Virus record (IMG/VR): IMGVR_UViG_3300029939_000002
Direction: 5' to 3' (one strand)
Length of the DNA stretch: 57,212 nucleotides
Source: an uncultured virus (IMG/VR IMGVR_UViG_3300029939_000002)
Lineage: Duplodnaviria > Heunggongvirae > Uroviricota > Caudoviricetes
The notes under the pieces were generated by a model that did no database searches, had not been told where the DNA came from, and saw only the letters and a program-made list of their open reading frames with translations. This document shows positions 1 through 57,212 of this stretch, piece after piece (the stretch's first letter is position 1; each line of letters begins with the position of its first letter). Both the position numbers and the translations under genes were made by a program.

Positions 1-1652
1 TGTATAATATTAAATTTACTATCATTAACAACATCTTCACCAATTTTACAAGCTTTAAGAACAATCTGATTACAAATGTCTCTAAACTTTGAATAGTGGT
101 CATTCTCATCAACATGTACATAGCTATCTGGAACGATATGTTCAATAACACCTTCTGTACCTTCACGACCAGTAGTTTTATATTCAGATTTTTTATTTAA
201 TTTTTCTTTCTCATTATGTAAAATTATTTTAACACGATACGGCTTTTTTGCCAGTAAACAAAAGCGATGAAAAGTAATACTTAGTTGTTCACCATCTATA
301 GTCACACCCCACAATGTCACAAAGTTATATACTTCTTCAATATATTGTTTATGTTTATAAAGTTCATCGCAGACATATTTATTACTAGTAATTTTAATAT
401 GTTTAAAATGATCTGTTTCGGATTTAAGTGTATGTATAGCTTCTTTAATCTTCAAATTTTCTTCATATTTAATTCTTTGATTCATATTAATTTCATCAAT
501 ATTTGCTTTAGTAAAATTAAAGTAAAATCTTGTACCCGCAATACATTCTTCAGATTTATCAAAATTTACATTATATCTAGCAATAGGATATGCAATATCA
601 TTAAGATAGAATTTCTTTTCAGCATAAATAGTAAGAGTTTTTAAGAGTTTAATAACTTTATTTAAATCAATGTTATTATCTTTTTCCATAATAAAAGTAG
701 TACCAGAAATAATATCACCTGAAGTAATGTTTTGAATATATTCTTCAGTTTTTTCACGAGCCACATTACAAATATTTTCGGTATATTCTTGTATCGTTGT
801 CATGCAGACCTCGTTGTCTTGTGTGTTATTAAACTTATTATTAGTGAATACAACAATACATGTAGCTTCGTTTATATTAAAAAGACTATAACCATATTTT
901 TCATTAATATAGTTAATAATATCTTTAGTAATACCAAATTTTTCTTTCTCTAACAATAGTTCTACTATCAATCCTGATTTAATTGTCAGTTTAGTCTTTC
1001 TTTTATTATATGCAGAAATAATAAAATCCGAAAGGCGTTTCAATGTATGTTCATAATTAGCTACATCATCAGTTGATTTTTCATTATATTTCTCAAACTG
1101 GAATATTACCCTAGTACCTTCAGTAATTGTTTTAATAAGTTTATATTCGACAACATTCAATTTAAACTCTTTATCAAAACATTTAAATGTGATATACTTA
1201 GTTGGGGGACAATCTGTTAATGCTTCACGAACATCCTTGAAAACTTTATTTTTCATATATTCATATACAGTAAATATCTTACCATCGCCATCAATAATAG
1301 CTTTAGAAATTTTACCATACAAATCAGTAACATATTGCATATGTAGGGTTTTTGCTTTTGCGGCACCGTATTTAATAGCATCAGGATTTATAGAAATAAG
1401 AATACGTTTTGACTCATGATAAATAGTGACATAGTCAACAAAAATATTACCTTCCAATCTACTAACAAGATCGTTTAGATATTTATCAATAGTATAAGTT
1501 TCTTTCATATATTTATCTAAATTTGGATAAAGGTCTTGTATAAGAATACTCTTTTTATAATCAACGATGTGACGTTTTGTATAAACATCAGTAATCTCAT
1601 TAATAATACGTACATATTCTGTTTTAATAATTTTAGATGATGAAAACTCCAT
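1..1652 (-). CDS. Large hypothetical protein, >550 aa, runs off the left edge of the window (MEFSSSKIIKTEYVRII...)
   Basis: ATG at 1652 overlaps the upstream gene's TAA (TAATG). The frame was open in the segments spot-checked. It is probably absent from the ORF track because no stop lies inside the window. Confidence 0.75.
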   Translation of the reverse strand, partial: MEFSSSKIIKTEYVRIINEITDVYTKRHIVDYKKSILIQDLYPNLDKYMKETYTIDKYLNDLVSRLEGNIFVDYVTIYHESKRILISINPDAIKYGAAKAKTLHMQYVTDLYGKISKAIIDGDGKIFTVYEYMKNKVFKDVREALTDCPPTKYITFKCFDKEFKLNVVEYKLIKTITEGTRVIFQFEKYNEKSTDDVANYEHTLKRLSDFIISAYNKRKTKLTIKSGLIVELLLEKEKFGITKDIINYINEKYGYSLFNINEATCIVVFTNNKFNNTQDNEVCMTTIQEYTENICNVAREKTEEYIQNITSGDIISGTTFIMEKDNNIDLNKVIKLLKTLTIYAEKKFYLNDIAYPIARYNVNFDKSEECIAGTRFYFNFTKANIDEINMNQRIKYEENLKIKEAIHTLKSETDHFKHIKITSNKYVCDELYKHKQYIEEVYNFVTLWGVTIDGEQLSITFHRFCLLAKKPYRVKIILHNEKEKLNKKSEYKTTGREGTEGVIEHIVPDSYVHVDENDHYSKFRDICNQIVLKACKIGEDVVNDSKFNII

Positions 1653-2209
1653 TACAGATCCTCCATGGAAAAACGTGTATATTTAATTTTCTCAACATAT
1701 ATAAACATACGAATAAAGTCTATGATATCTTTAATAACAAATACTGGAATAAATATAATAAAAACTACTAAACCAATAATACTTGTTGTATGAGAATATG
1801 TTCTAGAAATGTATAAATTCAAAGATACACCAAATTTAAATTTCTTATATGAATTATCTACTTTATCTGAAATAAATGTTAATCTCGTAAATCCAATAAT
1901 GTATCCTATTTTCTGTAGTAGAATGAGACTCAATAAAACAAATTCACCAACCATAACACTAAATAAAGATACAATATATGCCGGAATGTGTGTAGATTTA
2001 AAAGTATTTCTAATAGTTTTAATTAAAAACTCCATATTAATACCATAAGGAATACCGCCATATTTAATAAGTTCATTCATATAACTACTAATAGTTTCAA
2101 CTTCTTTTTCATCGATATCGAGTTTACCAATTATATAATTCGATAAATCAATATCTCCCGTAATTTCTTTTGTACGATGTTTAAAAACTAACCATTTTGA
2201 AAAAGCCAT
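1652..2209 (-). CDS. Hypothetical membrane protein
   Basis: 185-aa ORF with two hydrophobic segments and an AAGGA SD. Confidence 0.7.
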   Translation of the reverse strand: MAFSKWLVFKHRTKEITGDIDLSNYIIGKLDIDEKEVETISSYMNELIKYGGIPYGINMEFLIKTIRNTFKSTHIPAYIVSLFSVMVGEFVLLSLILLQKIGYIIGFTRLTFISDKVDNSYKKFKFGVSLNLYISRTYSHTTSIIGLVVFIIFIPVFVIKDIIDFIRMFIYVEKIKYTRFSMEDL

Positions 2210-2265
2210 AGTTTGTCCTTTCTTTTGATAAACATATTTATAGGGCTAGGTTAAAATTTATTAGG

Positions 2266-2883
2266 GTGATAATTAAGATGACAGAAAAAGTAAATTATAG
2301 AATTTTCTCTATAGATCCTGGATTAAGAAATCTTGGATGGAGTGTCATCGATTACAATATTAAGAAAGGCACTGAAACAGTATATGCTTATGGAACATTA
2401 ACTGCAAAATCATTATTAAAAGCTAAAACTGATGAAGATAAATTAGTTATTAGTGAATTCGGAGAACGATACTTTGTTCTTTCTAGTTTAGAAATTGCTT
2501 TAAATAAAATGTTTAGTATGTATGGGCCAGACTACGTTTGTTGTGAAGGTGCATTTGCTCATAAATTCATTGATGCATTTAGTGTCCTTGTATTGATCAT
2601 TCATCTTATTCGTAGATTATCTCACAAACACGTTAAAAAGAATATTGTAACTATTGCTCCTAGAGAAGTAAAGAAATGTATTTCTAATAGTGGTGGATCT
2701 GATAAAGATACTGTTCAGTATTGTGTTCTTAATAATAAAGATATTATCATTAGAGATACTAAAGCAAATCCTATCAAATTACTAACTGAACACGAAGCTG
2801 ATGCTATTGCTATTGGCCATACATTTATTAAGATATATTTAGACGATCTTATCTTAGCAGAATCTGTACGAGCTAAAAACTAA
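2266..2883 (+). CDS. ruvC: RuvC-like Holliday junction resolvase (start probably ATG 2278)
   Basis: Catalytic motifs SIDPGLRNLGW, CCEGAF, K..V and HEADAIAIG. Confidence 0.9.
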   Translation: MIIKMTEKVNYRIFSIDPGLRNLGWSVIDYNIKKGTETVYAYGTLTAKSLLKAKTDEDKLVISEFGERYFVLSSLEIALNKMFSMYGPDYVCCEGAFAHKFIDAFSVLVLIIHLIRRLSHKHVKKNIVTIAPREVKKCISNSGGSDKDTVQYCVLNNKDIIIRDTKANPIKLLTEHEADAIAIGHTFIKIYLDDLILAESVRAKN

Positions 2884-2888
2884 AAATG

Positions 2889-2919
2889 ACATACGAGGAG
2901 CCAGTGGCTCCTCGTATGT
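2889..2919. terminator. Palindromic hairpin between convergent genes
   Basis: ACATACGAGGAGCCA-g-TGGCTCCTCGTATGT. Confidence 0.75.
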
Positions 2920-2939
2920 TCAAAGCCGATGACGTCGGC

Positions 2940-3443
2940 TTAACCCAGGAGCGTGGCGATACGATTCGAGAATGAAGCCACATTGTCCTTGTCGATGGCG
3001 GCATCGAAGTTGACTTCGACGGCTGCCCGGCCATAGACAGCTTTCGTTTCGCCAGTGCGAGGATTGCGCGAGGTCGATTCGGCACGAACGATCGCAGCAA
3101 CAGATCCGCCCGGAATGGCGATGCGTGCACGATAGGTCAATTCAGACGGATCGATACCGTCCTTCTTGGCTTCTTCGATCTTGGGAATAAGTCCGGTGCC
3201 GGCCATGGTGATAGCGGCATTCGAGAGGTCGCCGATGGTGTCATTGACCTGCTTGAACATGCCGGCATCGGTCCCGGTCACAGCTTCGACGATGGGAGCG
3301 GCGGCACCCCAGGCAACGACAGTGCTCTTGTCACCAGCCTTGGCGAGCTCAGTCAGCTTTTCAGCCAGCTCCACATAACGGGGTTTGGTGGTGACTTCCT
3401 TGATGGTGACTTCCTTGGTGGTAACTTCAGCGGTCTTAGTCAT
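2940..3443 (-). CDS. Putative HU/IHF-arm-like DNA-binding protein, GC-rich codons
   Basis: SRNPRTGE motif resembles the HU/IHF beta-ribbon arm tip; KEVT repeats at the N-terminus; early promoter motif upstream. Confidence 0.5.
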   Translation of the reverse strand: MTKTAEVTTKEVTIKEVTTKPRYVELAEKLTELAKAGDKSTVVAWGAAAPIVEAVTGTDAGMFKQVNDTIGDLSNAAITMAGTGLIPKIEEAKKDGIDPSELTYRARIAIPGGSVAAIVRAESTSRNPRTGETKAVYGRAAVEVNFDAAIDKDNVASFSNRIATLLG

Positions 3444-3499
3444 GTCTAACTCCGATTGATATATCTAAAAAGGAACTTCTGTTGAAATGCTCCTTATGA

Positions 3500-3507
3500 G
3501 TAATATA
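3500..3507 (-). promoter_or_regulatory. phiKZ-type early promoter motif TATATTAC
   Basis: Motif recurs upstream of many minus-strand units. Confidence 0.7.
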
Positions 3508-3629
3508 TATTTGTAACATCACCCATTTTTGGAACATTCTTATAAAATAAAGAAATTAAGTATTTTAATAAAAGTTACATATTAATAAATAGGTTCATTT
3601 TATAACTTCCTTTCAAAGAAAGGTTTGTT

Positions 3630-6188
3630 ATGAAAATAACAAGACTTATAATACATAAGTTAATTATGTTTAGATTTACTGGAATTGAAACACTTGATAT
3701 TACATTTGAAGAATTAGTTCAAATTATTATTAGTCCAAATGGTCATGGTAAAACATCATTGTTAAAAGAATGTAACTTAAGACCGTCTGTAAAAACAAAT
3801 TATTATGAAGATGGATATAGAAAAATATATGCTACCGATGACCATGGAGAAGATTACATTTTAACATCAGACTATAAGAAAAAGACATCTCCTCATTCTT
3901 TCTATAAAATTAGTACAGATGAAGAATTAAATGAAAGTGGGAATACGAGTATCCAAGAAGAGTTAGTAGAACAATATTTTGGTTATTCTAAAAATGTACA
4001 TGATTTATGTTATCTAAATTATAAAGTAAGCGGCATGGCTCCCGGTAATTTAAAAACATTTCTAATGATCATAAATCCATGTAATCTAAAATTCATTTTT
4101 GACTATTATAAAAAAGTAACCGGTCAAATAAGATCTTGTCAGAATAATCTATCATCTTTATATTCTAGGAAAAATGCATTAGAACAACAATTGTTATCTG
4201 AAGAGATTTATAATAGTTTAATAGAAGAGAATAAACAACTTGTTAATGATATTCCAAATCAAATTACAACTATTGCTAGATTAGAATCTAAAATAGATGA
4301 GTACATTAAAGAAAAGAATAATATCAATATTGGTACTATAGACTTGAACTCTCTTAATAAAAGACTACTGTCATATAGAAAATGGTTTTCTGAATTTAAA
4401 CAATTTATTAATGTAGATATCAATATATTAGAAACCGATACAAATATGAATATTAATAAACTAACGACACAGAAAGAAACTTTAGAACAAGATTTAATGG
4501 AACTTGTTAAAGATTATGAACAATGTCAGACATATATAAAAGAACATGAAGACACTACACTCATTATCGATACTGAAGATAAACTTGTTTATTTAAAAGG
4601 CAGATTTGATTTATTAAAGAATTATAAAACTATAGAAAATCCTATTTCTGAAGACTTATTAGAATTTACACAAGATCATATCGATATACTAGAAAATCAT
4701 CTTCAATATTTCATTGAATACAAAGGTCCGTTGTTTACAAATGTAGATATTCTTAGATATAAACAAAAACTAGACAAATGGTCTTTGAAATCTGCTTCTT
4801 ATAGTTCTAAGCTTATTCAATGTTTAGAAAAAGAAAATTATCTTAAAGAAAGAATGCAGAGATATGAAATAGGAATACCACAAGACTGTAAATTATCTGG
4901 TTGTCAACTCTTTAAAATGTATATGACGTCTTATGATGAATATAAAGTTCAAGATGATAAAAACATAAAAGATATGCATATATTTAATCATAGATTAAAT
5001 AGACTTAAAAACTACTTAGTTCATCTTAACATTAAGATTAGAAACATGGAAATAGTATTTGAAAATATTAAGTCTGTCATGAACTATCTGAACGAATATA
5101 GATACTTACGTACTACTATACAAGATGTCAATATTAAAGAAGTTTTAAATACAAATCCACTAATCATTACTAGTAAAATATATAACCATTTCTTAAATTC
5201 TAAACATTATTATGAATTTAAGAAAATAGAAAAAGAATATAATGAGACACTTGACTTAAAACTAAAAATAGAACAATCTAAATCTATTAGTATTGAATTT
5301 ATGGAAAAGTTATCAATAGAGAAATCTATGAAGATACAAGAGAACAAAAACATATTTTTTAAACTCAATACTGAAATATCAAATAAGAAAGAAGAACTAT
5401 TATTAATACAGAAATATAAAGAAATTATGAACTTTATAGAGACTTCAAAAGATCTTATAAAAACTTATGAAAGAAATACTACTCTCGAATTTGAAATATT
5501 GTTAAACAAAAAATTATTAGAGTTTGAAATAGAAAGAAAAAATAATAATGTTCAAAGATTAGGTGAAATTAGTAGTATTATTAGTAAACAAGAAAATATC
5601 AATGCACGATACTCAGAAGAGATATTAGTTTCAATCAGTAAGATTGAAGAAAGAAAAGCTTTATATATTGAATTTGAAAAGATACTTTCTCCTAATATGG
5701 GTATACCGCACGAGTATACTGTTGATTTTATAAATGGTGTTTTGGAAAATGCTAATTTCTTTATTCAGTATATTTCAGCATATCCCTTAGAGTTTAAAGT
5801 AATTGATATGAATGATCCGTTAGATTATGTTTTGTATATTAATATTGGTGATCAAGATGAACCTAATGAGATTGGTAATTGTTCTGATGGACAAAAAGCT
5901 ATATTAGATCTTTGTTTTATATTAGGATTAGCTGTTAAGTTAGAGCTTAGTACATTTCCTTTATATCTCGATGAGATAGATAGGCCTTTAGATGTTTATC
6001 ATAAACAAAAGTTATTAACATTATTAAACACTATCATAGATGAACACATTGTTGGTCAATTGTTTATGATCAATCATCATGCTATTGTTAGTGATGGTAT
6101 TTCGAATTCTAATGTTATTGTTTTAAATGATACTAATATTTTAGTACCTGAAGTTTATAATGAACATGTTAAAATTGATAGATTGTAA
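3630..6188 (+). CDS. sbcC: SbcC/Rad50-like SMC-family ATPase
   Basis: Walker A SPNGHGKTS, long coiled coils with central Cys pair (DCKLSGC), signature CSDGQK, Walker B/D-loop LYLDEIDRPLD, H-switch INHH. Confidence 0.9.
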   Translation: MKITRLIIHKLIMFRFTGIETLDITFEELVQIIISPNGHGKTSLLKECNLRPSVKTNYYEDGYRKIYATDDHGEDYILTSDYKKKTSPHSFYKISTDEELNESGNTSIQEELVEQYFGYSKNVHDLCYLNYKVSGMAPGNLKTFLMIINPCNLKFIFDYYKKVTGQIRSCQNNLSSLYSRKNALEQQLLSEEIYNSLIEENKQLVNDIPNQITTIARLESKIDEYIKEKNNINIGTIDLNSLNKRLLSYRKWFSEFKQFINVDINILETDTNMNINKLTTQKETLEQDLMELVKDYEQCQTYIKEHEDTTLIIDTEDKLVYLKGRFDLLKNYKTIENPISEDLLEFTQDHIDILENHLQYFIEYKGPLFTNVDILRYKQKLDKWSLKSASYSSKLIQCLEKENYLKERMQRYEIGIPQDCKLSGCQLFKMYMTSYDEYKVQDDKNIKDMHIFNHRLNRLKNYLVHLNIKIRNMEIVFENIKSVMNYLNEYRYLRTTIQDVNIKEVLNTNPLIITSKIYNHFLNSKHYYEFKKIEKEYNETLDLKLKIEQSKSISIEFMEKLSIEKSMKIQENKNIFFKLNTEISNKKEELLLIQKYKEIMNFIETSKDLIKTYERNTTLEFEILLNKKLLEFEIERKNNNVQRLGEISSIISKQENINARYSEEILVSISKIEERKALYIEFEKILSPNMGIPHEYTVDFINGVLENANFFIQYISAYPLEFKVIDMNDPLDYVLYINIGDQDEPNEIGNCSDGQKAILDLCFILGLAVKLELSTFPLYLDEIDRPLDVYHKQKLLTLLNTIIDEHIVGQLFMINHHAIVSDGISNSNVIVLNDTNILVPEVYNEHVKIDRL

Positions 6189-6203
6189 AATATATAAGCG
6201 ATA

Positions 6204-6235
6204 TGCAGAGAGGAGCCATATGGCTCCTCTCTGCA
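6204..6235. terminator. Perfect 32-bp palindrome between convergent genes
   Basis: TGCAGAGAGGAGCCATATGGCTCCTCTCTGCA. Confidence 0.75.
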
Positions 6236-6275
6236 CACAGCTAGCTTCGGAGAATAATAACCTATTATCTATAAC

Positions 6276-7277
6276 TTATTTAATACTGTCTATTTTAGCT
6301 TCAACAGTCTGATCTTCAGGAGAAAGATTACTCTTCGTCACTTTAGACTTAACCCAATTATACATCTTTAACACAAATCTACCAGCACTAGCAAAAACAC
6401 CTTTAACCTTTTTAAATGCATTCTCTAAGATATTTAAAATACGTTTAAATAAACTTCTCTTCTTATCTTTATCTTTACCATCGCCATCATCAACTTTCTT
6501 TAACTGCGATTCGACATTAGAAGCAACATCCTTGATTTTGTCTGTTGTAGATTTAGCAGCTTTGGTAGCATCCTGAGCCGAACGAACAGAAGAACTAACT
6601 TCAGATCCGTTCTTTAACTCTTTCTTGCCCTTATTTGCCTCATCTACACCATTCATATTATTTTCGATTTTAGCTATCTTAGCTTCAGCAGCTTCAGGAT
6701 CGGTATCTACTGTAGCAGCAGCATCTTGTGCCATACCAACATAATTAGAAACTTGTCTAGCAATATTAACACCATTAACAACCATAGAAGCCACAGATAT
6801 AGCAGACGAAATAGCAGCAAACTGTGGACTAAATCCTAAAGCTTTAACACCATAACTAATAATCACGCCAGATAATCCACCCATAACACCAGAAGCCGTA
6901 GAAACAACTTTAGCGAATGGATCAAAAAATCTGGTTAACAATCCTGAAGACTGATTTGACATAGATTCTAGTGCACTATGAACAGTTTTATAAATATCAT
7001 CTTTATTATAAATAGCAAAGTTTTCTAAAGAAGGAACCCTAGTTAAAACACTAGGATCTAAGAACGAAATCATACTTTCATTAAATGTATTATTCTCTAA
7101 GGCATGTCTCATATTTCTTAATGTCACGATCTGTCGTTCAAGATGTTCAAAAGCAACAAGAGAAGTTTTATCTATATTCATATCTTCAAGTAGATTAAGA
7201 TTAACTTCGAGTGTACTGATTCGTTTTACCGGGAGACTTAGATCTTCCAAGCCTCCCCAGACGGAAGATAATGTCAC
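6276..7277 (-). CDS. Putative virion internal head protein (paralogue 1)
   Basis: SVWGGLE N-terminus; multiple GLE/AFE/ALE/SLE sites in the first ~105 aa, followed by hydrophobic helices. Confidence 0.7.
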   Translation of the reverse strand: MTLSSVWGGLEDLSLPVKRISTLEVNLNLLEDMNIDKTSLVAFEHLERQIVTLRNMRHALENNTFNESMISFLDPSVLTRVPSLENFAIYNKDDIYKTVHSALESMSNQSSGLLTRFFDPFAKVVSTASGVMGGLSGVIISYGVKALGFSPQFAAISSAISVASMVVNGVNIARQVSNYVGMAQDAAATVDTDPEAAEAKIAKIENNMNGVDEANKGKKELKNGSEVSSSVRSAQDATKAAKSTTDKIKDVASNVESQLKKVDDGDGKDKDKKRSLFKRILNILENAFKKVKGVFASAGRFVLKMYNWVKSKVTKSNLSPEDQTVEAKIDSIK

Positions 7278-7380
7278 AATCTAGACTCCCCTTCGGAATT
7301 CAGAAGAAACATCTATAGTATTTTATTAAGATAAGTTAACTGATAGATAGCCCATAATGGGCTATCTATCATGTCACACA

Positions 7381-8388
7381 TTAATCAAGCTTTTTGATAG
7401 CTACATCGCCTTTATCTGTAGTACTCTTATTTGCATCTTTTCCCATAACTTTATTATAAACAGATTTTACAAAATTATAAGACTTAACAACACCAGACTT
7501 ACAGAATTCATAAAGCTTATTTAAAAACCCTAAGATCTTCTGATATACTTTACGGATCTTGGATTGTTTTTCGGTATCTTCTATACTTTTCTTAGCCTCA
7601 AGATTAGACACTCTAACTTCAACCTTTTTAACTAAACTATTAATCATTTCCATATTATTTTTAGATTCATCTACAACCTTCTCAGCATCCTTCATAGCTG
7701 TTTTAATATCTTTAGTACCACCAGTAGGTTTAGATTTTTTAGCATTATCAAAATTATTAATAAGATTATCCATTTCAGTATCATAACTACCAGGATCTTT
7801 TTCAGCATTGTCAATAGCTTCGTTGGTTTTGGTACTATAGTGTTTAAAGAGTCTAAAGATACCAACAAAGAAATAGATACCAGATACTATACGCAATACA
7901 AGAGCGGCCCCGACGGCTGTTCCAATTAAGGTAGGATTAAATTTGTTAGAAGTCAAACCATTGGTCATTGCAGCAATAGCAGTTCTAGCCACAAGCATTG
8001 ATGTGATACCTAATAAGATATGTTCTTTAAAGGCTTTAGCAAATATTTTAAGATGTTCCCAAACTTTCTCAACAAATCCTTCAATAGCACCATCTACTTC
8101 GGCAATAGACTGATCCTTTACAGTATCAGAATAATTTTCTAAAGCAAATAACTTACGAGAAAGATGAGTAGGGAGATAAGATTCCATGCCAGAAACATAT
8201 TTACCATCTTTAATAGCTTTAGAAGCATTCTGTAAAACTGAAATATTATCTTCAAGATGCTCAATAGCAATAATATTCGTAAGATCCATATATGAATTAT
8301 CTAATAGATTAACAGCAACATCGATAGTACTTACATTTGGAGTATGAGAAATACTCTCAACTCCAGCCCATATAGATCCAATTGACAT
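7381..8388 (-). CDS. Putative virion internal head protein (paralogue 2)
   Basis: SIWAGVE N-terminus; AIE/GME/ALE sites followed by TM-like segments. Confidence 0.7.
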   Translation of the reverse strand: MSIGSIWAGVESISHTPNVSTIDVAVNLLDNSYMDLTNIIAIEHLEDNISVLQNASKAIKDGKYVSGMESYLPTHLSRKLFALENYSDTVKDQSIAEVDGAIEGFVEKVWEHLKIFAKAFKEHILLGITSMLVARTAIAAMTNGLTSNKFNPTLIGTAVGAALVLRIVSGIYFFVGIFRLFKHYSTKTNEAIDNAEKDPGSYDTEMDNLINNFDNAKKSKPTGGTKDIKTAMKDAEKVVDESKNNMEMINSLVKKVEVRVSNLEAKKSIEDTEKQSKIRKVYQKILGFLNKLYEFCKSGVVKSYNFVKSVYNKVMGKDANKSTTDKGDVAIKKLD

Positions 8389-8469
8389 TTACTTATATCC
8401 TTTCTTTAAAAAGGAAGACTAGAGGGTTTTACCCCTCCAGTCTCTCTTCGAAAATGCCGGCCTTATGAC

Positions 8470-9447
8470 TTAAGCACTGGCCGCCGCGCCAGCGATCTTG
8501 CCCTTGGTCTCGGCACGAGCTTCCTTGCTGGACAGCTGGCTCCACAACCACTTGGCAGCACCGCTGACCTTGGCGAAGCCGGAGACGATCAGATGACCGA
8601 AGCTCTTCAGAACAGCCAGGATCATGTTCCAAGCACCACGAGCGGCGGTGGCGTTGGCGCCGGGGTCCTTGGCATTGATGTTCTTGTCGCAGAGCGCTTC
8701 GATCTTGGCGATATCGGCCTTGGCGAAGTTCGATTCTTTGGCGGCCGCAATGGTGGCAGCTTTGTAATCGATCAGCTCTTTCTGAGCAGCGGCAGCATCC
8801 AGATGGACCTGAGTCAGTTCCATCTTTTCGCCGGCGATGATCTTGCTGGCGTTCTCGGCACAGGTCTTGGCGGCAGCAGGATTGTCCTTGGCCAGGGCGG
8901 CAGCACGATTCAGCTCAGCACGCGAACGACGAATGCACTCCAGCCAATTCTTGACGGCCTGGACGCCGGGGATCTTGACGGCCTTCTTGCCAACCCAGGT
9001 CGCAACGTTGCGGCCAGTTTCGGTCTTGAATCCGGCGATGACAGCGGCGGTAGTGGCAATGGCAATGGCGGCGCCGATGTACCACTTCTTGTACTTGACC
9101 ACATGTTCCTTGGCAGCCTGCCACCAACGAGAGGCCGTCTCCTTGATCTTCTCGCCAAGGCCTTCCAGGGCAGCGGCCTTGTTGAACGCACCAGATTCCA
9201 GGCCGGCGACGCTGCCGAAGACGTTCGGATAAAGAGTTTCCATGCCACCGATTGACTTGCCGGCCTTGATCTGCCCATAGGCATGCTTCATCACGTCGAT
9301 CTGTGAGCTCAGCGACTCCATGGCGAAAGCCGAAGACATGTCACAGGAAGTGTTGCCGAGCATATTGATGGTAGCGTCGATCGCACTGATCGACTTAACG
9401 GCAGTACCGAAGGACTCGGTGCCGGCCCAAACTGAATTGATAGCCAT
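8470..9447 (-). CDS. Putative abundant virion internal head protein (paralogue 3), GC-rich codons
   Basis: MAINSVWAGTE start with AAGGA SD; AME/GME/GLE/ALE sites; TM-like WYIGAAIAIATTAAVIAGF. Confidence 0.75.
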   Translation of the reverse strand: MAINSVWAGTESFGTAVKSISAIDATINMLGNTSCDMSSAFAMESLSSQIDVMKHAYGQIKAGKSIGGMETLYPNVFGSVAGLESGAFNKAAALEGLGEKIKETASRWWQAAKEHVVKYKKWYIGAAIAIATTAAVIAGFKTETGRNVATWVGKKAVKIPGVQAVKNWLECIRRSRAELNRAAALAKDNPAAAKTCAENASKIIAGEKMELTQVHLDAAAAQKELIDYKAATIAAAKESNFAKADIAKIEALCDKNINAKDPGANATAARGAWNMILAVLKSFGHLIVSGFAKVSGAAKWLWSQLSSKEARAETKGKIAGAAASA

Positions 9448-9520
9448 CGTAAATTTCCTTGAAGAAGTTGTTGGATGCATACAACAGAGTAGCAATCTAG
9501 ATTGCCATTTCTCTATATTA

Positions 9521-10285
9521 TTATTTACCAACACGTCCTTTTAGTTTAGCAGTCTTTCTAAACTTAAAGAATAGTGGGTGTTTTTCGATGAGATGTCTAA
9601 AATGAACCGCATTGCAAGGGACCATATCTTTTGGAAGTTCTGACATATTAATAAGAGTATTAATAATAGATTCCATATCTTTACACATAGTTGCCATTTC
9701 AATATATAGCTTCTGATGTATCTTTGCAATTTCTCTAACAGCAACAGTCTGTGCTTCATTAAGACCATTAATTCTAGTAGATCCTTCAAAAATACCAAGT
9801 CCGGTTGTAACAGTCTTTTCGATAATAGAAGGAGAAGGGCCATCTAATGACGACTGAGCTTTTCCAAATCCATCATCTTCATATATGAAATCACTTAAAG
9901 GAAATTCAGTAGCAATGTCTTCAGCTGATTTATCTTCTTCAATAGGATTAATTTCACTCAAGATTAATTTATCTTCTTTAGAACTACCATTCGTCCAAAC
10001 TTCAGGAAGGTCTATTACTGTTTTAGATATATCAGAAGGAGATTTATAAATTATTTCACAATCTGATACATCTAAATGTGTAATTTCAGTTACAACATTT
10101 TCATCAACAAGTTCTTCTTCAGAATCGTCTTCAATAACAACAGGCCATTCAACAATAACTTCTTTATCGACAACTTCGCGATCGGTTGTTTCTTCATTCG
10201 CTAATGTATTCATTTCAGCACTGTCACTTTCTTGTTTATCATTGGGCATTTCTGCCCAAACACTCACGAGTCCATTATTAGACAT
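9521..10285 (-). CDS. Acidic hypothetical protein
   Basis: 254-aa ORF, D/E-rich N-terminal half; has an SVWA motif like its neighbours. Confidence 0.7.
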   Translation of the reverse strand: MSNNGLVSVWAEMPNDKQESDSAEMNTLANEETTDREVVDKEVIVEWPVVIEDDSEEELVDENVVTEITHLDVSDCEIIYKSPSDISKTVIDLPEVWTNGSSKEDKLILSEINPIEEDKSAEDIATEFPLSDFIYEDDGFGKAQSSLDGPSPSIIEKTVTTGLGIFEGSTRINGLNEAQTVAVREIAKIHQKLYIEMATMCKDMESIINTLINMSELPKDMVPCNAVHFRHLIEKHPLFFKFRKTAKLKGRVGK

Positions 10286-10343
10286 AGCGCAGTCTCTCTT
10301 GTGTAAAAGATCTACACTATGTCTATTTGATTTAATTTTATAT

Positions 10344-11360
10344 TTAGTTGTAATTATGAGAAAGTTTTACAATAATAAGCATAGACAGATGAATACAATG
10401 TTCATAGATAGTATTAATAAGACGTTTCATATGATCGACTAACTCAGAATAATGCCGAGCATAATCTTTGTTCTTAGCAGCAATAATCTTCTCAACAACT
10501 GTATTGAACTTACTAAAGTTATGAACTGTTTTATTAAGATGTTCGATTATAGATTTAATACTATGTTCTGAATATCCAAAACTATTCCAGGTACCAGAAC
10601 TTGTAATACCATCGCCTTTAATAGTCGCTCCATGAATATCAATATTAAGTGATTTTAGGATATGATTAAATTCTTCTTCTATCTTATTTTCCATATGTCT
10701 AACATCATTATTATTAAAAGACTCTGAAGGCTTTAATGTTTCGATTAAACGAATTGCAATATCAGGAGCTTTACCACAATTCTCAATGATCTTCATAAGT
10801 TTGTGATAATCAATAGCTTCTACTTTTATAGTCTTAGCTCTTTCAGTATCATACTTCTTATGTTCTGTTTTCTTATAAGCTTCATCGATACAAGCCTGAG
10901 CATGTTTAACCTTATTAACCATCTTCAAAATCCATATACTAAAATCTTTAAATAAACCTTCAGTAGCAGCCTCTAATTCATTATTCTTATATTTAATATA
11001 AGCCTCTAAACCATCAACAACGTGCTGTGATTTATTCTTAGACATATCAAATGTAAAATTCTCTAAGGAAGGAATTTGGGGAACCAGATTCGTTAAACAA
11101 TTTTCTTTATTAATATAACTTAAAAATGATTTGTTAACGCCATGTTCAGAAATAATATCTCTTACTTCTGACATTCTCTCAAGACCATAACATAAAGATT
11201 TAATATTACTTAAATGAGTATCAACTTTTGAAGAAATGACTTTTTCAGAGTTCATGTTCATTAGTAAATTCTCTAAAGCAAATGACATTGATGAAGTATC
11301 TTCTTTAACAACAGCAACTTCTTTCTTATGTGTAATGTGAGGATTACCTTTAGCAAACAT
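10344..11360 (-). CDS. Putative virion head protein
   Basis: ALE, GLE, PSLENF and ATE processing-type sites in the N-terminal ~135 aa. Confidence 0.7.
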   Translation of the reverse strand: MFAKGNPHITHKKEVAVVKEDTSSMSFALENLLMNMNSEKVISSKVDTHLSNIKSLCYGLERMSEVRDIISEHGVNKSFLSYINKENCLTNLVPQIPSLENFTFDMSKNKSQHVVDGLEAYIKYKNNELEAATEGLFKDFSIWILKMVNKVKHAQACIDEAYKKTEHKKYDTERAKTIKVEAIDYHKLMKIIENCGKAPDIAIRLIETLKPSESFNNNDVRHMENKIEEEFNHILKSLNIDIHGATIKGDGITSSGTWNSFGYSEHSIKSIIEHLNKTVHNFSKFNTVVEKIIAAKNKDYARHYSELVDHMKRLINTIYEHCIHLSMLIIVKLSHNYN

Positions 11361-11881
11361 TATGGTTTCCTTTCAGGTTGTGCAAATTGAGCACAAATAG
11401 GTGTTTCGTGAGGACAGGTAATATTCTTATCTAATCTATCTGAAATCTTTTCTACTTTATCAGAAAGTCTATCAACAACTTTTGCTAATCTTTCATTTGA
11501 TTCAACTAATGAAGAAAACTGTCTATTGTATTCTTCACTCATATGTGATATCAATAACATAGGATTAAGATTATTATTTTCTTCATTTTTTCTTTCTATA
11601 AAATCAGCATCATCGCCACGTCTAGATTTAATATACTTTCTAGACATTGGGTTATCTTCATCATCTTCATATATGTCATCTTGTTTATTATTATTTTTAT
11701 CCACAAGGATCATAATAATATCTTTTACTCTACCCATAAAAAACATACTAATACAAAAAATAACAACAAGTGATATAATAGAAACAATTTGAACTATCTG
11801 ACTACTCGAATTAAAGTTTTTTAGAACTTCTAATAATACATCATGGGCTACTATGCTCCATGGGAGATCCTGGTGCTCCAT
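11360..11881 (-). CDS. Single-TM membrane protein with C-terminal coiled coil (holin-like architecture)
   Basis: Hydrophobic segment IVSIISLVVIFCISMFF; C-terminal heptads. Confidence 0.55.
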   Translation of the reverse strand: MEHQDLPWSIVAHDVLLEVLKNFNSSSQIVQIVSIISLVVIFCISMFFMGRVKDIIMILVDKNNNKQDDIYEDDEDNPMSRKYIKSRRGDDADFIERKNEENNNLNPMLLISHMSEEYNRQFSSLVESNERLAKVVDRLSDKVEKISDRLDKNITCPHETPICAQFAQPERKP

Positions 11882-12120
11882 GTAAAGTCTCTTGTGATAT
11901 GTATAACAAGATTTTCATACAATGGTTTTATATATAAAAAAGAGACAGCTGGGATATCCCAGCTGTCTCTCAGTTTCGACGGAGTTAAAAGGGACTTCGA
12001 CGTGAAATATACTCGACACAAAATAAGAGATGTGGCCAAGGGGGGAAACCCCATCTCAAAGACCTCTTTCTCTTGGGCCTGCAAAAAATGGCAGAGAGAA
12101 AAAAGATCTATAAGATATAG

Positions 12121-12162
12121 AACAGATGAGAACAGTCACCTAGGTGACTGTTCTCATCTGTT
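12121..12162. terminator. Perfect 42-bp palindrome
   Basis: AACAGATGAGAACAGTCACCTAGGTGACTGTTCTCATCTGTT. Confidence 0.75.
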
Positions 12163-12174
12163 AAAATGGCCACA

Positions 12175-12396
12175 TCACCATCTTTTGTTATTGCGAGATT
12201 TCTGATAAGTTTCTTCACAATCAACACATCGCTTAGCAGCAGGAATGAAAGATTTACGAGCAGTGATATCTTTACCACAAACAATGCATACATCAGTATC
12301 AGATTCTATCATTAGTTTAGCTGATGTTTTTCGTATCTGTTCAAGATTACGGTTCGTTATTATTTCCTGAGGATCTTTAGCAATGTGAATTGACAT
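12175..12396 (-). CDS. TraR/DksA C4-type zinc finger protein
   Basis: CIVCGKDI...R...P.A.RCVDCE motif; 73 aa. Confidence 0.85.
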   Translation of the reverse strand: MSIHIAKDPQEIITNRNLEQIRKTSAKLMIESDTDVCIVCGKDITARKSFIPAAKRCVDCEETYQKSRNNKRW

Positions 12397-12441
12397 GAGT
12401 TCTCATCCGATCAGAAGGGATTATACATATAATATTTTAAT

Positions 12442-13254
12442 TTAATCTTGGACATAATTCTTATTCTTAATAAATGTATCGATATCGCAACCAAGTACTT
12501 CTTGAAAATATGTATCTAATTTATATAAAGTTTCTTGATAAATCTCTTCTTCCGATTTATTGGTCGTATCAACAAAAATAAACTTTCTATTATCTTGAAA
12601 CTTAAATTTATGATGATTAAATGTATTTAATTCAGTTTCATCAATGAACCCTTCAACATTATACTTAACAATATTTCTATATCCTTCTAAAATATCTAAT
12701 TGATATTGGAGACCTCTATTTTCAAATTTATCTTCAGTTGTATTATTATCAAACTTATTCTTATCTGGAGATAATCTTTTAATAAAATTGCTATCATTGC
12801 CCATGGGACATAAGAGAATAGTAATTTCTGGAATCTTAAAGAACATCATAGTACTCATATATCTAAAGAAATCTATAGATAGTTTGCCAACAACACATTG
12901 ATATACAAATGTAGAAAGATCGTAACGATCGCTCATAATAATTCTACTATTGGAATTTTTAAGAATCTTTTTATTCAATTCGTTTCTACACGCCATAAAC
13001 AATAAGAATTCCGTTGTATTATCAAAATTTAAATCAATATCATTATTTAATAATAAACTTCGTATTGCTTCAGCTTCTTTCGTAGTACCAGGTTCTCTAA
13101 CAGGAATAAAATCTCTATGATGTAAAAAATAATCATGAACTTCCCAAGGCCCATTCGGATGATATATTCTAAATTTATCACCTATATATACACGCAAACC
13201 TTTCGACAAGGTACTTTTTCCAACCCTGTCCGGTCCTTCGATCGTAATGAACAT
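12442..13254 (-). CDS. tmk: Thymidylate (dTMP) kinase
   Basis: FITIEGPDRVGKST P-loop, REPG, E.LLF.A.R, SDRY.LS..YQ. Confidence 0.92.
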   Translation of the reverse strand: MFITIEGPDRVGKSTLSKGLRVYIGDKFRIYHPNGPWEVHDYFLHHRDFIPVREPGTTKEAEAIRSLLLNNDIDLNFDNTTEFLLFMACRNELNKKILKNSNSRIIMSDRYDLSTFVYQCVVGKLSIDFFRYMSTMMFFKIPEITILLCPMGNDSNFIKRLSPDKNKFDNNTTEDKFENRGLQYQLDILEGYRNIVKYNVEGFIDETELNTFNHHKFKFQDNRKFIFVDTTNKSEEEIYQETLYKLDTYFQEVLGCDIDTFIKNKNYVQD

Positions 13255-13293
13255 GGTGTTCCCCCTGATACTTTTGGAAAAAGAAAAAAATAT

Positions 13294-14070
13294 TTAAAAT
13301 GAGATAACCTTACCTTTTTGCAATAGTTGTATATCATCACGAATCTCTCTATTATACATTTCGTCATAATGATAAAAATATGATTTTTTAATATGATCTT
13401 CACTAAATAATCTTTTAATATCTTGAACATTAGCATGCACACCAGATGGATTTCCAAATTCAACTTCACTAAATATAATATCAACACCATCAAATATATT
13501 CGACAGTAATAATCTATATAGATCATCTGTCAAGTTATAATCACCAGTATAGAAAATTCTATTTTTTGTACTCACATTACAAATTCTTATAGCATTTGAC
13601 ATAACATTAAATTTGTTATTAGGAGATGATACATGTGGTAGTTCAAAACTATCAATAATCAAATCATTAAATACAAAACATTCTATATCATCATAAAAAA
13701 TAATATCAAAATAATCATAAATAGTTTGTATTCTATTAGAATTATTTGTAACTCTTAAACCGGGAATAGTTAATGTATTAATTAATTCTTTTGATGTAAT
13801 AATTTTAGTATTACCACCACAAAATCTATTTGAAAAAGCAAATAATTCTAAAGCGGCAATGTTGTCCATATGACAATGTGTTAAGAAAATATATTTAATA
13901 TCTTTAAAAGACAATCCTCTTTTACCCAATGTATATCTAACATCCATAGGGCAGTCGATAAGACCATATTCATCATTACATTTCAATAACATGTGGCTAT
14001 GATAACTTCCTTCTTTAAATGAAAAACAATTATTAATACCCAATGCTGTTATCTCGGCAGTTTTACTCAT
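13294..14070 (-). CDS. Metallo-beta-lactamase-fold hydrolase, Apyc1-like/RNase Z-like
   Basis: LIDC, THCHMDN (HxHxDH variant), LPH, FYTGD, SGVHA, YFYHYD. Confidence 0.8.
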   Translation of the reverse strand: MSKTAEITALGINNCFSFKEGSYHSHMLLKCNDEYGLIDCPMDVRYTLGKRGLSFKDIKYIFLTHCHMDNIAALELFAFSNRFCGGNTKIITSKELINTLTIPGLRVTNNSNRIQTIYDYFDIIFYDDIECFVFNDLIIDSFELPHVSSPNNKFNVMSNAIRICNVSTKNRIFYTGDYNLTDDLYRLLLSNIFDGVDIIFSEVEFGNPSGVHANVQDIKRLFSEDHIKKSYFYHYDEMYNREIRDDIQLLQKGKVISF

Positions 14071-14071
14071 C

Positions 14072-14539
14072 TTATTTAAATTGCTTAATATTATTACAAG
14101 CTTTACGAATACGATAATTAATACGATCTCTCATCTTGTCCATATCACGATCAAATTTATTAAAGATATTATCGATATAAATCGAAGATATCATACTAGG
14201 ACTAATAACATCTTCAATATTCTTAAAATAAAAACTGTCTTTTAGTTTATACCAAGTATTTACCTTATCTGCATCTGTTAATGAATTTACAACTTTAACA
14301 TTCTCTTTATCTCTGACATAGTCATCAATATTTACAATTACATCTTTTTCAAAATACGGATTATAATGGTTACCAATTCTAATATAGTATCCAAAGTCTA
14401 CTACTTTAGTAATATGTTTAGTAGCAAAAGTAGCGTAAATATCATTTACTCCAATATCACAATAACCAAGAACACTGCCACCATCTCCTCCACCACAAAC
14501 AATAGTAATGGGCGAAGAAGAATATACAGGTTCAACCAT
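14072..14539 (-). CDS. Hypothetical protein
   Basis: 155-aa ORF with GAGGAG SD; promoter motif at 14598-14605. Confidence 0.7.
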   Translation of the reverse strand: MVEPVYSSSPITIVCGGGDGGSVLGYCDIGVNDIYATFATKHITKVVDFGYYIRIGNHYNPYFEKDVIVNIDDYVRDKENVKVVNSLTDADKVNTWYKLKDSFYFKNIEDVISPSMISSIYIDNIFNKFDRDMDKMRDRINYRIRKACNNIKQFK

Positions 14540-14715
14540 ATCAAAATTCTCCTCTTCTGTCTTGTCTTTAGTTTATGACCGAAGTCTACTACTTCTAGTA
14601 ATATATAAGGGTAATGTCATTGAAATCTATAAAAAACAATAGCTAGGAGAAGTGAAGAAGATGTTGTCTTCTTCACTCTCCATGGCAAGGTATTCAAAAT
14701 AACTTAAAAGACAGA

Positions 14716-15177
14716 TTAAAAGAACAGTTTGAATTGTCCTTCAGATCCATCTTCATTTATGTAATATATACGTGAATATTTTTTAAACTTTATTATTATC
14801 TTAATTCTATTAAATATATTTAATGGTTTAAAACATAAATAATATTCTCTATAAAAATATGGTGATTTATATTCGATAATGACTATTCTTTTCTTATACC
14901 TAAATAAATTTAACCTTATATTTTGTTCTATCTTTCTAGCGATATCTATCCTAAATTTTGTTTCTAAAATATCTACTGGTTCTATGTATGTTGAAAACAC
15001 TTTTATGAATTTATTATTTTTACTATCCTTTATGGATTTTAAAATATTGTTAGCATATTCTTTAAATACAATAGGGATGTTTTTATCCAATTTCTTAATA
15101 TAATCACGAATACTTATAGATACCAAGAATGGTAATTTATTCTCTTTTAAGATATTTCTTTCTCGTTCTGTATGCAT
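14716..15177 (-). CDS. Hypothetical protein
   Basis: 153-aa ORF in tandem arrangement. Confidence 0.6.
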   Translation of the reverse strand: MHTERERNILKENKLPFLVSISIRDYIKKLDKNIPIVFKEYANNILKSIKDSKNNKFIKVFSTYIEPVDILETKFRIDIARKIEQNIRLNLFRYKKRIVIIEYKSPYFYREYYLCFKPLNIFNRIKIIIKFKKYSRIYYINEDGSEGQFKLFF

Positions 15178-15189
15178 TCATAATAAACG

Positions 15190-16161
15190 TTATGAATTGA
15201 TAATAAGGCGCTTATGTAACTTTTCAAAATCAAGTGATTTCTTATAATATTCAATAATTTCTTGAGGATCTGTTGTGATAGAATTAATAAATTCTTCGTC
15301 ATTTTTAAATTCTACTTTAATGAATTCCGTATCTTTATATTTATCAAAATTTATGTTCTTTTTAATGCTATCAGTAGATTCTCCAAAGATATAAACTTTA
15401 TCAACATTCTTGAAGTCAAAAACATTTGTTATAAAGTGCGATCTATCTATAATAAGAGCTTGTTTATGACTAGCATCTTTATTATTAAATGCCATCATAT
15501 CAAACAATTTTGATTTTATCGAAACATCATCAAAGTTACACAAACTATATGTATGAAATCCACTATGACTTAATGCATATCTAATACGTTTGTAGTTCTT
15601 TTCAAAACCAAAAGAATGATTATACTTTTCAAAATCATAACATATAACAATAATACGGTTTCCTTCAAAGTTATATTGTGCATTAAAATTTTCAATAAGA
15701 TCTAATTGAGCTTTAAAATAATGCTGTCTGATATAATGCAAAAGTTCTTTTAAAATACCACCAGTAGGGTACAGAAATGAAAAAATAACTTTATTGATAT
15801 CATAACTTAACTTAGTTCTATTGTGTATTCTTCTATAACTAGAAACAAGTTTATTCGCATATTCAGAAGCTTTGTCGTATGCAGTAGGAGAATGAACCTT
15901 AGTATTAAAAACATTAATAGCTTCACTTTTAAATGATTTATAAATAGGTAAATTTATCATCTTATTAAAAATATGTTTATCTCTTTCATAAATACTATTT
16001 AGATGACTTAAAAAATCTTGACTATTAATAATACTATCAATTGAAATAACTGAACCTTCAAAGGAATATTTCTTTTCTGCTTCTTCGCTCGCGACATATA
16101 AAGTAGTGATTTCTGGCATTTTCTCTGATCTCACAATACATGTTTTTTGTTTGTTATTCAA
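15190..16161 (-). CDS. Hypothetical protein
   Basis: 323-aa ORF. Confidence 0.7.
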   Translation of the reverse strand: MNNKQKTCIVRSEKMPEITTLYVASEEAEKKYSFEGSVISIDSIINSQDFLSHLNSIYERDKHIFNKMINLPIYKSFKSEAINVFNTKVHSPTAYDKASEYANKLVSSYRRIHNRTKLSYDINKVIFSFLYPTGGILKELLHYIRQHYFKAQLDLIENFNAQYNFEGNRIIVICYDFEKYNHSFGFEKNYKRIRYALSHSGFHTYSLCNFDDVSIKSKLFDMMAFNNKDASHKQALIIDRSHFITNVFDFKNVDKVYIFGESTDSIKKNINFDKYKDTEFIKVEFKNDEEFINSITTDPQEIIEYYKKSLDFEKLHKRLIINS

Positions 16162-16477
16162 AAATGATAAGACCTACTTTTGTCATGATAACATAATACT
16201 GATAACCATTTACTTTCTTATGATAATTAATTGTGATATCAAGATCTTTTTTAAACATATATGGAAAAGTAATAATGCCTTTAGAACCAATACAGTATGT
16301 TAAAACAATATCGACAATAGCTTTGATCTTATCTGCTATATCTTTATCAATAGAATTTTTAAATTCTCGTGAATTAATATCAGTAAATATATTAGTACCT
16401 TTTAGATCAGATTCTAGTTCTACAAAGAGTGTTTTAGCCAGAGCGATTTGAGCATCGATGAAATCGTAGATAGCCAT
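16154..16477 (-). CDS. Hypothetical protein
   Basis: 107-aa ORF with AAGGA SD. Confidence 0.65.
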   Translation of the reverse strand: MAIYDFIDAQIALAKTLFVELESDLKGTNIFTDINSREFKNSIDKDIADKIKAIVDIVLTYCIGSKGIITFPYMFKKDLDITINYHKKVNGYQYYVIMTKVGLIIFE

Positions 16478-16635
16478 TTTTAGGTAAATCCTTTTTAACT
16501 CAGAAAAACATCAACAAATGTGGTGTTCTCAATATTAAAGTATGTTCAAAATATGCCTCAAATAATATTCAGTGAAAATAATCATTAAAAAATATAAGTA
16601 AGAAGAGTTGGCACTAGCCAACTCTTCTTATCTTT

Positions 16636-16875
16636 TCAAAAAAATTGTATATAGAGTTCTCTGTCAACATACTCGCTCATGTCTCTGAATTTTACTAGTT
16701 CTGTATTTACTATCGTCATATGAGATGATAAAAATAAAACATTATCTTCATCATCTTTTGTTCTGGCCGAAACGTTTCTATATCTTATATCTTTAAAATG
16801 TTTTGGTACTTCGACATCCATCTGTCCGACAGCATCTGGTTTTACGATAACCGTGATCTTATCATCTGACATCAT
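16636..16875 (-). CDS. Hypothetical protein
   Basis: 79-aa ORF with AAGGAGG SD. Confidence 0.7.
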   Translation of the reverse strand: MMSDDKITVIVKPDAVGQMDVEVPKHFKDIRYRNVSARTKDDEDNVLFLSSHMTIVNTELVKFRDMSEYVDRELYIQFF

Positions 16876-16982
16876 CGAACCTCCTTACTTTTGAGAATAT
16901 TTAAATCTATAGAATTTTAACAGAATTATTAAGTGGGATAGTGGAGGAGTTTCCTTAAGGAAACTCCTCCGTGCCACCATAG

Positions 16983-18206
16983 TTATTTTCCGATTACGGA
17001 CTGAACTTTTGAGAAACTGGCCGGTGTCCACTTGTTATATCGACGCATGAACAACATGCCGAGACTTACAGTCTCGATCGTCCCGTCTTCGAATTTCACC
17101 ACGAAAGTTCCGTCGGTATTTCTCGCAGTAATACAGACTTCGTATCCGTCCTTGTCAAACACACCAGAATTACACCAAGTCTGTATCTGAGTATCCTGAG
17201 AAGGAGCTCCAACAACAGTCTCGATGTTATCTTTATCGAAATTCAATGTACGAATATCGATGGGTGCCGGCCGGCCAGAGGATTTACGAGGAGCCGGAGC
17301 TTCCTCAGTAGAAGAAACATTAGAGACGGGCTCCTGTTTTTCCTCAGGCATATCTGTCGGCTTTTCTTCGACAGAGTTACTGCCAACCGGAAAGACATCT
17401 TCGCCATCTTCGTCGACATCACCTCGATGCTCATCGTTCCGCAGAAACATCACTGGACCAAGTCTCTCAGTCCGAACTATACCAGGAACATAAAGAGCAT
17501 TCGACATTCTGGCAGCATCTTCTGTCGAAGAAACATTGGAGACTGTAAACTCATCTTCGATGTCTTCCTCATTATCGGGCTGGCGACTATTCTGTTGTTG
17601 ATACAACGAAACATCTCTAGTCTGATTCACGGGATGTCGTGTATATTCGCGACCAAGCATTTTACGCTGCTGCTCAACCACACCACGCAGAGAAGATTCT
17701 TCCGGTCTAAAATTGCAAATTTGTGCCAGATCGACGAGGTCGTATCCAGACGACATGATCTCGCGGCTGATCTGACCACTCACCACGGCAAAGACAGGGA
17801 CGACGCCGCGCTTGGAGAGGGTGTCTGCCAACTTCACAAAATCCGAATCATTCGTCGCAAGAATAACACGTTTATATCCTTTAATAGACAAGGTATCGCA
17901 AGCGATATCAAGATCCATATTTCCTTTAATAATAGTTCTTCCAGTAGCCTGATCCACGATGATCTTAGCATCTTTGGTAATCATTCGAAATCCATTTGTC
18001 GACAACCAACGATAAAAGCCATGATTCTTTGTGTATCCGTTTTCATCGGTAACAATAGATGTGTAATAATTAAACAACACAACATCGTAGTTATCAACAA
18101 AGTATCTACGAATAACATCCCAGTCAAAACGATTGTTGGGGTAGATAGAGATGCAAGTACTAGTGACATTAGCACCATCAATAACCATAAGGGTCGTATT
18201 AGACAT
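16983..18206 (-). CDS. NYN (LabA/DUF88, PIN-like) ribonuclease domain with long acidic linker and small C-terminal domain
   Basis: VIDGAN, KGNMDLDIACD and LATNDSDF motifs; start MSNTT has a GAGGA SD; promoter motif at 18268-18275. Confidence 0.88.
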   Translation of the reverse strand: MSNTTLMVIDGANVTSTCISIYPNNRFDWDVIRRYFVDNYDVVLFNYYTSIVTDENGYTKNHGFYRWLSTNGFRMITKDAKIIVDQATGRTIIKGNMDLDIACDTLSIKGYKRVILATNDSDFVKLADTLSKRGVVPVFAVVSGQISREIMSSGYDLVDLAQICNFRPEESSLRGVVEQQRKMLGREYTRHPVNQTRDVSLYQQQNSRQPDNEEDIEDEFTVSNVSSTEDAARMSNALYVPGIVRTERLGPVMFLRNDEHRGDVDEDGEDVFPVGSNSVEEKPTDMPEEKQEPVSNVSSTEEAPAPRKSSGRPAPIDIRTLNFDKDNIETVVGAPSQDTQIQTWCNSGVFDKDGYEVCITARNTDGTFVVKFEDGTIETVSLGMLFMRRYNKWTPASFSKVQSVIGK

Positions 18207-18357
18207 TTGCTTGTTCCTCTGAATATATTTGAACCGATATGCTGTTAAGCACATTTTCTTCAATTTAATAATATATATTTGTTTTATTTTTGAATACAAA
18301 AAATAAAGAATATCTATGAGATGCATTAGCATCTCATAGACACAACGGATGCTAAAT

Positions 18358-18603
18358 TTAAGCAACAGCCTCATCATACGTAAATCGATACTCGTATTTG
18401 AGTGCCAGGAACACAGCCTGGATTTTGTACAAATTTATTTCTTTGTCTGCTTTGTCGAGCTCGGACAGAAGTTCCAAAATATCGGAAACTTCGCACTTCA
18501 TGTCCATGGACAATTGTTTTATTGTTTTGTTTTCAGCACGCAGAACACTTCTGATCTTTGCCGCTGTATCGAAGCACAGTTGGGAATAACGAGCGTCGTT
18601 CAT
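18358..18603 (-). CDS. Small XRE/Cro-like helix-turn-helix protein
   Basis: KIRSVLRAENKTIKQLSMDMKCEVSDILELL pattern; AAGGA SD. Confidence 0.55.
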   Translation of the reverse strand: MNDARYSQLCFDTAAKIRSVLRAENKTIKQLSMDMKCEVSDILELLSELDKADKEINLYKIQAVFLALKYEYRFTYDEAVA

Positions 18604-18639
18604 GGTAGAAATTGTCCTTTTGTTGGAGAGGAAGAAGAA

Positions 18640-18960
18640 AACACTGAGGCTATCTCTTTTGATAGAGACACCAGATTGGGGGAGGTCTGGCTTCCGCAGG
18701 AGACGGTCCCGGAATCCGCACAGAAGACCTCAGTGTTACTTTCCGTGAAGCTTTATTTTGCAGTGTGACCGAGAGGCGTTGCCATGCTCTGTATGTCCCA
18801 GTTACACCACAAGCTATCGCATCTAGCTCTTCACGAAAATTACGATCCATCGAGTTAATGTCGACTTAACACTCTTTGGTTTTTTGATCTATCGACAATT
18901 GATCACTCCCAGTGGGAGATTTACCAATATCATCATCAGATGACACTGGCTGAGATGTAT
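18640..18960 (-). ncRNA. Structured RNA leader with two multi-stem domains
   Basis: Closing helices AACACTGAGG/CCTCAGTGTT (18640-18737) and TTTTCGTGAAG/CTTCACGGAAA (18740-18839); inner stems use G-U pairs on the minus strand; follows the promoter at 18987. Confidence 0.5.
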
Positions 18961-18986
18961 GGACACACATATACATCTACAATAAA

Positions 18987-18994
18987 GTAATATA
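18987..18994 (-). promoter_or_regulatory. Early promoter motif TATATTAC
   Basis: Exact motif match. Confidence 0.7.
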
Positions 18995-19013
18995 TATCTG
19001 AAACAAATTTGAA

Positions 19014-19274
19014 TTATAAAAGTTGTTCTACAATATAAGGTATTTTTCTTCTTTGTGTTTTACTCATTAAGAATAATACTTTAGCTAATACGAATCCTTC
19101 TTCATCGTCGAGTTCATCTGCTTTGTACAAACATCTTTTTACACTTTCTTTACTAATACATTTATTTATCATAACTTCTGACAATGAATACCATGTACCA
19201 TTATTACATCTATATGAAATAAAAAGATTAATGACTTCTGGGATGGTTGGTTTAATAAATACCGAAGACTTCAC
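19014..19274 (-). CDS. Hypothetical protein
   Basis: 86-aa ORF, GTG start with AAGGA SD. Confidence 0.6.
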   Translation of the reverse strand: MKSSVFIKPTIPEVINLFISYRCNNGTWYSLSEVMINKCISKESVKRCLYKADELDDEEGFVLAKVLFLMSKTQRRKIPYIVEQLL

Positions 19275-19299
19275 AATACGTTCCTTCTGCCTATTTTAA

Positions 19300-19629
19300 T
19301 TATTCTATTTTTGTATACCAGTACTGAAAAAATTTCTGTTGACAAACTGATCTACCCCCATCTGCATGAGTGACCAAATAATCACCAATAACAGGAGTAT
19401 AATCTTTTTTATGAAATCTTGAAAAATCTTCTTCTTGATATATCAATATAGCAGATTCTAAATTATGAGCATCATTTTTTAACATATATACTAATTTACC
19501 TTCTATATCTACGATATCAACAATTTGTTCAGCATCAACTTCTCTATGACATTTATGTTTCATAAAAATAACTACATTATCAGCTATTAGTTCAATAGTA
19601 GATAAATCAATACGTGAAATATTATTCAT
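19300..19629 (-). CDS. Small phage protein (P..GDY.V...DG..S......F...Y type)
   Basis: KCHREVDA N-terminal and PVIGDYLVTHADGGRSVC..KFF C-terminal pattern. Confidence 0.6.
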   Translation of the reverse strand: MNNISRIDLSTIELIADNVVIFMKHKCHREVDAEQIVDIVDIEGKLVYMLKNDAHNLESAILIYQEEDFSRFHKKDYTPVIGDYLVTHADGGRSVCQQKFFQYWYTKIE

Positions 19630-19742
19630 TTACTTTATCCTTTTTAAAAAAGTAAGTATTCTAAATTATATTCAATAGATATCTTTAAATAAAAAATAAG
19701 AGGAGAATACCCTGAGGGACATAATGTCCCTCAGGTATAATT

Positions 19743-20276
19743 TCAATATAATTCAATTCTAAATGCATCAGTATATCCAGAACTATTAAAGAATTTAGAA
19801 TTTATTAATTCACTATTTTCATTATAGAAAGAGATGCTATATTCATCACATTCTCCAAGATATGTTTCAAAATTAATGATAGCAGCATGGTGTGATTTAA
19901 TTTCAGAAGGATTACTTTTTGAATATATTCCTTCATTTCCTAAAATAATATCTGTTTTTCTACTTCTAAGAACATGTGAACATTCAATCCTACGGACATC
20001 GTGATCACTATCATTAAATACTATTGCAAGATAATCTCTTACATTTCTCATATCAATAAATTGTTCAACTGTATGATTTATCCCAGTAACATTACTATTA
20101 TTATCTAATACCAAATAATTTTTGGTATTTTTAACAATATTAGAAAGTTTTATTTTTTCTCCATTAATCAAATATATCTCTCCTACGAGAGAGAATTCTA
20201 TACATAATAATAAAATAATAACAAGAATAAATGATGCATTATTTTTATTAGTTGTTAGAATATGTTTAATATTCAT
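19743..20276 (-). CDS. Hypothetical protein with N-terminal membrane anchor
   Basis: FILVIILLLCIEFSLVG segment. Confidence 0.6.
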   Translation of the reverse strand: MNIKHILTTNKNNASFILVIILLLCIEFSLVGEIYLINGEKIKLSNIVKNTKNYLVLDNNSNVTGINHTVEQFIDMRNVRDYLAIVFNDSDHDVRRIECSHVLRSRKTDIILGNEGIYSKSNPSEIKSHHAAIINFETYLGECDEYSISFYNENSELINSKFFNSSGYTDAFRIELY

Positions 20277-20311
20277 GATTTGTTCCCCTTATTTTGAAAA
20301 ATCTGTTTAAA

Positions 20312-20599
20312 TTACTTAAAGATACTTCTATTATAATTATCCTGCATATCAATAAGTTGTTTTTCTGTAAACAATTTATCTATACTACTTAATTTTCTAG
20401 CAAACGATTTCGTTATATCACTAGTACCATTTAATATTTTTACAAGTTTTGACTCTGATATATTAAGAACTTTACTGAATTCTTTAGTTGAGGAATAATG
20501 ATATTTATTAATAAACATTTCTTTGATAATTATTCCAGGATGAATTAGTTCTGGTAATACATATGGACCATATTGAAAATCAAGATTATATATTACCAT
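20312..20599 (-). CDS. HigA/VapI-family antitoxin-like HTH protein
   Basis: IHPGIIIKE motif, HTH, I.NG...IT...A.KL, and Q..Y at the C-terminus. Confidence 0.8.
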   Translation of the reverse strand: MVIYNLDFQYGPYVLPELIHPGIIIKEMFINKYHYSSTKEFSKVLNISESKLVKILNGTSDITKSFARKLSSIDKLFTEKQLIDMQDNYNRSIFK

Positions 20600-20767
20600 T
20601 TATTCATTATCTATTTTAATAGTATCTGAATCTTTCGATATATTAATTAAATGTTCATATGTATGAATGATCGTATTCTTGTGATTGATTGTACATCGCT
20701 GAATGAAAATAATAATACCAAATACAATAATAATAAAATATTCAACAATCAATCCAACCAACATTAG

Positions 20768-21292
20768 TTATCTCCTTTTTGGTCCATATTTAGCATTGAA
20801 TCTAGGATCTACAAGATTACCTAAACTATCATTCTTAGATTTTGGTTTACCCACACTAAGTGATTGAGTTTCAACTATCACATAAGTATTGTATGAAGAT
20901 AGAGAAGTAACAGTATACATTCCATTGAAAGTATCAGGTAGATTACTTATCATTTCGATAGGACGTACAATATCACCAACACAAAGTCCATGTCCTCCAC
21001 ACGTTATCATTATGCTATTATTTCTTTTAAAAGAAATAATAGTACTAATATTATCCAACATTTCTTTAGTATATGTAGTATAGCTCTTTAATATGTTTTG
21101 AGAAATTTTTCTATGCAATCTCGATATTATCTCTTCTTTGGTTAATTCAGGTGTTAAATATCTACATTCATCATATCTAGGATAATAAGGCTTTGGCCAA
21201 TCTATTGATGCTTCATAGGCATTATATTGATGAAAAATATTTCTAGCTTCAATGTCAACAATTGCTTTAGTATATCTTTCTAAATTTACCAT
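20768..21292 (-). CDS. Hypothetical protein with HGL..GD.V...NG.YTVT beta domain
   Basis: 174-aa ORF. Confidence 0.6.
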   Translation of the reverse strand: MVNLERYTKAIVDIEARNIFHQYNAYEASIDWPKPYYPRYDECRYLTPELTKEEIISRLHRKISQNILKSYTTYTKEMLDNISTIISFKRNNSIMITCGGHGLCVGDIVRPIEMISNLPDTFNGMYTVTSLSSYNTYVIVETQSLSVGKPKSKNDSLGNLVDPRFNAKYGPKRR

Positions 21293-21768
21293 CGTTTTAC
21301 CCTCCCAGGATCGTAATGATTCATCCTTTGCTTATCATTAGTTCTACCATTGTGTATGTTTGTAGAATTATCTGGTACTGTACATAACTCATCATCGGTA
21401 GGGTCAGTTTCATATTCAGTATGTATCGAATCAACATCTGATTTAAATATTATTTTATCAGAACCAAAAAGAGCTTCTATTTCATCAGTAAGTTCGCGGT
21501 CGTGTTGAAATACAGATAATTTATAACCTTGTTTTGTCACAATAGAAAGATAATCATTTTCTTTAACCATACTTGCTATTTCATAGCTACGCATATCTTT
21601 CTTCATATCTTTAAATAATACATTTAAAACATAATCCGTATTAATTTTTGTTACAAAGACTACCGGTTTGTTATATATAGCACGATCTATTGTTTCTAGA
21701 ATTTCTAATACAATATCGTTCATCTTAGGACCTCCGTTTTTTTTCATGAACATGTACAAATATCTCAA
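21286..21768 (-). CDS. Hypothetical protein (probable start MNDIVLE, GGAGG SD)
   Basis: ORF track and SD. Confidence 0.6.
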   Translation of the reverse strand: MRYLYMFMKKNGGPKMNDIVLEILETIDRAIYNKPVVFVTKINTDYVLNVLFKDMKKDMRSYEIASMVKENDYLSIVTKQGYKLSVFQHDRELTDEIEALFGSDKIIFKSDVDSIHTEYETDPTDDELCTVPDNSTNIHNGRTNDKQRMNHYDPGRVKRW

Positions 21769-21775
21769 TAATTTA

Positions 21776-22228
21776 CTATAAGGAAAACATATCTGTGTAT
21801 AAATTTCCCTGTATAATTTCTTTAGTATATCTTTCTAGGTCGAATGTATTATACCAATAAGGACCAGATGTGTATATATCTTTAATGACGCCAAAACTTA
21901 TCATTTTAGTATAAATATATGATAACAAATAACTATCAAGCATAACTGGACTATTACAAATATTAGAATATTCAGTAGTTACTGTAACACCGTCTATTAT
22001 ATCTTGTGAATTTTGTATATGTTTTTCATAAGAATAAATCGTTCTTTTAGTAACTATGATTCTATTCTCTGCATGACTATATTGCACAAACTTATACATT
22101 CCAAAATATTCACCTTCATCATTAAGAAATAATAATAGTGATTTTCCATTATTACTTGATTGAAAATTGAATAAATACCATAAAAGATCCCAACCATTCC
22201 CATCAAACTCATGAAGAGTATTATTCAT
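21776..22228 (-). CDS. Hypothetical protein
   Basis: 150-aa ORF. Confidence 0.6.
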   Translation of the reverse strand: MNNTLHEFDGNGWDLLWYLFNFQSSNNGKSLLLFLNDEGEYFGMYKFVQYSHAENRIIVTKRTIYSYEKHIQNSQDIIDGVTVTTEYSNICNSPVMLDSYLLSYIYTKMISFGVIKDIYTSGPYWYNTFDLERYTKEIIQGNLYTDMFSL

Positions 22229-22248
22229 TATAGAATTTTTCCTTTTTA

Positions 22249-23121
22249 TTATTGTGGTTCGGATTCACAAGCTTCGTCGGTAATCTCTTTGTTATCAATA
22301 TACTCTGATTTTGATACTAAAAGTTTAGGAATAGGTGGAAGATTTAATTGGTCCTTGTTTTCTTCATCGTATGTTTCTGTATCTAAAGATACTGCATGCA
22401 ATTTAAACATCTTTCTATTAAACCGTTCATCATAAGCTCTTTTAGTACGACATGGATGACAATCACCACATTCAATTATTTCATTATTTCTTTCATAAGG
22501 GAATTCGCAAGTCCACACCAAATGATATAAGTCTCTATCTTTTAAAGCATTAACAACTTGTTCTTTTGTACGCGCAGCCATCACATTACCATTAGGTCTA
22601 CATAAAGGGAACAAAAGGTTGGTCGTTTTTCCAAATGTTATATAAGTAAGATTTTCGAAAATATAGACGAGATAATCTAACATTCCAATAATACTATCTC
22701 CGGTGATATACCCGATATTTAAAGATGCGTGGTAAGGTTGTAATACATAGATACTTGTTATAATCCAACTCGGCGGTTGACAAAGACAGACATGATTGTT
22801 AAGAATACCTCCTCTAAAATCAAGCCCATCGTCGACAACAAACCATTTTATAACCTTACCAAATTTAATATCTTTTTTGTCTTTTTCGTTTTTTATTTCT
22901 TTTAGTGCATTTAAGATGTCTTTTATAGCTTGTTTTTCTCTTTTATATTTATTGACATCTTGGCCACAATAAATAGTCAAAATATCAATATTATTACCAC
23001 TTTCTAATTCTTCTAAGATCATATATGTTGAATCCAGACCACCACTCATTAAGAACAGTTTTCTATCTTCTTGGTGTGACTGATCGGTATTAAGATCTAT
23101 AGTCTCATATGTCGGATACAT
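22249..23121 (-). CDS. queC: QueC-like PP-loop ATPase (7-cyano-7-deazaguanine synthase family)
   Basis: LMSGGLDST PP-loop, Y.GQ...E, TK..V, WTCEFP...ECGDCHPC zinc site. Confidence 0.85.
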   Translation of the reverse strand: MYPTYETIDLNTDQSHQEDRKLFLMSGGLDSTYMILEELESGNNIDILTIYCGQDVNKYKREKQAIKDILNALKEIKNEKDKKDIKFGKVIKWFVVDDGLDFRGGILNNHVCLCQPPSWIITSIYVLQPYHASLNIGYITGDSIIGMLDYLVYIFENLTYITFGKTTNLLFPLCRPNGNVMAARTKEQVVNALKDRDLYHLVWTCEFPYERNNEIIECGDCHPCRTKRAYDERFNRKMFKLHAVSLDTETYDEENKDQLNLPPIPKLLVSKSEYIDNKEITDEACESEPQ

Positions 23122-23167
23122 TTCCTCTCCTTAAATGGTATGATAGATGGACATTAATGTCCATCTA

Positions 23168-23560
23168 TCACTTAAATTCAAAAATAAGATCTTTTTTATT
23201 ATTATAAACTTCTTGTATTTTATTATTAATTATATTAAAATGAAACTCTACAAATCTATCTGGATACCCAAACGCAGGATATAGAGTTAATAATCGGTTA
23301 TCAAAATCTATCCATTCGTCATTAGTAGAAAATTTTCCTGTATTAACCATGTCTATATATATTTGAGTAAAAATACTATGCGAAGATCTACCAATATCTC
23401 TTATTTTTAGATAACCCTCTCTGGAAAATTCATAGTGAATAAGATCGCATGATAGTTGTTTTGTCTGAAACGTAACAAAAGGTTCGTTTTTAAATCTGTG
23501 TGGAATAAATATATTAAATTTATTGTCAGTAGGTATATAAAAATTATCATACATCCCCAT
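23168..23560 (-). CDS. Hypothetical protein (MGMYD...FQTK type)
   Basis: 130-aa ORF. Confidence 0.7.
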   Translation of the reverse strand: MGMYDNFYIPTDNKFNIFIPHRFKNEPFVTFQTKQLSCDLIHYEFSREGYLKIRDIGRSSHSIFTQIYIDMVNTGKFSTNDEWIDFDNRLLTLYPAFGYPDRFVEFHFNIINNKIQEVYNNKKDLIFEFK

Positions 23561-24290
23561 TTGTATTTTCCTTATTAATACTGATATATTTAATTTCTAT
23601 ATTAAGTTTTCCAGGAACCTGAACTTTGCTTGGACCATAAACTACCTCAGCATCCAAGTCGTTTACTTCTCTTTTAAAAACTTGTAATACTGATTCATCA
23701 GAAGTAAAACTCAATTCTGTATCGACTTTATAGTTATTTTCTCCAAATAATTTTACCATTTTTCTATTTTCTAATCTAACAATTTTATCAAGAACTTCAG
23801 GATCTTTGGATATTGATAAATATGAATTTGTTTGTTCCGTTAAGCTTTCTGAATCAGTACTATATATACCAGATGATATTTTCGTACTATCTATCTGGGT
23901 AGATGTTATGACATTAATATTGAAGTCTTTAACAACTTTACTAAATCTATCATACATATCTTTATACATTTTAAGAGAATATGGATTATTATTACAAGAA
24001 GCACCATACAGGGAATTCCATCTAAGTTTTATCACATCATTAAAATAAATTACTGCCCTATTTATGTTTCTTGCTTTCATAATGAGACGTAAATAATAGC
24101 TATCAGATTTATAAGTATTATCGATATAGTCTTTTAATTTTATCTTTATTTTAATATTAACAACAATACAATCAGGTATAGCAGTGTTGATATATTGTTT
24201 AATTTTACGTATAGCATTTAATTTTCTAATATTATCTTTTTTATATCTAGCCAGCCTCTTTTTATTAGCAGATCGTATTTTCATAAGCAT
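23547..24290 (-). CDS. Hypothetical protein
   Basis: 247-aa ORF; promoter motif at 24326-24333. Confidence 0.65.
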   Translation of the reverse strand: MLMKIRSANKKRLARYKKDNIRKLNAIRKIKQYINTAIPDCIVVNIKIKIKLKDYIDNTYKSDSYYLRLIMKARNINRAVIYFNDVIKLRWNSLYGASCNNNPYSLKMYKDMYDRFSKVVKDFNINVITSTQIDSTKISSGIYSTDSESLTEQTNSYLSISKDPEVLDKIVRLENRKMVKLFGENNYKVDTELSFTSDESVLQVFKREVNDLDAEVVYGPSKVQVPGKLNIEIKYISINKENTNGDV

Positions 24291-24415
24291 TATCCTTTTG
24301 AGAAGCTATAGTGTGTTTCAATTAAATAATATATATTTTATAACTTTATGAAAAAAATAAAATAGAGAACAGGATGGTCCGTCGGACCATCCTGTTCGTC
24401 GTATCTTGCAGAAAA

Positions 24416-24491
24416 TGGCTGGGATAGTAGGACTCGAACCTACGACATGGTGGTTAACAGCCACCCGCTCTACCAACTGAGCTATATCCCA
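24416..24491 (-). tRNA. tRNA-Asn(GTT)
   Basis: Cloverleaf TGGGATA...CT-GTT-AA...GTTCGA...TATCCCA-G-CCA. Confidence 0.95.
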
Positions 24492-24496
24492 TCATT

Positions 24497-24573
24497 TGGT
24501 GCCCGCAGTAGGATTCGAACCCACGACCCCCGGATTACAAATCCGGTGCTCTACCAGCTAAAGCTATACGGGC
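24497..24573 (-). tRNA. tRNA-Thr(TGT)
   Basis: Cloverleaf, CCGGA-TTTGTAA-TCCGG anticodon arm, encoded CCA. Confidence 0.93.
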
Positions 24574-25007
24574 ACTAAATGAAATTATAAAATAAATAAA
24601 TTGCTTTTTTGTGACATATTATTATCATCTGTTTTTAATGTTAAGTTTTATACAAAAAACAAATGTGTGATAGTTTGTTAGACTATCACACACTCATTCT
24701 AATACATCTTCACTTTAAAGACTATTTACGTAATGCATCAGCCATGGTTCTATGCACATCAAATATTCTTTTTCTGCCAACATAATCATCATGTGCCGAA
24801 ACGGCATCTTTATAATGAACATATGTATATACCGTGCCTTTGTCACCATTGAGGAATAATACTCCATATTGTCCGTCTTCGTCTGGAGTATTATCAACAG
24901 AGACAGACTCTAAATTCGTAAGAGTGAGATGGGTTGCTGTGGATCATTTCCTTTTGGGATATATGTACTATCAAGATGTCCATATGCTTTGGTAATTTCA
25001 GATTTTA

Positions 25008-25313
25008 TTATTCGTCAACAACGATAGCAAGACGAAGGCCCATACTTTTCAAGATCCTAGAGATCGTAAGAAGTCTAGGAAGACGATTCTGTCGCAGAGC
25101 ATAATAAATGCCCTGCTTAGTAACATCAGAGTTACTAACGATTTTCTCGACGCCGATAAGTCTGATAGCATTTTGAAGTTCTTCAGGAAATATCGTATTG
25201 TGGTTTTGATCTTTTTTGAAGAGATCGTCCAGATGTTTAGCCATATCTTCACGATGAGATAGCTCATCGATAGGATGAGCAATAGATACCATTTGATAAT
25301 TCATGATAGTCAC
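25008..25313 (-). CDS. Addiction-module antidote-like HTH protein (HI1420-downstream type)
   Basis: G...I......KQGIYYAL.....P.L.TI..IL..MGLRL pattern; promoter motif at 25331-25338. Confidence 0.75.
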   Translation of the reverse strand: MTIMNYQMVSIAHPIDELSHREDMAKHLDDLFKKDQNHNTIFPEELQNAIRLIGVEKIVSNSDVTKQGIYYALRQNRLPRLLTISRILKSMGLRLAIVVDE

Positions 25314-25387
25314 TCCATATTTCTAAATAAGTAATATATATTTATTTTTTGTATAAAACTCAAAATGTATTAAAAAATAAATGAACT

Positions 25388-25424
25388 TGTCACATACATG
25401 GACATTACGTCCATGCATGTGACA
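25388..25424 (-). terminator. Intrinsic terminator closing the RNA island
   Basis: TGTCACATGCATGGAC-loop-GTCCATGTATGTGACA hairpin followed by a U-rich tract on the minus strand. Confidence 0.65.
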
Positions 25425-25858
25425 GCCCGATAACATCGACCTAAAAGTTAAGTGGAATTTAGAATGGTTTCATCGATCGCTTGGCGTCCGATGGCAAACA
25501 TAGTTCGCATCCCTGGTTACATCACCATAAGTTTTTTAACACACCAGGACTTTGGTAAGTCATTAATCTTATCTCGGTCGTCAGACTTACAATTTATCCC
25601 GAGACCAGCCCGTTTCACTGATTTCTAGCGACTATGGCCAAAATGCCGATCCGAAGATGGACACCCTCTAACCATTAATGCATTTGTATGCTTTTCCGAC
25701 AACACTGACACATACATGCCGGTGAGCAGTCCAGACTCAGTTAACGGAGCCAAAACTTTTAAAAGAACCGATACACTGTCCCCACTTTCATGGATCGGTG
25801 TGCATACTCAAATGCCTTACTCAGAAGGACCCGAAACTGAAGAAGATGTATGGCAGCT
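25425..25858 (-). ncRNA. Structured non-coding region including an H-type pseudoknot (25555-25605)
   Basis: No credible ORF; interleaved stems GTCTCGG/CCGAGAT and GTAAGTC/GACTTAC; further hairpins. Confidence 0.55.
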
Positions 25859-25903
25859 TAGCGATCCCAGTAGGACTCGAACCTACGACCTGCCGCTTAG
25901 AAG
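25859..25903 (-). pseudogene. 3' half of tRNA-Arg(TCT) (anticodon loop to acceptor; ends CTA)
   Basis: CTTCTAA-GCGGC-AGGTC-GTAGG-TTCGAGT-CCTAC-TGGGATC-G-CTA; no adjacent 5' half. Confidence 0.8.
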
Positions 25904-25919
25904 ATATATGGTATCTTAG

Positions 25920-25962
25920 TGGTCTCCAGGTCAGACTCAGACCGACTATCCCGGATTAGAAT
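25920..25962 (-). pseudogene. Second, degenerate 3' half of a TCT-anticodon tRNA
   Basis: TTCTAA-TCCGG-GATA-GTCGG-TCTGAGT-CTGAC-CTGGAGA-CCA. Confidence 0.55.
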
Positions 25963-25974
25963 ATTTTAAATGAT

Positions 25975-26054
25975 TGGCGCCGCAGGAGGGATTCGAACCC
26001 CCATGTGTCCAGTTACTCTTTCAATAGCTTAGAAGGCCAAGGAGATACTGCGGC
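25975..26054 (-). ncRNA. Non-canonical tRNA-Arg(TCT)-like RNA with no D-arm before the anticodon arm and a D-loop-like segment after it
   Basis: GCCGCAG/CTGCGGC acceptor, G-CCA end, canonical T-arm, TGGC-CTTCTAA-GCTA arm, then TAACTGGACA. Confidence 0.8.
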
Positions 26055-26066
26055 GAATTCAATGTA

Positions 26067-26074
26067 TTAATATA
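26067..26074 (-). promoter_or_regulatory. Early promoter variant (TATATTAA) immediately upstream of the tRNA-like RNA
   Basis: Same ATATATATT context as the other copies. Confidence 0.6.
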
Positions 26075-26131
26075 TATTTATCTTTGAAATAAAAAATAAG
26101 CAGCTGCCTGAAGAATTTAATATGTATAAAC

Positions 26132-27270
26132 TAAGGAGAACACCGAACATAGCAACATCGGGGGATTGTGTTGCGCGGAGGCCCATTCCGTGTTCGGTGT
26201 TCACCTTAATCTACACTAAAGAAACCGTAGTGGGAGACCTTTTCACGGATCTCCCACATAGCGGGTTGGCGGTGACAAAATCACTTCATGCCTTGCTTTC
26301 AGACACAGAACACTTATGGACACAGCAGTTGTGTGTATACGGAAATGATCCCAAGATAACTCTCATCGTATGTTCACCGCAGGATAGTCCCTGAGTGACT
26401 CCAGATGACTTAAGTTAGAGCCGGCGATCGTAGTCCTGGTATACCTTCCATGTTCTTCAGCCTGTTAGCAGATCGTTGACGAGTTACGCCCATATCCATA
26501 CATCGGCCGGACCGGTGCGGATTAAGACATATGCCAAAACATACGATCTAAAGCAGGAAAGTTGTCCGTTCGAGACGGACCGATATTCTCTCGATACACT
26601 GGGTGTCAATGCATGAAAGAACAACAGAGCCCAGTTAGGAGGCCATATCACACAGTCTCCAAACCCGGCTGTTCGCCACCGCTCATCATTCATCATTTTG
26701 GACCACATAGGACAACTCCTAGGCGTACTACGGTGATGAGGGATAGATGGTTAACCTTAAGCGGTAAACTGTTATGTCATTGAGTCATAACAGCTTTGTG
26801 ATAAACATTTCAACAAACGAGGGTTTTCTCCGAGAGAGTCAATAAAAATGTTCAGATAAGGACAATGTGGTTATTATAACCTGTGCGCATGCGAAGCATG
26901 GCATCAATTCCACTAGATCCTCGTAGCGCAATGGTTTCTTGGGGGCACATGGGTCTGGACACTGTTACCAGATATCCAGCATGATGGCTTTGTTCTCACC
27001 CATACTGTTGCTACCATCTTTTTGAAGGTGTAAATGTTCACCTAAGATGTCTGAACATGTTCATTAACTCTTTAGAGAGTACAACTTCATCGTTGGTGTT
27101 TTTTTTACTTATGCTACATGACATAGCTATCTCTGCCGAGGCATTGCACCTCAGATGTGGTCTTAGAAGTTCAATCTATGAAGAACGAACCTGCATGATC
27201 TGGTCATGCTTATATCTCCTGAGGTTACCTATTACAGTACGGAGAGATCTGAACTTCCAACTAGACCGTT
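26132..27270 (-). ncRNA. Series of structured RNA domains (unknown ncRNAs)
   Basis: GC-elevated, no credible ORF; long-range closing helices at 26132-26208, 26365-26547, 26848-27058 and 27159-27267. Confidence 0.6.
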
Positions 27271-27282
27271 ATGGAAAAAGGT

Positions 27283-27358
27283 TGGTGGACGCGGTAGGAT
27301 TCGAACCTACGACCAGACCGTTATGAGCGGTCGGCACTAACCGCTGTGCTACGCGTCC
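27283..27358 (-). tRNA. tRNA with CAT anticodon, probably Ile2 (lysidine) rather than Met
   Basis: GACCG-CTCATAA-CGGTC arm; paired G1-C72, no initiator GGG/CCC. Confidence 0.9.
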
Positions 27359-27431
27359 ATTTCCTTTATAACATGAGTTTATCAATATCTAAAAGAAGAC
27401 ATAGATAAGCTCGTCTCTTGTTTTAAAAAAA

Positions 27432-27507
27432 TGGTGAGCATGATGGGGCTCGAACCCATGACATCTCGATTAAAAGTCGAGTACTCTACCAACTGAGTTA
27501 CGTGCTC
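27432..27507 (-). tRNA. tRNA-Lys(TTT)
   Basis: CTCGA-CTTTTAA-TCGAG anticodon arm, encoded CCA. Confidence 0.95.
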
Positions 27508-27566
27508 ATTGTATGTCATCGAAAATTGTTGGTGGAGGGGTGTAAGTTATAACTTACACCCCCTCA

Positions 27567-27655
27567 TGGTGCGCGTAGTGGGGATCGAACCCACGGTGTT
27601 TCTTATGTGTCAGATTTTAAGTCTGATGCGTTTCAGCCAGCTTCGCCATACGCGC
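27567..27655 (-). tRNA. tRNA-Leu(TAA)
   Basis: TCAGA-CTTAAAA-TCTGA arm, long variable arm, encoded CCA. Confidence 0.93.
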
Positions 27656-27659
27656 TTGC

Positions 27660-29100
27660 AGATGCTCTGGATTCCACAGAGCTCATCGTGTGGGGTACGA
27701 CTCCTATCAGATGTGTATATCTGCCGATCTCATAATGCAAATGCTATTAACATCCATGGGGGCATTACATCCGATAGTATGATGTTGATCAGATCATCGG
27801 ATCTGACTTTTCCGACATCACATAGTTTACAGGACAAATTAGTTACCTGCTCTACGATACCAATCTTGAGCAAGTCCTCTGATCTGGAGGGTTCGTGGAG
27901 AACGACATATCTGCCAGAAGATGCCCGAAATAAATCGCGCATAGCCAACTGCACAAAATGCTAGTCAGCAAGCTGGGTCTCAGTCTAACGGTATCGCCAC
28001 TTAAGAGGTTTCGCGAGATGTGTCTGGTGGATCAGATGGCATTTTTTCAGCCCAAACCCACCAGACACATGCTCACTTGTAGATTTAGAGACACGGTCTC
28101 AACTGTATATCTACCAGAGTTAGTGCGATACCAGATTGCGGGATACATGACCCTTATCCAGACAACACACAGTTATTACGTTCGTCGTGGTATTAACAAT
28201 GTAAAGAACAAACACACAATGGATCACATATGGATCACTGTCGTGTATAAGTCATAGATAATCACAGTTCCCTTCTTGGGAATCGTATGATCATCTCATT
28301 GCACACCGCCACATCATCGATCATCTATAGCTGATCTCAACGGCGTGTTTACCACAACAAACATCTTCGATATGCCAGCATCTACAGCAACGATAAAACG
28401 TCGCATAATATCAGCGCCAGCACACCTGGTCAGTACTTTGTCCTGCCTGTTAGACCATCGTCGTAACTAGGTTTCGATCTATGGCTATAGATCATCTTCA
28501 GTAACTTGGACAAAGAAAGAAAACTCATGAAAACAAAGCGTGCTCATGTGGGAATATTCCGGTATTCCATATTGGTATCTTCTACGGCGTCATCCCCTCC
28601 AAGGACCAGGACACGGCATTGACAACAACTCCACACGAGAACTCTCAAGTCAACCGACGCAACAAGGTGTTTAGGTCCGTTAATTCCATGCACCTTGACC
28701 AGAATGTTGTATTTCTACAAGTCGACTTGATATTTGCTATACATCTGCATTATCAGGACTTTTAAAACATGCTTCGAAAACTGATAGTCGCCGGATTGCA
28801 TGTTAGTGGCAGATGTTACGGTGTTGTGCTAGCACACTGACCTGCATGTGGTTAGCCGTCCTGACGCGAAGGGCGCGGATGTTACCTTCGTCACAACACT
28901 ATCTTAATTATACTCTCAACATATACCCAGGTTTAGATGATTTTCATCACCTTGGTCGAGAGCCCACAGTTGACTAATACACTAAAATGAGAAAGGACAC
29001 TCATTTTCCTGGAGAACGGATCACAGCGGGGCGGTGCGGATCAGAGCAGAAGGTTGCTACACTGTGAAATTCAACTGTAGTTTAACTTTTTATGATCAGG
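27660..29100 (-). ncRNA. About 1.4 kb of structured non-coding sequence between an early promoter and tRNA-Leu
   Basis: No credible ORF; many helices, e.g. 13-bp ATGTGTCTGGTGG/CCACCAGACACAT nested inside GGTATCGC/GCGATACC (27990-28132). Confidence 0.6.
28436..28515 (-). ncRNA. Type I hammerhead ribozyme
   Basis: CUGAAGA core, stem II GAUCUAU-AGCC-AUAGAUC, GAAA, short imperfect stem III, GUC cleavage triplet, stem I CUUUGUCC-AA-GUUA/UAAC-AGGCA-GGACAAAG. Confidence 0.85.
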
Positions 29101-29110
29101 TTCCAATAAA

Positions 29111-29118
29111 TTAATATA
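29111..29118 (-). promoter_or_regulatory. Early promoter variant heading the RNA island
   Basis: ATATATATTAA. Confidence 0.6.
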
Positions 29119-29149
29119 TATGTATAAATATTTTGAAACTTATTTAACA

Positions 29150-29239
29150 TGGCGGATGGGGTGGGATTCGAACCCACGGTAAGCTCACACCTACGACGGT
29201 TTTCAAGACCGTTGCCTTAAACCACTCGGCCACCCATCC
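29150..29239 (-). tRNA. tRNA-Ser(TGA)
   Basis: ACGGT-CTTGAAA-ACCGT arm, long variable arm, G-CCA end. Confidence 0.95.
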
Positions 29240-29265
29240 TTTTTCCATATCAACTGAGTCAAATA

Positions 29266-29589
29266 TTATTCGATATCGGTATCATTGTAATTGAAAATAA
29301 CGATCCGACGACCATTGATAGCATCACCGATGATCTTTGTTCCTGGAACAAAAGTCACGGCTTCTGCCACAGCATACGATCCGTCAGGACTGCGCTGTTG
29401 CGTTGTCACCTGGACAACACAGCCAACACCAACGATTTCCATAGCTTTGGTCGACTTCATCCAACCCTGTTCCTGGGAACTAGCTTTGCAGATAAGTTGG
29501 AAGGTATCGCCATTACCAAAGACCTTCAGATCGCTGATGTTCTTTTTAGCACCATTGATATCGGTGACGTCCATATTTTTTTCAATCAT
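29266..29589 (-). CDS. Small phage protein (GWMKSTKAMEI.GVGCVVQVTTQQ type)
   Basis: 107 aa, GGAG SD, GC-richer codons. Confidence 0.8.
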   Translation of the reverse strand: MIEKNMDVTDINGAKKNISDLKVFGNGDTFQLICKASSQEQGWMKSTKAMEIVGVGCVVQVTTQQRSPDGSYAVAEAVTFVPGTKIIGDAINGRRIVIFNYNDTDIE

Positions 29590-29628
29590 TTTTCGACTCC
29601 ATTTTCACAAACATATAATAAATACTAT

Positions 29629-30066
29629 CTATATTTTTTTATTTCTCATAGCACGACGAGGCCTTTTATATCTTTCGATATTAATAATATTATCATCTGG
29701 AAGCTTTGCCATAGATCTAATAATAGTATCAACAGTAGGCATCATAGCAGATGAATCAGTTATATCTTTGAGTTCTGGATGTTCTTTAAGATATTGATTT
29801 GTATTTTCAATATATCTATTAAGATCTTCATTTGTATAATAAAGACCAGTATATTTAGGATCAGTTAATTTACCATCAGAACCATATGCTCTACCGGTCT
29901 TTAATGCGAATCCTTTTTTAAGAGCATTATCCATGTAAGAAACAACTTCATGTAATTCACAATTAATATACCATTTTAAATTATCAGTTTCACCAGCTCT
30001 AAATCCTTCATCGGATGGTGCTGTAAATGGAAGAGTATCAAAAGTATATTCAAAATCTTTATCCAT
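29629..30066 (-). CDS. Hypothetical protein
   Basis: 145-aa ORF with AGGAG SD. Confidence 0.7.
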   Translation of the reverse strand: MDKDFEYTFDTLPFTAPSDEGFRAGETDNLKWYINCELHEVVSYMDNALKKGFALKTGRAYGSDGKLTDPKYTGLYYTNEDLNRYIENTNQYLKEHPELKDITDSSAMMPTVDTIIRSMAKLPDDNIINIERYKRPRRAMRNKKI

Positions 30067-30082
30067 AAAGATGCTCCTTTTT

Positions 30083-32197
30083 CTAAGCCCTTAATTTCAA
30101 CATAAGATTATAAAAAGATTTATTTTGATAATAGTGAGCATTTGTATTGAATTCATAATTTTCATTCGCTGCAACTTTATGAGCCAATTTCTTGATTTCA
30201 TCACTTGAAATATTATTATTATCATTAATAGCTGTAATGAATATATCTTCATCTTTAGTCATTTCATTATTAGTATGTCCCATGAGATCATAAACAGAAG
30301 ATCTACTCCATTCGAGAATTTCTTCAAGTCTTGTAGCTAGATTGGCTTCTTTAGTATTGAGTAATAGTTTATAAACATAAACTTGAGTATCTTGTCCAAG
30401 TCTAAATGCTCGCGCAATAGCTTGTTCCATTTCATAATCTCTAAATGGAAGATTAAAGAAAATAATAATATTTGCAACAATGAGAGTTATGCCAGTAGAC
30501 ATAGATTGTATTGTTGCTAATAATGGATTTACTGTTTTGTCTGATTTAAATTTATCTATGATATTACCAAGATCTGCATTCGTATCACCATAAACACAAA
30601 GAGGATTAAACCCGGCTTCTTTAAAATATCTTTCACCTTCTTTAATAGCATCAACATAATTACTAAAACATATAGTTTTCTTTTCAGCATTTTTAACAAT
30701 TTCATCAAGGCCTGCATGTCTAATAAGTTCTTTGTGTAGCTCTACTCTTTTCCTACCTATTTCTGCTAACCATTCTCCCATAACAACCATCTTAACATAT
30801 TTAACAACTGATTTAGATTTAATAAACTTATCTTTTATATCCTTAGGTAGATTGGGTATAATCTTAGTCTTTTCATAAGTATTACAATAAATAGACATGA
30901 AACCCATGGTAATAGGATCGTATCCTTTCTTTATCTTATTAATATAATCGAGATATACATTAAACTCATGAAGATCTTCTTTCGATTTTAATGTTCTTTC
31001 GTGATCTCTTATAACCGATATAAATAGTTTTTCATGTACATCCATCTCTTTATCATATTTTGTCATTTTATCTATAAAGAATTTCTTACACTCTATTTTT
31101 AAAAACGGTAAAGTATATTTGTCACTATCTGGTAATGTAATAGAAATAGTTTTTTCAATGGGTTTTTCAGATCCCATAATAGCAGACTTAGGAATTGTAT
31201 GTGAAACTAATGATATTCTATTCTGTAAGATATGGGCAGCAGATCCTGCCGATCTACTATAGATTTTTAAGAACCTATCTTTAGCATAATCATCAAATAA
31301 CGGATCTGTAACTTGTAACAATGGCACAACTTCTCTACCAAGTGCTTTCAGTGGAGTACCAGATGCCGGAACGATGTTTTGTGCATTTGATGCTTCACAA
31401 CATTCAATATAAATATTGGTTCTCATAGAACCTAATTCATTAAGATTATGACACTCATCTATACCAATAAACACTGAAGGATATTTATGTTTATGAAAGA
31501 ATTGTAATAGTTTACCAATAGCTTCATAATGAATAAAATACCAATCATAACCAGGAACGATTTCATCTTGTTCATCTGACCTAAATACTTTCAACTTATT
31601 CTTCTTACCAAAAGACTTTGGAAGTTCTTCATCGACCCATACTTTTGAAATCGTATGTTTTGGACAAATAATAACTTTGAATTTAGCTTCTGAACATAAA
31701 CCCATAGCAAGTAACATACCAGATTTACCACTACCAGTCGCTGCATCCAGTAAGAAACCTCTTAATTTTAACTTAGGAATCTTTAAATTATATTCTTTTA
31801 ATGCTTCCAATTGAATAGGAAGTAATGGCCTAGACAATTCAGACAATCTACTTAGATTTAAAGGTACTGATTTTGGTGGCTCAAAAGCAGACTTATACCA
31901 AGTATGTAATTCTATTTGTTTTAAGAGATCCTTAATGTGTGATCTAGTTGTATATATATGCCCTTTTGTCAGCAAGATCTTAGTTAATATATAGTAGAGA
32001 TCTGGTATAAAAAACTTATGAATAACAAATTTATTATATGTTGCTTTATGTAACATATATTTTTCAATAAGTGGAGACCCTAATGTCTTAACAAAATCTC
32101 GTCTTAAATTATTTGATTGTATATTCGAAAGAGTAACAAATTTAGAACCTGGAGTTTCTTCTACTTTTATAGAAAAAATATTTAGGATAGAAAACAT
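30083..32197 (-). CDS. Superfamily 2 (DExH, SNF2-like) helicase
   Basis: DAATGSGKS, IDECHN, SGT, STGITL and QAIARAFRLGQ motifs; GGAGGA SD before ATG 32197. Confidence 0.9.
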   Translation of the reverse strand: MFSILNIFSIKVEETPGSKFVTLSNIQSNNLRRDFVKTLGSPLIEKYMLHKATYNKFVIHKFFIPDLYYILTKILLTKGHIYTTRSHIKDLLKQIELHTWYKSAFEPPKSVPLNLSRLSELSRPLLPIQLEALKEYNLKIPKLKLRGFLLDAATGSGKSGMLLAMGLCSEAKFKVIICPKHTISKVWVDEELPKSFGKKNKLKVFRSDEQDEIVPGYDWYFIHYEAIGKLLQFFHKHKYPSVFIGIDECHNLNELGSMRTNIYIECCEASNAQNIVPASGTPLKALGREVVPLLQVTDPLFDDYAKDRFLKIYSRSAGSAAHILQNRISLVSHTIPKSAIMGSEKPIEKTISITLPDSDKYTLPFLKIECKKFFIDKMTKYDKEMDVHEKLFISVIRDHERTLKSKEDLHEFNVYLDYINKIKKGYDPITMGFMSIYCNTYEKTKIIPNLPKDIKDKFIKSKSVVKYVKMVVMGEWLAEIGRKRVELHKELIRHAGLDEIVKNAEKKTICFSNYVDAIKEGERYFKEAGFNPLCVYGDTNADLGNIIDKFKSDKTVNPLLATIQSMSTGITLIVANIIIFFNLPFRDYEMEQAIARAFRLGQDTQVYVYKLLLNTKEANLATRLEEILEWSRSSVYDLMGHTNNEMTKDEDIFITAINDNNNISSDEIKKLAHKVAANENYEFNTNAHYYQNKSFYNLMLKLRA

Positions 32198-32262
32198 GTA
32201 TCCTCCTAATAAAAAGAATCTATACAATGTTTTAAGGGGGAATATTATTCCCCCTTATATTC

Positions 32263-32775
32263 TTATGATTCTATTATTTCATAGCCATACGGTCGCCATT
32301 CCGATTCTTTAAATTCTCCATTGAGAAAAGGTTCGTATGTTAAAACAGAATAACCACCAGGTTTGCTTCTATCTTTATCGAATTGTAAACCAATAACCAT
32401 GTGAGCAAAATGAGGACATATTTCAACACCATAGTAAAACAGTCCACTACACTGCCCACGATAGTCCATGTTTTATCAAAATAAATAGGAGTTTTATCAA
32501 AACAATGCTCAAAAACATCCATATTTTTAAATACATTCCAACCATGAAGTCTTGCTTTCTCTAAAGGATTTTCAACAAAATTACTACCTACTAATCCTTC
32601 GATGTAACCGACATCTTCAAAATTTAAAATAGCATATGTTAGTGAGTTCGAGAAACACGCTTTTCGTTTTCCTCGTTCAACTATCTTTCTTGTAATGGGA
32701 CTTATTCTATTAAACTTACCATACTTTTTTTAAGAAAGCAGTGACTTTTTCACGATCAAATTGAATATCAGACAT
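32263..32775 (-). pseudogene. Doubly frameshifted ~170-codon gene with a Cys-His-Asp (papain/transglutaminase-like) pattern
   Basis: MSDIQ... start with GAGGA SD; an extra A in an A7 run (32725-32731) and a missing base near 32467 split the CFSNS..YIEG..HGW..DKTW..YYGV sequence across two frames. Confidence 0.65.
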
Positions 32776-32870
32776 TTTTCATCCTCATGTATTTACTTTG
32801 TTTAAGTAATATATCGGTAATACAATAATGAAATATGGAGGTGTGGGCTATTGCCCACACCTCCATCCAA

Positions 32871-33482
32871 TTAACGCCAGTCAATATCCATAATGCTTCT
32901 AATATTGAAATTGTTTCTATAAATTTCTTCATATACACCAAGTGCCCATTTAGCATCAGTAAGAGCATTATGAAGATTTCCATAATTACTTACAGGAGCA
33001 AAGTCTTTTTTAACTTTACCAACAAGCGGTATAAAGAATGCTAGATCTTTAAATGTATAAGGAAGAGTAGAAGGAATATTATCAAAGTCTCCAAAAATAG
33101 ATTTAAAAGCAACAATGTCATACGCCGTACAATATCCAATAAACTGTTGTTTTACACCAATAAATTCTTTAATAGTTTCTCTAAATATTTTTTGTTTATT
33201 TTCCATGTCAATGGTCATATGTCTAAAATTAATAGTAGGAGCTTCTTCAAACAAATATGGAGCTACTTGCTCATGAACAAAATGACCTTCAGGAATATTA
33301 TTCAAGATATCTTCATAATTAGGAACAACAAGATAAAGTGTTTTTCTATCTTCTTGTCTTTGCATCCCAATGGATAATAATTTTACAGTACCTTTCCCAT
33401 CTTCATAAAACTCAGTATCTATAGCAATATTGTATCTATTCGGCATCACTATCTTCCTGTATATGCATTCCTGCTTTATCAT
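32871..33482 (-). CDS. DEDDh 3'-5' exoribonuclease (Rv2179c-like)
   Basis: IDTEFYED, LLSIG, AYD and HNALTDA motifs. Confidence 0.85.
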   Translation of the reverse strand: MIKQECIYRKIVMPNRYNIAIDTEFYEDGKGTVKLLSIGMQRQEDRKTLYLVVPNYEDILNNIPEGHFVHEQVAPYLFEEAPTINFRHMTIDMENKQKIFRETIKEFIGVKQQFIGYCTAYDIVAFKSIFGDFDNIPSTLPYTFKDLAFFIPLVGKVKKDFAPVSNYGNLHNALTDAKWALGVYEEIYRNNFNIRSIMDIDWR

Positions 33483-33858
33483 TTAAGAAAACAGCTGCTG
33501 CTTTTAGAGTATTAAAAATCCTACCACCATTTCCTTTAATAAGGTTAATAGTAGCACGTAAAGAACGTACATTAAATTCATCAAATTTCTTATCATTGTA
33601 ATTATCTAATACGCAAAACATAAGTCTATCTGGATTCTTATTGCTGAAATCAACAGCTTCTGCTATTGAATAACAACCTTGCATTTCTGGAGTAATAACA
33701 AACAATAAGTAATCACATTCTTCTTTAGCTTCTAATTCTTTTCGATATGCTTCATTTGTCCAGTCATTAACGATAGGATGAAAATAATCTATCTTCAAGA
33801 GTGGAATAATTTTATTACGCCAATTTGAACAAGATGTTCCTCCAAGAAAAACTTTCAT
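33436..33858 (-). CDS. Nucleoside 2-deoxyribosyltransferase-like protein
   Basis: KVFLGGT...WR, F.P.V.DW, E...C, SIAE. Confidence 0.8.
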   Translation of the reverse strand: MKVFLGGTSCSNWRNKIIPLLKIDYFHPIVNDWTNEAYRKELEAKEECDYLLFVITPEMQGCYSIAEAVDFSNKNPDRLMFCVLDNYNDKKFDEFNVRSLRATINLIKGNGGRIFNTLKAAAVFLNDKAGMHIQEDSDAE

Positions 33859-33861
33859 AGA

Positions 33862-34314
33862 TTACATACCAGTCAGATTAGCATAGTTTATTGTAATAAC
33901 AATACATAACATACCATCAGGACCATAACCAACAACCACCTTTGTTTTATCAGGATCTCTACTAAATTCTTTATTAAGTTCGTGGTACAACTTAATAAAA
34001 TATGTCATAGGCGCATTTACAAAAGTCTTATCAATATTAAGTAACTGATTTTTGGATAATTCTTGCTGAATCATATTGGTAAACATAACATACGGAATAA
34101 TAGTTCTATTAGATAATGAATTTAAAACACCGTTTACGATTTCACGAGAAACAGTCCGTTTAATAAAATCAATAATTGCAGGACTAATGATCTTAAAATT
34201 AGTATCATTCTCATCAGAAATCATATTATTAAAATTATCAAATGCGTTCTTAATAACATTCGACATTCCGTCAAAAGACAAGACGTTGTTGTTGTTGGCT
34301 ACTATATTGCTCAT
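33862..34314 (-). CDS. Hypothetical protein
   Basis: 150-aa ORF. Confidence 0.65.
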   Translation of the reverse strand: MSNIVANNNNVLSFDGMSNVIKNAFDNFNNMISDENDTNFKIISPAIIDFIKRTVSREIVNGVLNSLSNRTIIPYVMFTNMIQQELSKNQLLNIDKTFVNAPMTYFIKLYHELNKEFSRDPDKTKVVVGYGPDGMLCIVITINYANLTGM

Positions 34315-34340
34315 GTTTTCTCTTCCGTGTTTCCTGGAGT

Positions 34341-34721
34341 TTATAAAATAGACAAATAATCCAATTCTTTAATCCTTATTAATATAATAAGTTTATTATC
34401 CATATGTGTTAAAGTAGTAATAAATTCATTACTTGCTTTTAGTTCTTTATAGAAATTGATGAAATATATAATACTATCTCTAATATTTATATTATCTGAT
34501 TGTCTATGATTATCTAAGCCATCATTAAATTCTTTAAATTCAATCTTATAAAAATTACCTAGATGTGTTTTAAAATGAGTTAATATTGTATCATAAAACA
34601 AACTAGTAATATAAACATAATTAATATCATTCTTAGTGCTAGTGTCTTTTGTTTCTAATAATGTTGTTATAAAACTTGATAGATCATTAATAATATCAAC
34701 AAATTCTTTATGTGTTGTCAT
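34341..34721 (-). CDS. Hypothetical protein
   Basis: 126-aa ORF. Confidence 0.6.
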   Translation of the reverse strand: MTTHKEFVDIINDLSSFITTLLETKDTSTKNDINYVYITSLFYDTILTHFKTHLGNFYKIEFKEFNDGLDNHRQSDNINIRDSIIYFINFYKELKASNEFITTLTHMDNKLIILIRIKELDYLSIL

Positions 34722-34781
34722 ATATCTATACCTTTTCTTCTACTACATTTCGTATAATGTTTAAATTATTTAATATGTAAT

Positions 34782-35543
34782 TTAAATATAACTTCCTTTT
34801 ACTATCGTCTTAGCAATGGCCAAAGCATTATCAAAATAATAATACCAACTTCTTTCAAGATTACATCTGTAGAGTTCATATACTGCAAAATGATGCGCTC
34901 TAGCATATTTAGATTTATCTGAAGATTCATATTTCTTAGTAACATTTTCAAAATCAGATTTTAAATTAATAAGAGATGTCAATATATTTTTATAATTTCC
35001 ATCAGTAATTTTAGAAATAAATAATTTTGAATATCCTAAAGAGGTATAGGTAACATCTTTACCAGAAGATACTTTATTGATTTTATCATTAGGAACAATG
35101 ATGTAATATCGTCCATGATCTTTTTCAACAGAAGTAAACATCTTAAGATTTATATTCTTTATTTTATCAATTAACTTTTTCAAATCTTCTTCACTTTTAG
35201 AAATAGGCATATTTAAAATACTTTTTGTAATATTTACTAACTTAAATGATTCTTGTAATCCAGATAATAGATCATTACATTTTAATGTATTTTTCTTTGT
35301 TTTCAATAACTTGAATTTTTCTTCACTAAATTGTTTTTTCGACATATTTGATTCTATTTCTTCAATAAAATTATCAATGTGTTTTAGGATATGATTTGAT
35401 CTTTCAATATGTCCAGATAAATGTGTGTTTGTTGTTTCTATATAAGATTCAGTACCAAATACATCAATGTCACTAGGTTGTATGTAATTTATATTTGTCT
35501 TTTCTAACTCACATGTGTGATATATAAGAGACCTATTAAACAT
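34782..35543 (-). CDS. Putative virion protein distantly related to 10344-11360
   Basis: GTE site; shared TYTSLGYS / TWNSFGYS and K.YAR.H segments. Confidence 0.55.
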   Translation of the reverse strand: MFNRSLIYHTCELEKTNINYIQPSDIDVFGTESYIETTNTHLSGHIERSNHILKHIDNFIEEIESNMSKKQFSEEKFKLLKTKKNTLKCNDLLSGLQESFKLVNITKSILNMPISKSEEDLKKLIDKIKNINLKMFTSVEKDHGRYYIIVPNDKINKVSSGKDVTYTSLGYSKLFISKITDGNYKNILTSLINLKSDFENVTKKYESSDKSKYARAHHFAVYELYRCNLERSWYYYFDNALAIAKTIVKGSYI

Positions 35544-35630
35544 GACAGTTTCCTCATACGACTAAAACTATAAAATGATAAAAAATATAACAAGAGACGC
35601 CCCATACGGCGTCTCTTGTTATATCCACGC

Positions 35631-36485
35631 CTAAAGTAATTTATATCTTTCACAGACATCTTTTCTTCTACCATATTTTACTCTAACTTTTCTAATATCA
35701 TTTGCATAATGTTCAGTTTGATATGCTTCGTATTGTTCTTTTGTAAAATCTAATTCATAATGAAAAACTTCTGCAACATATACAAGTGGTACTTTCTTAA
35801 CAAAATGCATATGATAAATAATGATCTGTCTAAGAGAATTTGGTGATGGTGTTTCATATGGTATATCTGTAACACATACAAGATCATCAGATACATAATG
35901 TACTATTTTCTTAGTAGCTTTTCTTTCTCTAACAAGTCTATTAAGAGTTATTTTTGTTTCTTTAACCGGAGTAGGGAATATTTGATAATCTTTATATGTT
36001 TTACCACGTAACATAGATTCAACACCAGATTTCTTTAATACATCACTTAAAACTAGAGTAATTTCACCAAGAGACATAGTTCCTTCACTATATGCCTTTC
36101 TATATCTAAGAACTTGTTCTTCTGTCAAAGCTCTTTTCTTCGTTACACCAGAATCATTATCTAAAAACATATATCTATATCTAAAATCATTCTTTTCAGT
36201 ACTGTGTGTTAAAATAACTTTATTGTCCGGTGGAGGATTCATATCGTTATAATGCATCCAGACAACCAATCTTTTAGGAAACTTTATTTTTCCAATACCA
36301 TCTTTACTATAAGAAAATGTCATATATGCCGACGAAGATCCAAAAGATTTATAGACTTTGTGAGTTCTAAGATTATGAATATTATCGTCTCTATCGACAC
36401 ACAATTCTCCATAAGTAAAAAGTTCTCTAATAATTTCTACAATTTTGTTTTGAGAAATTTTAGTAGATTCATACATCTCTGACAT
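35631..36485 (-). CDS. Degenerate HNH-endonuclease-like DNA-binding protein
   Basis: KRLVVWMHY...PP...I...K.D.R in the HNH position, followed by an LTEEQV..R...I..G..Y helical module; canonical His/Asn ligands not evident. Confidence 0.5.
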   Translation of the reverse strand: MSEMYESTKISQNKIVEIIRELFTYGELCVDRDDNIHNLRTHKVYKSFGSSSAYMTFSYSKDGIGKIKFPKRLVVWMHYNDMNPPPDNKVILTHSTEKNDFRYRYMFLDNDSGVTKKRALTEEQVLRYRKAYSEGTMSLGEITLVLSDVLKKSGVESMLRGKTYKDYQIFPTPVKETKITLNRLVRERKATKKIVHYVSDDLVCVTDIPYETPSPNSLRQIIIYHMHFVKKVPLVYVAEVFHYELDFTKEQYEAYQTEHYANDIRKVRVKYGRRKDVCERYKLL

Positions 36486-36489
36486 ATCC

Positions 36490-37011
36490 TCAATTTTTCC
36501 TTATATTGAGAGTGTTGTTGATAAAATCAATACCATAAATATCCAACATAGTTAATAATATCAATGCACTACCACGAGGTTCGTGTTTTGAATTAGACCA
36601 TGTTCTAACAGCACTATTATTAATATCAAAATTATACATGTACTTATTTAATTGTATATGAGATAAACTATTATCATTTAATATTTTATTAATAAGATCT
36701 TTAGCATATTTCTTTTTATTCTTATAATTATTAATGACTTTTATAGCATTTTTAACCTTGTCGATGTCATTATAATAAAGTCTATAAATCATATTTAATA
36801 ATATTAAAGTATTATAACAACAATATCGTCTATCGTTTTCCCATTGGCAAATAGAAGTTCTACTCATTCCTAACAACTTAGAAAAATCAGTCTGATCTAA
36901 TTTAAATATTCTTTCTCTCATTGTTTTTATTTGTATGGGTGTAAAATAAATAACAGGTTGATTAATATGACATCCTAAAACAATATCATAGTCAGAAATG
37001 ATAATTGACAT
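36490..37011 (-). CDS. Tandem XRE-type HTH protein (antitoxin/repressor-like)
   Basis: LDQTDFSKLLGMSRTSICQWE and a second AVRTWSN...EPRGSALILL repeat. Confidence 0.75.
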   Translation of the reverse strand: MSIIISDYDIVLGCHINQPVIYFTPIQIKTMRERIFKLDQTDFSKLLGMSRTSICQWENDRRYCCYNTLILLNMIYRLYYNDIDKVKNAIKVINNYKNKKKYAKDLINKILNDNSLSHIQLNKYMYNFDINNSAVRTWSNSKHEPRGSALILLTMLDIYGIDFINNTLNIRKN

Positions 37012-37126
37012 TAGAAATCACCTTTCAGTATTTCTATATCATCTCTTTAAATATTAAATATTTCAAATTTAATAGAAAAAAATAAAAGAGAGGGACTGTA
37101 GTGCACATGCACCACAGTCCCTACCC

Positions 37127-37918
37127 TTAATGAAACCTCCTAGCTCCACCCCATCCACCATAAGAAACACTCCGCTGGTAATAGCCATACGGTACCGTCT
37201 GATAATAGCCATACGGTACCGTCTGAGGATGAATATAGAAGACTCTCTCCTGATGACGAACGGGAGGAGGGGGCTGTAAGGTATAAGTCTGTCGTTCCAC
37301 ATATCCTGGAGGGGGCGCATACACAACCTGAGGCGGTGCGGGACTATATGTGTAAACAACCTTATCCTCGTCAACGATCCGAGGAACACTAACGGCCGTA
37401 GTCTGAGTGTTCTGAGAAACATTGGAAGGTACCTGATTGTCAGCTTGTTTCTTTTGCTGCTCTGCGATTTGCATCTTCAGAGCAGCAACTTCTTCATTCA
37501 GCTTCTTCAACTGATCTGTATTAACAGAAGCAGTAGTAGATGCTTTTTTGATCTCTTCGGGATCAATTCCGACACGAACTACACAGTTCGTAACCTGATG
37601 ACCCGATGGTTCGATCATCATAGACTGGCTTTGAACTTCTGCCAAAACAATACCAGCAGAAATAGAGCTCAGAGACACAGAAGATGATTCTTTGTATCCT
37701 TCTTCTCCTTCGTGTTTCCGATCTTGAAAATTCGAATTCACGAATACACCGGCCTTTTCTATAGCCGACTGTTTGGCATTTTCGATGCAGGCTTTTTGGG
37801 CCTGCGCTTTGGTGTCATTGTCACCGAGAGTATAAGTACCATTCTCGGTGGTATACTGTGTCTCGGCCATTGCAGAACCACAGGCGATCATAAGGATCAG
37901 AGATAGTAATACACGCAT
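37127..37918 (-). CDS. Secreted/periplasmic protein with Pro/Tyr/Gly-rich tail
   Basis: Signal peptide MRVLLSLILMIACGSAMA; A...A...A.EKAGV.V pattern; coiled coil. Confidence 0.75.
   Translation of the reverse strand: MRVLLSLILMIACGSAMAETQYTTENGTYTLGDNDTKAQAQKACIENAKQSAIEKAGVFVNSNFQDRKHEGEEGYKESSSVSLSSISAGIVLAEVQSQSMMIEPSGHQVTNCVVRVGIDPEEIKKASTTASVNTDQLKKLNEEVAALKMQIAEQQKKQADNQVPSNVSQNTQTTAVSVPRIVDEDKVVYTYSPAPPQVVYAPPPGYVERQTYTLQPPPPVRHQERVFYIHPQTVPYGYYQTVPYGYYQRSVSYGGWGGARRFH
37179..37225. repeat. 24-bp-period tandem duplication (QTVPYGYY x2)
   Basis: taatagccatacggtaccgtctg occurs twice. Confidence 0.9.
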
Positions 37919-37950
37919 GATTTACTCCTTCTCTGACCATCTGATCAGAT

Positions 37951-38679
37951 CTAAAGGGCCAATCGCTTCACGGGAGGAAGTGGATCTGCCACAGGAGGTG
38001 GCGGTTCGTTGTTCACAGGACCAGAGATGACCTGGTACTTATTTTTATGAGGAACAAGATGACCAGTATCGGGACTATCGTCACTAGATACTTGAGGCTG
38101 CGCAGCAGGCGGATCATTTTCCGGTTGTTTCGACGCGTCAGGATCTTCATTTTGATGTGCCTCCTTGGCCTTCTGTTCAGTCACTGTATCAGTAGCAGCT
38201 TTGTTGGTATCGACGGTATCGCCGTTGCCAAGTTCGCACTTGACAAGAGCATATACCTTGAAGTTTCCATTCGGCATCGAATAGAACTCAGTCTTAATGA
38301 CTGAGAAAGCTCCGACCATCCGCTTGATGGTCATTGTCGATGCACGATCGGATGTCGAGTTTGCTTTGCGGTGTGTTTCGTCTCCGGTTTCGGAAATATA
38401 CTCACGCTGTTTCGAGGTCATCTCAGAATCCTGCTGACGAGCAAGATCCAAGATGGCATCGTGAATAGCTCGTTCCCGAGCATAGCTGGAAATAGCAGAG
38501 ACGCCACTTCCGATACCGAACACATAACCTTCACCCGTCGGAGGGTTCTTAACCCAATCAGGCATAGCCTGAATGACTTCCTCAGACTTTTCCTGCTTGA
38601 CAGTCTTGGGCGACTCTTGCTGAGCAGCGCAAGCACTTAACGTAATGGCGACCATCACGCTCATGATAATCTTCAACAT
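37951..38679 (-). CDS. LPP20-like lipoprotein
   Basis: Lipobox LSAC; PDWV..PP, G.G......AR..A...A...LA; promoter motif at 38733-38740. Confidence 0.75.
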   Translation of the reverse strand: MLKIIMSVMVAITLSACAAQQESPKTVKQEKSEEVIQAMPDWVKNPPTGEGYVFGIGSGVSAISSYARERAIHDAILDLARQQDSEMTSKQREYISETGDETHRKANSTSDRASTMTIKRMVGAFSVIKTEFYSMPNGNFKVYALVKCELGNGDTVDTNKAATDTVTEQKAKEAHQNEDPDASKQPENDPPAAQPQVSSDDSPDTGHLVPHKNKYQVISGPVNNEPPPPVADPLPPVKRLAL

Positions 38680-38827
38680 GATCCGATCTCCTAGAAAGGA
38701 TATAGGTAAATTAATACCTTTAAGTCAATAAAGTAATATATATCTATTTAAAACGGAAATGCACTTTTATAAAAAAGATATGAGGGTATGGAGCACATGC
38801 TCCATACCCTCATCTATTGTTTAATCA

Positions 38828-39244
38828 TTAACCGTATACTATTTTTCCTTTTTTGGTATAAATAACTCCAGTTAACCAACCAAAACTATCTTTCTCTCCA
38901 GGTCCTATTTTAATATTATCTTTTCTTAACTCACGTAAGAGTTCATAATTAACTTTCCCGTCGTGTGTTATAAGAATCATATCAGCTATATCAACTATTT
39001 GTCTAATTATATATTTCAAATAAGATGTTTGGTTGACAGGATGTTCATCATCCGTTAGAAAACAATATACATCATCAGGTATATTACTATTTTCTAATAT
39101 TACAATATTAGCTTTAAATATAGATATTTTTATCCTGAGTGTAGCTTCATTTACGATATCTAGATCTTCCATTATTTTAATCCTCCATGATGGTATTGTC
39201 TCAATAGTAGTTATTGTTTTTAAGATATTTTTTAGATGTTTCAA
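38828..39244 (-). CDS. Hypothetical protein (GEKDSFGWLTG C-terminus; start uncertain)
   Basis: ORF track; promoter motif at 39249-39256. Confidence 0.65.
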   Translation of the reverse strand: MKHLKNILKTITTIETIPSWRIKIMEDLDIVNEATLRIKISIFKANIVILENSNIPDDVYCFLTDDEHPVNQTSYLKYIIRQIVDIADMILITHDGKVNYELLRELRKDNIKIGPGEKDSFGWLTGVIYTKKGKIVYG

Positions 39245-39318
39245 ACATGTAATATATATCTATAAATTTTTTATATGGTATAGGATGGGCAATTGCCCAT
39301 CCTATACCGATCATCAGA

Positions 39319-41970
39319 TCAGCCGCACTTACTCGAACCACAGTTCTTACATGTTTTACAACCATCTTCATAAACAATCATAGTAGAGCCGCAATTCTGA
39401 CACGACTCACCATCAACTTTTTCACCATCCTTAATATAAGAACTAAGGATTTTTCTAATATGGAAAATGGTCGACCCTAGATCACAATCGATTTTATCAA
39501 GCTCTTTAACAAGATTTTTAATATGAATACCATGTCTAAGAATAAGTGAAAGAACTTTACATAATTTATGTACGTAAGCTGTAGTATTATCTATCTTCTG
39601 TTGAATAGATTCTATCTGAGAGGCATGAACACCTTTTTCTTGTGCAAATGCTAATAATTGACTAATAACAGTAGTTGTTGAATGCTTAATATTTTTCTCA
39701 CGGGCATTTGTATCGACGAATATTTCTACTGGGCGATTATTATCTTCATCAAGAGTAATATGAATATACCACTTCTTACCTTCAGAATTTACAACATGTC
39801 GAGCGGCAGGGAGCGTATCGGCTAGTTTCATTTCTTCAACGATTTCATCTTCAACAATAATTTCTTTATTACTAGAAGTCTCAAGAACAGCCATCATAGT
39901 ACCAGAACGATATGTTGTCAATCCTTTGATATTACCACCTTTAAATGCTTCAAGATAAACTTTCTTAAAATCAGAATAAGGATAATCATTAGGAACGTTA
40001 ATAGTCTTAGAGATAGAACTATCAACCCAATATGCAAATACAGAAAGCATATCAATATGTTCTTGAACTGTAAGATCCTCAGCAGTAACTAAAACATCTT
40101 CGTATTGATCACGAATACCATAGTCGTCCAATAAGCGAATAGCAAAATCTTTACAAGCATACTTCATAGTCAATCCACGATTTTTATCAATCATATAACT
40201 ATTACCGTTTTTAGAAGTACCGACCAACACATCGTCATCGCCACGTTTTTCAAATTTAAACATAGAAGTTTCAAAGAATTCATTCTTAAAGAAGTTTGGA
40301 GTAACATCTTTAATATCTTCAGGAATAACATCCATAATAACCCAACGATCATACTCTTTACTGAAAACTGGTTCCATACCACTACTTACAACATTAGCAA
40401 AAGAAGATCCATTTCCAGTAGGCTGGAATGAAAGAACTGCACTATTGCGAATACCACGCTTAAGTAATTTTTCCATATATTCTTTACTGAGATTAAGTCT
40501 ATTTATAAAAATACCACTTGCATGTTCCAACGGATTACAAAGAGGGAACATACCTTTTTCTACAGCAAGATCAATAGATGCTTCATAAGCAGCAACTGCA
40601 TAATCACTACAGAAACTATTACAAAAAGCAATAGCTTCTTTAGAACCATATTTAAGTTTTAATAGATATAAAGCAGAACCAATACCGAACAGACCAGTTC
40701 CAATACGGCGCTTTTCTTTGGAATTCTTTTCATATTCAGGGAGAGGATATTTAGCAACATCAATAATGTTATCAAGATATCTAACACTTGTCTTAACAGC
40801 CTCGATGAATTTATCTCTATTAAATACAAACTTAGTACCATCGAATTCACAAAAAGCAGCAACATTGGTATTTCCCACATTACAAACATTACCATCAGAC
40901 ATCAACTGTTCACCGCAAGGGTTGGAAGCAAAGATATTATCACCATACCAGAATGTATTTAACTGTTGAGCACGGTCTAAGAATAGGATACCAGGCTCAT
41001 TACGCTTATATGTATTTTCTGTAATGATATCAAAAAGTTCAATAACTGTAGTTTCATTATAGACTATAACAGGATATCCAGCAGCTTTCCACTTGTTAAG
41101 ATTACCATCCCATTCAGTTTTATACTTATCAAATTTTGTATCAGGATATTCCAATAACCAAATATTTGATGTATTAATATCACGTTCTAACTGTTCAATT
41201 CTATCGATATATAAGGAAACAACTTCGTCATGAACTTCATCTTGAGGAACAGATTTGATTAGATCGTTATAACTATTGATAACTTCTTTCTTAATTTCTA
41301 TAGTAGTATATCGTTCCATAAATTCATTCGATAGTGCAACCGACATATTGAACTTAGTTAGATAATTAGGAGTCTGTTTAGCAACAATAAATTCAATAAC
41401 ATCAGGATGCCAATCAGGACAAATAGCCATCTGAGCGCCCTTACGGATCTTCTTCTTAACATCTGAATTTTTATAATCATTTCCAGAACCACGAGTGAGA
41501 ACATCTGAAGATTTATCAAATAATTCCATCCAAGAAACAATACCAGGAGATTCGGCGCCAGAACCACGAATATGACGACCGCGAGGGCCAAAAACGCCAA
41601 AATTAAATCCCCAACCACCTTCTGATTTAAGAGTCATTGCTTGATGCATAAGTGTCGTATAAATACCTTCAATAGAATCAACATCGAATTTTATAAGAGG
41701 GCTAATAAAGCAGTTATGTAAGGATGTACCTGTAAATTTAGTTCCAATATTTGCTAAGATACGACCACCTGGAACAAAGCCAAAATTAGTCATAATAGAA
41801 TTAAATTTCTTAGTCCACTTTGTTCTTAATTGTTGATTCTTTTCTATATTAGCACAATGAATAGCAGCTCTATTGAAAGTATCATCCACAGTTGGTTCGT
41901 CACCATATCGATATGTGCGATTCCACACATCGACTGAAAGCGGGTCTGTAAAGATAGTTTTTGAAGTCAT
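39319..41970 (-). CDS. nrdJ: Class II (adenosylcobalamin-dependent) ribonucleotide reductase
   Basis: PGGRI, NC, ASNPCGEQ, PTG, SISKTIN, KG.T.YR, C-terminal CQNCG..CKTCKNCGSSKC; no small subunit adjacent. Confidence 0.9.
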   Translation of the reverse strand: MTSKTIFTDPLSVDVWNRTYRYGDEPTVDDTFNRAAIHCANIEKNQQLRTKWTKKFNSIMTNFGFVPGGRILANIGTKFTGTSLHNCFISPLIKFDVDSIEGIYTTLMHQAMTLKSEGGWGFNFGVFGPRGRHIRGSGAESPGIVSWMELFDKSSDVLTRGSGNDYKNSDVKKKIRKGAQMAICPDWHPDVIEFIVAKQTPNYLTKFNMSVALSNEFMERYTTIEIKKEVINSYNDLIKSVPQDEVHDEVVSLYIDRIEQLERDINTSNIWLLEYPDTKFDKYKTEWDGNLNKWKAAGYPVIVYNETTVIELFDIITENTYKRNEPGILFLDRAQQLNTFWYGDNIFASNPCGEQLMSDGNVCNVGNTNVAAFCEFDGTKFVFNRDKFIEAVKTSVRYLDNIIDVAKYPLPEYEKNSKEKRRIGTGLFGIGSALYLLKLKYGSKEAIAFCNSFCSDYAVAAYEASIDLAVEKGMFPLCNPLEHASGIFINRLNLSKEYMEKLLKRGIRNSAVLSFQPTGNGSSFANVVSSGMEPVFSKEYDRWVIMDVIPEDIKDVTPNFFKNEFFETSMFKFEKRGDDDVLVGTSKNGNSYMIDKNRGLTMKYACKDFAIRLLDDYGIRDQYEDVLVTAEDLTVQEHIDMLSVFAYWVDSSISKTINVPNDYPYSDFKKVYLEAFKGGNIKGLTTYRSGTMMAVLETSSNKEIIVEDEIVEEMKLADTLPAARHVVNSEGKKWYIHITLDEDNNRPVEIFVDTNAREKNIKHSTTTVISQLLAFAQEKGVHASQIESIQQKIDNTTAYVHKLCKVLSLILRHGIHIKNLVKELDKIDCDLGSTIFHIRKILSSYIKDGEKVDGESCQNCGSTMIVYEDGCKTCKNCGSSKCG

Positions 41971-42259
41971 TTTCCTGACCGTTCCTTTAAAAAACAAGTA
42001 AAAATTCATAGTATAATCCGACTCAGAAATATTTAAATTTCAAAATATAGTTTATTCATAAATACAAGAATATAGATATCCGATGATATCAAATTTCATT
42101 GAAAAACAAGTAAATATAAGCTAGTGTCATTGATGTATTTATACTTCAGTTATTTAAAATATGAACAGTCACAACAGTAATGAGAGTATCTAAAATTATA
42201 AAAAATAAGATAAATATACAGGAGAAAGGACATCCTTTCTCCTGTATATCGAATCCGTA

Positions 42260-42541
42260 TTACTCGGCGACTTCCTCTTCTTCTTCGACATCGACTTCGG
42301 CAGAAATCACTTCAGTCTGCGGAGCAGCTTCGGCAATGACTTCTTCATCAGAAGCTGCACTGAGACTGGTGATCAGTGCAGCGACATCGGTTTTCTCGAC
42401 GTCGTTCTCGAAGATACAATGAACGGGAAGCTCCTTCGAAACATCGGTGATAACGACTTCGCCGATCAGCGCAGGATTATCCGCATTGACATTGGTAATA
42501 GACCCTCCAGCAACGGTGATCTGAATGTTGGTCTTATCCAT
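42260..42541 (-). CDS. Small acidic protein
   Basis: 93 aa, E-rich tail, GAGGA SD, promoter motif at 42583-42590. Confidence 0.7.
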   Translation of the reverse strand: MDKTNIQITVAGGSITNVNADNPALIGEVVITDVSKELPVHCIFENDVEKTDVAALITSLSAASDEEVIAEAAPQTEVISAEVDVEEEEEVAE

Positions 42542-42666
42542 CGTATCCTCTTTGTGTGATGGGTTACTAACTATACAATTAAGTAATATATTTTTGTATT
42601 AACAATGAAAAAATAAGAATATGATGAGATCAGCCATTACGGCTGATCTCATCGCTATGTTCATAA

Positions 42667-43380
42667 TCAAGCTTCTCTTTTAGGATAACAAAACTTGTGA
42701 GCGCCTAGTGTTGCTACAACGACAACATGTCCTTTCCACGATTGTGGAATTGTATCGTTGTACATCGTTGCTTTTCCGATTGGATTTTTAAATATACCTG
42801 TAGGATTTTTTTCAACATGTATGATATCAGAGATAATCTGTTTCATCACTTCTGGTTCTTTGATCCCTCCTGTGTGTTTGTTGCCGAGATATGAAAATTG
42901 AAAAATACGTACACTTTTTCCATTATTTTTCTTGATAACCGCTGATTGATGAATAATATCATAATAGGATTTATTAAGTTGAGCAGCTCTATTTTTCACA
43001 ACATATTGAATAGCAATTCTACCAGTTCGTTCTTCACCACGAGCTTCGTAATAAACGGTATTTGCTAAAGCTTTAATATCTTTTCTCTGACTAGCTGGTA
43101 CATCGGCCAAAGTATATTCTCGATCATTAAGAATATTCTCATTTATACCACCAACTGTTAAGAAAGTCAAGTTACTTTTTGTCTTGAATTTATCATTATA
43201 ACTAAATGGTTCGATTGGATGTGTTTCTTTTACAATTCTAAAAGAAGGATCAACAATTTGGGCATTAATAAGTTTAATAAATAAAATGTCGGAATAGAAA
43301 AAGACATTAATAACAATACCAATAATAATACCTATAACAAGACCAATAGGATTAGGATGCTTGATCCAAAAATTCTTCAT
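42667..43380 (-). CDS. SleB/Hydrolase_2 cell wall hydrolase with N-terminal TM anchor
   Basis: LANTVYYEARGE, V.NR, QFS, G.HKF. Confidence 0.88.
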   Translation of the reverse strand: MKNFWIKHPNPIGLVIGIIIGIVINVFFYSDILFIKLINAQIVDPSFRIVKETHPIEPFSYNDKFKTKSNLTFLTVGGINENILNDREYTLADVPASQRKDIKALANTVYYEARGEERTGRIAIQYVVKNRAAQLNKSYYDIIHQSAVIKKNNGKSVRIFQFSYLGNKHTGGIKEPEVMKQIISDIIHVEKNPTGIFKNPIGKATMYNDTIPQSWKGHVVVVATLGAHKFCYPKREA

Positions 43381-43607
43381 CCGTACATTCCTTCCTTACT
43401 CTGTAAGCTCTCTGGCAAAGAGCTAATCACCTCGTTGAGTTTTGGTTTTGATAATAAAGATATGGATATAAGACACTAAAGTTCCTTATTAAGGAATTCT
43501 AATATCTTTCATAAGATAGTCCCATTATGGTAAAATAATACTAATAATAACCAACACACAAGGGGGAGGGTCTGATTAAACCTCCCCCTAAGCGAAGACA
43601 CTGATAC

Positions 43608-44660
43608 TTATGAGATCAGGTCATCTTCGTCGCCGGAAACTTTCCAGACCGAAGCTTTGTTCTGAGCGGCTTTGGCCTGCTTAAGCGAATTCAGATGATC
43701 TTCGGTCTCCTTGGCCAGCTCTTCGAACTTTGAAGAAAATTCGGAAATGGCCAGACGAATAGACGGGAAATCAGGAGATTCGAAGATGCCACTGAACGAC
43801 CTGGTCGCCGACACCTGCTTGAACTCGGACTCTGCATCGGTAGAACCGATGATAGTCAGAATGGATTCATAGACATCAGAATCTTCCTGGATCGCAGAGC
43901 TGACGATCTCGTTTGAATTGGTGCATCGCACATTCAGGCACTTGATGCCGGGCGTCGTCGACTTGTGCGCGATGAAATTCAGGAAATCAGACGGATCGAT
44001 CTCGTTGATTTGCGTCGTGAAAATCTGAAGAAACATCTTGAACAGATTGGTGACTTCCTTGTCGACGATATTCCGCCCATACTTGTTGTCGTAGATGATG
44101 AGCGGAATAGAAATGCCATTCTTTTCGCAGATGCTAATCAGCGACTTAGTGGCACCCTTCATGTTGTCGGAATGCTGCTGCGAGGATTCGTGGTCGGCGA
44201 TGGCAATGCCGATAATACGAATGCTCTGATCGCGACGATGCAGTTCTTTGGCCCACAACGGACCGATCACAGAGCCAGAACCGCCAGACTTGCCGAAAAC
44301 GACAAATGCAATGTCTTCATTCACGTGGTCGACTTCAGACAAGGCAGCGGCGATAGTACGGCTGTTTTCATTGCGATCGCCGCCAGAACCGACGGCGGCC
44401 GGCGTCAGAATCGTAACATCGATATTGGTGTCGATGCGATTCGATTTATCGGCAGTATCGAAGATCTGAATATGGGCAGATTCGGGAAGCAACATCGAAA
44501 CACGATTGTAAGTATTGATGCCAGTACCACCACAGAAATAAAACGAAATCGTAGGAGCATTTTTGGCAGCAATGATCGTCTGGACTTCAGGTGCCCGCCG
44601 CTGGGTAGAAACAATAAAAGACGGAATACCGGGGGCAACTTTAGAATCGTTCAGAGACAT
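43608..44660 (-). CDS. phuZ: PhuZ phage tubulin
   Basis: FYFCGGTGIN, DT, GSG.DR, tubulin signature GKSGGSGSVIGP, EID..D, acidic D-D-L-I C-terminus; promoter motif at 44713-44720. Confidence 0.88.
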   Translation of the reverse strand: MSLNDSKVAPGIPSFIVSTQRRAPEVQTIIAAKNAPTISFYFCGGTGINTYNRVSMLLPESAHIQIFDTADKSNRIDTNIDVTILTPAAVGSGGDRNENSRTIAAALSEVDHVNEDIAFVVFGKSGGSGSVIGPLWAKELHRRDQSIRIIGIAIADHESSQQHSDNMKGATKSLISICEKNGISIPLIIYDNKYGRNIVDKEVTNLFKMFLQIFTTQINEIDPSDFLNFIAHKSTTPGIKCLNVRCTNSNEIVSSAIQEDSDVYESILTIIGSTDAESEFKQVSATRSFSGIFESPDFPSIRLAISEFSSKFEELAKETEDHLNSLKQAKAAQNKASVWKVSGDEDDLIS

Positions 44661-44782
44661 GTGATGTCCTTTCAAAAGGAGAAACAAAATTAGTCAAGAT
44701 TTGACCAATAAAGTAATATATACTTAAAATGATATTGAATTAAAAATGGTACTACCTGGAATTACCCAGGTAGTACCCATAT

Positions 44783-45244
44783 TCATGGCAAAAGTTTTAA
44801 ACGTTGTGTATAATTTGTTATTTCAAATCCTAACTTTTTATAGAATCTGTTTGCGATATAATTATCAATATCAGAATTAAGGATAATATTTGAACAACTA
44901 TCTCTGAATTCATCAATTATTTCATCCATTAATAAGTGACCATAACGTCGTCCTCTATATTCATATCTAACAAAAATATCATTAATAAAAATAGCATCTT
45001 TGAATGCTTCAAGTTTAATAATAGAAGCATAACCGATAATATCATTATTGTCCTTGTTCTTTAGGATAACCAATGTATTCATTTTAATTATAGTTATAAT
45101 TCTGTCTTCACTCAAAACAAACATTTCACCATATTCTCTTGATTTAATACTATTTATACTTTCTATAATAAGTGGTTTGACATCTTCTATGACTTTTTCA
45201 ATATCTTCTTTATTTGATAAAATAATTACTTCAGTACTAAGCAT
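44783..45244 (-). CDS. GNAT family N-acetyltransferase
   Basis: I.DIFV..EYRGRRYG..LM, N..A.RFYKKLGF. Confidence 0.9.
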   Translation of the reverse strand: MLSTEVIILSNKEDIEKVIEDVKPLIIESINSIKSREYGEMFVLSEDRIITIIKMNTLVILKNKDNNDIIGYASIIKLEAFKDAIFINDIFVRYEYRGRRYGHLLMDEIIDEFRDSCSNIILNSDIDNYIANRFYKKLGFEITNYTQRLKLLP

Positions 45245-45996
45245 GCTTTAGTAGAATATGGTGAAAGATCAATAATACGATTATTTCCACTATCATTTGA
45301 TAAAATAATTACTTCAGCATTATTAAACTCAGTAAACATCTTTATCAATTCATTTCTAATAGTTCTAATGAGTTTATGTACACCTATATTGATAGAACTG
45401 AGTTGTATTTCAAATTCTGTCCCAGAAATACTCATATTAACTTTATCGTTATCCGCAGACATGTTCCAAATAATATCATCATCGCCATTTATAAATTCTT
45501 GTCTAAAATTAGGAGTTGTTGTAATACTACTAATAATATTTTCATCTAATACGATAGAGAAATTAAAGTGATAATTATCCAGTCCTTTGAGAAACGTAGG
45601 TCCTTCGCTATCGCTTTCTTTAATACCAGAATTACCCATATCGATAAATGTAGTACTACTACCACTACCGATATCACATCCAGTGAGGCCAGTTCCGCCA
45701 GTAACCACGTTATTAGTAGTAACTTGTAAATCTCCTGAACACTTATAGATAATATCCGTAATATCGTTACTATTATCAGCATGAGCAAATAATATATCAA
45801 GAGTAGATCTCACTTCATTACTATCTTCACAATCAATATCAATAGTACACGGATTATCATTAATAGGAATATGCTTATTATCTAATACGACCTGAATACG
45901 TATTTCATTACCATTTTTAAAAGTACTAAGCTGTTTAATAATACCAATACTTTCTAATATATAAACATTTCCAACTGTCGATTTTAAAGCTATCAT
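45226..45996 (-). CDS. Hypothetical protein
   Basis: 256-aa ORF coupled to the AAA gene. Confidence 0.65.
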   Translation of the reverse strand: MIALKSTVGNVYILESIGIIKQLSTFKNGNEIRIQVVLDNKHIPINDNPCTIDIDCEDSNEVRSTLDILFAHADNSNDITDIIYKCSGDLQVTTNNVVTGGTGLTGCDIGSGSSTTFIDMGNSGIKESDSEGPTFLKGLDNYHFNFSIVLDENIISSITTTPNFRQEFINGDDDIIWNMSADNDKVNMSISGTEFEIQLSSINIGVHKLIRTIRNELIKMFTEFNNAEVIILSNDSGNNRIIDLSPYSTKACLVLK

Positions 45997-47120
45997 TTCT
46001 TTTCTCCTGTTTGAATTGTCCCGGTTAAATAATCAACAATTTTATCTTCAACTTTAATAAACTTAACAGTCACATCACCTTGTTTGTATACATAAATAGT
46101 ATTTTCATTCTGAGCATCAACATAATCAGCAGATGTCAAAACAATACTATTCCAAGGACTATTACCATCAGAATAACTAACCATTAAATTTTCAATATCA
46201 AGAGGATGTTTTGTATGAACATTAGGATTAACAGCTTGGAATGGTTTATTGTCTTTATCGAATATACCAATAGACCATTTCATTTTATTAGCATTTTCAG
46301 GATTAATATTCAGATACTTAACTGCTGTATATGCAGGTTCTTTAAACTCATTAATCTCTTCAACAAGCGCCTGCAACATGTCGTGATTAAATGCACTAAA
46401 TGTTTTTGCAATAGAAACAATATCATTAATTTCTTCATTCTTATTAATTCTATCAGAGATATTATCATTAAGTCGTTCTTCGCAAAATTCACGAATGTAA
46501 TCTTCACCAACACCACTAAACTGATAATAATATCGAATTCTTTCAGGCCTATTGAGCATATGTTGATCAATACGATTTTTATCATTAGCAGATAATAAGA
46601 AAATCTTTCGAGTAGCATACAAACCAGACATGAGTGTAAGAAGTCGTTTCTGATCATAAATGTTAAATATCTTTTCAAATTCGTCGATAATGATAACACA
46701 TGGGGGTAACTTAGAAATATAATCAAGCAATAATTCACCAGCCTTATTATACGTTAAACTATCGTCTGCAATAACAACTGTATTGAGTTGGTATCTTTCC
46801 CACGCCAGAATACTAATCATCTGGAGGAGAAGTGACTTACCACTTCCTTTTTCACCAACCGCCAATACACCAAGAGTCGTCGTTGTAGACTTATATTTAT
46901 TTAAAACACGATCTCTCTTTACAATAAGATCTCTACCATAGATACGTTTAGGAGTTGTAAAATCTTTAATGGGTCGTAATATAAGTTCTTTACTGTCTTT
47001 AGATGATGTTAATTCAAAAGTATGGGATTGACCAATGGAATTATTGTTATTTATAACAACACCTTTTGCTACATCCGAAGATAATTTAAAATCGAAATTA
47101 GAATCTTCTCCGAAATCCAT
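45993..47120 (-). CDS. AAA+ ATPase
   Basis: GEKGSGKS, IIDEFEK, NRP.R. Confidence 0.88.
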   Translation of the reverse strand: MDFGEDSNFDFKLSSDVAKGVVINNNNSIGQSHTFELTSSKDSKELILRPIKDFTTPKRIYGRDLIVKRDRVLNKYKSTTTTLGVLAVGEKGSGKSLLLQMISILAWERYQLNTVVIADDSLTYNKAGELLLDYISKLPPCVIIIDEFEKIFNIYDQKRLLTLMSGLYATRKIFLLSANDKNRIDQHMLNRPERIRYYYQFSGVGEDYIREFCEERLNDNISDRINKNEEINDIVSIAKTFSAFNHDMLQALVEEINEFKEPAYTAVKYLNINPENANKMKWSIGIFDKDNKPFQAVNPNVHTKHPLDIENLMVSYSDGNSPWNSIVLTSADYVDAQNENTIYVYKQGDVTVKFIKVEDKIVDYLTGTIQTGEKK

Positions 47121-47146
47121 ACAATCTTTCCTTTTGTTTGTTCAGA

Positions 47147-48070
47147 TTAGTAATATATGTTTGAATTAATAAAGACTTTTCTATCTGGAACAAAAAGATC
47201 TGGTTCATTATATTTTTTAATAACTCTGAGATCATCACAGTTTCTATTATACTTAACAACCTTCTCTTCTAAAAAGTAAGATAAAGACGAATAGAATTTG
47301 TTTTTATTAATAGATAAGAATGCTGTACAAATATTAAACATAATAGAATTTCTAATATAAAAACCATTCTTTTTAAATTGTTTAAAATCTGTTGGTACTT
47401 TAATAAGTTTTATATTAAGTTCATCAACAACGTCTTCGACTGTTCTATTAAAATCATTATTCGTATCTGTTATCACTATGGCTTTAAGTGCTGTAGGAAA
47501 TACATTATTTATAAAAGTAGATAATTCAACTTTTAATAGTTTCTTATTATTAAATCGTATATGACCACAAAGACCAAGATATTGAGGAAATCTATTATAA
47601 CTTTCTGGTTGTCTACATAATTGAATTATATTTGGTATATCATCTAAAATATCATAATACATTTTAACAACAGTATCTGTATCTAATTGATTATTATAAC
47701 ACCCGAGAATAGGAATACAACAAACATATTTTGATCTATCTATAAATGAATTATCTAACAAATAGTCTTTTAAGTTATTAAGACACACTCTAAGATCGTC
47801 ATATGACATAACATCGCCATAATGATTTTTCGTAATGAGATGAAGAATAACATGATTTTTCTCTATAGTTTCAAGAACGGTTCCTACTCTAAAAGTACCT
47901 TCTACAAATCCACCTGTTTTATACATATCAAAAGAATTAGGATATTCTTTTTCAAAAGCATCTGCTATTCCGCCACTCTTAATACCAAGTGCATTGCCAG
48001 GATGTATCATAACTTGTGTATGTAATCTAAGTTCCATTAAATCTTTAGTTGGTACCTCTACAATAGCCAT
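47147..48070 (-). CDS. Macrodomain (ADP-ribose processing) fused to a SLOG/DUF2493-like domain
   Basis: HPGNALGIKSGGIADAFEKEYP, HLITK, IPILGC; C-terminal G...FNN...A/G.IRN..M pattern. Confidence 0.7.
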   Translation of the reverse strand: MAIVEVPTKDLMELRLHTQVMIHPGNALGIKSGGIADAFEKEYPNSFDMYKTGGFVEGTFRVGTVLETIEKNHVILHLITKNHYGDVMSYDDLRVCLNNLKDYLLDNSFIDRSKYVCCIPILGCYNNQLDTDTVVKMYYDILDDIPNIIQLCRQPESYNRFPQYLGLCGHIRFNNKKLLKVELSTFINNVFPTALKAIVITDTNNDFNRTVEDVVDELNIKLIKVPTDFKQFKKNGFYIRNSIMFNICTAFLSINKNKFYSSLSYFLEEKVVKYNRNCDDLRVIKKYNEPDLFVPDRKVFINSNIYY

Positions 48071-48073
48071 TCA

Positions 48074-49201
48074 TTATAAAGTATTTAGAGGTGTAAGTTC
48101 TTCTGGAACAAATAATCCATCTTTTCTTATAAGAACACCATCGATATAAAGGGCACCGCCACCATATCTTAATTGTTGATTGTGAACAAGGTCCCAATGA
48201 TTGGCCAATCTATTCCCATTATCCGACATAGTTTCATAAGCTTTACCTAAAGCAAGATGTATAGATCCAAATACTTTTTCATCAGTCAAAACAAATCCTG
48301 TCGACTTAGTGATTTTAGTATTTAACCCAAGTGCAAATTCACCAACTTTTCTTGCTCCAGGATCAACATCTAGAATCTTATTTAAAGCATTTGTACGCTC
48401 TTCACTTTCTGCAAGAGATTTATAACAAACACCATCTTTAAATTCACAATAAATATATTTAAAGAATTCTCCATTATAGTAACTAGGGCCAAACATAATT
48501 GTACCATTGACACTATTTAATTCAGGAGATGTAAATACTTCACCGTCTGGGATATTGATCTTACCAGCACAAAGTTCAGTGCCAGCTCCAGATAGCTTGA
48601 ATGTAAGATCAGTAAATCGAGCATCGCTATATATACGAACAGTTTTACCTTTTTGATTTAAGATATCTATAAGTGGAGTTGCATACTTTTCAAGTTCTGC
48701 ATAATTCAAATTAATACCATCAATAATCATCTTTGAAAATTCATCAAAATCACATTTATAAAAATTTGCTAATGGTATAGAGGGAATTACAGAGACTACC
48801 CACTTGAGATTATTAACTCTATATCGAGTAACTTCAGACATTAACATTCTTCTTTTACCAACAAGTTCTTTAATACCGAACTGTTCATATAAAGAACAAA
48901 AATGACTAATAGCACCATCGTCAACAAATCTTATATATTTATTACACAATTTCATCTTACGCATCATCTCATCGACAAATTCTCTTTCTTCAATATTACT
49001 TTTAGATATAGATAATCTAAGAATATCAGCTTGTACATCAACATAATTTACTTTAAAATTTGTGTTCTGTTTAAAATTTTTAATAGTATTAACCATAAGA
49101 CTACCAACAGAAGGATTATCAAATTCTAACCATAAAGTATCATTCTCTTTTAATTTCAACACATTGAAAAATAGATTATGTATTGCTTCTTTGATCTGCA
49201 T
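48074..49201 (-). CDS. Aminopeptidase T / M29 thermophilic metalloprotease
   Basis: NIPDGEVFTSP, GEFALG.N, DEK..GS.HLALG.AY, HWD; start MQIK with AAGGA SD. Confidence 0.92.
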   Translation of the reverse strand: MQIKEAIHNLFFNVLKLKENDTLWLEFDNPSVGSLMVNTIKNFKQNTNFKVNYVDVQADILRLSISKSNIEEREFVDEMMRKMKLCNKYIRFVDDGAISHFCSLYEQFGIKELVGKRRMLMSEVTRYRVNNLKWVVSVIPSIPLANFYKCDFDEFSKMIIDGINLNYAELEKYATPLIDILNQKGKTVRIYSDARFTDLTFKLSGAGTELCAGKINIPDGEVFTSPELNSVNGTIMFGPSYYNGEFFKYIYCEFKDGVCYKSLAESEERTNALNKILDVDPGARKVGEFALGLNTKITKSTGFVLTDEKVFGSIHLALGKAYETMSDNGNRLANHWDLVHNQQLRYGGGALYIDGVLIRKDGLFVPEELTPLNTL

Positions 49202-49508
49202 TTTTTGATCCTTCTGGTTTAATTCTTCAAAAAGTTGAGTGCTCAAAATCTCAACATTATGGTGAGCACCTACTCGATTGCCTGGTACGTTAGATGATGT
49301 GCTTGTTGTAGGCCAATTGCCACATCACTGCTGAGACGCGTGTTTTCCAGGCACGTGCAATCGAACACTTCTATCTTAGAATAATTTTATAATAGAGTCT
49401 ATTATTCATATTTATATGATCTTATGTTTAAATAAAATGTAATAAGAGACTGGTGCGCACGCACCAGTCTCTTACACTTCGTGCGATAACTTCTGATTCT
49501 CTATGAGT

Positions 49509-51314
49509 TTATTCAGCAGCAGCGTCTTTTACCACATGTCCTACATCTTCATTACGAGAATCGAAGTATTTCTTTAGTTTTAAGTAGATATGGTCTTTAT
49601 TGTTAACTATCTGAAGAAGCCCATTCTCATCATAACTAAGATCTTGTGATATATCAATGTCATTTAAGATGGAATCTCGTACACCATATCCACGGTCTTT
49701 TGTATGTCCGTGAAAATAATGCATTGCGACCAAGTCGACATATCCGTATGATAGATTAGCAGCACGTACAATATTGTTATATCTCATAAGTTCATCATAT
49801 CCATTCAATGTTTCTGGCATTCGGTAATGTTCATTAACAAGAATATGGCAGAAATCCCTATCATTAGCACCAACAATATTTTTATCATAAATTCTCCCAA
49901 TCTTGTCATAAGCTTCGCGTGTCATTGCCCATGCTAGACCAGGAGGACCCAATGGATTATCCAAAGATGGACGCAGACCAGACATATAATCTGACATAAA
50001 ACTATTACGTGTTTTATATACATTATAATTTTCATCTAAGAAATCCAAAGACGACCAGCATTGTACAACATCACACTCTTTCAGTTTATCAACAATGTAC
50101 ATAGGCCAATTATCATCATAATACGCCATATCTGCATCAAAGTATGCGATATTTTTAGCTGAAGCAGGAATTAGTTTCTTAATACCTTCATTAATAAGAT
50201 TTTCTTTATACCATAACACATTGTTAGTATGTAGTTGTAAATGACGCGGATTATAGTTATCTGTTACAACATGATGCTGATCACCAATAGTTAATTCAAC
50301 TGTATAAAGAACAACATTCTTAAATTTAGCCATATATCGTTTAAACTGATTATATAGAAAATATCGACTATTATAACCAGATGGATTGAATACCGTAGTT
50401 ACTACATGTAGTATATTTTCGACATCGTTATCTTCTTGGCGACTATGGAAGTATTCGCGCAATTCATTACGTAATTCCATTTTCTTTACACTAATATCCA
50501 ATAGTCCATTATCTAAATAAAGTAAATCATTACTAGGGTCAAACTCATGTTTCATAAGAATATTATGTCGCCAATCATACCCACGGTCCTTCTTATGACC
50601 ATGAAAATGATGATAACATATACCATGCACATATCCTACACCAATATCATTTTCCTGTAATTTAGCATGCCATGCATCAAGTAGTGGTTTGGTGTATTCA
50701 TTATATTTATCATACTCCAATTCAGATAAACAATCTAGCATAGCTGCTGACATACACCAGTCGGCAGAACCAATAATACACCAATCGATAAGTCCACCAA
50801 TTGCATTAATAAATTCATTATTTGCTGCCCATGCTAAGCCAGACGCGCCGCCGAAATTACTAGTGTTAATATACTTAGCAATACTACCAGTACTACTATT
50901 AAGTTCTTCTTCATCAGGACCGAGATTAATCTTCTTATCAAACATATGAACAATGCTATTTTCATTAAGTGCTGATAATGTATCATTAATGATATTGACA
51001 TTACTAAAAGTAATATCAGCATCCATCCATGCAAACTTACAATCCTTAGGTAATTTTGATTTACGTAGAATTTCTAACAAGTTTTCTTTATACCAGAGAA
51101 TAGTATTTGTACGTAATTGCATATGGTTAGGATTATCAATAGATGTTGTTACAAACTCCTGATCGCCAAATGCCAGTTCGATTTTATAATGAATAACATT
51201 AGGGAAATCTTTAAGATATTCAGTAAAGTCATGATCCAACTTATATCGAACTTTATAATTCTCTGGGTTAAAACAGCACGTTAGTACATGTAACTTTTCA
51301 TCTTTCGTTGACAT
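49509..51314 (-). CDS. Tandem duplicated GT-A-like glycosyltransferase domains
   Basis: Two ~300-aa repeats, each with LHV.T..FNP, LWYKENL, DAD, G.AWA, I.G..D and H.FHGH.KDRGY..R. Confidence 0.7.
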   Translation of the reverse strand: MSTKDEKLHVLTCCFNPENYKVRYKLDHDFTEYLKDFPNVIHYKIELAFGDQEFVTTSIDNPNHMQLRTNTILWYKENLLEILRKSKLPKDCKFAWMDADITFSNVNIINDTLSALNENSIVHMFDKKINLGPDEEELNSSTGSIAKYINTSNFGGASGLAWAANNEFINAIGGLIDWCIIGSADWCMSAAMLDCLSELEYDKYNEYTKPLLDAWHAKLQENDIGVGYVHGICYHHFHGHKKDRGYDWRHNILMKHEFDPSNDLLYLDNGLLDISVKKMELRNELREYFHSRQEDNDVENILHVVTTVFNPSGYNSRYFLYNQFKRYMAKFKNVVLYTVELTIGDQHHVVTDNYNPRHLQLHTNNVLWYKENLINEGIKKLIPASAKNIAYFDADMAYYDDNWPMYIVDKLKECDVVQCWSSLDFLDENYNVYKTRNSFMSDYMSGLRPSLDNPLGPPGLAWAMTREAYDKIGRIYDKNIVGANDRDFCHILVNEHYRMPETLNGYDELMRYNNIVRAANLSYGYVDLVAMHYFHGHTKDRGYGVRDSILNDIDISQDLSYDENGLLQIVNNKDHIYLKLKKYFDSRNEDVGHVVKDAAAE

Positions 51315-51336
51315 GGTAGTCCTTTTGGGAAAGTGA

Positions 51337-51573
51337 TTATTCGTGTCGTTGTATCATCCTGAGTCTATTATTAACATACTTTCTTAGAAATCTACTTACT
51401 CTATATTTTTCATTAAACCTAGCTATTCTTTTTATACTAAGGCATTTAGATATACCAATAATAGAATCTACCCAATGTAAATCTTCTGTATTATACATTT
51501 TGTTTCTAACAAGTGCACACTGAACAGAATAAGAATAAAGAATTTTAGTACAAGTAAAACAGTATAATGTCAT
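51337..51573 (-). CDS. Hypothetical protein
   Basis: 78-aa ORF. Confidence 0.4.
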   Translation of the reverse strand: MTLYCFTCTKILYSYSVQCALVRNKMYNTEDLHWVDSIIGISKCLSIKRIARFNEKYRVSRFLRKYVNNRLRMIQRHE

Positions 51574-51681
51574 TTTAACTGCTTGTTTATCATGTCCTTC
51601 TATATTTCTATATTATTAATCGTAATATTTTTTATAAAATTTTGTAGGTATCATGAGTTATTCTCCTCTGCATGCCATTTA

Positions 51682-52860
51682 TTATAGAACTTTTCTTGCT
51701 TTAAGAAGTTCATTTTGTAAAGCAGCTGCCGAAATAGGAGTTATCACATCAAGGTCATCCATATCAAAATCTTTCTTCATTCTATCTGCGGTATTTTGAT
51801 CTAATAAATCAAACTTAATAGCTTCATCACAACGACCAGGTCTAATAAGTGCACTATCAAGAACTTCAGGATGATTAGATGTCATAATCACAATACAATT
51901 TTCTGGAGCAATGATACCATCTAAAACATTTAACACATCACTTAAAGACAGAAAAGAGACAAGTGTAACATTATTGTTATCTTTATGCTCAGGAGGAACA
52001 TTGGATTTATCATCGCATATGCGTTTGTCAACATCGTCTGTACTATCGCGCTTATTGCCAATATTCAAAGTATCAACATCTTCTAAAACTACAATTTTCA
52101 TTTTATTGTTATATGCAGAAACACTACGTATGTTACTAAAATTACAATAAAATATAGGTAAGTTAAAATGAGAAGCGATAGCTAATATAGAAGATGATTT
52201 TCCAGTTCCAGGAGGACCCCAAAACAAGTATCCTCTGTGATATGGAATACCTCTCTTTACATACCATTCTTTTTGTTCACTAGATATAAATAATTTTATA
52301 TCACTCAAAAGATTATCTAATATATCACCATTAAGATAAATAGAATTTATACTTCTCTTATTCTTTTTAATGATTTCGAAATAATCATTACTTCTACTAT
52401 AAACATCTATCATTTTACTATCTTCATTAGATAATTTTAACTGTTCTACAAACTTTGTTATTAGCTTTGTATTTCTTGTGAGATACCACTTTATGATAAT
52501 CGTCTCTACCTTATTCTTACCACTACCCCAACTTATTTGATTATTTTCAGTAATTCTATTTATAGTAACAATTCTATTACTATCTACAGAATAAATTATT
52601 TCATTAAATTCATATTTATCATTAGAATAATGAAAATGTTTTACATTATTTCTTAGTTTTGTTACATAATTTGCTATATCACTAAATATAGGATCATCAT
52701 TTCTTACAGTCAATGATACAGAAAAATATTTTAAAAAAGTATCAAATGTAGCTTTTGGAATACCTTTTATTATATATAGTAGAAAACCGGACACTGAACC
52801 TACAATAAGACCACTAGCAACTATATTTGATTTTAAGTAATCTACTATTAATTCAAGCAT
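51682..52860 (-). CDS. BCS1-like membrane-anchored AAA ATPase
   Basis: N-terminal TM; WY..RGIPYHRGYLFWGPPGTGKSS, EDVD, LN.LDG, ALIRPGR.D. Confidence 0.88.
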   Translation of the reverse strand: MLELIVDYLKSNIVASGLIVGSVSGFLLYIIKGIPKATFDTFLKYFSVSLTVRNDDPIFSDIANYVTKLRNNVKHFHYSNDKYEFNEIIYSVDSNRIVTINRITENNQISWGSGKNKVETIIIKWYLTRNTKLITKFVEQLKLSNEDSKMIDVYSRSNDYFEIIKKNKRSINSIYLNGDILDNLLSDIKLFISSEQKEWYVKRGIPYHRGYLFWGPPGTGKSSSILAIASHFNLPIFYCNFSNIRSVSAYNNKMKIVVLEDVDTLNIGNKRDSTDDVDKRICDDKSNVPPEHKDNNNVTLVSFLSLSDVLNVLDGIIAPENCIVIMTSNHPEVLDSALIRPGRCDEAIKFDLLDQNTADRMKKDFDMDDLDVITPISAAALQNELLKARKVL

Positions 52861-52866
52861 AATAAT

Positions 52867-53610
52867 CTATTTTCTAAAAAGATTCTTAGGGTTTAACAGT
52901 TTTAAAAACTTAGAACAAGAAACACACCAAGAATATACCCATGTATAAAATCTGTATTTCTTATTAGTTTTCTTAAAATCTTCAATATATTTAGATAATG
53001 AAATATACTCTTCATTATTTTTATAATCTTCATTAATAAACAAAGGAATGACCTCTTCTCTACTATAAGGATGTGCTACTATTCCACATTCAAATCTTTT
53101 AAACTTTTTAAGTTTATTTATTTCATCTGCTATTTCTTTTTTAACCATCATAGTTTTATACGGATAAGTTTTCGTATTATATATACAATAAATATTCTCG
53201 ACATCATCGGTAGTAATTTTATATTTTTGTAAAATAAATTTATTAATATCAGAAATATCAATTACATTAGGCATATTTTTAATATCAAAACGTATCACTC
53301 GCATTTTATCAATCTCGCCAGTTTTAATAAAATATTTTAATGAAGTTGATTCTACTACCATCTCAACTTTATAACAAGCAATGTTATTTATATCGGGTAG
53401 TATATATCCATATTTAGTAAAAATATCTTTTCGATTAAAAATTTCAGTTCTCCGGATAATAAATTCTTCTAATACTTTGTTATCACACCATGATAAAAAT
53501 TCTGTATCAACATCAATGATGGTATTACCATTTTCACAAATAACATAATTATTTGTATAATTTTTAGTAACAGTAATATAAGTAATATCCTTACCAAGTA
53601 TAGAAGACAT
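52867..53610 (-). CDS. Hypothetical protein
   Basis: 247-aa ORF; promoter motif at 53656-53663. Confidence 0.65.
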   Translation of the reverse strand: MSSILGKDITYITVTKNYTNNYVICENGNTIIDVDTEFLSWCDNKVLEEFIIRRTEIFNRKDIFTKYGYILPDINNIACYKVEMVVESTSLKYFIKTGEIDKMRVIRFDIKNMPNVIDISDINKFILQKYKITTDDVENIYCIYNTKTYPYKTMMVKKEIADEINKLKKFKRFECGIVAHPYSREEVIPLFINEDYKNNEEYISLSKYIEDFKKTNKKYRFYTWVYSWCVSCSKFLKLLNPKNLFRK

Positions 53611-53727
53611 GCGATACTCCTATTTATTTATCTATCTATATTCTATTCCTTATTAGTAATATATATTTTATAACTTTATGAAAAAAATAAAGAGTCTGGT
53701 GGACATTTGTCCACCAGACTTCTTTTA

Positions 53728-54297
53728 TTATGCATATGCCGATGTTCTATTCGATATTTCTTCTTGTACGTGTTTGGTTACATATGGCAACGTTTGTTCA
53801 CCAATAATCACGATGGCGAAGTTTGGCTTCGACAACTTGGCCGGTATTTTCGTACCAACGCTCACAGTGATGTGAGGATTGTATATATTCTCATCGAGAA
53901 GACCATAAGACTTCTTGATTGAGCGGATGCGATTCTTCAGCCACTCAGAATCTATGATAAATCCTACTCTGTGTCGGAATAGATTTCCTCTGACTGGCAT
54001 AATGAACACACTTAATTCTTCTGGAGGGACAATGAGCCATGGATGATATTGCATTTGTGCAATGCGTTTGTTACATCCCGGCTTTGTCGATCCATATGAT
54101 ACGTGGAGAGACCTCCCTCCCTGAAGTCCGTCTTCATCTTCCATGATGTTCAACAAACCATTGAGCATTGCCCAACGTTTGAGGTTTGCTTTGGAACCAT
54201 TATGGATAGTCCCAGTTATGAACTTCCGATCATATACGTCATGATCAATAGTGTCATAATGACGAAATATGACTTTGTCTGGTGTGTAGTCAAGCAT
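53728..54297 (-). CDS. 2H phosphoesterase, Acb1 (T4 57B)-like
   Basis: LHVS and PHITVS motifs; IIDSEWL..R...YNPHITVS resembles T4 Acb1 VLDSEYL..R...YTPHITLS; promoter motif at 54335-54342. Confidence 0.75.
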   Translation of the reverse strand: MLDYTPDKVIFRHYDTIDHDVYDRKFITGTIHNGSKANLKRWAMLNGLLNIMEDEDGLQGGRSLHVSYGSTKPGCNKRIAQMQYHPWLIVPPEELSVFIMPVRGNLFRHRVGFIIDSEWLKNRIRSIKKSYGLLDENIYNPHITVSVGTKIPAKLSKPNFAIVIIGEQTLPYVTKHVQEEISNRTSAYA

Positions 54298-54484
54298 AGC
54301 GATGTCCTTTTTTTATGCTAGATATGTCAAATAAATAATATATATTTGAATAAATTTCATTATCGTTTATTTTTAAATAAAATACTGATAGTAGATGAGA
54401 GTACTCTCATCTACTATCGTGTTTTGTCATTCTGGATATTTCATATCTAAACATACATTTAATAAATATATAATTTGATCACTA

Positions 54485-54835
54485 CTATTTTAACGATACC
54501 ATATGTCCACCTATCCATAAATTAAGTAACTTATCGTGTATAAGTTTAATATCATTATTATCGGAATGATTAGTTATTCTTACATAATACTTGTAGAATT
54601 CATATATAAGAAAAACACTATTACTATCTATTGAAATTGTATTAACCATGTTTAATTGTACGCGAATATTATCATTGTGTTGTGATAATACAATATATCG
54701 ATGTGGACCTATATCTTTTAAATACGGTTCAAAGAAAATATCTAAAATAAAATTATGTTTTGGTGAATCGTCATTGGGAAGATTGATCAATACCGATATG
54801 GTATCGGTTACTTTTCTCTGAGATACTTCTAGCAT
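54485..54835 (-). CDS. Hypothetical protein
   Basis: 116-aa ORF; promoter motif at 54883-54890. Confidence 0.65.
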   Translation of the reverse strand: MLEVSQRKVTDTISVLINLPNDDSPKHNFILDIFFEPYLKDIGPHRYIVLSQHNDNIRVQLNMVNTISIDSNSVFLIYEFYKYYVRITNHSDNNDIKLIHDKLLNLWIGGHMVSLK

Positions 54836-54971
54836 GACCCATATCCTTTTAAGTTATAGTTATGACATTGAACTACATACAAATAATATATGCGTAAGAT
54901 ATTGTTAAAAAAATAATAAGCGATCCAAGGAGATGTGGTATATACCACATCTCCTTGCACATAGTTTATGA

Positions 54972-55877
54972 CTATTGTTTAGTTTCTTTACTAGAGAAGT
55001 ACTTTTCAAGATCATATTCACTAGGTGTTATAGTGCAGGAGTACCCCTGCCAATCAAAAGATGTTTTACCTCTGAAATGTCGACGTACGAAGACGATATC
55101 TTCTTCGTTCTGAGAATTCTTTAGTTCTCGTGTATGTGCACGAACCCAGTTACGAAGAGCCTTTTTTCTATTTTCTCCAACAGGAACATCACGATTCTGA
55201 AAGAGTTCTCTAATACCTGATGGGTTTGTTAGAAATAAGAGAGTTGGGCTATCTTTTATTTGAAAGGTAACTTCCCACATATACCGCCTAGTTAATGCAA
55301 CAGACATAGCCATCGTCACATTTACATTGATATTAAAATTAGCATAGTTCTTACCAGCTGTGAGACCTCCATTCTGATTGTATGTAACCATGCGTATTAT
55401 TGGTTTAAGCGCACTCCATTTCTTATTGAGATAACCAAAGTAGTTAACTTCTGTAGTATAAGTCCCATTCCTCAGGATGAATGCAGTGGAGACCTTTACG
55501 ATGTGCTGTGCAAAATTAGAAACCTTTCCCCGCAGTTCTCTTGGGGATATAGTTTGTACATGCATCAGTTGGATAGTACCATCGTCTTGTGGAATAGCCA
55601 ATGATATATCTATCGGCCAGAGTACACTCGGATTCATCTGTTCGCTGTCAGGACCAAATATCAGGATATCATCAGCAAGATCATTTGGAATCCACCCAAG
55701 CGGCCATATTGCACCGAACGACTTTAATGATAATAGCTCCCCACTATCACTATATGCATTATGATACGTGACATCCATGAGCCGACTGAGACCATAATCG
55801 ATAGCCTCGTCCAATTTATCACTCAGAGATGAAACAGAACCATCAGCATTGCGGGTAATTTTTCTATCTAGTGACAT
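54972..55877 (-). CDS. Hypothetical protein with WV..H.R...VR.H.RG basic motif
   Basis: 301-aa ORF with AGGAG SD. Confidence 0.7.
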   Translation of the reverse strand: MSLDRKITRNADGSVSSLSDKLDEAIDYGLSRLMDVTYHNAYSDSGELLSLKSFGAIWPLGWIPNDLADDILIFGPDSEQMNPSVLWPIDISLAIPQDDGTIQLMHVQTISPRELRGKVSNFAQHIVKVSTAFILRNGTYTTEVNYFGYLNKKWSALKPIIRMVTYNQNGGLTAGKNYANFNINVNVTMAMSVALTRRYMWEVTFQIKDSPTLLFLTNPSGIRELFQNRDVPVGENRKKALRNWVRAHTRELKNSQNEEDIVFVRRHFRGKTSFDWQGYSCTITPSEYDLEKYFSSKETKQ

Positions 55878-56138
55878 CTCGATCTCCTAAGTTCATTTAA
55901 CACCAATTATAGGTGTCATAGAGTTCATTGACTGTAGCTTTGTCATCTAGGGAGTAAAACTCTCCAGATTCCTTGTTGTAGATATAACCGAGTGCTTCAC
56001 GGTTATTGAGGATTCTTCCCATAGTTTTCAGTTACTACATAATTCTGGAGTGAATACAAAACTCACTCCAGTGATCTATAGTAAGAGATCAAATAGTTTC
56101 AACAATATAACGTATTCTTTATCAATCACATATTTTTA

Positions 56139-56807
56139 TTATTCTTTATAGTGATCGATGATTGTCTCTGTAAAAGCATTTGCATTCTGGTATCCGACAT
56201 GTAAGCCAGAAATGATGTCATTCTGCAACATCGGATATTGACCCTGGACATGCTCAAAGTCAAACTTGTCCGTCCACTGAAAGTATGTATTCCAGTATAT
56301 GGGGTATGTCTTAAGCATATGTTCGATTTGTTCTTCGTCGAACTCGACGTGTTCGATCCAAGGAAGCTTGCTGATAAACTTCAGCACACCACTGTCGTTA
56401 TAAACGAACCAATGGTGATGACAATGGCCTCGGAAGTTAAATGAGCCGGCGCCGACACCCCGAGCAAGTTCTTGTGCGATAGATGGGGTTTCAATGTAAC
56501 CGGCTTTGGCCACCCGCTGCATTTCACTGAGAACCAGGAAGGGATTCCACAGGTCTTCAATGACGTGCCGACAATAGACGAAGTCGAATGACTTGTCTTC
56601 AAAAGGAAGTCGTTCTTTGGTAACATCACAAACGACATTGTCGATCTTGGGATCATAGACATAATCGACATATGTCGTAGCTTTCGGAAATGGAATATGG
56701 CAGGCGCCAATTTCCAAAACCTTCGCCCCATCGGGAATAATGTCGGCGATGTAATGACGGGTCTGTTCGATAGGAAACCAGTGCTTGAAGTCAGATTGTG
56801 TAAACAT
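56139..56807 (-). CDS. Class I SAM-dependent methyltransferase
   Basis: VLEIGA, CD....LPFEDKSFDFVYCRHVIED, E..RV.K.GYIE.P. Confidence 0.88.
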   Translation of the reverse strand: MFTQSDFKHWFPIEQTRHYIADIIPDGAKVLEIGACHIPFPKATTYVDYVYDPKIDNVVCDVTKERLPFEDKSFDFVYCRHVIEDLWNPFLVLSEMQRVAKAGYIETPSIAQELARGVGAGSFNFRGHCHHHWFVYNDSGVLKFISKLPWIEHVEFDEEQIEHMLKTYPIYWNTYFQWTDKFDFEHVQGQYPMLQNDIISGLHVGYQNANAFTETIIDHYKE

Positions 56808-56891
56808 GATTACCTCCAGGATGTTTGATATGATCGTATATTCTGTTTTATTGAAAAATTGGAGGGTGTAATTACACCCTCCCAGATCTCA

Positions 56892-57104
56892 TTATTTATA
56901 AGCTCTTATCAGACTATCGCCAGAAAACACACAATCAGGGATCTCTTTCAAAAATACATCCTGATGGTGCTTACGCCCAGTAAGATCCGTGATATCAACG
57001 ACCTTGAATACTTCATGAACGGCGTGTCTGGTTTCAGAAATCACGACCTTATCGCCAGCCTTGAAATGGTCGACCATCATGAACTGATCAGGAAGTTCCC
57101 GCAT
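56892..57104 (-). CDS. Hypothetical protein (may extend beyond the window edge)
   Basis: ORF track; palindromic hairpin downstream. Confidence 0.5.
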   Translation of the reverse strand: MRELPDQFMMVDHFKAGDKVVISETRHAVHEVFKVVDITDLTGRKHHQDVFLKEIPDCVFSGDSLIRAYK

Positions 57105-57212
57105 CAGCGATACAAGATCGCTAACATAGAACGTTTCTGATGCATTCTCATGTGCAATGGGCTGAAGTTGATACTTGTAGTTGTCGAGAACAGTCCGATT
57201 GAAACCCTCAAC

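Follow-up and report, generated by a model that had tools for sequence, protein, structure and literature searches.

The window, meaning the whole 57,212-nucleotide stretch of DNA analyzed here, comes from the 208-kb genome of an uncultured phiKZ-like (Chimalliviridae-type) phage from peat. It carries a helicase gene (30083 to 32227) whose product is ∼35% identical to phiKZ-like phage helicases and a gene with a weak Pfam match to tubulin (43608 to 44687). Between these genes and a HigA-like antidote gene (25313 to 25008), which is directly downstream, the minus strand contains a 3.7-kb RNA island (25388 to 29118). The features of the island are as follows.

29100..29138, minus strand: early-promoter-like motif 1, the predicted start of unit 1 (repeat family D6; core TATATATTA at 29112-29120)
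28541..28906, minus strand: RNA D, an upstream RNA and part of the predicted hammerhead 5' product (from RNA contigs)
28436..28515, minus strand: type I hammerhead ribozyme (from a core-motif regular expression and folding)
27656..28452, minus strand: RNA C, a structured RNA of ∼800 nt, the predicted hammerhead 3' product up to tRNA-Leu (from RNA contigs and folding)
27567..27655, minus strand: tRNA-Leu(UAA), CCA encoded
27537..27562, minus strand: perfect 13-bp palindromic hairpin, flanked by tRNA-Leu and tRNA-Lys (repeat I25)
27432..27507, minus strand: tRNA-Lys(UUU)
27283..27358, minus strand: tRNA-Met(CAU)
26623..27282, minus strand: structured spacer
26280..26622, minus strand: RNA B (from contigs)
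26124..26216, minus strand: long hairpin with 26-nt arms, 85% complementary, at the predicted end of unit 1 (repeat I1; local z, −10.5)
26057..26094, minus strand: early-promoter-like motif 2, the predicted start of unit 2 (repeat family D7; core at 26068-26076)
25975..26054, minus strand: tRNA-like element with anticodon UCU (Rfam tRNA, 29.2 bits; threshold, 29)
25862..25915, minus strand: tRNA-like minihelix, acceptor stem and T arm only (Rfam tRNA, 24.7 bits, below threshold)
25492..25754, minus strand: RNA A, the part seen as RNA (contigs 25492-25736, depth 41, and 25523-25754, depth 2.9)
25464..25590, minus strand: conserved double-pseudoknot motif at the RNA A 3' end (from alignments and pair counts; model R1 scores 109 bits here)
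25388..25424, minus strand: intrinsic terminator hairpin of 17 pairs, at the predicted end of unit 2

The island is noncoding, and no coding signal was found in it. GC content is 0.42 to 0.49 over positions 25450 to 29650, compared to 0.23 to 0.33 in the flanks and 32% in the whole genome. Stop-free runs extend to at most 88 codons on the gene strand and to 155 codons on the opposite strand (shuffled sequences: mean, 115; 95th percentile, 153; maximum, 200). The three-base periodicity score is 4.6, compared to 17 to 82 for three genes of the window, and none of the five ORFs tested had a Pfam match. The original prediction of GC-elevated DNA without a phage-like ORF was borne out by these measurements. 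It is extremely improbable that proteins are hidden here by a changed genetic code, frameshifts, or very short genes. TAG readthrough would open a 119-codon frame across RNA D (28546 to 28903), where the periodicity score rises to 12.2; however, that frame has two internal TAG codons and a stop at each end and is not protein-like in sequence. No single stop reassignment opens frames across the island, and table 11 yields normal readings of the flanking genes, which, like the low overall periodicity and the Pfam result, argues against hidden proteins.

Copies of TATATATTA number 17 in the window, versus 5.4 expected (17 or more in 0 of 100 shuffles); genome-wide, 44 copies are on the gene strand and 2 are on the opposite strand, and the motif is often followed by C-TTTATTG. 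Jumbo-phage early promoters are described in PMC7598289 as AT-rich motifs of ∼10 nt centered near −10, and, compared with early (virion RNA polymerase) promoters as defined there, the island motif is likewise AT-rich, conserved, and biased to the gene strand. This likeness suggests that the island would be transcribed early. The predicted bounding of the region by early-promoter motifs (29111 and 26067) and a terminator (25388) was recovered, with "early" denoting motif likeness. The island would then be an RNA-gene cluster made up of two noncoding minus-strand operons, each behind the AT-rich (early-type) promoter motif of the phage. Unit 1 would run from about 29105 to about 26110 and contain RNA D, the hammerhead, RNA C, tRNA-Leu, tRNA-Lys, tRNA-Met, the structured spacer, RNA B, and the long hairpin; unit 2, from about 26062 to 25388, would contain the tRNA-like element (UCU), the minihelix, RNA A, and the terminator.

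RNA from the island is present in nature. Metatranscriptome contigs 100% identical to the window were found in four runs from four studies, and they cover RNAs A, B, C, and D. Contig depth reached 41 to 151 on RNAs A, B, and C and was 3 to 64 on RNA D; flanking genes had depths of 2 to 6.7 among the contigs listed. One depth bin within the spacer (26676 to 27009) was at 0 in all four runs. The contigs (32 listed out of 96, with 36 loose ends beyond those listed) do not show strand, true ends, or single transcripts. All 10 of the adapter-bearing loose ends listed share one orientation, with the read-1 adapter at the low coordinate, and therefore point to a stranded library and a single transcribed strand. 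If read 1 is antisense, this indicates the minus strand, in keeping with the tRNAs, promoters, terminator, and hammerhead. Because adapter-flanked ends vary by run (26280-26564 versus 26328-26604), they may represent amplified single fragments rather than RNA termini. The RNA units observed were at least 263 nt (A), at least 343 nt (B), ∼800 nt (C), and at least 366 nt (D).

Three canonical tRNAs (Leu, Lys, and Met) lie in the island, as predicted. The tRNA cloverleaf consists of acceptor, D, anticodon, and T arms. In the tRNA-like element (UCU), the acceptor stem is 7 bp long, the T arm is perfect, the anticodon loop reads CUUCUAA, and CCA is encoded; there is no D arm (reduced to 4 nt), and an 18-nt insertion forms the extra region. 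ARAGORN with default settings did not call this element. The spacer contains a degenerate version of the 3' half of tRNA-Met (27273 to 27246; repeat D9, 79% identical), as well as closed domains at 27267-27159 and 27058-26848. Together with the minihelix (25915 to 25862), this tRNA-Met relic shows that the island consists in part of tRNA sequence in decay. RNA B was covered by contigs 26280-26564 (depth 107), 26332-26622 (depth 108), and 26328-26604 (depth 78). When positions 26080 to 27282 (RNA B and the spacer) were used as the query in a distant blastn search of 50,697 phage records, only a 34-nt chance-level match, in the spacer, was obtained.

A hammerhead ribozyme, also part of the original prediction, was located at 28515 to 28436. 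The hammerhead core consists of C3 U4 G5 A6 N7 G8 A9 and G12 A13 A14, an A15.1-U16.1 pair, and H17 at the cut. In the island, a bipartite stem I (4 plus 8 bp) is formed by 28515-28508 and 28505-28502 against 28452-28449 and 28443-28436. One additional U (28494, between A9 and G10.1) separates the core strand CUGAAGA (28501 to 28495) from a G-C-closed stem II of 7 bp (28493 to 28476); next comes GAAA (28475 to 28472), of which A28472 pairs with U28454 as the A-U pair closing stem III. Stem III is 3 bp (ACC/GGU) with a 13-nt loop, and C17 (28453) stands in the triplet GUC, so that the predicted cut is 28453|28452. The full conserved core and three helices are therefore present. Stem II and the distal 8-bp part of stem I are in the minimum free energy (MFE) structure; the proximal part of stem I (UAAC/GUUA) and stem III were read from the sequence, and the plain MFE prefers a competing local hairpin there.

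The conserved core, the three stems, GUC, the open stem I, and its internal loop are shared with type I hammerheads (Hammerhead_1 and relatives). The island copy differs in its extra U, in its 3-bp stem III, and in that the 3' strand of stem I doubles as a strand of the closing helix of the downstream RNA. With either 6.2 kb or 121 nt as input and E values as high as 10, Rfam hammerhead models gave no report; curated models thus miss functional-looking hammerheads that bear a single core insertion. Natural core insertions in hammerheads are known, and a role in processing the long transcripts of phages has been proposed for prophage hammerheads that flank genes, both according to PMC3088659. 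The predicted cut coincides with one RNA contig end: contig X20 ends exactly at 28452, and the other three RNA C contigs end 20 to 36 nt inside the 3' product. None of the 32 contigs listed crosses the predicted cut site, in data that are not end mapping.

RNA C was represented by contigs 27572-28422 (depth 151), 27692-28416 (depth 110), 27772-28432 (depth 118), and 28050-28452 (depth 18). Its core of ∼620 nt is closed by a helix of 28446-28437 with 27838-27829 (pair probability, 0.95). The MFE of RNA C is −249, versus −195 ± 7 in shuffles (z, −7.8; another run, −6.7), while the plus strand (z, −3.3) and a GC-rich coding control (z, −1.8) were less stable relative to their shuffles. In a model of its maturation, self-cleavage would allow the new 5' end of RNA C (GGACAAAG, 28443 to 28436) to leave hammerhead stem I and to pair with 27838-27829, and this helix switch would close the multi-helix domain of ∼620 nt.

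In size (∼620 to 800 nt), high degree of structure, phage origin, abundance, and adjoining tRNA genes, RNA C resembles GOLLD and ROOL, and it is, like them, a large structured phage RNA beside tRNA genes. GOLLD and ROOL RNAs alone assemble into homo-oligomers; to our knowledge, their own functions are unknown. Both are often found near tRNA islands, and the GOLLD linker region sometimes contains tRNAs, according to the account in 10.1101/2024.12.08.627333. Two contigs join RNA C to tRNA-Leu and span the junction at which RNase P would cut. RNA C differs from GOLLD and ROOL in having no corresponding Rfam match, no homologues, and no covariation, in a 5' end that a hammerhead would generate, and in its phiKZ-like jumbo carrier. 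The GOLLD and ROOL models did not match RNA C, and searches of Rfam at E values up to 10, on 6.2 kb and on 821 nt, returned only two weak microRNA-family matches for it. The expectation that no known Rfam family would explain the non-tRNA parts was upheld, since the Rfam search gave no GOLLD, ROOL, or other full match. A distant blastn search of the 50,697 phage records detected no homologues of RNA C or RNA D.

The original prediction had divided the island into eight domains of 80 to 210 nt closed by long-range helices. All eight have a terminal helix of 8 to 12 bp where predicted; by our own estimate, 8-bp helices at such density are expected by chance. Stand-alone z scores, in order from low to high coordinates, were −5.5, −0.6, −5.4, −3.1, −6.8, −1.5, −2.4, and −0.5, so that the terminal helices stood for all eight domains and a clear excess of stability for only four. 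As RNA units, these domains were not supported, since the RNAs observed are larger. Folding by part relative to shuffled controls was clearly favorable for RNA C and the spacer (z, −5.6), modestly so for RNA B (z, −2.8) and RNA A (z, −1.55), and not at all for RNA D (z, +0.11), whose MFE structure contains three hairpin domains and whose contigs are 28541-28811, 28585-28703, 28632-28906, 28726-28865, and 28742-28892. In 120-nt windows of the island, z was mostly unremarkable. Because RNAs B, C, and D are without homologues, no covariation is available for them, and the covariation proposed as a check was obtained for the RNA A motif only.

Seven phage lineages, among them those of phiHQ and Psa21 (Pseudomonas) and of RP13 (Ralstonia), carry the motif of RNA A (∼100 nt), which is absent from Rfam 15. 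The motif comprises P1 (25590-25585/25560-25555), PK1 (AAGU/ACUU), P2 (CCUGG/CCAGG, ending at 25512), and P3, with the 3' strand ACCAU at 25468 to 25464; the RNA A contigs listed stop at 25492 and 25523, upstream of this proposed strand. Among six sequences, both sides changed in 10 of 16 pairs and 90.6% of cells were paired, which 0 of 500 shuffles reached. Among the four compact members, 97.5% of cells were paired across all four helices, and 10 of 21 pairs were compensatory, with at least one in each helix. When partners were slid by 1 to 3 columns, pairing fell to 17 to 52%. Covariation thus supports all four helices. About 40 positions are invariant, and most of these are unpaired.

Three copies of the motif lie at most 12 nt from a tRNA gene: it is 1 to 4 nt upstream of a tRNA-Leu gene in RP13 and in contig G001 and 12 nt after a tRNA-Met gene in G003. 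In a further contig (G002), a Pistol ribozyme (RF02679, 48.9 bits; threshold, 34.5) is found ∼105 nt upstream of the motif, in the place occupied by tRNAs or tRNA-like elements in other carriers. The peat phage, in contrast, has no Pistol match, and the motif itself matches no Rfam ribozyme family.

The long invariant unpaired stretches of the motif are as expected of a specific binding site, and they bear on whether the island RNAs are decoys or mimics directed against host defense (tRNA-cleaving nucleases, type III toxin-antitoxin systems, CRISPR, or signaling nucleotides). Circumstantially, this explanation fits elements that share an early-type operon with tRNAs and tRNA-like elements and have a HigA-like antidote gene directly downstream. 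We regard it as quite unlikely: the island contains no ToxI-like repeat array, no CRISPR-like repeats, and no Rfam riboswitch or mimic match, and neither a defense system nor a host is known for this uncultured phage. The decoy explanation was proposed in the original prediction, with translation factors as further possible targets, and narrows the best explanation, set out below, to one specific function.

The absence of coding signal, the promoter motif, the abundant RNA, the tRNAs, and the hammerhead with a matching contig end together make a processed polycistronic transcript the best reading. The hammerhead would cut the primary transcript between 28453 and 28452, and host tRNA-processing enzymes, presumably RNase P and RNase Z, would cut at the tRNAs and tRNA-like elements, leaving the tRNAs and several stable, abundant RNAs. 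As a whole, the island is probably such a two-operon RNA-gene cluster, matured by the hammerhead and by tRNA processing. The earlier proposal, in which tRNA processing and self-cleavage divide a polycistronic transcript, gains support from the tRNAs, from the predicted cut at a contig end, and from RNA that is abundant in four studies (depth up to 151), in agreement with the transcripts that it called for.

The non-tRNA parts might instead be no more than a tRNA operon's leaders, spacers, and decayed tRNA genes, and thus stable by-products without a function of their own. The two tRNA relics, the unremarkable folding of RNA D, and the lack of homologues of RNAs B, C, and D are consistent with by-products, and structured fragments can accumulate in rRNA-depleted libraries through stability alone. 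However, GC content stays at 42 to 49% across 3.7 kb in a 32%-GC genome, the RNA of greatest abundance has the ribozyme exactly at its 5' end, and RNA C combines a z score of −7.8 with strong strand asymmetry. By-products, which we consider unlikely, are also at odds with the depth on RNAs A, B, and C and with a covarying RNA A motif that is conserved even where the phage helicases share only ∼31 to 35% identity or are undetectable.

Whatever function the non-tRNA RNAs have, we infer it by analogy: most likely, they would be trans-acting structured RNAs that travel with the phage tRNA set, as GOLLD and ROOL or T4 rnaC and rnaD do. The latter (species 1 and 2) are small stable RNAs of the T4 tRNA cluster that are released with the tRNAs, according to the T4 annotation; they scored at most 4.2 bits with model R1 (filters off) and have no sequence likeness to the island. 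Tentatively, and with rather less confidence than in the cluster itself, we propose two undescribed classes jointly. RNA C may be a giant structured RNA of a nucleus-forming-type jumbo phage, functionally analogous to GOLLD and ROOL and maturing by a ribozyme-coupled helix switch; the RNA A motif may be a compact double-pseudoknot class, catalytic or specific in binding, that is common to Pseudomonas and Ralstonia jumbo phages and placed for release by tRNA processing or a ribozyme. Among RNAs of unknown function, GOLLD and ROOL, the large structured RNAs found next to phage tRNA genes, are some of the most striking. The island, whose RNA is directly seen to be abundant in nature, adds another phage lineage to these cases and suggests a defined maturation route, with a hammerhead at the 5' end and a tRNA at the 3' end. 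Because the pseudoknot RNA occurs in the cultured, genetically tractable phages phiHQ and Psa21, its function is testable at the bench.

The island (window 25388-29118, minus strand) has a GC content of 0.42 to 0.49 over 25450-29650, compared with 0.23 to 0.33 around it, and the original prediction that it is noncoding held by stop-free runs, periodicity, and Pfam. The longest stop-free runs on the gene strand and its complement were 88 and 155 codons, respectively (shuffled controls: mean 115, 95th percentile 153, maximum 200), and none of the alternative genetic codes tried opened frames across the island through reassigned stop codons. Three-base periodicity was 4.6, versus 58, 82, and 17 for three window genes, and none of the five island ORFs scanned had a Pfam match. 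The island is bounded, as had been proposed, by early-promoter-like motifs (TATATATTA at 29112-29120 and 26068-26076, minus strand) and by a terminator, a 17-pair hairpin at 25424-25388. The window holds 17 copies of TATATATTA against 5.4 expected, a count reached in none of 100 shuffles, with 16 of the 17 on the gene strand; genome-wide, the gene strand carries 44 copies and the other strand 2. The motif is often lengthened to TATATATTAC-TTTATTG. Jumbo-phage early promoters are described in a review of the RNA polymerases of these phages (PMC7598289) as conserved AT-rich motifs of ∼10 nt centered near −10; TATATATTA fits this description, and early timing is suggested by motif likeness. Just downstream of the island, a 101-residue protein (25008-25313, minus strand) has its own TATATATTA motif at 25332-25340 and matches "probable addiction module antidote protein" (PF21716, 33.9 bits) as well as PHROG 4268, a transcriptional repressor.

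The record of the phage carrying the window (here, the peat phage) is a single contig of 208,374 bp. The helicase adjoining the island (714 residues, 30083-32227, minus strand) matched 214 phage records by tblastn, all below 60% identity; the best among the matches listed were phiKZ-like jumbo phages at ∼33 to 35% identity, and the nearest nonself relative in a collection of 5.8 billion proteins was 44% identical. A GC-rich gene at 43608-44687 (minus strand) gave a weak Pfam match to tubulin/FtsZ GTPase (24.7 bits, below threshold), compatible with a PhuZ-like spindle protein, as in nucleus-forming phages. Together, these two sequence matches indicate that the peat phage is phiKZ-like (Chimalliviridae type), without close sequenced kin. 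Three IMG/VR contigs represent essentially the same phage (0 to 1 mismatch over 2.6 to 5.4 kb of the island), and at least half of the island words were present in 18 DNA runs labeled peat metagenome. The 32% GC genome has many further patches of 53 to 61% GC, for example, at 141800-142600, 154000-156200, 162200-163200, 170400-170800, 182200-183400, and 205600-206800 of the phage contig; those checked within the window lie inside long ORFs, one of which (8470-9534) gave no Pfam match. The window also encodes a 464-residue protein with an NYN ribonuclease domain (16983-18377, minus strand; PF01936, 55 bits), which could be a phage RNA-processing enzyme and might bear on the island RNAs.

Logan contigs from four metatranscriptome runs, belonging to four studies, were aligned to window 22000-32000 (32 RNA contigs listed and 64 further; 10 adapter-bearing loose ends listed and 36 further loose ends). 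Taking the four runs together, contigs identical to the window covered four RNAs, so the island is represented by abundant RNA.

Island RNAs covered by metatranscriptome contigs, in 5' to 3' order on the minus strand
28541-28906: RNA D, depth 3 to 64
27570-28452: RNA C, depth 110 to 151 in three runs; in the remaining run, 18 and 2.6
26280-26622: RNA B, depth 78 to 108
25492-25754: RNA A, depth 41 and 2.9

Among the contigs listed, flanking protein genes reached depths of only 2 to 6.7, which argues against DNA carry-over. In all 10 listed adapter-bearing loose ends, the read-1 adapter occupied the low-coordinate side and the second adapter the high-coordinate side, indicating stranded libraries and RNA from one strand. 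Given the usual antisense read 1, this is the minus strand, the same as that of the tRNAs, promoters, and terminator. Contigs prove neither ends, strand, nor single transcripts, and adapter-flanked ends varied between runs. Positions 26676-27009, 28453-28540, and 25755-25860 were uncovered among the contigs listed; these gaps are given no weight apart from the lack of any listed contig spanning the hammerhead site.

A hammerhead had been predicted in the island, and one minus-strand candidate outside coding sequence was found by its core motif.

Elements of the hammerhead, minus strand, 5' to 3'
28515-28508: 5' strand of distal stem I, CUUUGUCC, then AA
5' strand of proximal stem I: GUUA
core: CUGAAGA, then an extra U
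stem II: GAUCUAU-AGCC-AUAGAUC, then GAAA
stem III: ACC, a 13-nt loop, GGU
28453: C17, followed by the cleavage site
post-cut sequence: UAAC, AGGCA, then GGACAAAG at 28443-28436

All conserved core positions are present, including the GUC triplet, with G-C closing stem II, A-U closing stem III, and an internal loop in stem I. In the minimum free energy (MFE) fold, distal stem I and stem II form, and a competing hairpin is preferred for the remainder. Rfam returned no ribozyme in the island, and no hammerhead model scored even on a 121-nt stretch at E values up to 10, likely because of the extra U and the shortness of stem III. Core insertions occur in natural hammerheads described in PMC3088659, where it is also suggested that hammerheads flanking phage genes may process long transcripts. 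The predicted 3' product begins at 28452, exactly where one RNA C contig (28050-28452) ends; the remaining three RNA C contigs end at 28416-28432, and no contig among the 32 listed spans 28453|28452. These ends are consistent with hammerhead cleavage in vivo, short of proof. A literature search combining jumbo phage, hammerhead, and tRNA returned nothing relevant.

From 28452 to the 5' end of tRNA-Leu, RNA C spans 797 nt and folds with an MFE of −285 versus −229 ± 8 for 20 shuffles (z = −6.7). For 28452-27772, the MFE was −249 versus −195 ± 7 for shuffles (z = −7.8); the plus strand gave a z of −3.3 and a GC-rich coding control a z of −1.8. The fold has many long helices (12, 15, 11, 16, and 9 bp) with pair probabilities of 0.8 to 1.0, and a closing helix pairs 28446-28437 with 27838-27829 (probability 0.95). 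This closing helix and hammerhead stem I draw on overlapping sequence (for stem I, its 3' strand) and so cannot form together, suggesting from the modeled folds that helices may switch upon cleavage. Two contigs extend into tRNA-Leu and stop at 27570-27572, near the tRNA 3' end; thus, part of the RNA C pool may remain attached to this tRNA. No single known family explains RNA C, which had no Rfam match and no homologue in a distant blastn search of 50,697 phage records (E up to 1). BLAST comparison of the RNA A-carrying contigs (below) with the island returned tRNA pieces and the RNA A motif only.

The original prediction had divided the island into eight helix-closed domains. All eight close with terminal helices of 8 to 12 bp at the predicted positions, and four clearly fold better than shuffles (stand-alone z of −5.5, −5.4, −3.1, and −6.8); the remaining four do not (−0.6, −1.5, −2.4, and −0.5). 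A local 120-nt z-score scan of the island was mostly unremarkable. Over the non-tRNA parts, Rfam gave no match to GOLLD, ROOL, RNase P, tmRNA, 6S, or SRP, nor to a group I or II intron, riboswitch, or ribozyme; a tmRNA match at 27530-27563 was noise (11.2 bits). A perfect, loopless 13-bp palindromic hairpin at 27537-27562, between tRNA-Leu and tRNA-Lys, may be a processing site. RNA B had a folding z of −2.8. The spacer (27282-26623) had a z of −5.6, with a depth of zero in bin 26676-27009 in all four runs. A distant blastn search of the phage collection with 26080-27282 (RNA B and spacer) gave only a 34-nt, chance-level match (E = 0.1) that lies in the spacer (∼26766-26799), outside RNA B; its target is T4-like coding sequence. 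RNA D had no homologue in the same type of search, and its fold was no better than those of shuffles (z = +0.11). A read-through frame in RNA D, with two internal TAG codons and a stop at each end, seems unlike a protein.

ARAGORN and Rfam agreed on three tRNAs inside the island, tRNA-Leu(UAA), tRNA-Lys(UUU), and tRNA-Met(CAU). Just outside its range are tRNA-Ser(UGA), tRNA-Thr(UGU), and tRNA-Asn(GUU), and these six are the only ARAGORN calls in the whole genome. Two further elements are tRNA-like.

tRNA-like elements of the island
26054-25975, minus strand: tRNA-like element, Rfam tRNA 29.2 bits (threshold 29)
25915-25862, minus strand: acceptor/T-arm minihelix, Rfam tRNA 24.7 bits (below threshold)

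In the first, the acceptor stem is complete, the T arm is perfect, and CCA is encoded; its anticodon loop is CUUCUAA (UCU), its D arm is cut down to 4 nt, and it carries an 18-nt insertion. Immediately downstream of tRNA-Met is a degenerate 28-nt repeat of its 3' half (79% identity). With relaxed ARAGORN settings, calls for the second element were inconsistent, and a questionable "tRNA-Gly" appeared beside tRNA-Leu. About 1 kb from the tRNA-Thr and tRNA-Asn genes, the window encodes a QueC-like protein of queuosine/7-deazaguanine synthesis (22249-23121, minus strand; PHROG 1550).

A blastn search with 25388-25860 found one record, Pseudomonas phage phiHQ, in which 65 nt of a 536-nt gap lacking annotation match at 83% identity. 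A family was built from this region by pattern scans of viral, metagenome, and prokaryote genome contigs, a covariance model (R1), and further blastn. The resulting motif (window 25590-25464), a double pseudoknot of ∼100 nt, occurs in seven lineages: the peat phage, phiHQ, Ralstonia phage RP13, and IMG/VR contigs G001 (88 kb), G002 (20 kb), G003 (318 kb), and G004, in which its coordinates are those in Pseudomonas phage Psa21. One copy each was present in the four genomes searched whole (peat phage, phiHQ, G001, and G002). Among the four IMG/VR contigs, only G004 has a phiKZ-type helicase; thus, the motif crosses phage groups. Nine of 17 metagenome loci, comprising seven sequences without the motif (L015, L017 with duplicates L018 and L020, L019, L021, L027, L029, and L030), failed R1. 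L009 was a chance match in a coding region, and L023, L026, and L028, variants of L021, were judged by eye to be chance matches. Prokaryotes were represented in the scan by one genome per species (185,579 species); their 13 pattern loci all failed R1 (best, L062, 12.8 bits).

Helices of the RNA A motif
P1: hairpin of 4 to 7 bp, loop opening with CUGACG and closing with UUAAUG
PK1: junction AAGK paired with MCUU inside the P2 loop
P2: 5 bp
P3: 5 to 6 nt directly before GAUGUAA paired with ACCNNN, which AAA precedes

The 3' strand of P3 follows P2 by 4 nt in four compact members and comes after a 35- to 45-nt insertion in three phiKZ-like members. In a six-sequence alignment of P1, PK1, and P2, 90.6% of cells were paired and 10 of 16 pairs changed on both sides; sliding by 1 to 3 columns left 19 to 52% paired. 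For all four helices in the compact members, these values were 97.5%, 10 of 21 pairs (at least one per helix), and 17 to 46%. None of 500 shuffles did as well in either case, a control that overstates significance because the sequences are few and related; the slide control and the covariation of all five P2 pairs are the stronger evidence. About 40 positions are invariant, mostly unpaired. No Rfam family matched any member, the motif is absent from Rfam 15, and T4 rnaC and rnaD did not match R1. Several likenesses were rejected on reading the sequences: a hammerhead (CUGACGA is present, without the GAAA or GUC arrangement), a box C/D-type kink-turn (GUGAUG/CUGA; the C-stem cannot form), an RNase P P4-like element (AAAGUCC), hairpin-ribozyme loop B, and the 16S rRNA 3' end.

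The 3' strand of P3 ends 1 to 4 nt before a tRNA-Leu gene in RP13 and G001, and in G003, tRNA-Met ends 12 nt before the motif. G002 has a Pistol ribozyme (locus L014, 1674-1730, minus strand; RF02679, 48.9 bits, threshold 34.5) ∼105 nt upstream of the motif. The motif occupies an intergenic gap in phiHQ and G004, followed in phiHQ by a terminator, and in the peat phage it comes after the two tRNA-like elements and before the terminator. It therefore repeatedly sits where RNA processing will release it. Among the contigs listed, those of RNA A stop at 25492 and 25523, short of the proposed P3 3' strand (25468-25464), which counts against a complete motif in the abundant peat phage RNA. An alternative partner, GCCAU at 25495-25491, would fall at the very end of RNA A.

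We propose two noncoding operons, each led by a promoter and transcribed from the minus strand, with a single cut by the hammerhead and further cuts by tRNA-processing enzymes at the tRNAs, tRNA-like element, and minihelix. Stable structured RNAs would result, along with tRNAs, all of them for codons ending in A or U, in line with the AT richness of the phage. By analogy with proposals for GOLLD and ROOL, we rank first a trans-acting role for the structured RNAs linked to tRNA and translation supply. Nonfunctional by-products rank second. The role as defense decoys raised in the original prediction is possible and ranks third; no evidence in the present analysis supports it. Precedents exist for stable RNAs within the tRNA clusters of phages, for giant RNAs next to phage tRNAs, and for hammerheads in phage transcripts. 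New here are their co-occurrence in one phiKZ-like phage; the hammerhead variant that Rfam does not detect, placed at the 5' end of an abundant ∼800-nt RNA; RNA C itself, which is without a family; and the RNA A double-pseudoknot family. A literature search on Chimalliviridae and noncoding RNA returned nothing relevant.

Other features were observed around the motif in its carriers. Further downstream in G002 (L014, ∼1300-1370) are tandem units of ∼10 nt and an AT-rich stretch holding AATATATATTA. G001 has a very large tRNA region (∼38 to 75 kb of the contig), with eight tRNAs in the 3-kb neighborhood of the motif and BLAST matches of tRNA-like type extending over ∼35 kb. In Psa21 (MK552327, 44135-44208), the motif lies beneath an annotated "hypothetical protein," and in the corresponding locus (L048) an 89-residue ORF (1402-1671, minus strand) overlaps it on the opposite strand; the protein call is probably spurious. 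Within the tRNA array of the jumbo-phage contig G003, ARAGORN called a tRNA with anticodon CUA (L047, 828-901, plus strand; labeled tRNA-Pyl), which would be of the amber-suppressor type and hints at possible TAG read-through in the phage concerned.

Follow-up and report, generated by a model that had tools for sequence, protein, structure and literature searches.

We identified a type I hammerhead ribozyme on the minus strand of a 57,212-nt stretch of phage DNA (the window), whose source is a 208,374-base virus record. Judged from its sequence, the motif is a real hammerhead of a known class with a predicted cleavage site, and it is probably active. It carries an extra U after A9, the mark of a type I sub-type that has likely been taken up by a phiKZ-like jumbo phage as a 5'-maturation device of a large non-coding RNA.

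On the strength of its protein matches, the phage is classed as a phiKZ-like jumbo phage. Pfam matches among the proteins of the genome were the phiKZ major capsid protein, gp28, gp29PR, a divergent DnaB and tubulin; PHROGs matches were phage RNA polymerase subunits and PhuZ; and the helicase adjoining the non-coding stretch showed 32-35% identity to helicases of phiKZ-like phages. The sequencing runs containing the stretch carry the label peat metagenome. The nearest relatives of the helicase and DnaB-like proteins were 44-53% identical, so no close phage was available for comparison. The region at about 25400-29150 has a G+C content of 42-49% versus 26-33% in the flanking genes; no convincing gene was found in it, and it is interspersed with tRNA genes, all on the minus strand. 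The features of the locus are collected in Table 1.

Table 1. Coordinates of the ribozyme locus, given as positions in the window.
Feature	Position	Strand	Basis or remark
tRNA-Ser(UGA)	29150..29239	-	upstream boundary
AT-rich promoter-like motif	29111..29119	-	putative start of non-coding transcript near 29105
5' leader without genes, weakly folded, RNA cover lower	28516..29105	-	z -0.9 to -1.1
Type I hammerhead ribozyme, extra U after A9	28436..28515	-	core, descriptor scan, family model
Distal stem I, 8 bp	28515-28508/28443-28436	-	
Proximal stem I, 4 bp	28505-28502/28452-28449	-	
Core C3-A9	28501-28495	-	
Inserted U	28494	-	same insertion in family
Stem II, 7 bp, loop AGCC	28493-28476	-	stem II pair probability 0.97
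G12-A13-A14	28475-28473	-	
A15.1-U16.1	28472/28454	-	
C17	28453	-	
Stem III, UA/GAY internal-loop module and UACG loop	28454..28472	-	constrained fold; module search
Pseudoknot	G28485, C28484, C28483 with C28445, G28446, G28447	-	register from family covariation
Predicted cleavage site after C17 (GUC)	28452..28453	-	hammerhead rule; one RNA contig begins at 28452
Competing hairpin hiding cut site and proximal stem I	28446..28471	-	probability 0.95-0.99 in secondary-structure models
3' product, 797 nt, gene-free, strongly folded, abundant	27656..28452	-	folding z, contig depth
Strand pairing with 28445-28437, closing a 616-nt product domain	27830..27838	-	displaces distal stem I; probability 0.95 in product
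tRNA-Leu(UAA)	27567..27655	-	directly abuts 3' product; putative RNase P boundary
Perfect 13-bp inverted repeat behind tRNA-Leu	27537..27562	-	possible terminator or processing stem

Other features were seen in and around the tRNA cluster. Two degenerate tRNA-like elements (minus strand, 25978-26054 and 25862-25915), both with a UCU anticodon-like loop, were not called by ARAGORN; the former, without a D arm and with a long variable arm, scored 29.2 bits versus 24.7 for the latter. An addiction-module antidote-like HTH gene (25008-25313, minus; PF21716, with TIGR02684 below the cut-off) stands alone within the cluster. Directly before tRNA-Ser lies a G+C-rich 107-aa gene (29266-29589, minus; 4684 relatives, precomputed PF26760), which is unusually folded for a gene (z -4.0). 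An NYN-domain nuclease gene (16986-18377) and a QueC-like gene (22249-23121), both on the minus strand, are near the cluster. Elsewhere in the genome, several 1-2 kb islands have 50-56% G+C against 32% overall (near genome positions 142001, 154001-156000, 162001, 182001 and 206001). No shell protein was named among the 22 proteins scanned.

Every element of the core described in the earlier note, including the extra U, was found in place on the minus strand. The conserved nucleotides of the hammerhead class (C3-U4-G5-A6-N7-G8-A9, G12-A13-A14, A15.1-U16.1 and H17) are all there, and three helices can form around the core and G10.1-C11.1: stem I of 4 + 8 bp, stem II of 7 bp and stem III of 3 + 2 bp. 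Since C17 is 28453, the cut is predicted at 28453/28452, the position named earlier. Hammerhead cleavage after H17 gives 2',3'-cyclic phosphate and 5'-OH ends. A descriptor allowing one base after A9 matched once in the window and twice in the 208-kb genome; among block-shuffled windows, loose matches occurred in 7/100 and matches with a stem II of at least 7 bp in 0/100. At 26453-26476, a segment resembling the flank of the cut site was considered as a second ribozyme and rejected; it is without a GAAA partner, and contigs cross it.

The check proposed in the earlier note, a search with Rfam hammerhead models, came out negative. RF00163, RF00008, RF03152 and the other hammerhead models did not reach the gathering threshold and gave no match to the ribozyme at E up to 10; the same search tool did detect other hammerheads. 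Rfam searches of the window, cluster, ribozyme and product found no hammerhead, GOLLD, ROOL, tmRNA, intron or RNase P. We then used sequence patterns. The first, consisting of the core, the extra U and the loop letters GCC, matched at least 114 viral loci, several of which have an AAGC tail and take the type I hammerhead fold. A second pattern without the loop letters matched at least 125 loci, at least 105 of them distinct; 91 of the 105 distinct viral matches listed fold with a stem I of at least 3 bp, a stem II of at least 4 bp and a stem III of at least 2 bp. In genomes, 73 of the 122 distinct matches listed fold, and 41 of 44 folding loci (among 80 titled loci listed) bear Bacillota labels, as read from titles. 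At 13 family loci, no Rfam hammerhead match was obtained at E up to 5.

Of the 91 folding viral members, 88 have a 5-bp stem I. In the 86 whose stem II domain is 19 or 21 nt long, loop II pairs with the tail. In these 86, the first pseudoknot position is G-C in 85, the second is C-G in 84 (plus 2 U-G), and a third pair is present in 85 (G-C 69, U-A 7, G-U 6, A-U 3). The 79 Watson-Crick pairs at the third position, against a shuffle mean of 61, were reached in 0/2000 shuffles. In an alignment of 79 of the 91 members, 98.9% of cells were paired and 12 of 17 pairs changed on both sides, as compensatory changes do. Since the sequences had been selected for folding, the stems are favoured by construction, but the pseudoknot is not. 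The GCC/GGC contact between loop II and stem I, proposed from the single sequence, is a pseudoknot of 3 bp whose register is the one that shows covariation across this family.

A family model, built from the aligned relatives with the phage copy left out, found 28441-28508 at 26.2 bits with an E-value of 6.6e-5, its calibration being rough; the runner-up scored 11.9. The assignment to the type I class is thus backed by an independent model as well as by family covariation. A chance arrangement of bases is hardly conceivable and already largely refuted: the missing Rfam match and the loose descriptor matches in shuffled windows would allow it, but no shuffle came up to the observed stringency, the family model reaches a low E-value, and the pseudoknot register and stem III module are shared with other hammerheads. 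Family-model searches of phiKZ-like records gave no match; one such search also missed the phage copy, so these negatives carry little weight.

The phage copy shares the family's U after A9, 6-8 bp stem II and pairing of loop GC with tail GC. It departs from the family in having no 5-bp stem I, no AAGC tail and no gene start within about 100 nt; instead it has a 4-bp proximal stem I with an 8-bp extension, an AGGC tail and no gene. Compared with the family, its proximal stem I and its stem II domain are short by one unit each. A C-G pseudoknot pair is added where the family has U-A in 47/86 and otherwise a mismatch, and the outer pseudoknot pair, the family's most variable one, is an A-A mismatch. 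Stem II is A-U-rich versus G-C-rich in the family, with 7/7 pairs kept. A pattern with the phage copy's own geometry folded in 1/7 distinct viral matches (itself) and in 0/93 metagenome matches listed. By this comparison of sequences, the phage hammerhead is therefore a divergent member of the extra-U, AAGC-tail sub-type. The insertion after A9, which the earlier note took to be tolerated, is present in all 91 folded family matches, being part of the search pattern, and is tolerated in the portion of PMC3705267 available. The sub-type may already stand in the alignments of Perreault et al. (2011; PMC3088659).

Family members occur two or three times within 0.3-1 kb at L220, L193, L228, L232, L495 and L510, each before a small gene. 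At L110:1805-1857, some 300 nt behind a hammerhead of the family, Rfam identified a twister ribozyme of type P5.

Stem III had been described as short and imperfect. It consists instead of two helical segments, 3 bp and then 2 bp, with a UA/GAU internal loop between them and a UACG loop at the end, and this arrangement recurs. The module pattern occurred at 40 loci, 37 of them distinct, and 34 of the 37 were hammerheads (29 type I including the phage copy, and 5 type II). Four letters of the pattern overlap the type I core, so the test is only partly independent. On this recurrence we read stem III as a conserved module and not as a decayed stem; the Rfam models miss this recurrent module as well. 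Three clustered hammerheads were found on a 161-kb phage contig (L577:804-3120), the third of which shares this stem III module; behind it, about 1.2 kb free of any 60-aa frame extends to a tRNA-Glu. This is possibly the same architecture as the peat-phage locus, with no sequence likeness. Another locus, L591, is a type II hammerhead that appears to combine the extra U with the stem III module.

The hammerhead is not the minimum-energy fold of its own sequence. Secondary-structure models prefer a competing hairpin, in which the stem III loop takes up both the cut site and stem I's 3' strand, with -24.3 kcal/mol versus -15.9 kcal/mol for the hammerhead; in longer contexts its probability was 0.95-0.99. 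The rival-fold gap of 8.6 kcal/mol was an outlier among 91 relatives (median 0.0, maximum 4.5). The stem III loop is an exact repeat of the 4-nt 5' strand of stem I. Since the energies omit the pseudoknot, core and internal-loop pairs, the active fold may still be reached; the modelled folds make a slow or regulated cut likely.

The hairpin at 28471-28446 could be a selected OFF state, so that cleavage would need a trigger (transcription rate, protein, ions or temperature) and maturation of the large RNA would be timed. The outlying energy gap and the exact repeat in the stem III loop speak for such a regulated ribozyme. We regard it as unlikely, because the same bases are explicable as a U-A pair and UACG loop on the conserved module, the nearest-neighbour energies take no account of pseudoknot, core or non-standard pairs, the site is not crossed by any contig although a large uncut fraction should produce such contigs, and there is no homologue for testing conservation. 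The hairpin could also mean that a captured hammerhead has decayed and is locked in the rival fold, the 5' end then coming from a nuclease or an internal promoter. The high modelled probability of the rival fold, the shortened stem I and the lack, among the matches listed, of close relatives with the same geometry agree with this, but we give it a poor chance: the core is intact, stem II has been re-written in A-U pairs without a mismatch, a C-G pseudoknot pair and an 8-bp stem I extension have been added, and one RNA contig starts at the exact predicted base. A working ribozyme with a slow or partial cut is the reading that we carry forward.

RNA from peat was compared with the locus. In six RNA runs, 0.38-0.64 of the sampled words were present, and contigs of four of these runs were compared with 23500-32500; these data, from four 2024 peat studies that may form one campaign, are assembled contigs, which are unable to show ends or levels. 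Near-identical contigs covered 27572-28422 (depth 151), 27772-28432 (118), 27692-28416 (110) and 28050-28452 (18). Over the 3' product, contig depth was 95-151 in three runs and 18 in the fourth. The upstream ends of these contigs (28452, 28432, 28422 and 28416) lie 0-36 nt downstream of the predicted cut in 4/4 runs. Only one of the four is exactly at the cut: the first letter of contig 28050-28452 is 28452, the predicted start of the 3' product, with the orientation checked on records with listed adapter lengths. There are 10 upstream-facing contig ends in 27656-29110, and one exact match is an event of about 0.7% if ends are uniform. The listed records account in full for the bin depths, so none of the four runs covers 28453-28540, and no contig crosses the cut site. 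We did not accept this hole as proof of a cut by itself, because the same runs have further holes. Taken as hints, the contig ends point to a cut at the predicted site.

Leader contigs were thinner (depth 3-64), and the helicase gene was almost uncovered (0-3.6). All nine listed adapter ends (6 contigs, 3 runs) share one polarity, with 92 loose ends outside the listing; this fits stranded minus-strand RNA if the libraries are of the usual kind. Contigs of the four runs contained no joints of circular or spliced products.

Within the window, the promoter-like motif has 20 minus-strand and 4 plus-strand occurrences, most of them intergenic; genome-wide it is not enriched (48 versus a shuffle mean of 38.9 and maximum of 49). 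We take the motif at 29111-29119 to resemble the phiKZ early promoter. That promoter is described only verbally in the available part of PMC8244752. RBS-led frames in the leader encode only 8-14 aa, and no RBS-led frame of 35 aa occurs within 600 nt of the phage cut site. Among relatives with enough flank, an RBS-led frame lies within 300 nt of the cut in 57/62 (within 100 nt in 52), and a tRNA lies within 2 kb in only 4/59 family loci; because of this gene context, the hammerhead family appears normally to make mRNA 5' ends.

The 797-nt product gave a folding z of -6.7 (20 shuffles), and its 624-nt core gave -7.0 (16 shuffles); as controls, the helicase gave +1.1 and a G+C-rich coding gene -4.0. 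The earlier note held that the cut splits the transcript into about 650 and 800 nt. The split fits the RNA contigs and the folding, but the start near 29105 is putative and the transcript goes on into tRNA-Leu, as contigs do in 2/4 runs. The two pieces are also unequal, the 3' piece being abundant and strongly folded and the 5' piece neither. RNase P makes tRNA 5' ends. Since the contigs continue into tRNA-Leu, we infer the 3' end of the product from this activity.

Searches of 50,697 phage records, of 30 viral records (28 phiKZ-like, many fragmentary) and of the surroundings of the hammerhead loci examined yielded no homologue of the product, and Rfam gave no match except chance microRNA hairpins. 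Only three near-identical copies of the large RNA were obtained (99.98-100%), which are useless for covariation; with no homologue, the product fold is therefore without covariation support. Its predicted closing helix begins 7 nt from the cut. Distal stem I had a probability of 0.96 in an RNA ending at 27900 and of 0.04 once 27838-27830 was present. A 9-nt complement was reached in 45/2000 shuffles, so the closing helix is only modestly beyond chance. The bases of distal stem I can thus re-pair with 27838-27830, and the models suggest product release and one-way cleavage.

It is quite unlikely that the cut serves only tRNA-operon processing or leader turnover, with the 797 nt as a structured spacer without a job of its own. 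The contigs that join the stretch to tRNA-Leu would suit this, as would the lack of a homologue or family for the 797 nt in the records searched, and phage tRNA processing with the help of a ribozyme has a precedent in theta ribozymes (PMC10879173, as far as its available text goes). Against it, 797 nt separate the cut from the tRNA, the 5' end of which is made by RNase P in any case; folding and abundance of the stretch far exceed those of the leader; and the closing helix starts next to the cut.

Similar stretches lie further along the cluster. The segment 26100-27270 (minus), between tRNA-Met and a promoter-like motif, is gene-free and strongly folded (z -7.9 and -8.3 for its halves), with no Rfam match; at 26280-26622, RNA contig depth was 78-108 in 3/4 runs. 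It is a candidate for one or more further large RNAs. A third gene-free stretch at 25380-25860 (minus) has z -3.1 and RNA contigs in 2/4 runs.

We propose the following course for 5' maturation of the large RNA. First, a phage promoter near 29115, from which the start is assumed, would drive a transcript over the gene-free stretch into tRNA-Leu; strand and cover are taken from the RNA contigs. Second, during synthesis, the loop II pseudoknot together with distal stem I (8 bp) would hold the ribozyme, which would cut after C28453 into a leader with a 2',3'-cyclic phosphate and a product with a 5'-OH; here the fold is drawn from homology, the cut is hinted at by contig ends, and the chemistry is established hammerhead knowledge. 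The competing hairpin would probably make this cut slow or partial. Third, 27838-27830 is predicted to pair with the 5' end of the product, strip the leader and block re-ligation. Fourth, RNase P at tRNA-Leu would make the 3' end. Finally, the leader would decay and an RNA of 620-800 nt would accumulate.

Self-cutting RNAs are well known in phages. Perreault et al. (2011; PMC3088659) describe phage hammerheads, clustering around genes and, for about 40% of hammerheads, pseudoknots; in the available text of PMC6765202, the biological job of phage hammerheads is an open question. The peat-phage ribozyme shares with phage and prophage type I hammerheads (PMC3088659; Najeh et al., 2023, PMC10187678; Rfam clan CL00010) the core, topology, GUC site and phage setting, a pseudoknot replacing the loop-loop contact and, as proposed in the accessible parts of these papers, transcript processing. 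It differs from those described there in the extra U after A9, in being undetected by Rfam models and in the competing hairpin; the published ones flank genes, whereas this one precedes a 797-nt non-coding RNA and tRNAs. The same one-base insertion between A9 and G10.1 occurs in viroid hammerheads (CChMVd plus strand), where, in the part of PMC3705267 available, A-to-U at the insertion raised trans-cleavage 3-4-fold; the available part of PMC10085705 likewise notes one- or two-base insertions next to the core. Unlike the viroid ribozymes, the present one is type I in a DNA phage with no circular RNA replicon, and its insertion marks a large phage and Bacillota sub-type. The pseudoknot hammerhead crystallised in PMC11300833 has, in the portion available, a different topology.

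Theta ribozymes (Kienbeck et al., 2024; PMC10879173) are likewise self-cleaving RNAs in phage tRNA regions that replace a host nuclease. They have an HDV-like fold and, in the available text, trim tRNA 3' trailers directly, whereas the peat-phage hammerhead is 797 nt upstream of the tRNA. An HDV-like double pseudoknot 3' of a tRNA was not found here; the fold is a hammerhead, 700 nt behind tRNA-Ser. The product resembles GOLLD (RF02032) and ROOL (RF03087), as described in the available part of Kretsch et al. (2025; PMC12286853), in being 600-800 nt, gene-free, strongly folded, abundant and beside phage tRNA genes. Neither the conserved 3' domain of GOLLD nor ROOL had a match in the product or window, and those RNAs have a covarying multi-stem structure with pseudoknots and an RNA-only cage, whereas the product is likened to them by size, folding, abundance and setting. 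A ribozyme-made 5' end, predicted for the product, is not mentioned for GOLLD or ROOL in that part of PMC12286853. By analogy with what is supposed for GOLLD/ROOL, the likeliest job of the large RNA may be to act as an abundant scaffold or decoy made of RNA only; we put this forward tentatively.

Our literature search, with most subscription literature outside it, found no report of a hammerhead maturing a large jumbo-phage RNA or of the extra-U sub-type. The ribozyme class and its ordinary chemistry are already known; what is new is the uncatalogued sub-type, its re-use before a non-coding RNA of large size and the prediction of two folding switches, both of them testable. The sub-type is common (distinct sequences number at least 91 in viruses and at least 73 in genomes), and Rfam models miss it. 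The peat-phage case supplies a named substrate for a phage hammerhead, with a predicted cut that matches the end of an environmental RNA contig, and points to a large abundant phage RNA outside the catalogued families. It is possible, if somewhat doubtful, that the 3' product represents, as its first member, a new class of large RNA-only structures of 620-800 nt in phiKZ-like jumbo phages, matured by a one-way switch in which an anti-ribozyme hairpin restrains the hammerhead, the cut occurs briefly during transcription and the closing helix strips the leader. If this is true, the cluster, together with the strongly folded, expressed RNAs at 27270-26100, would be a 3.7-kb RNA operon.
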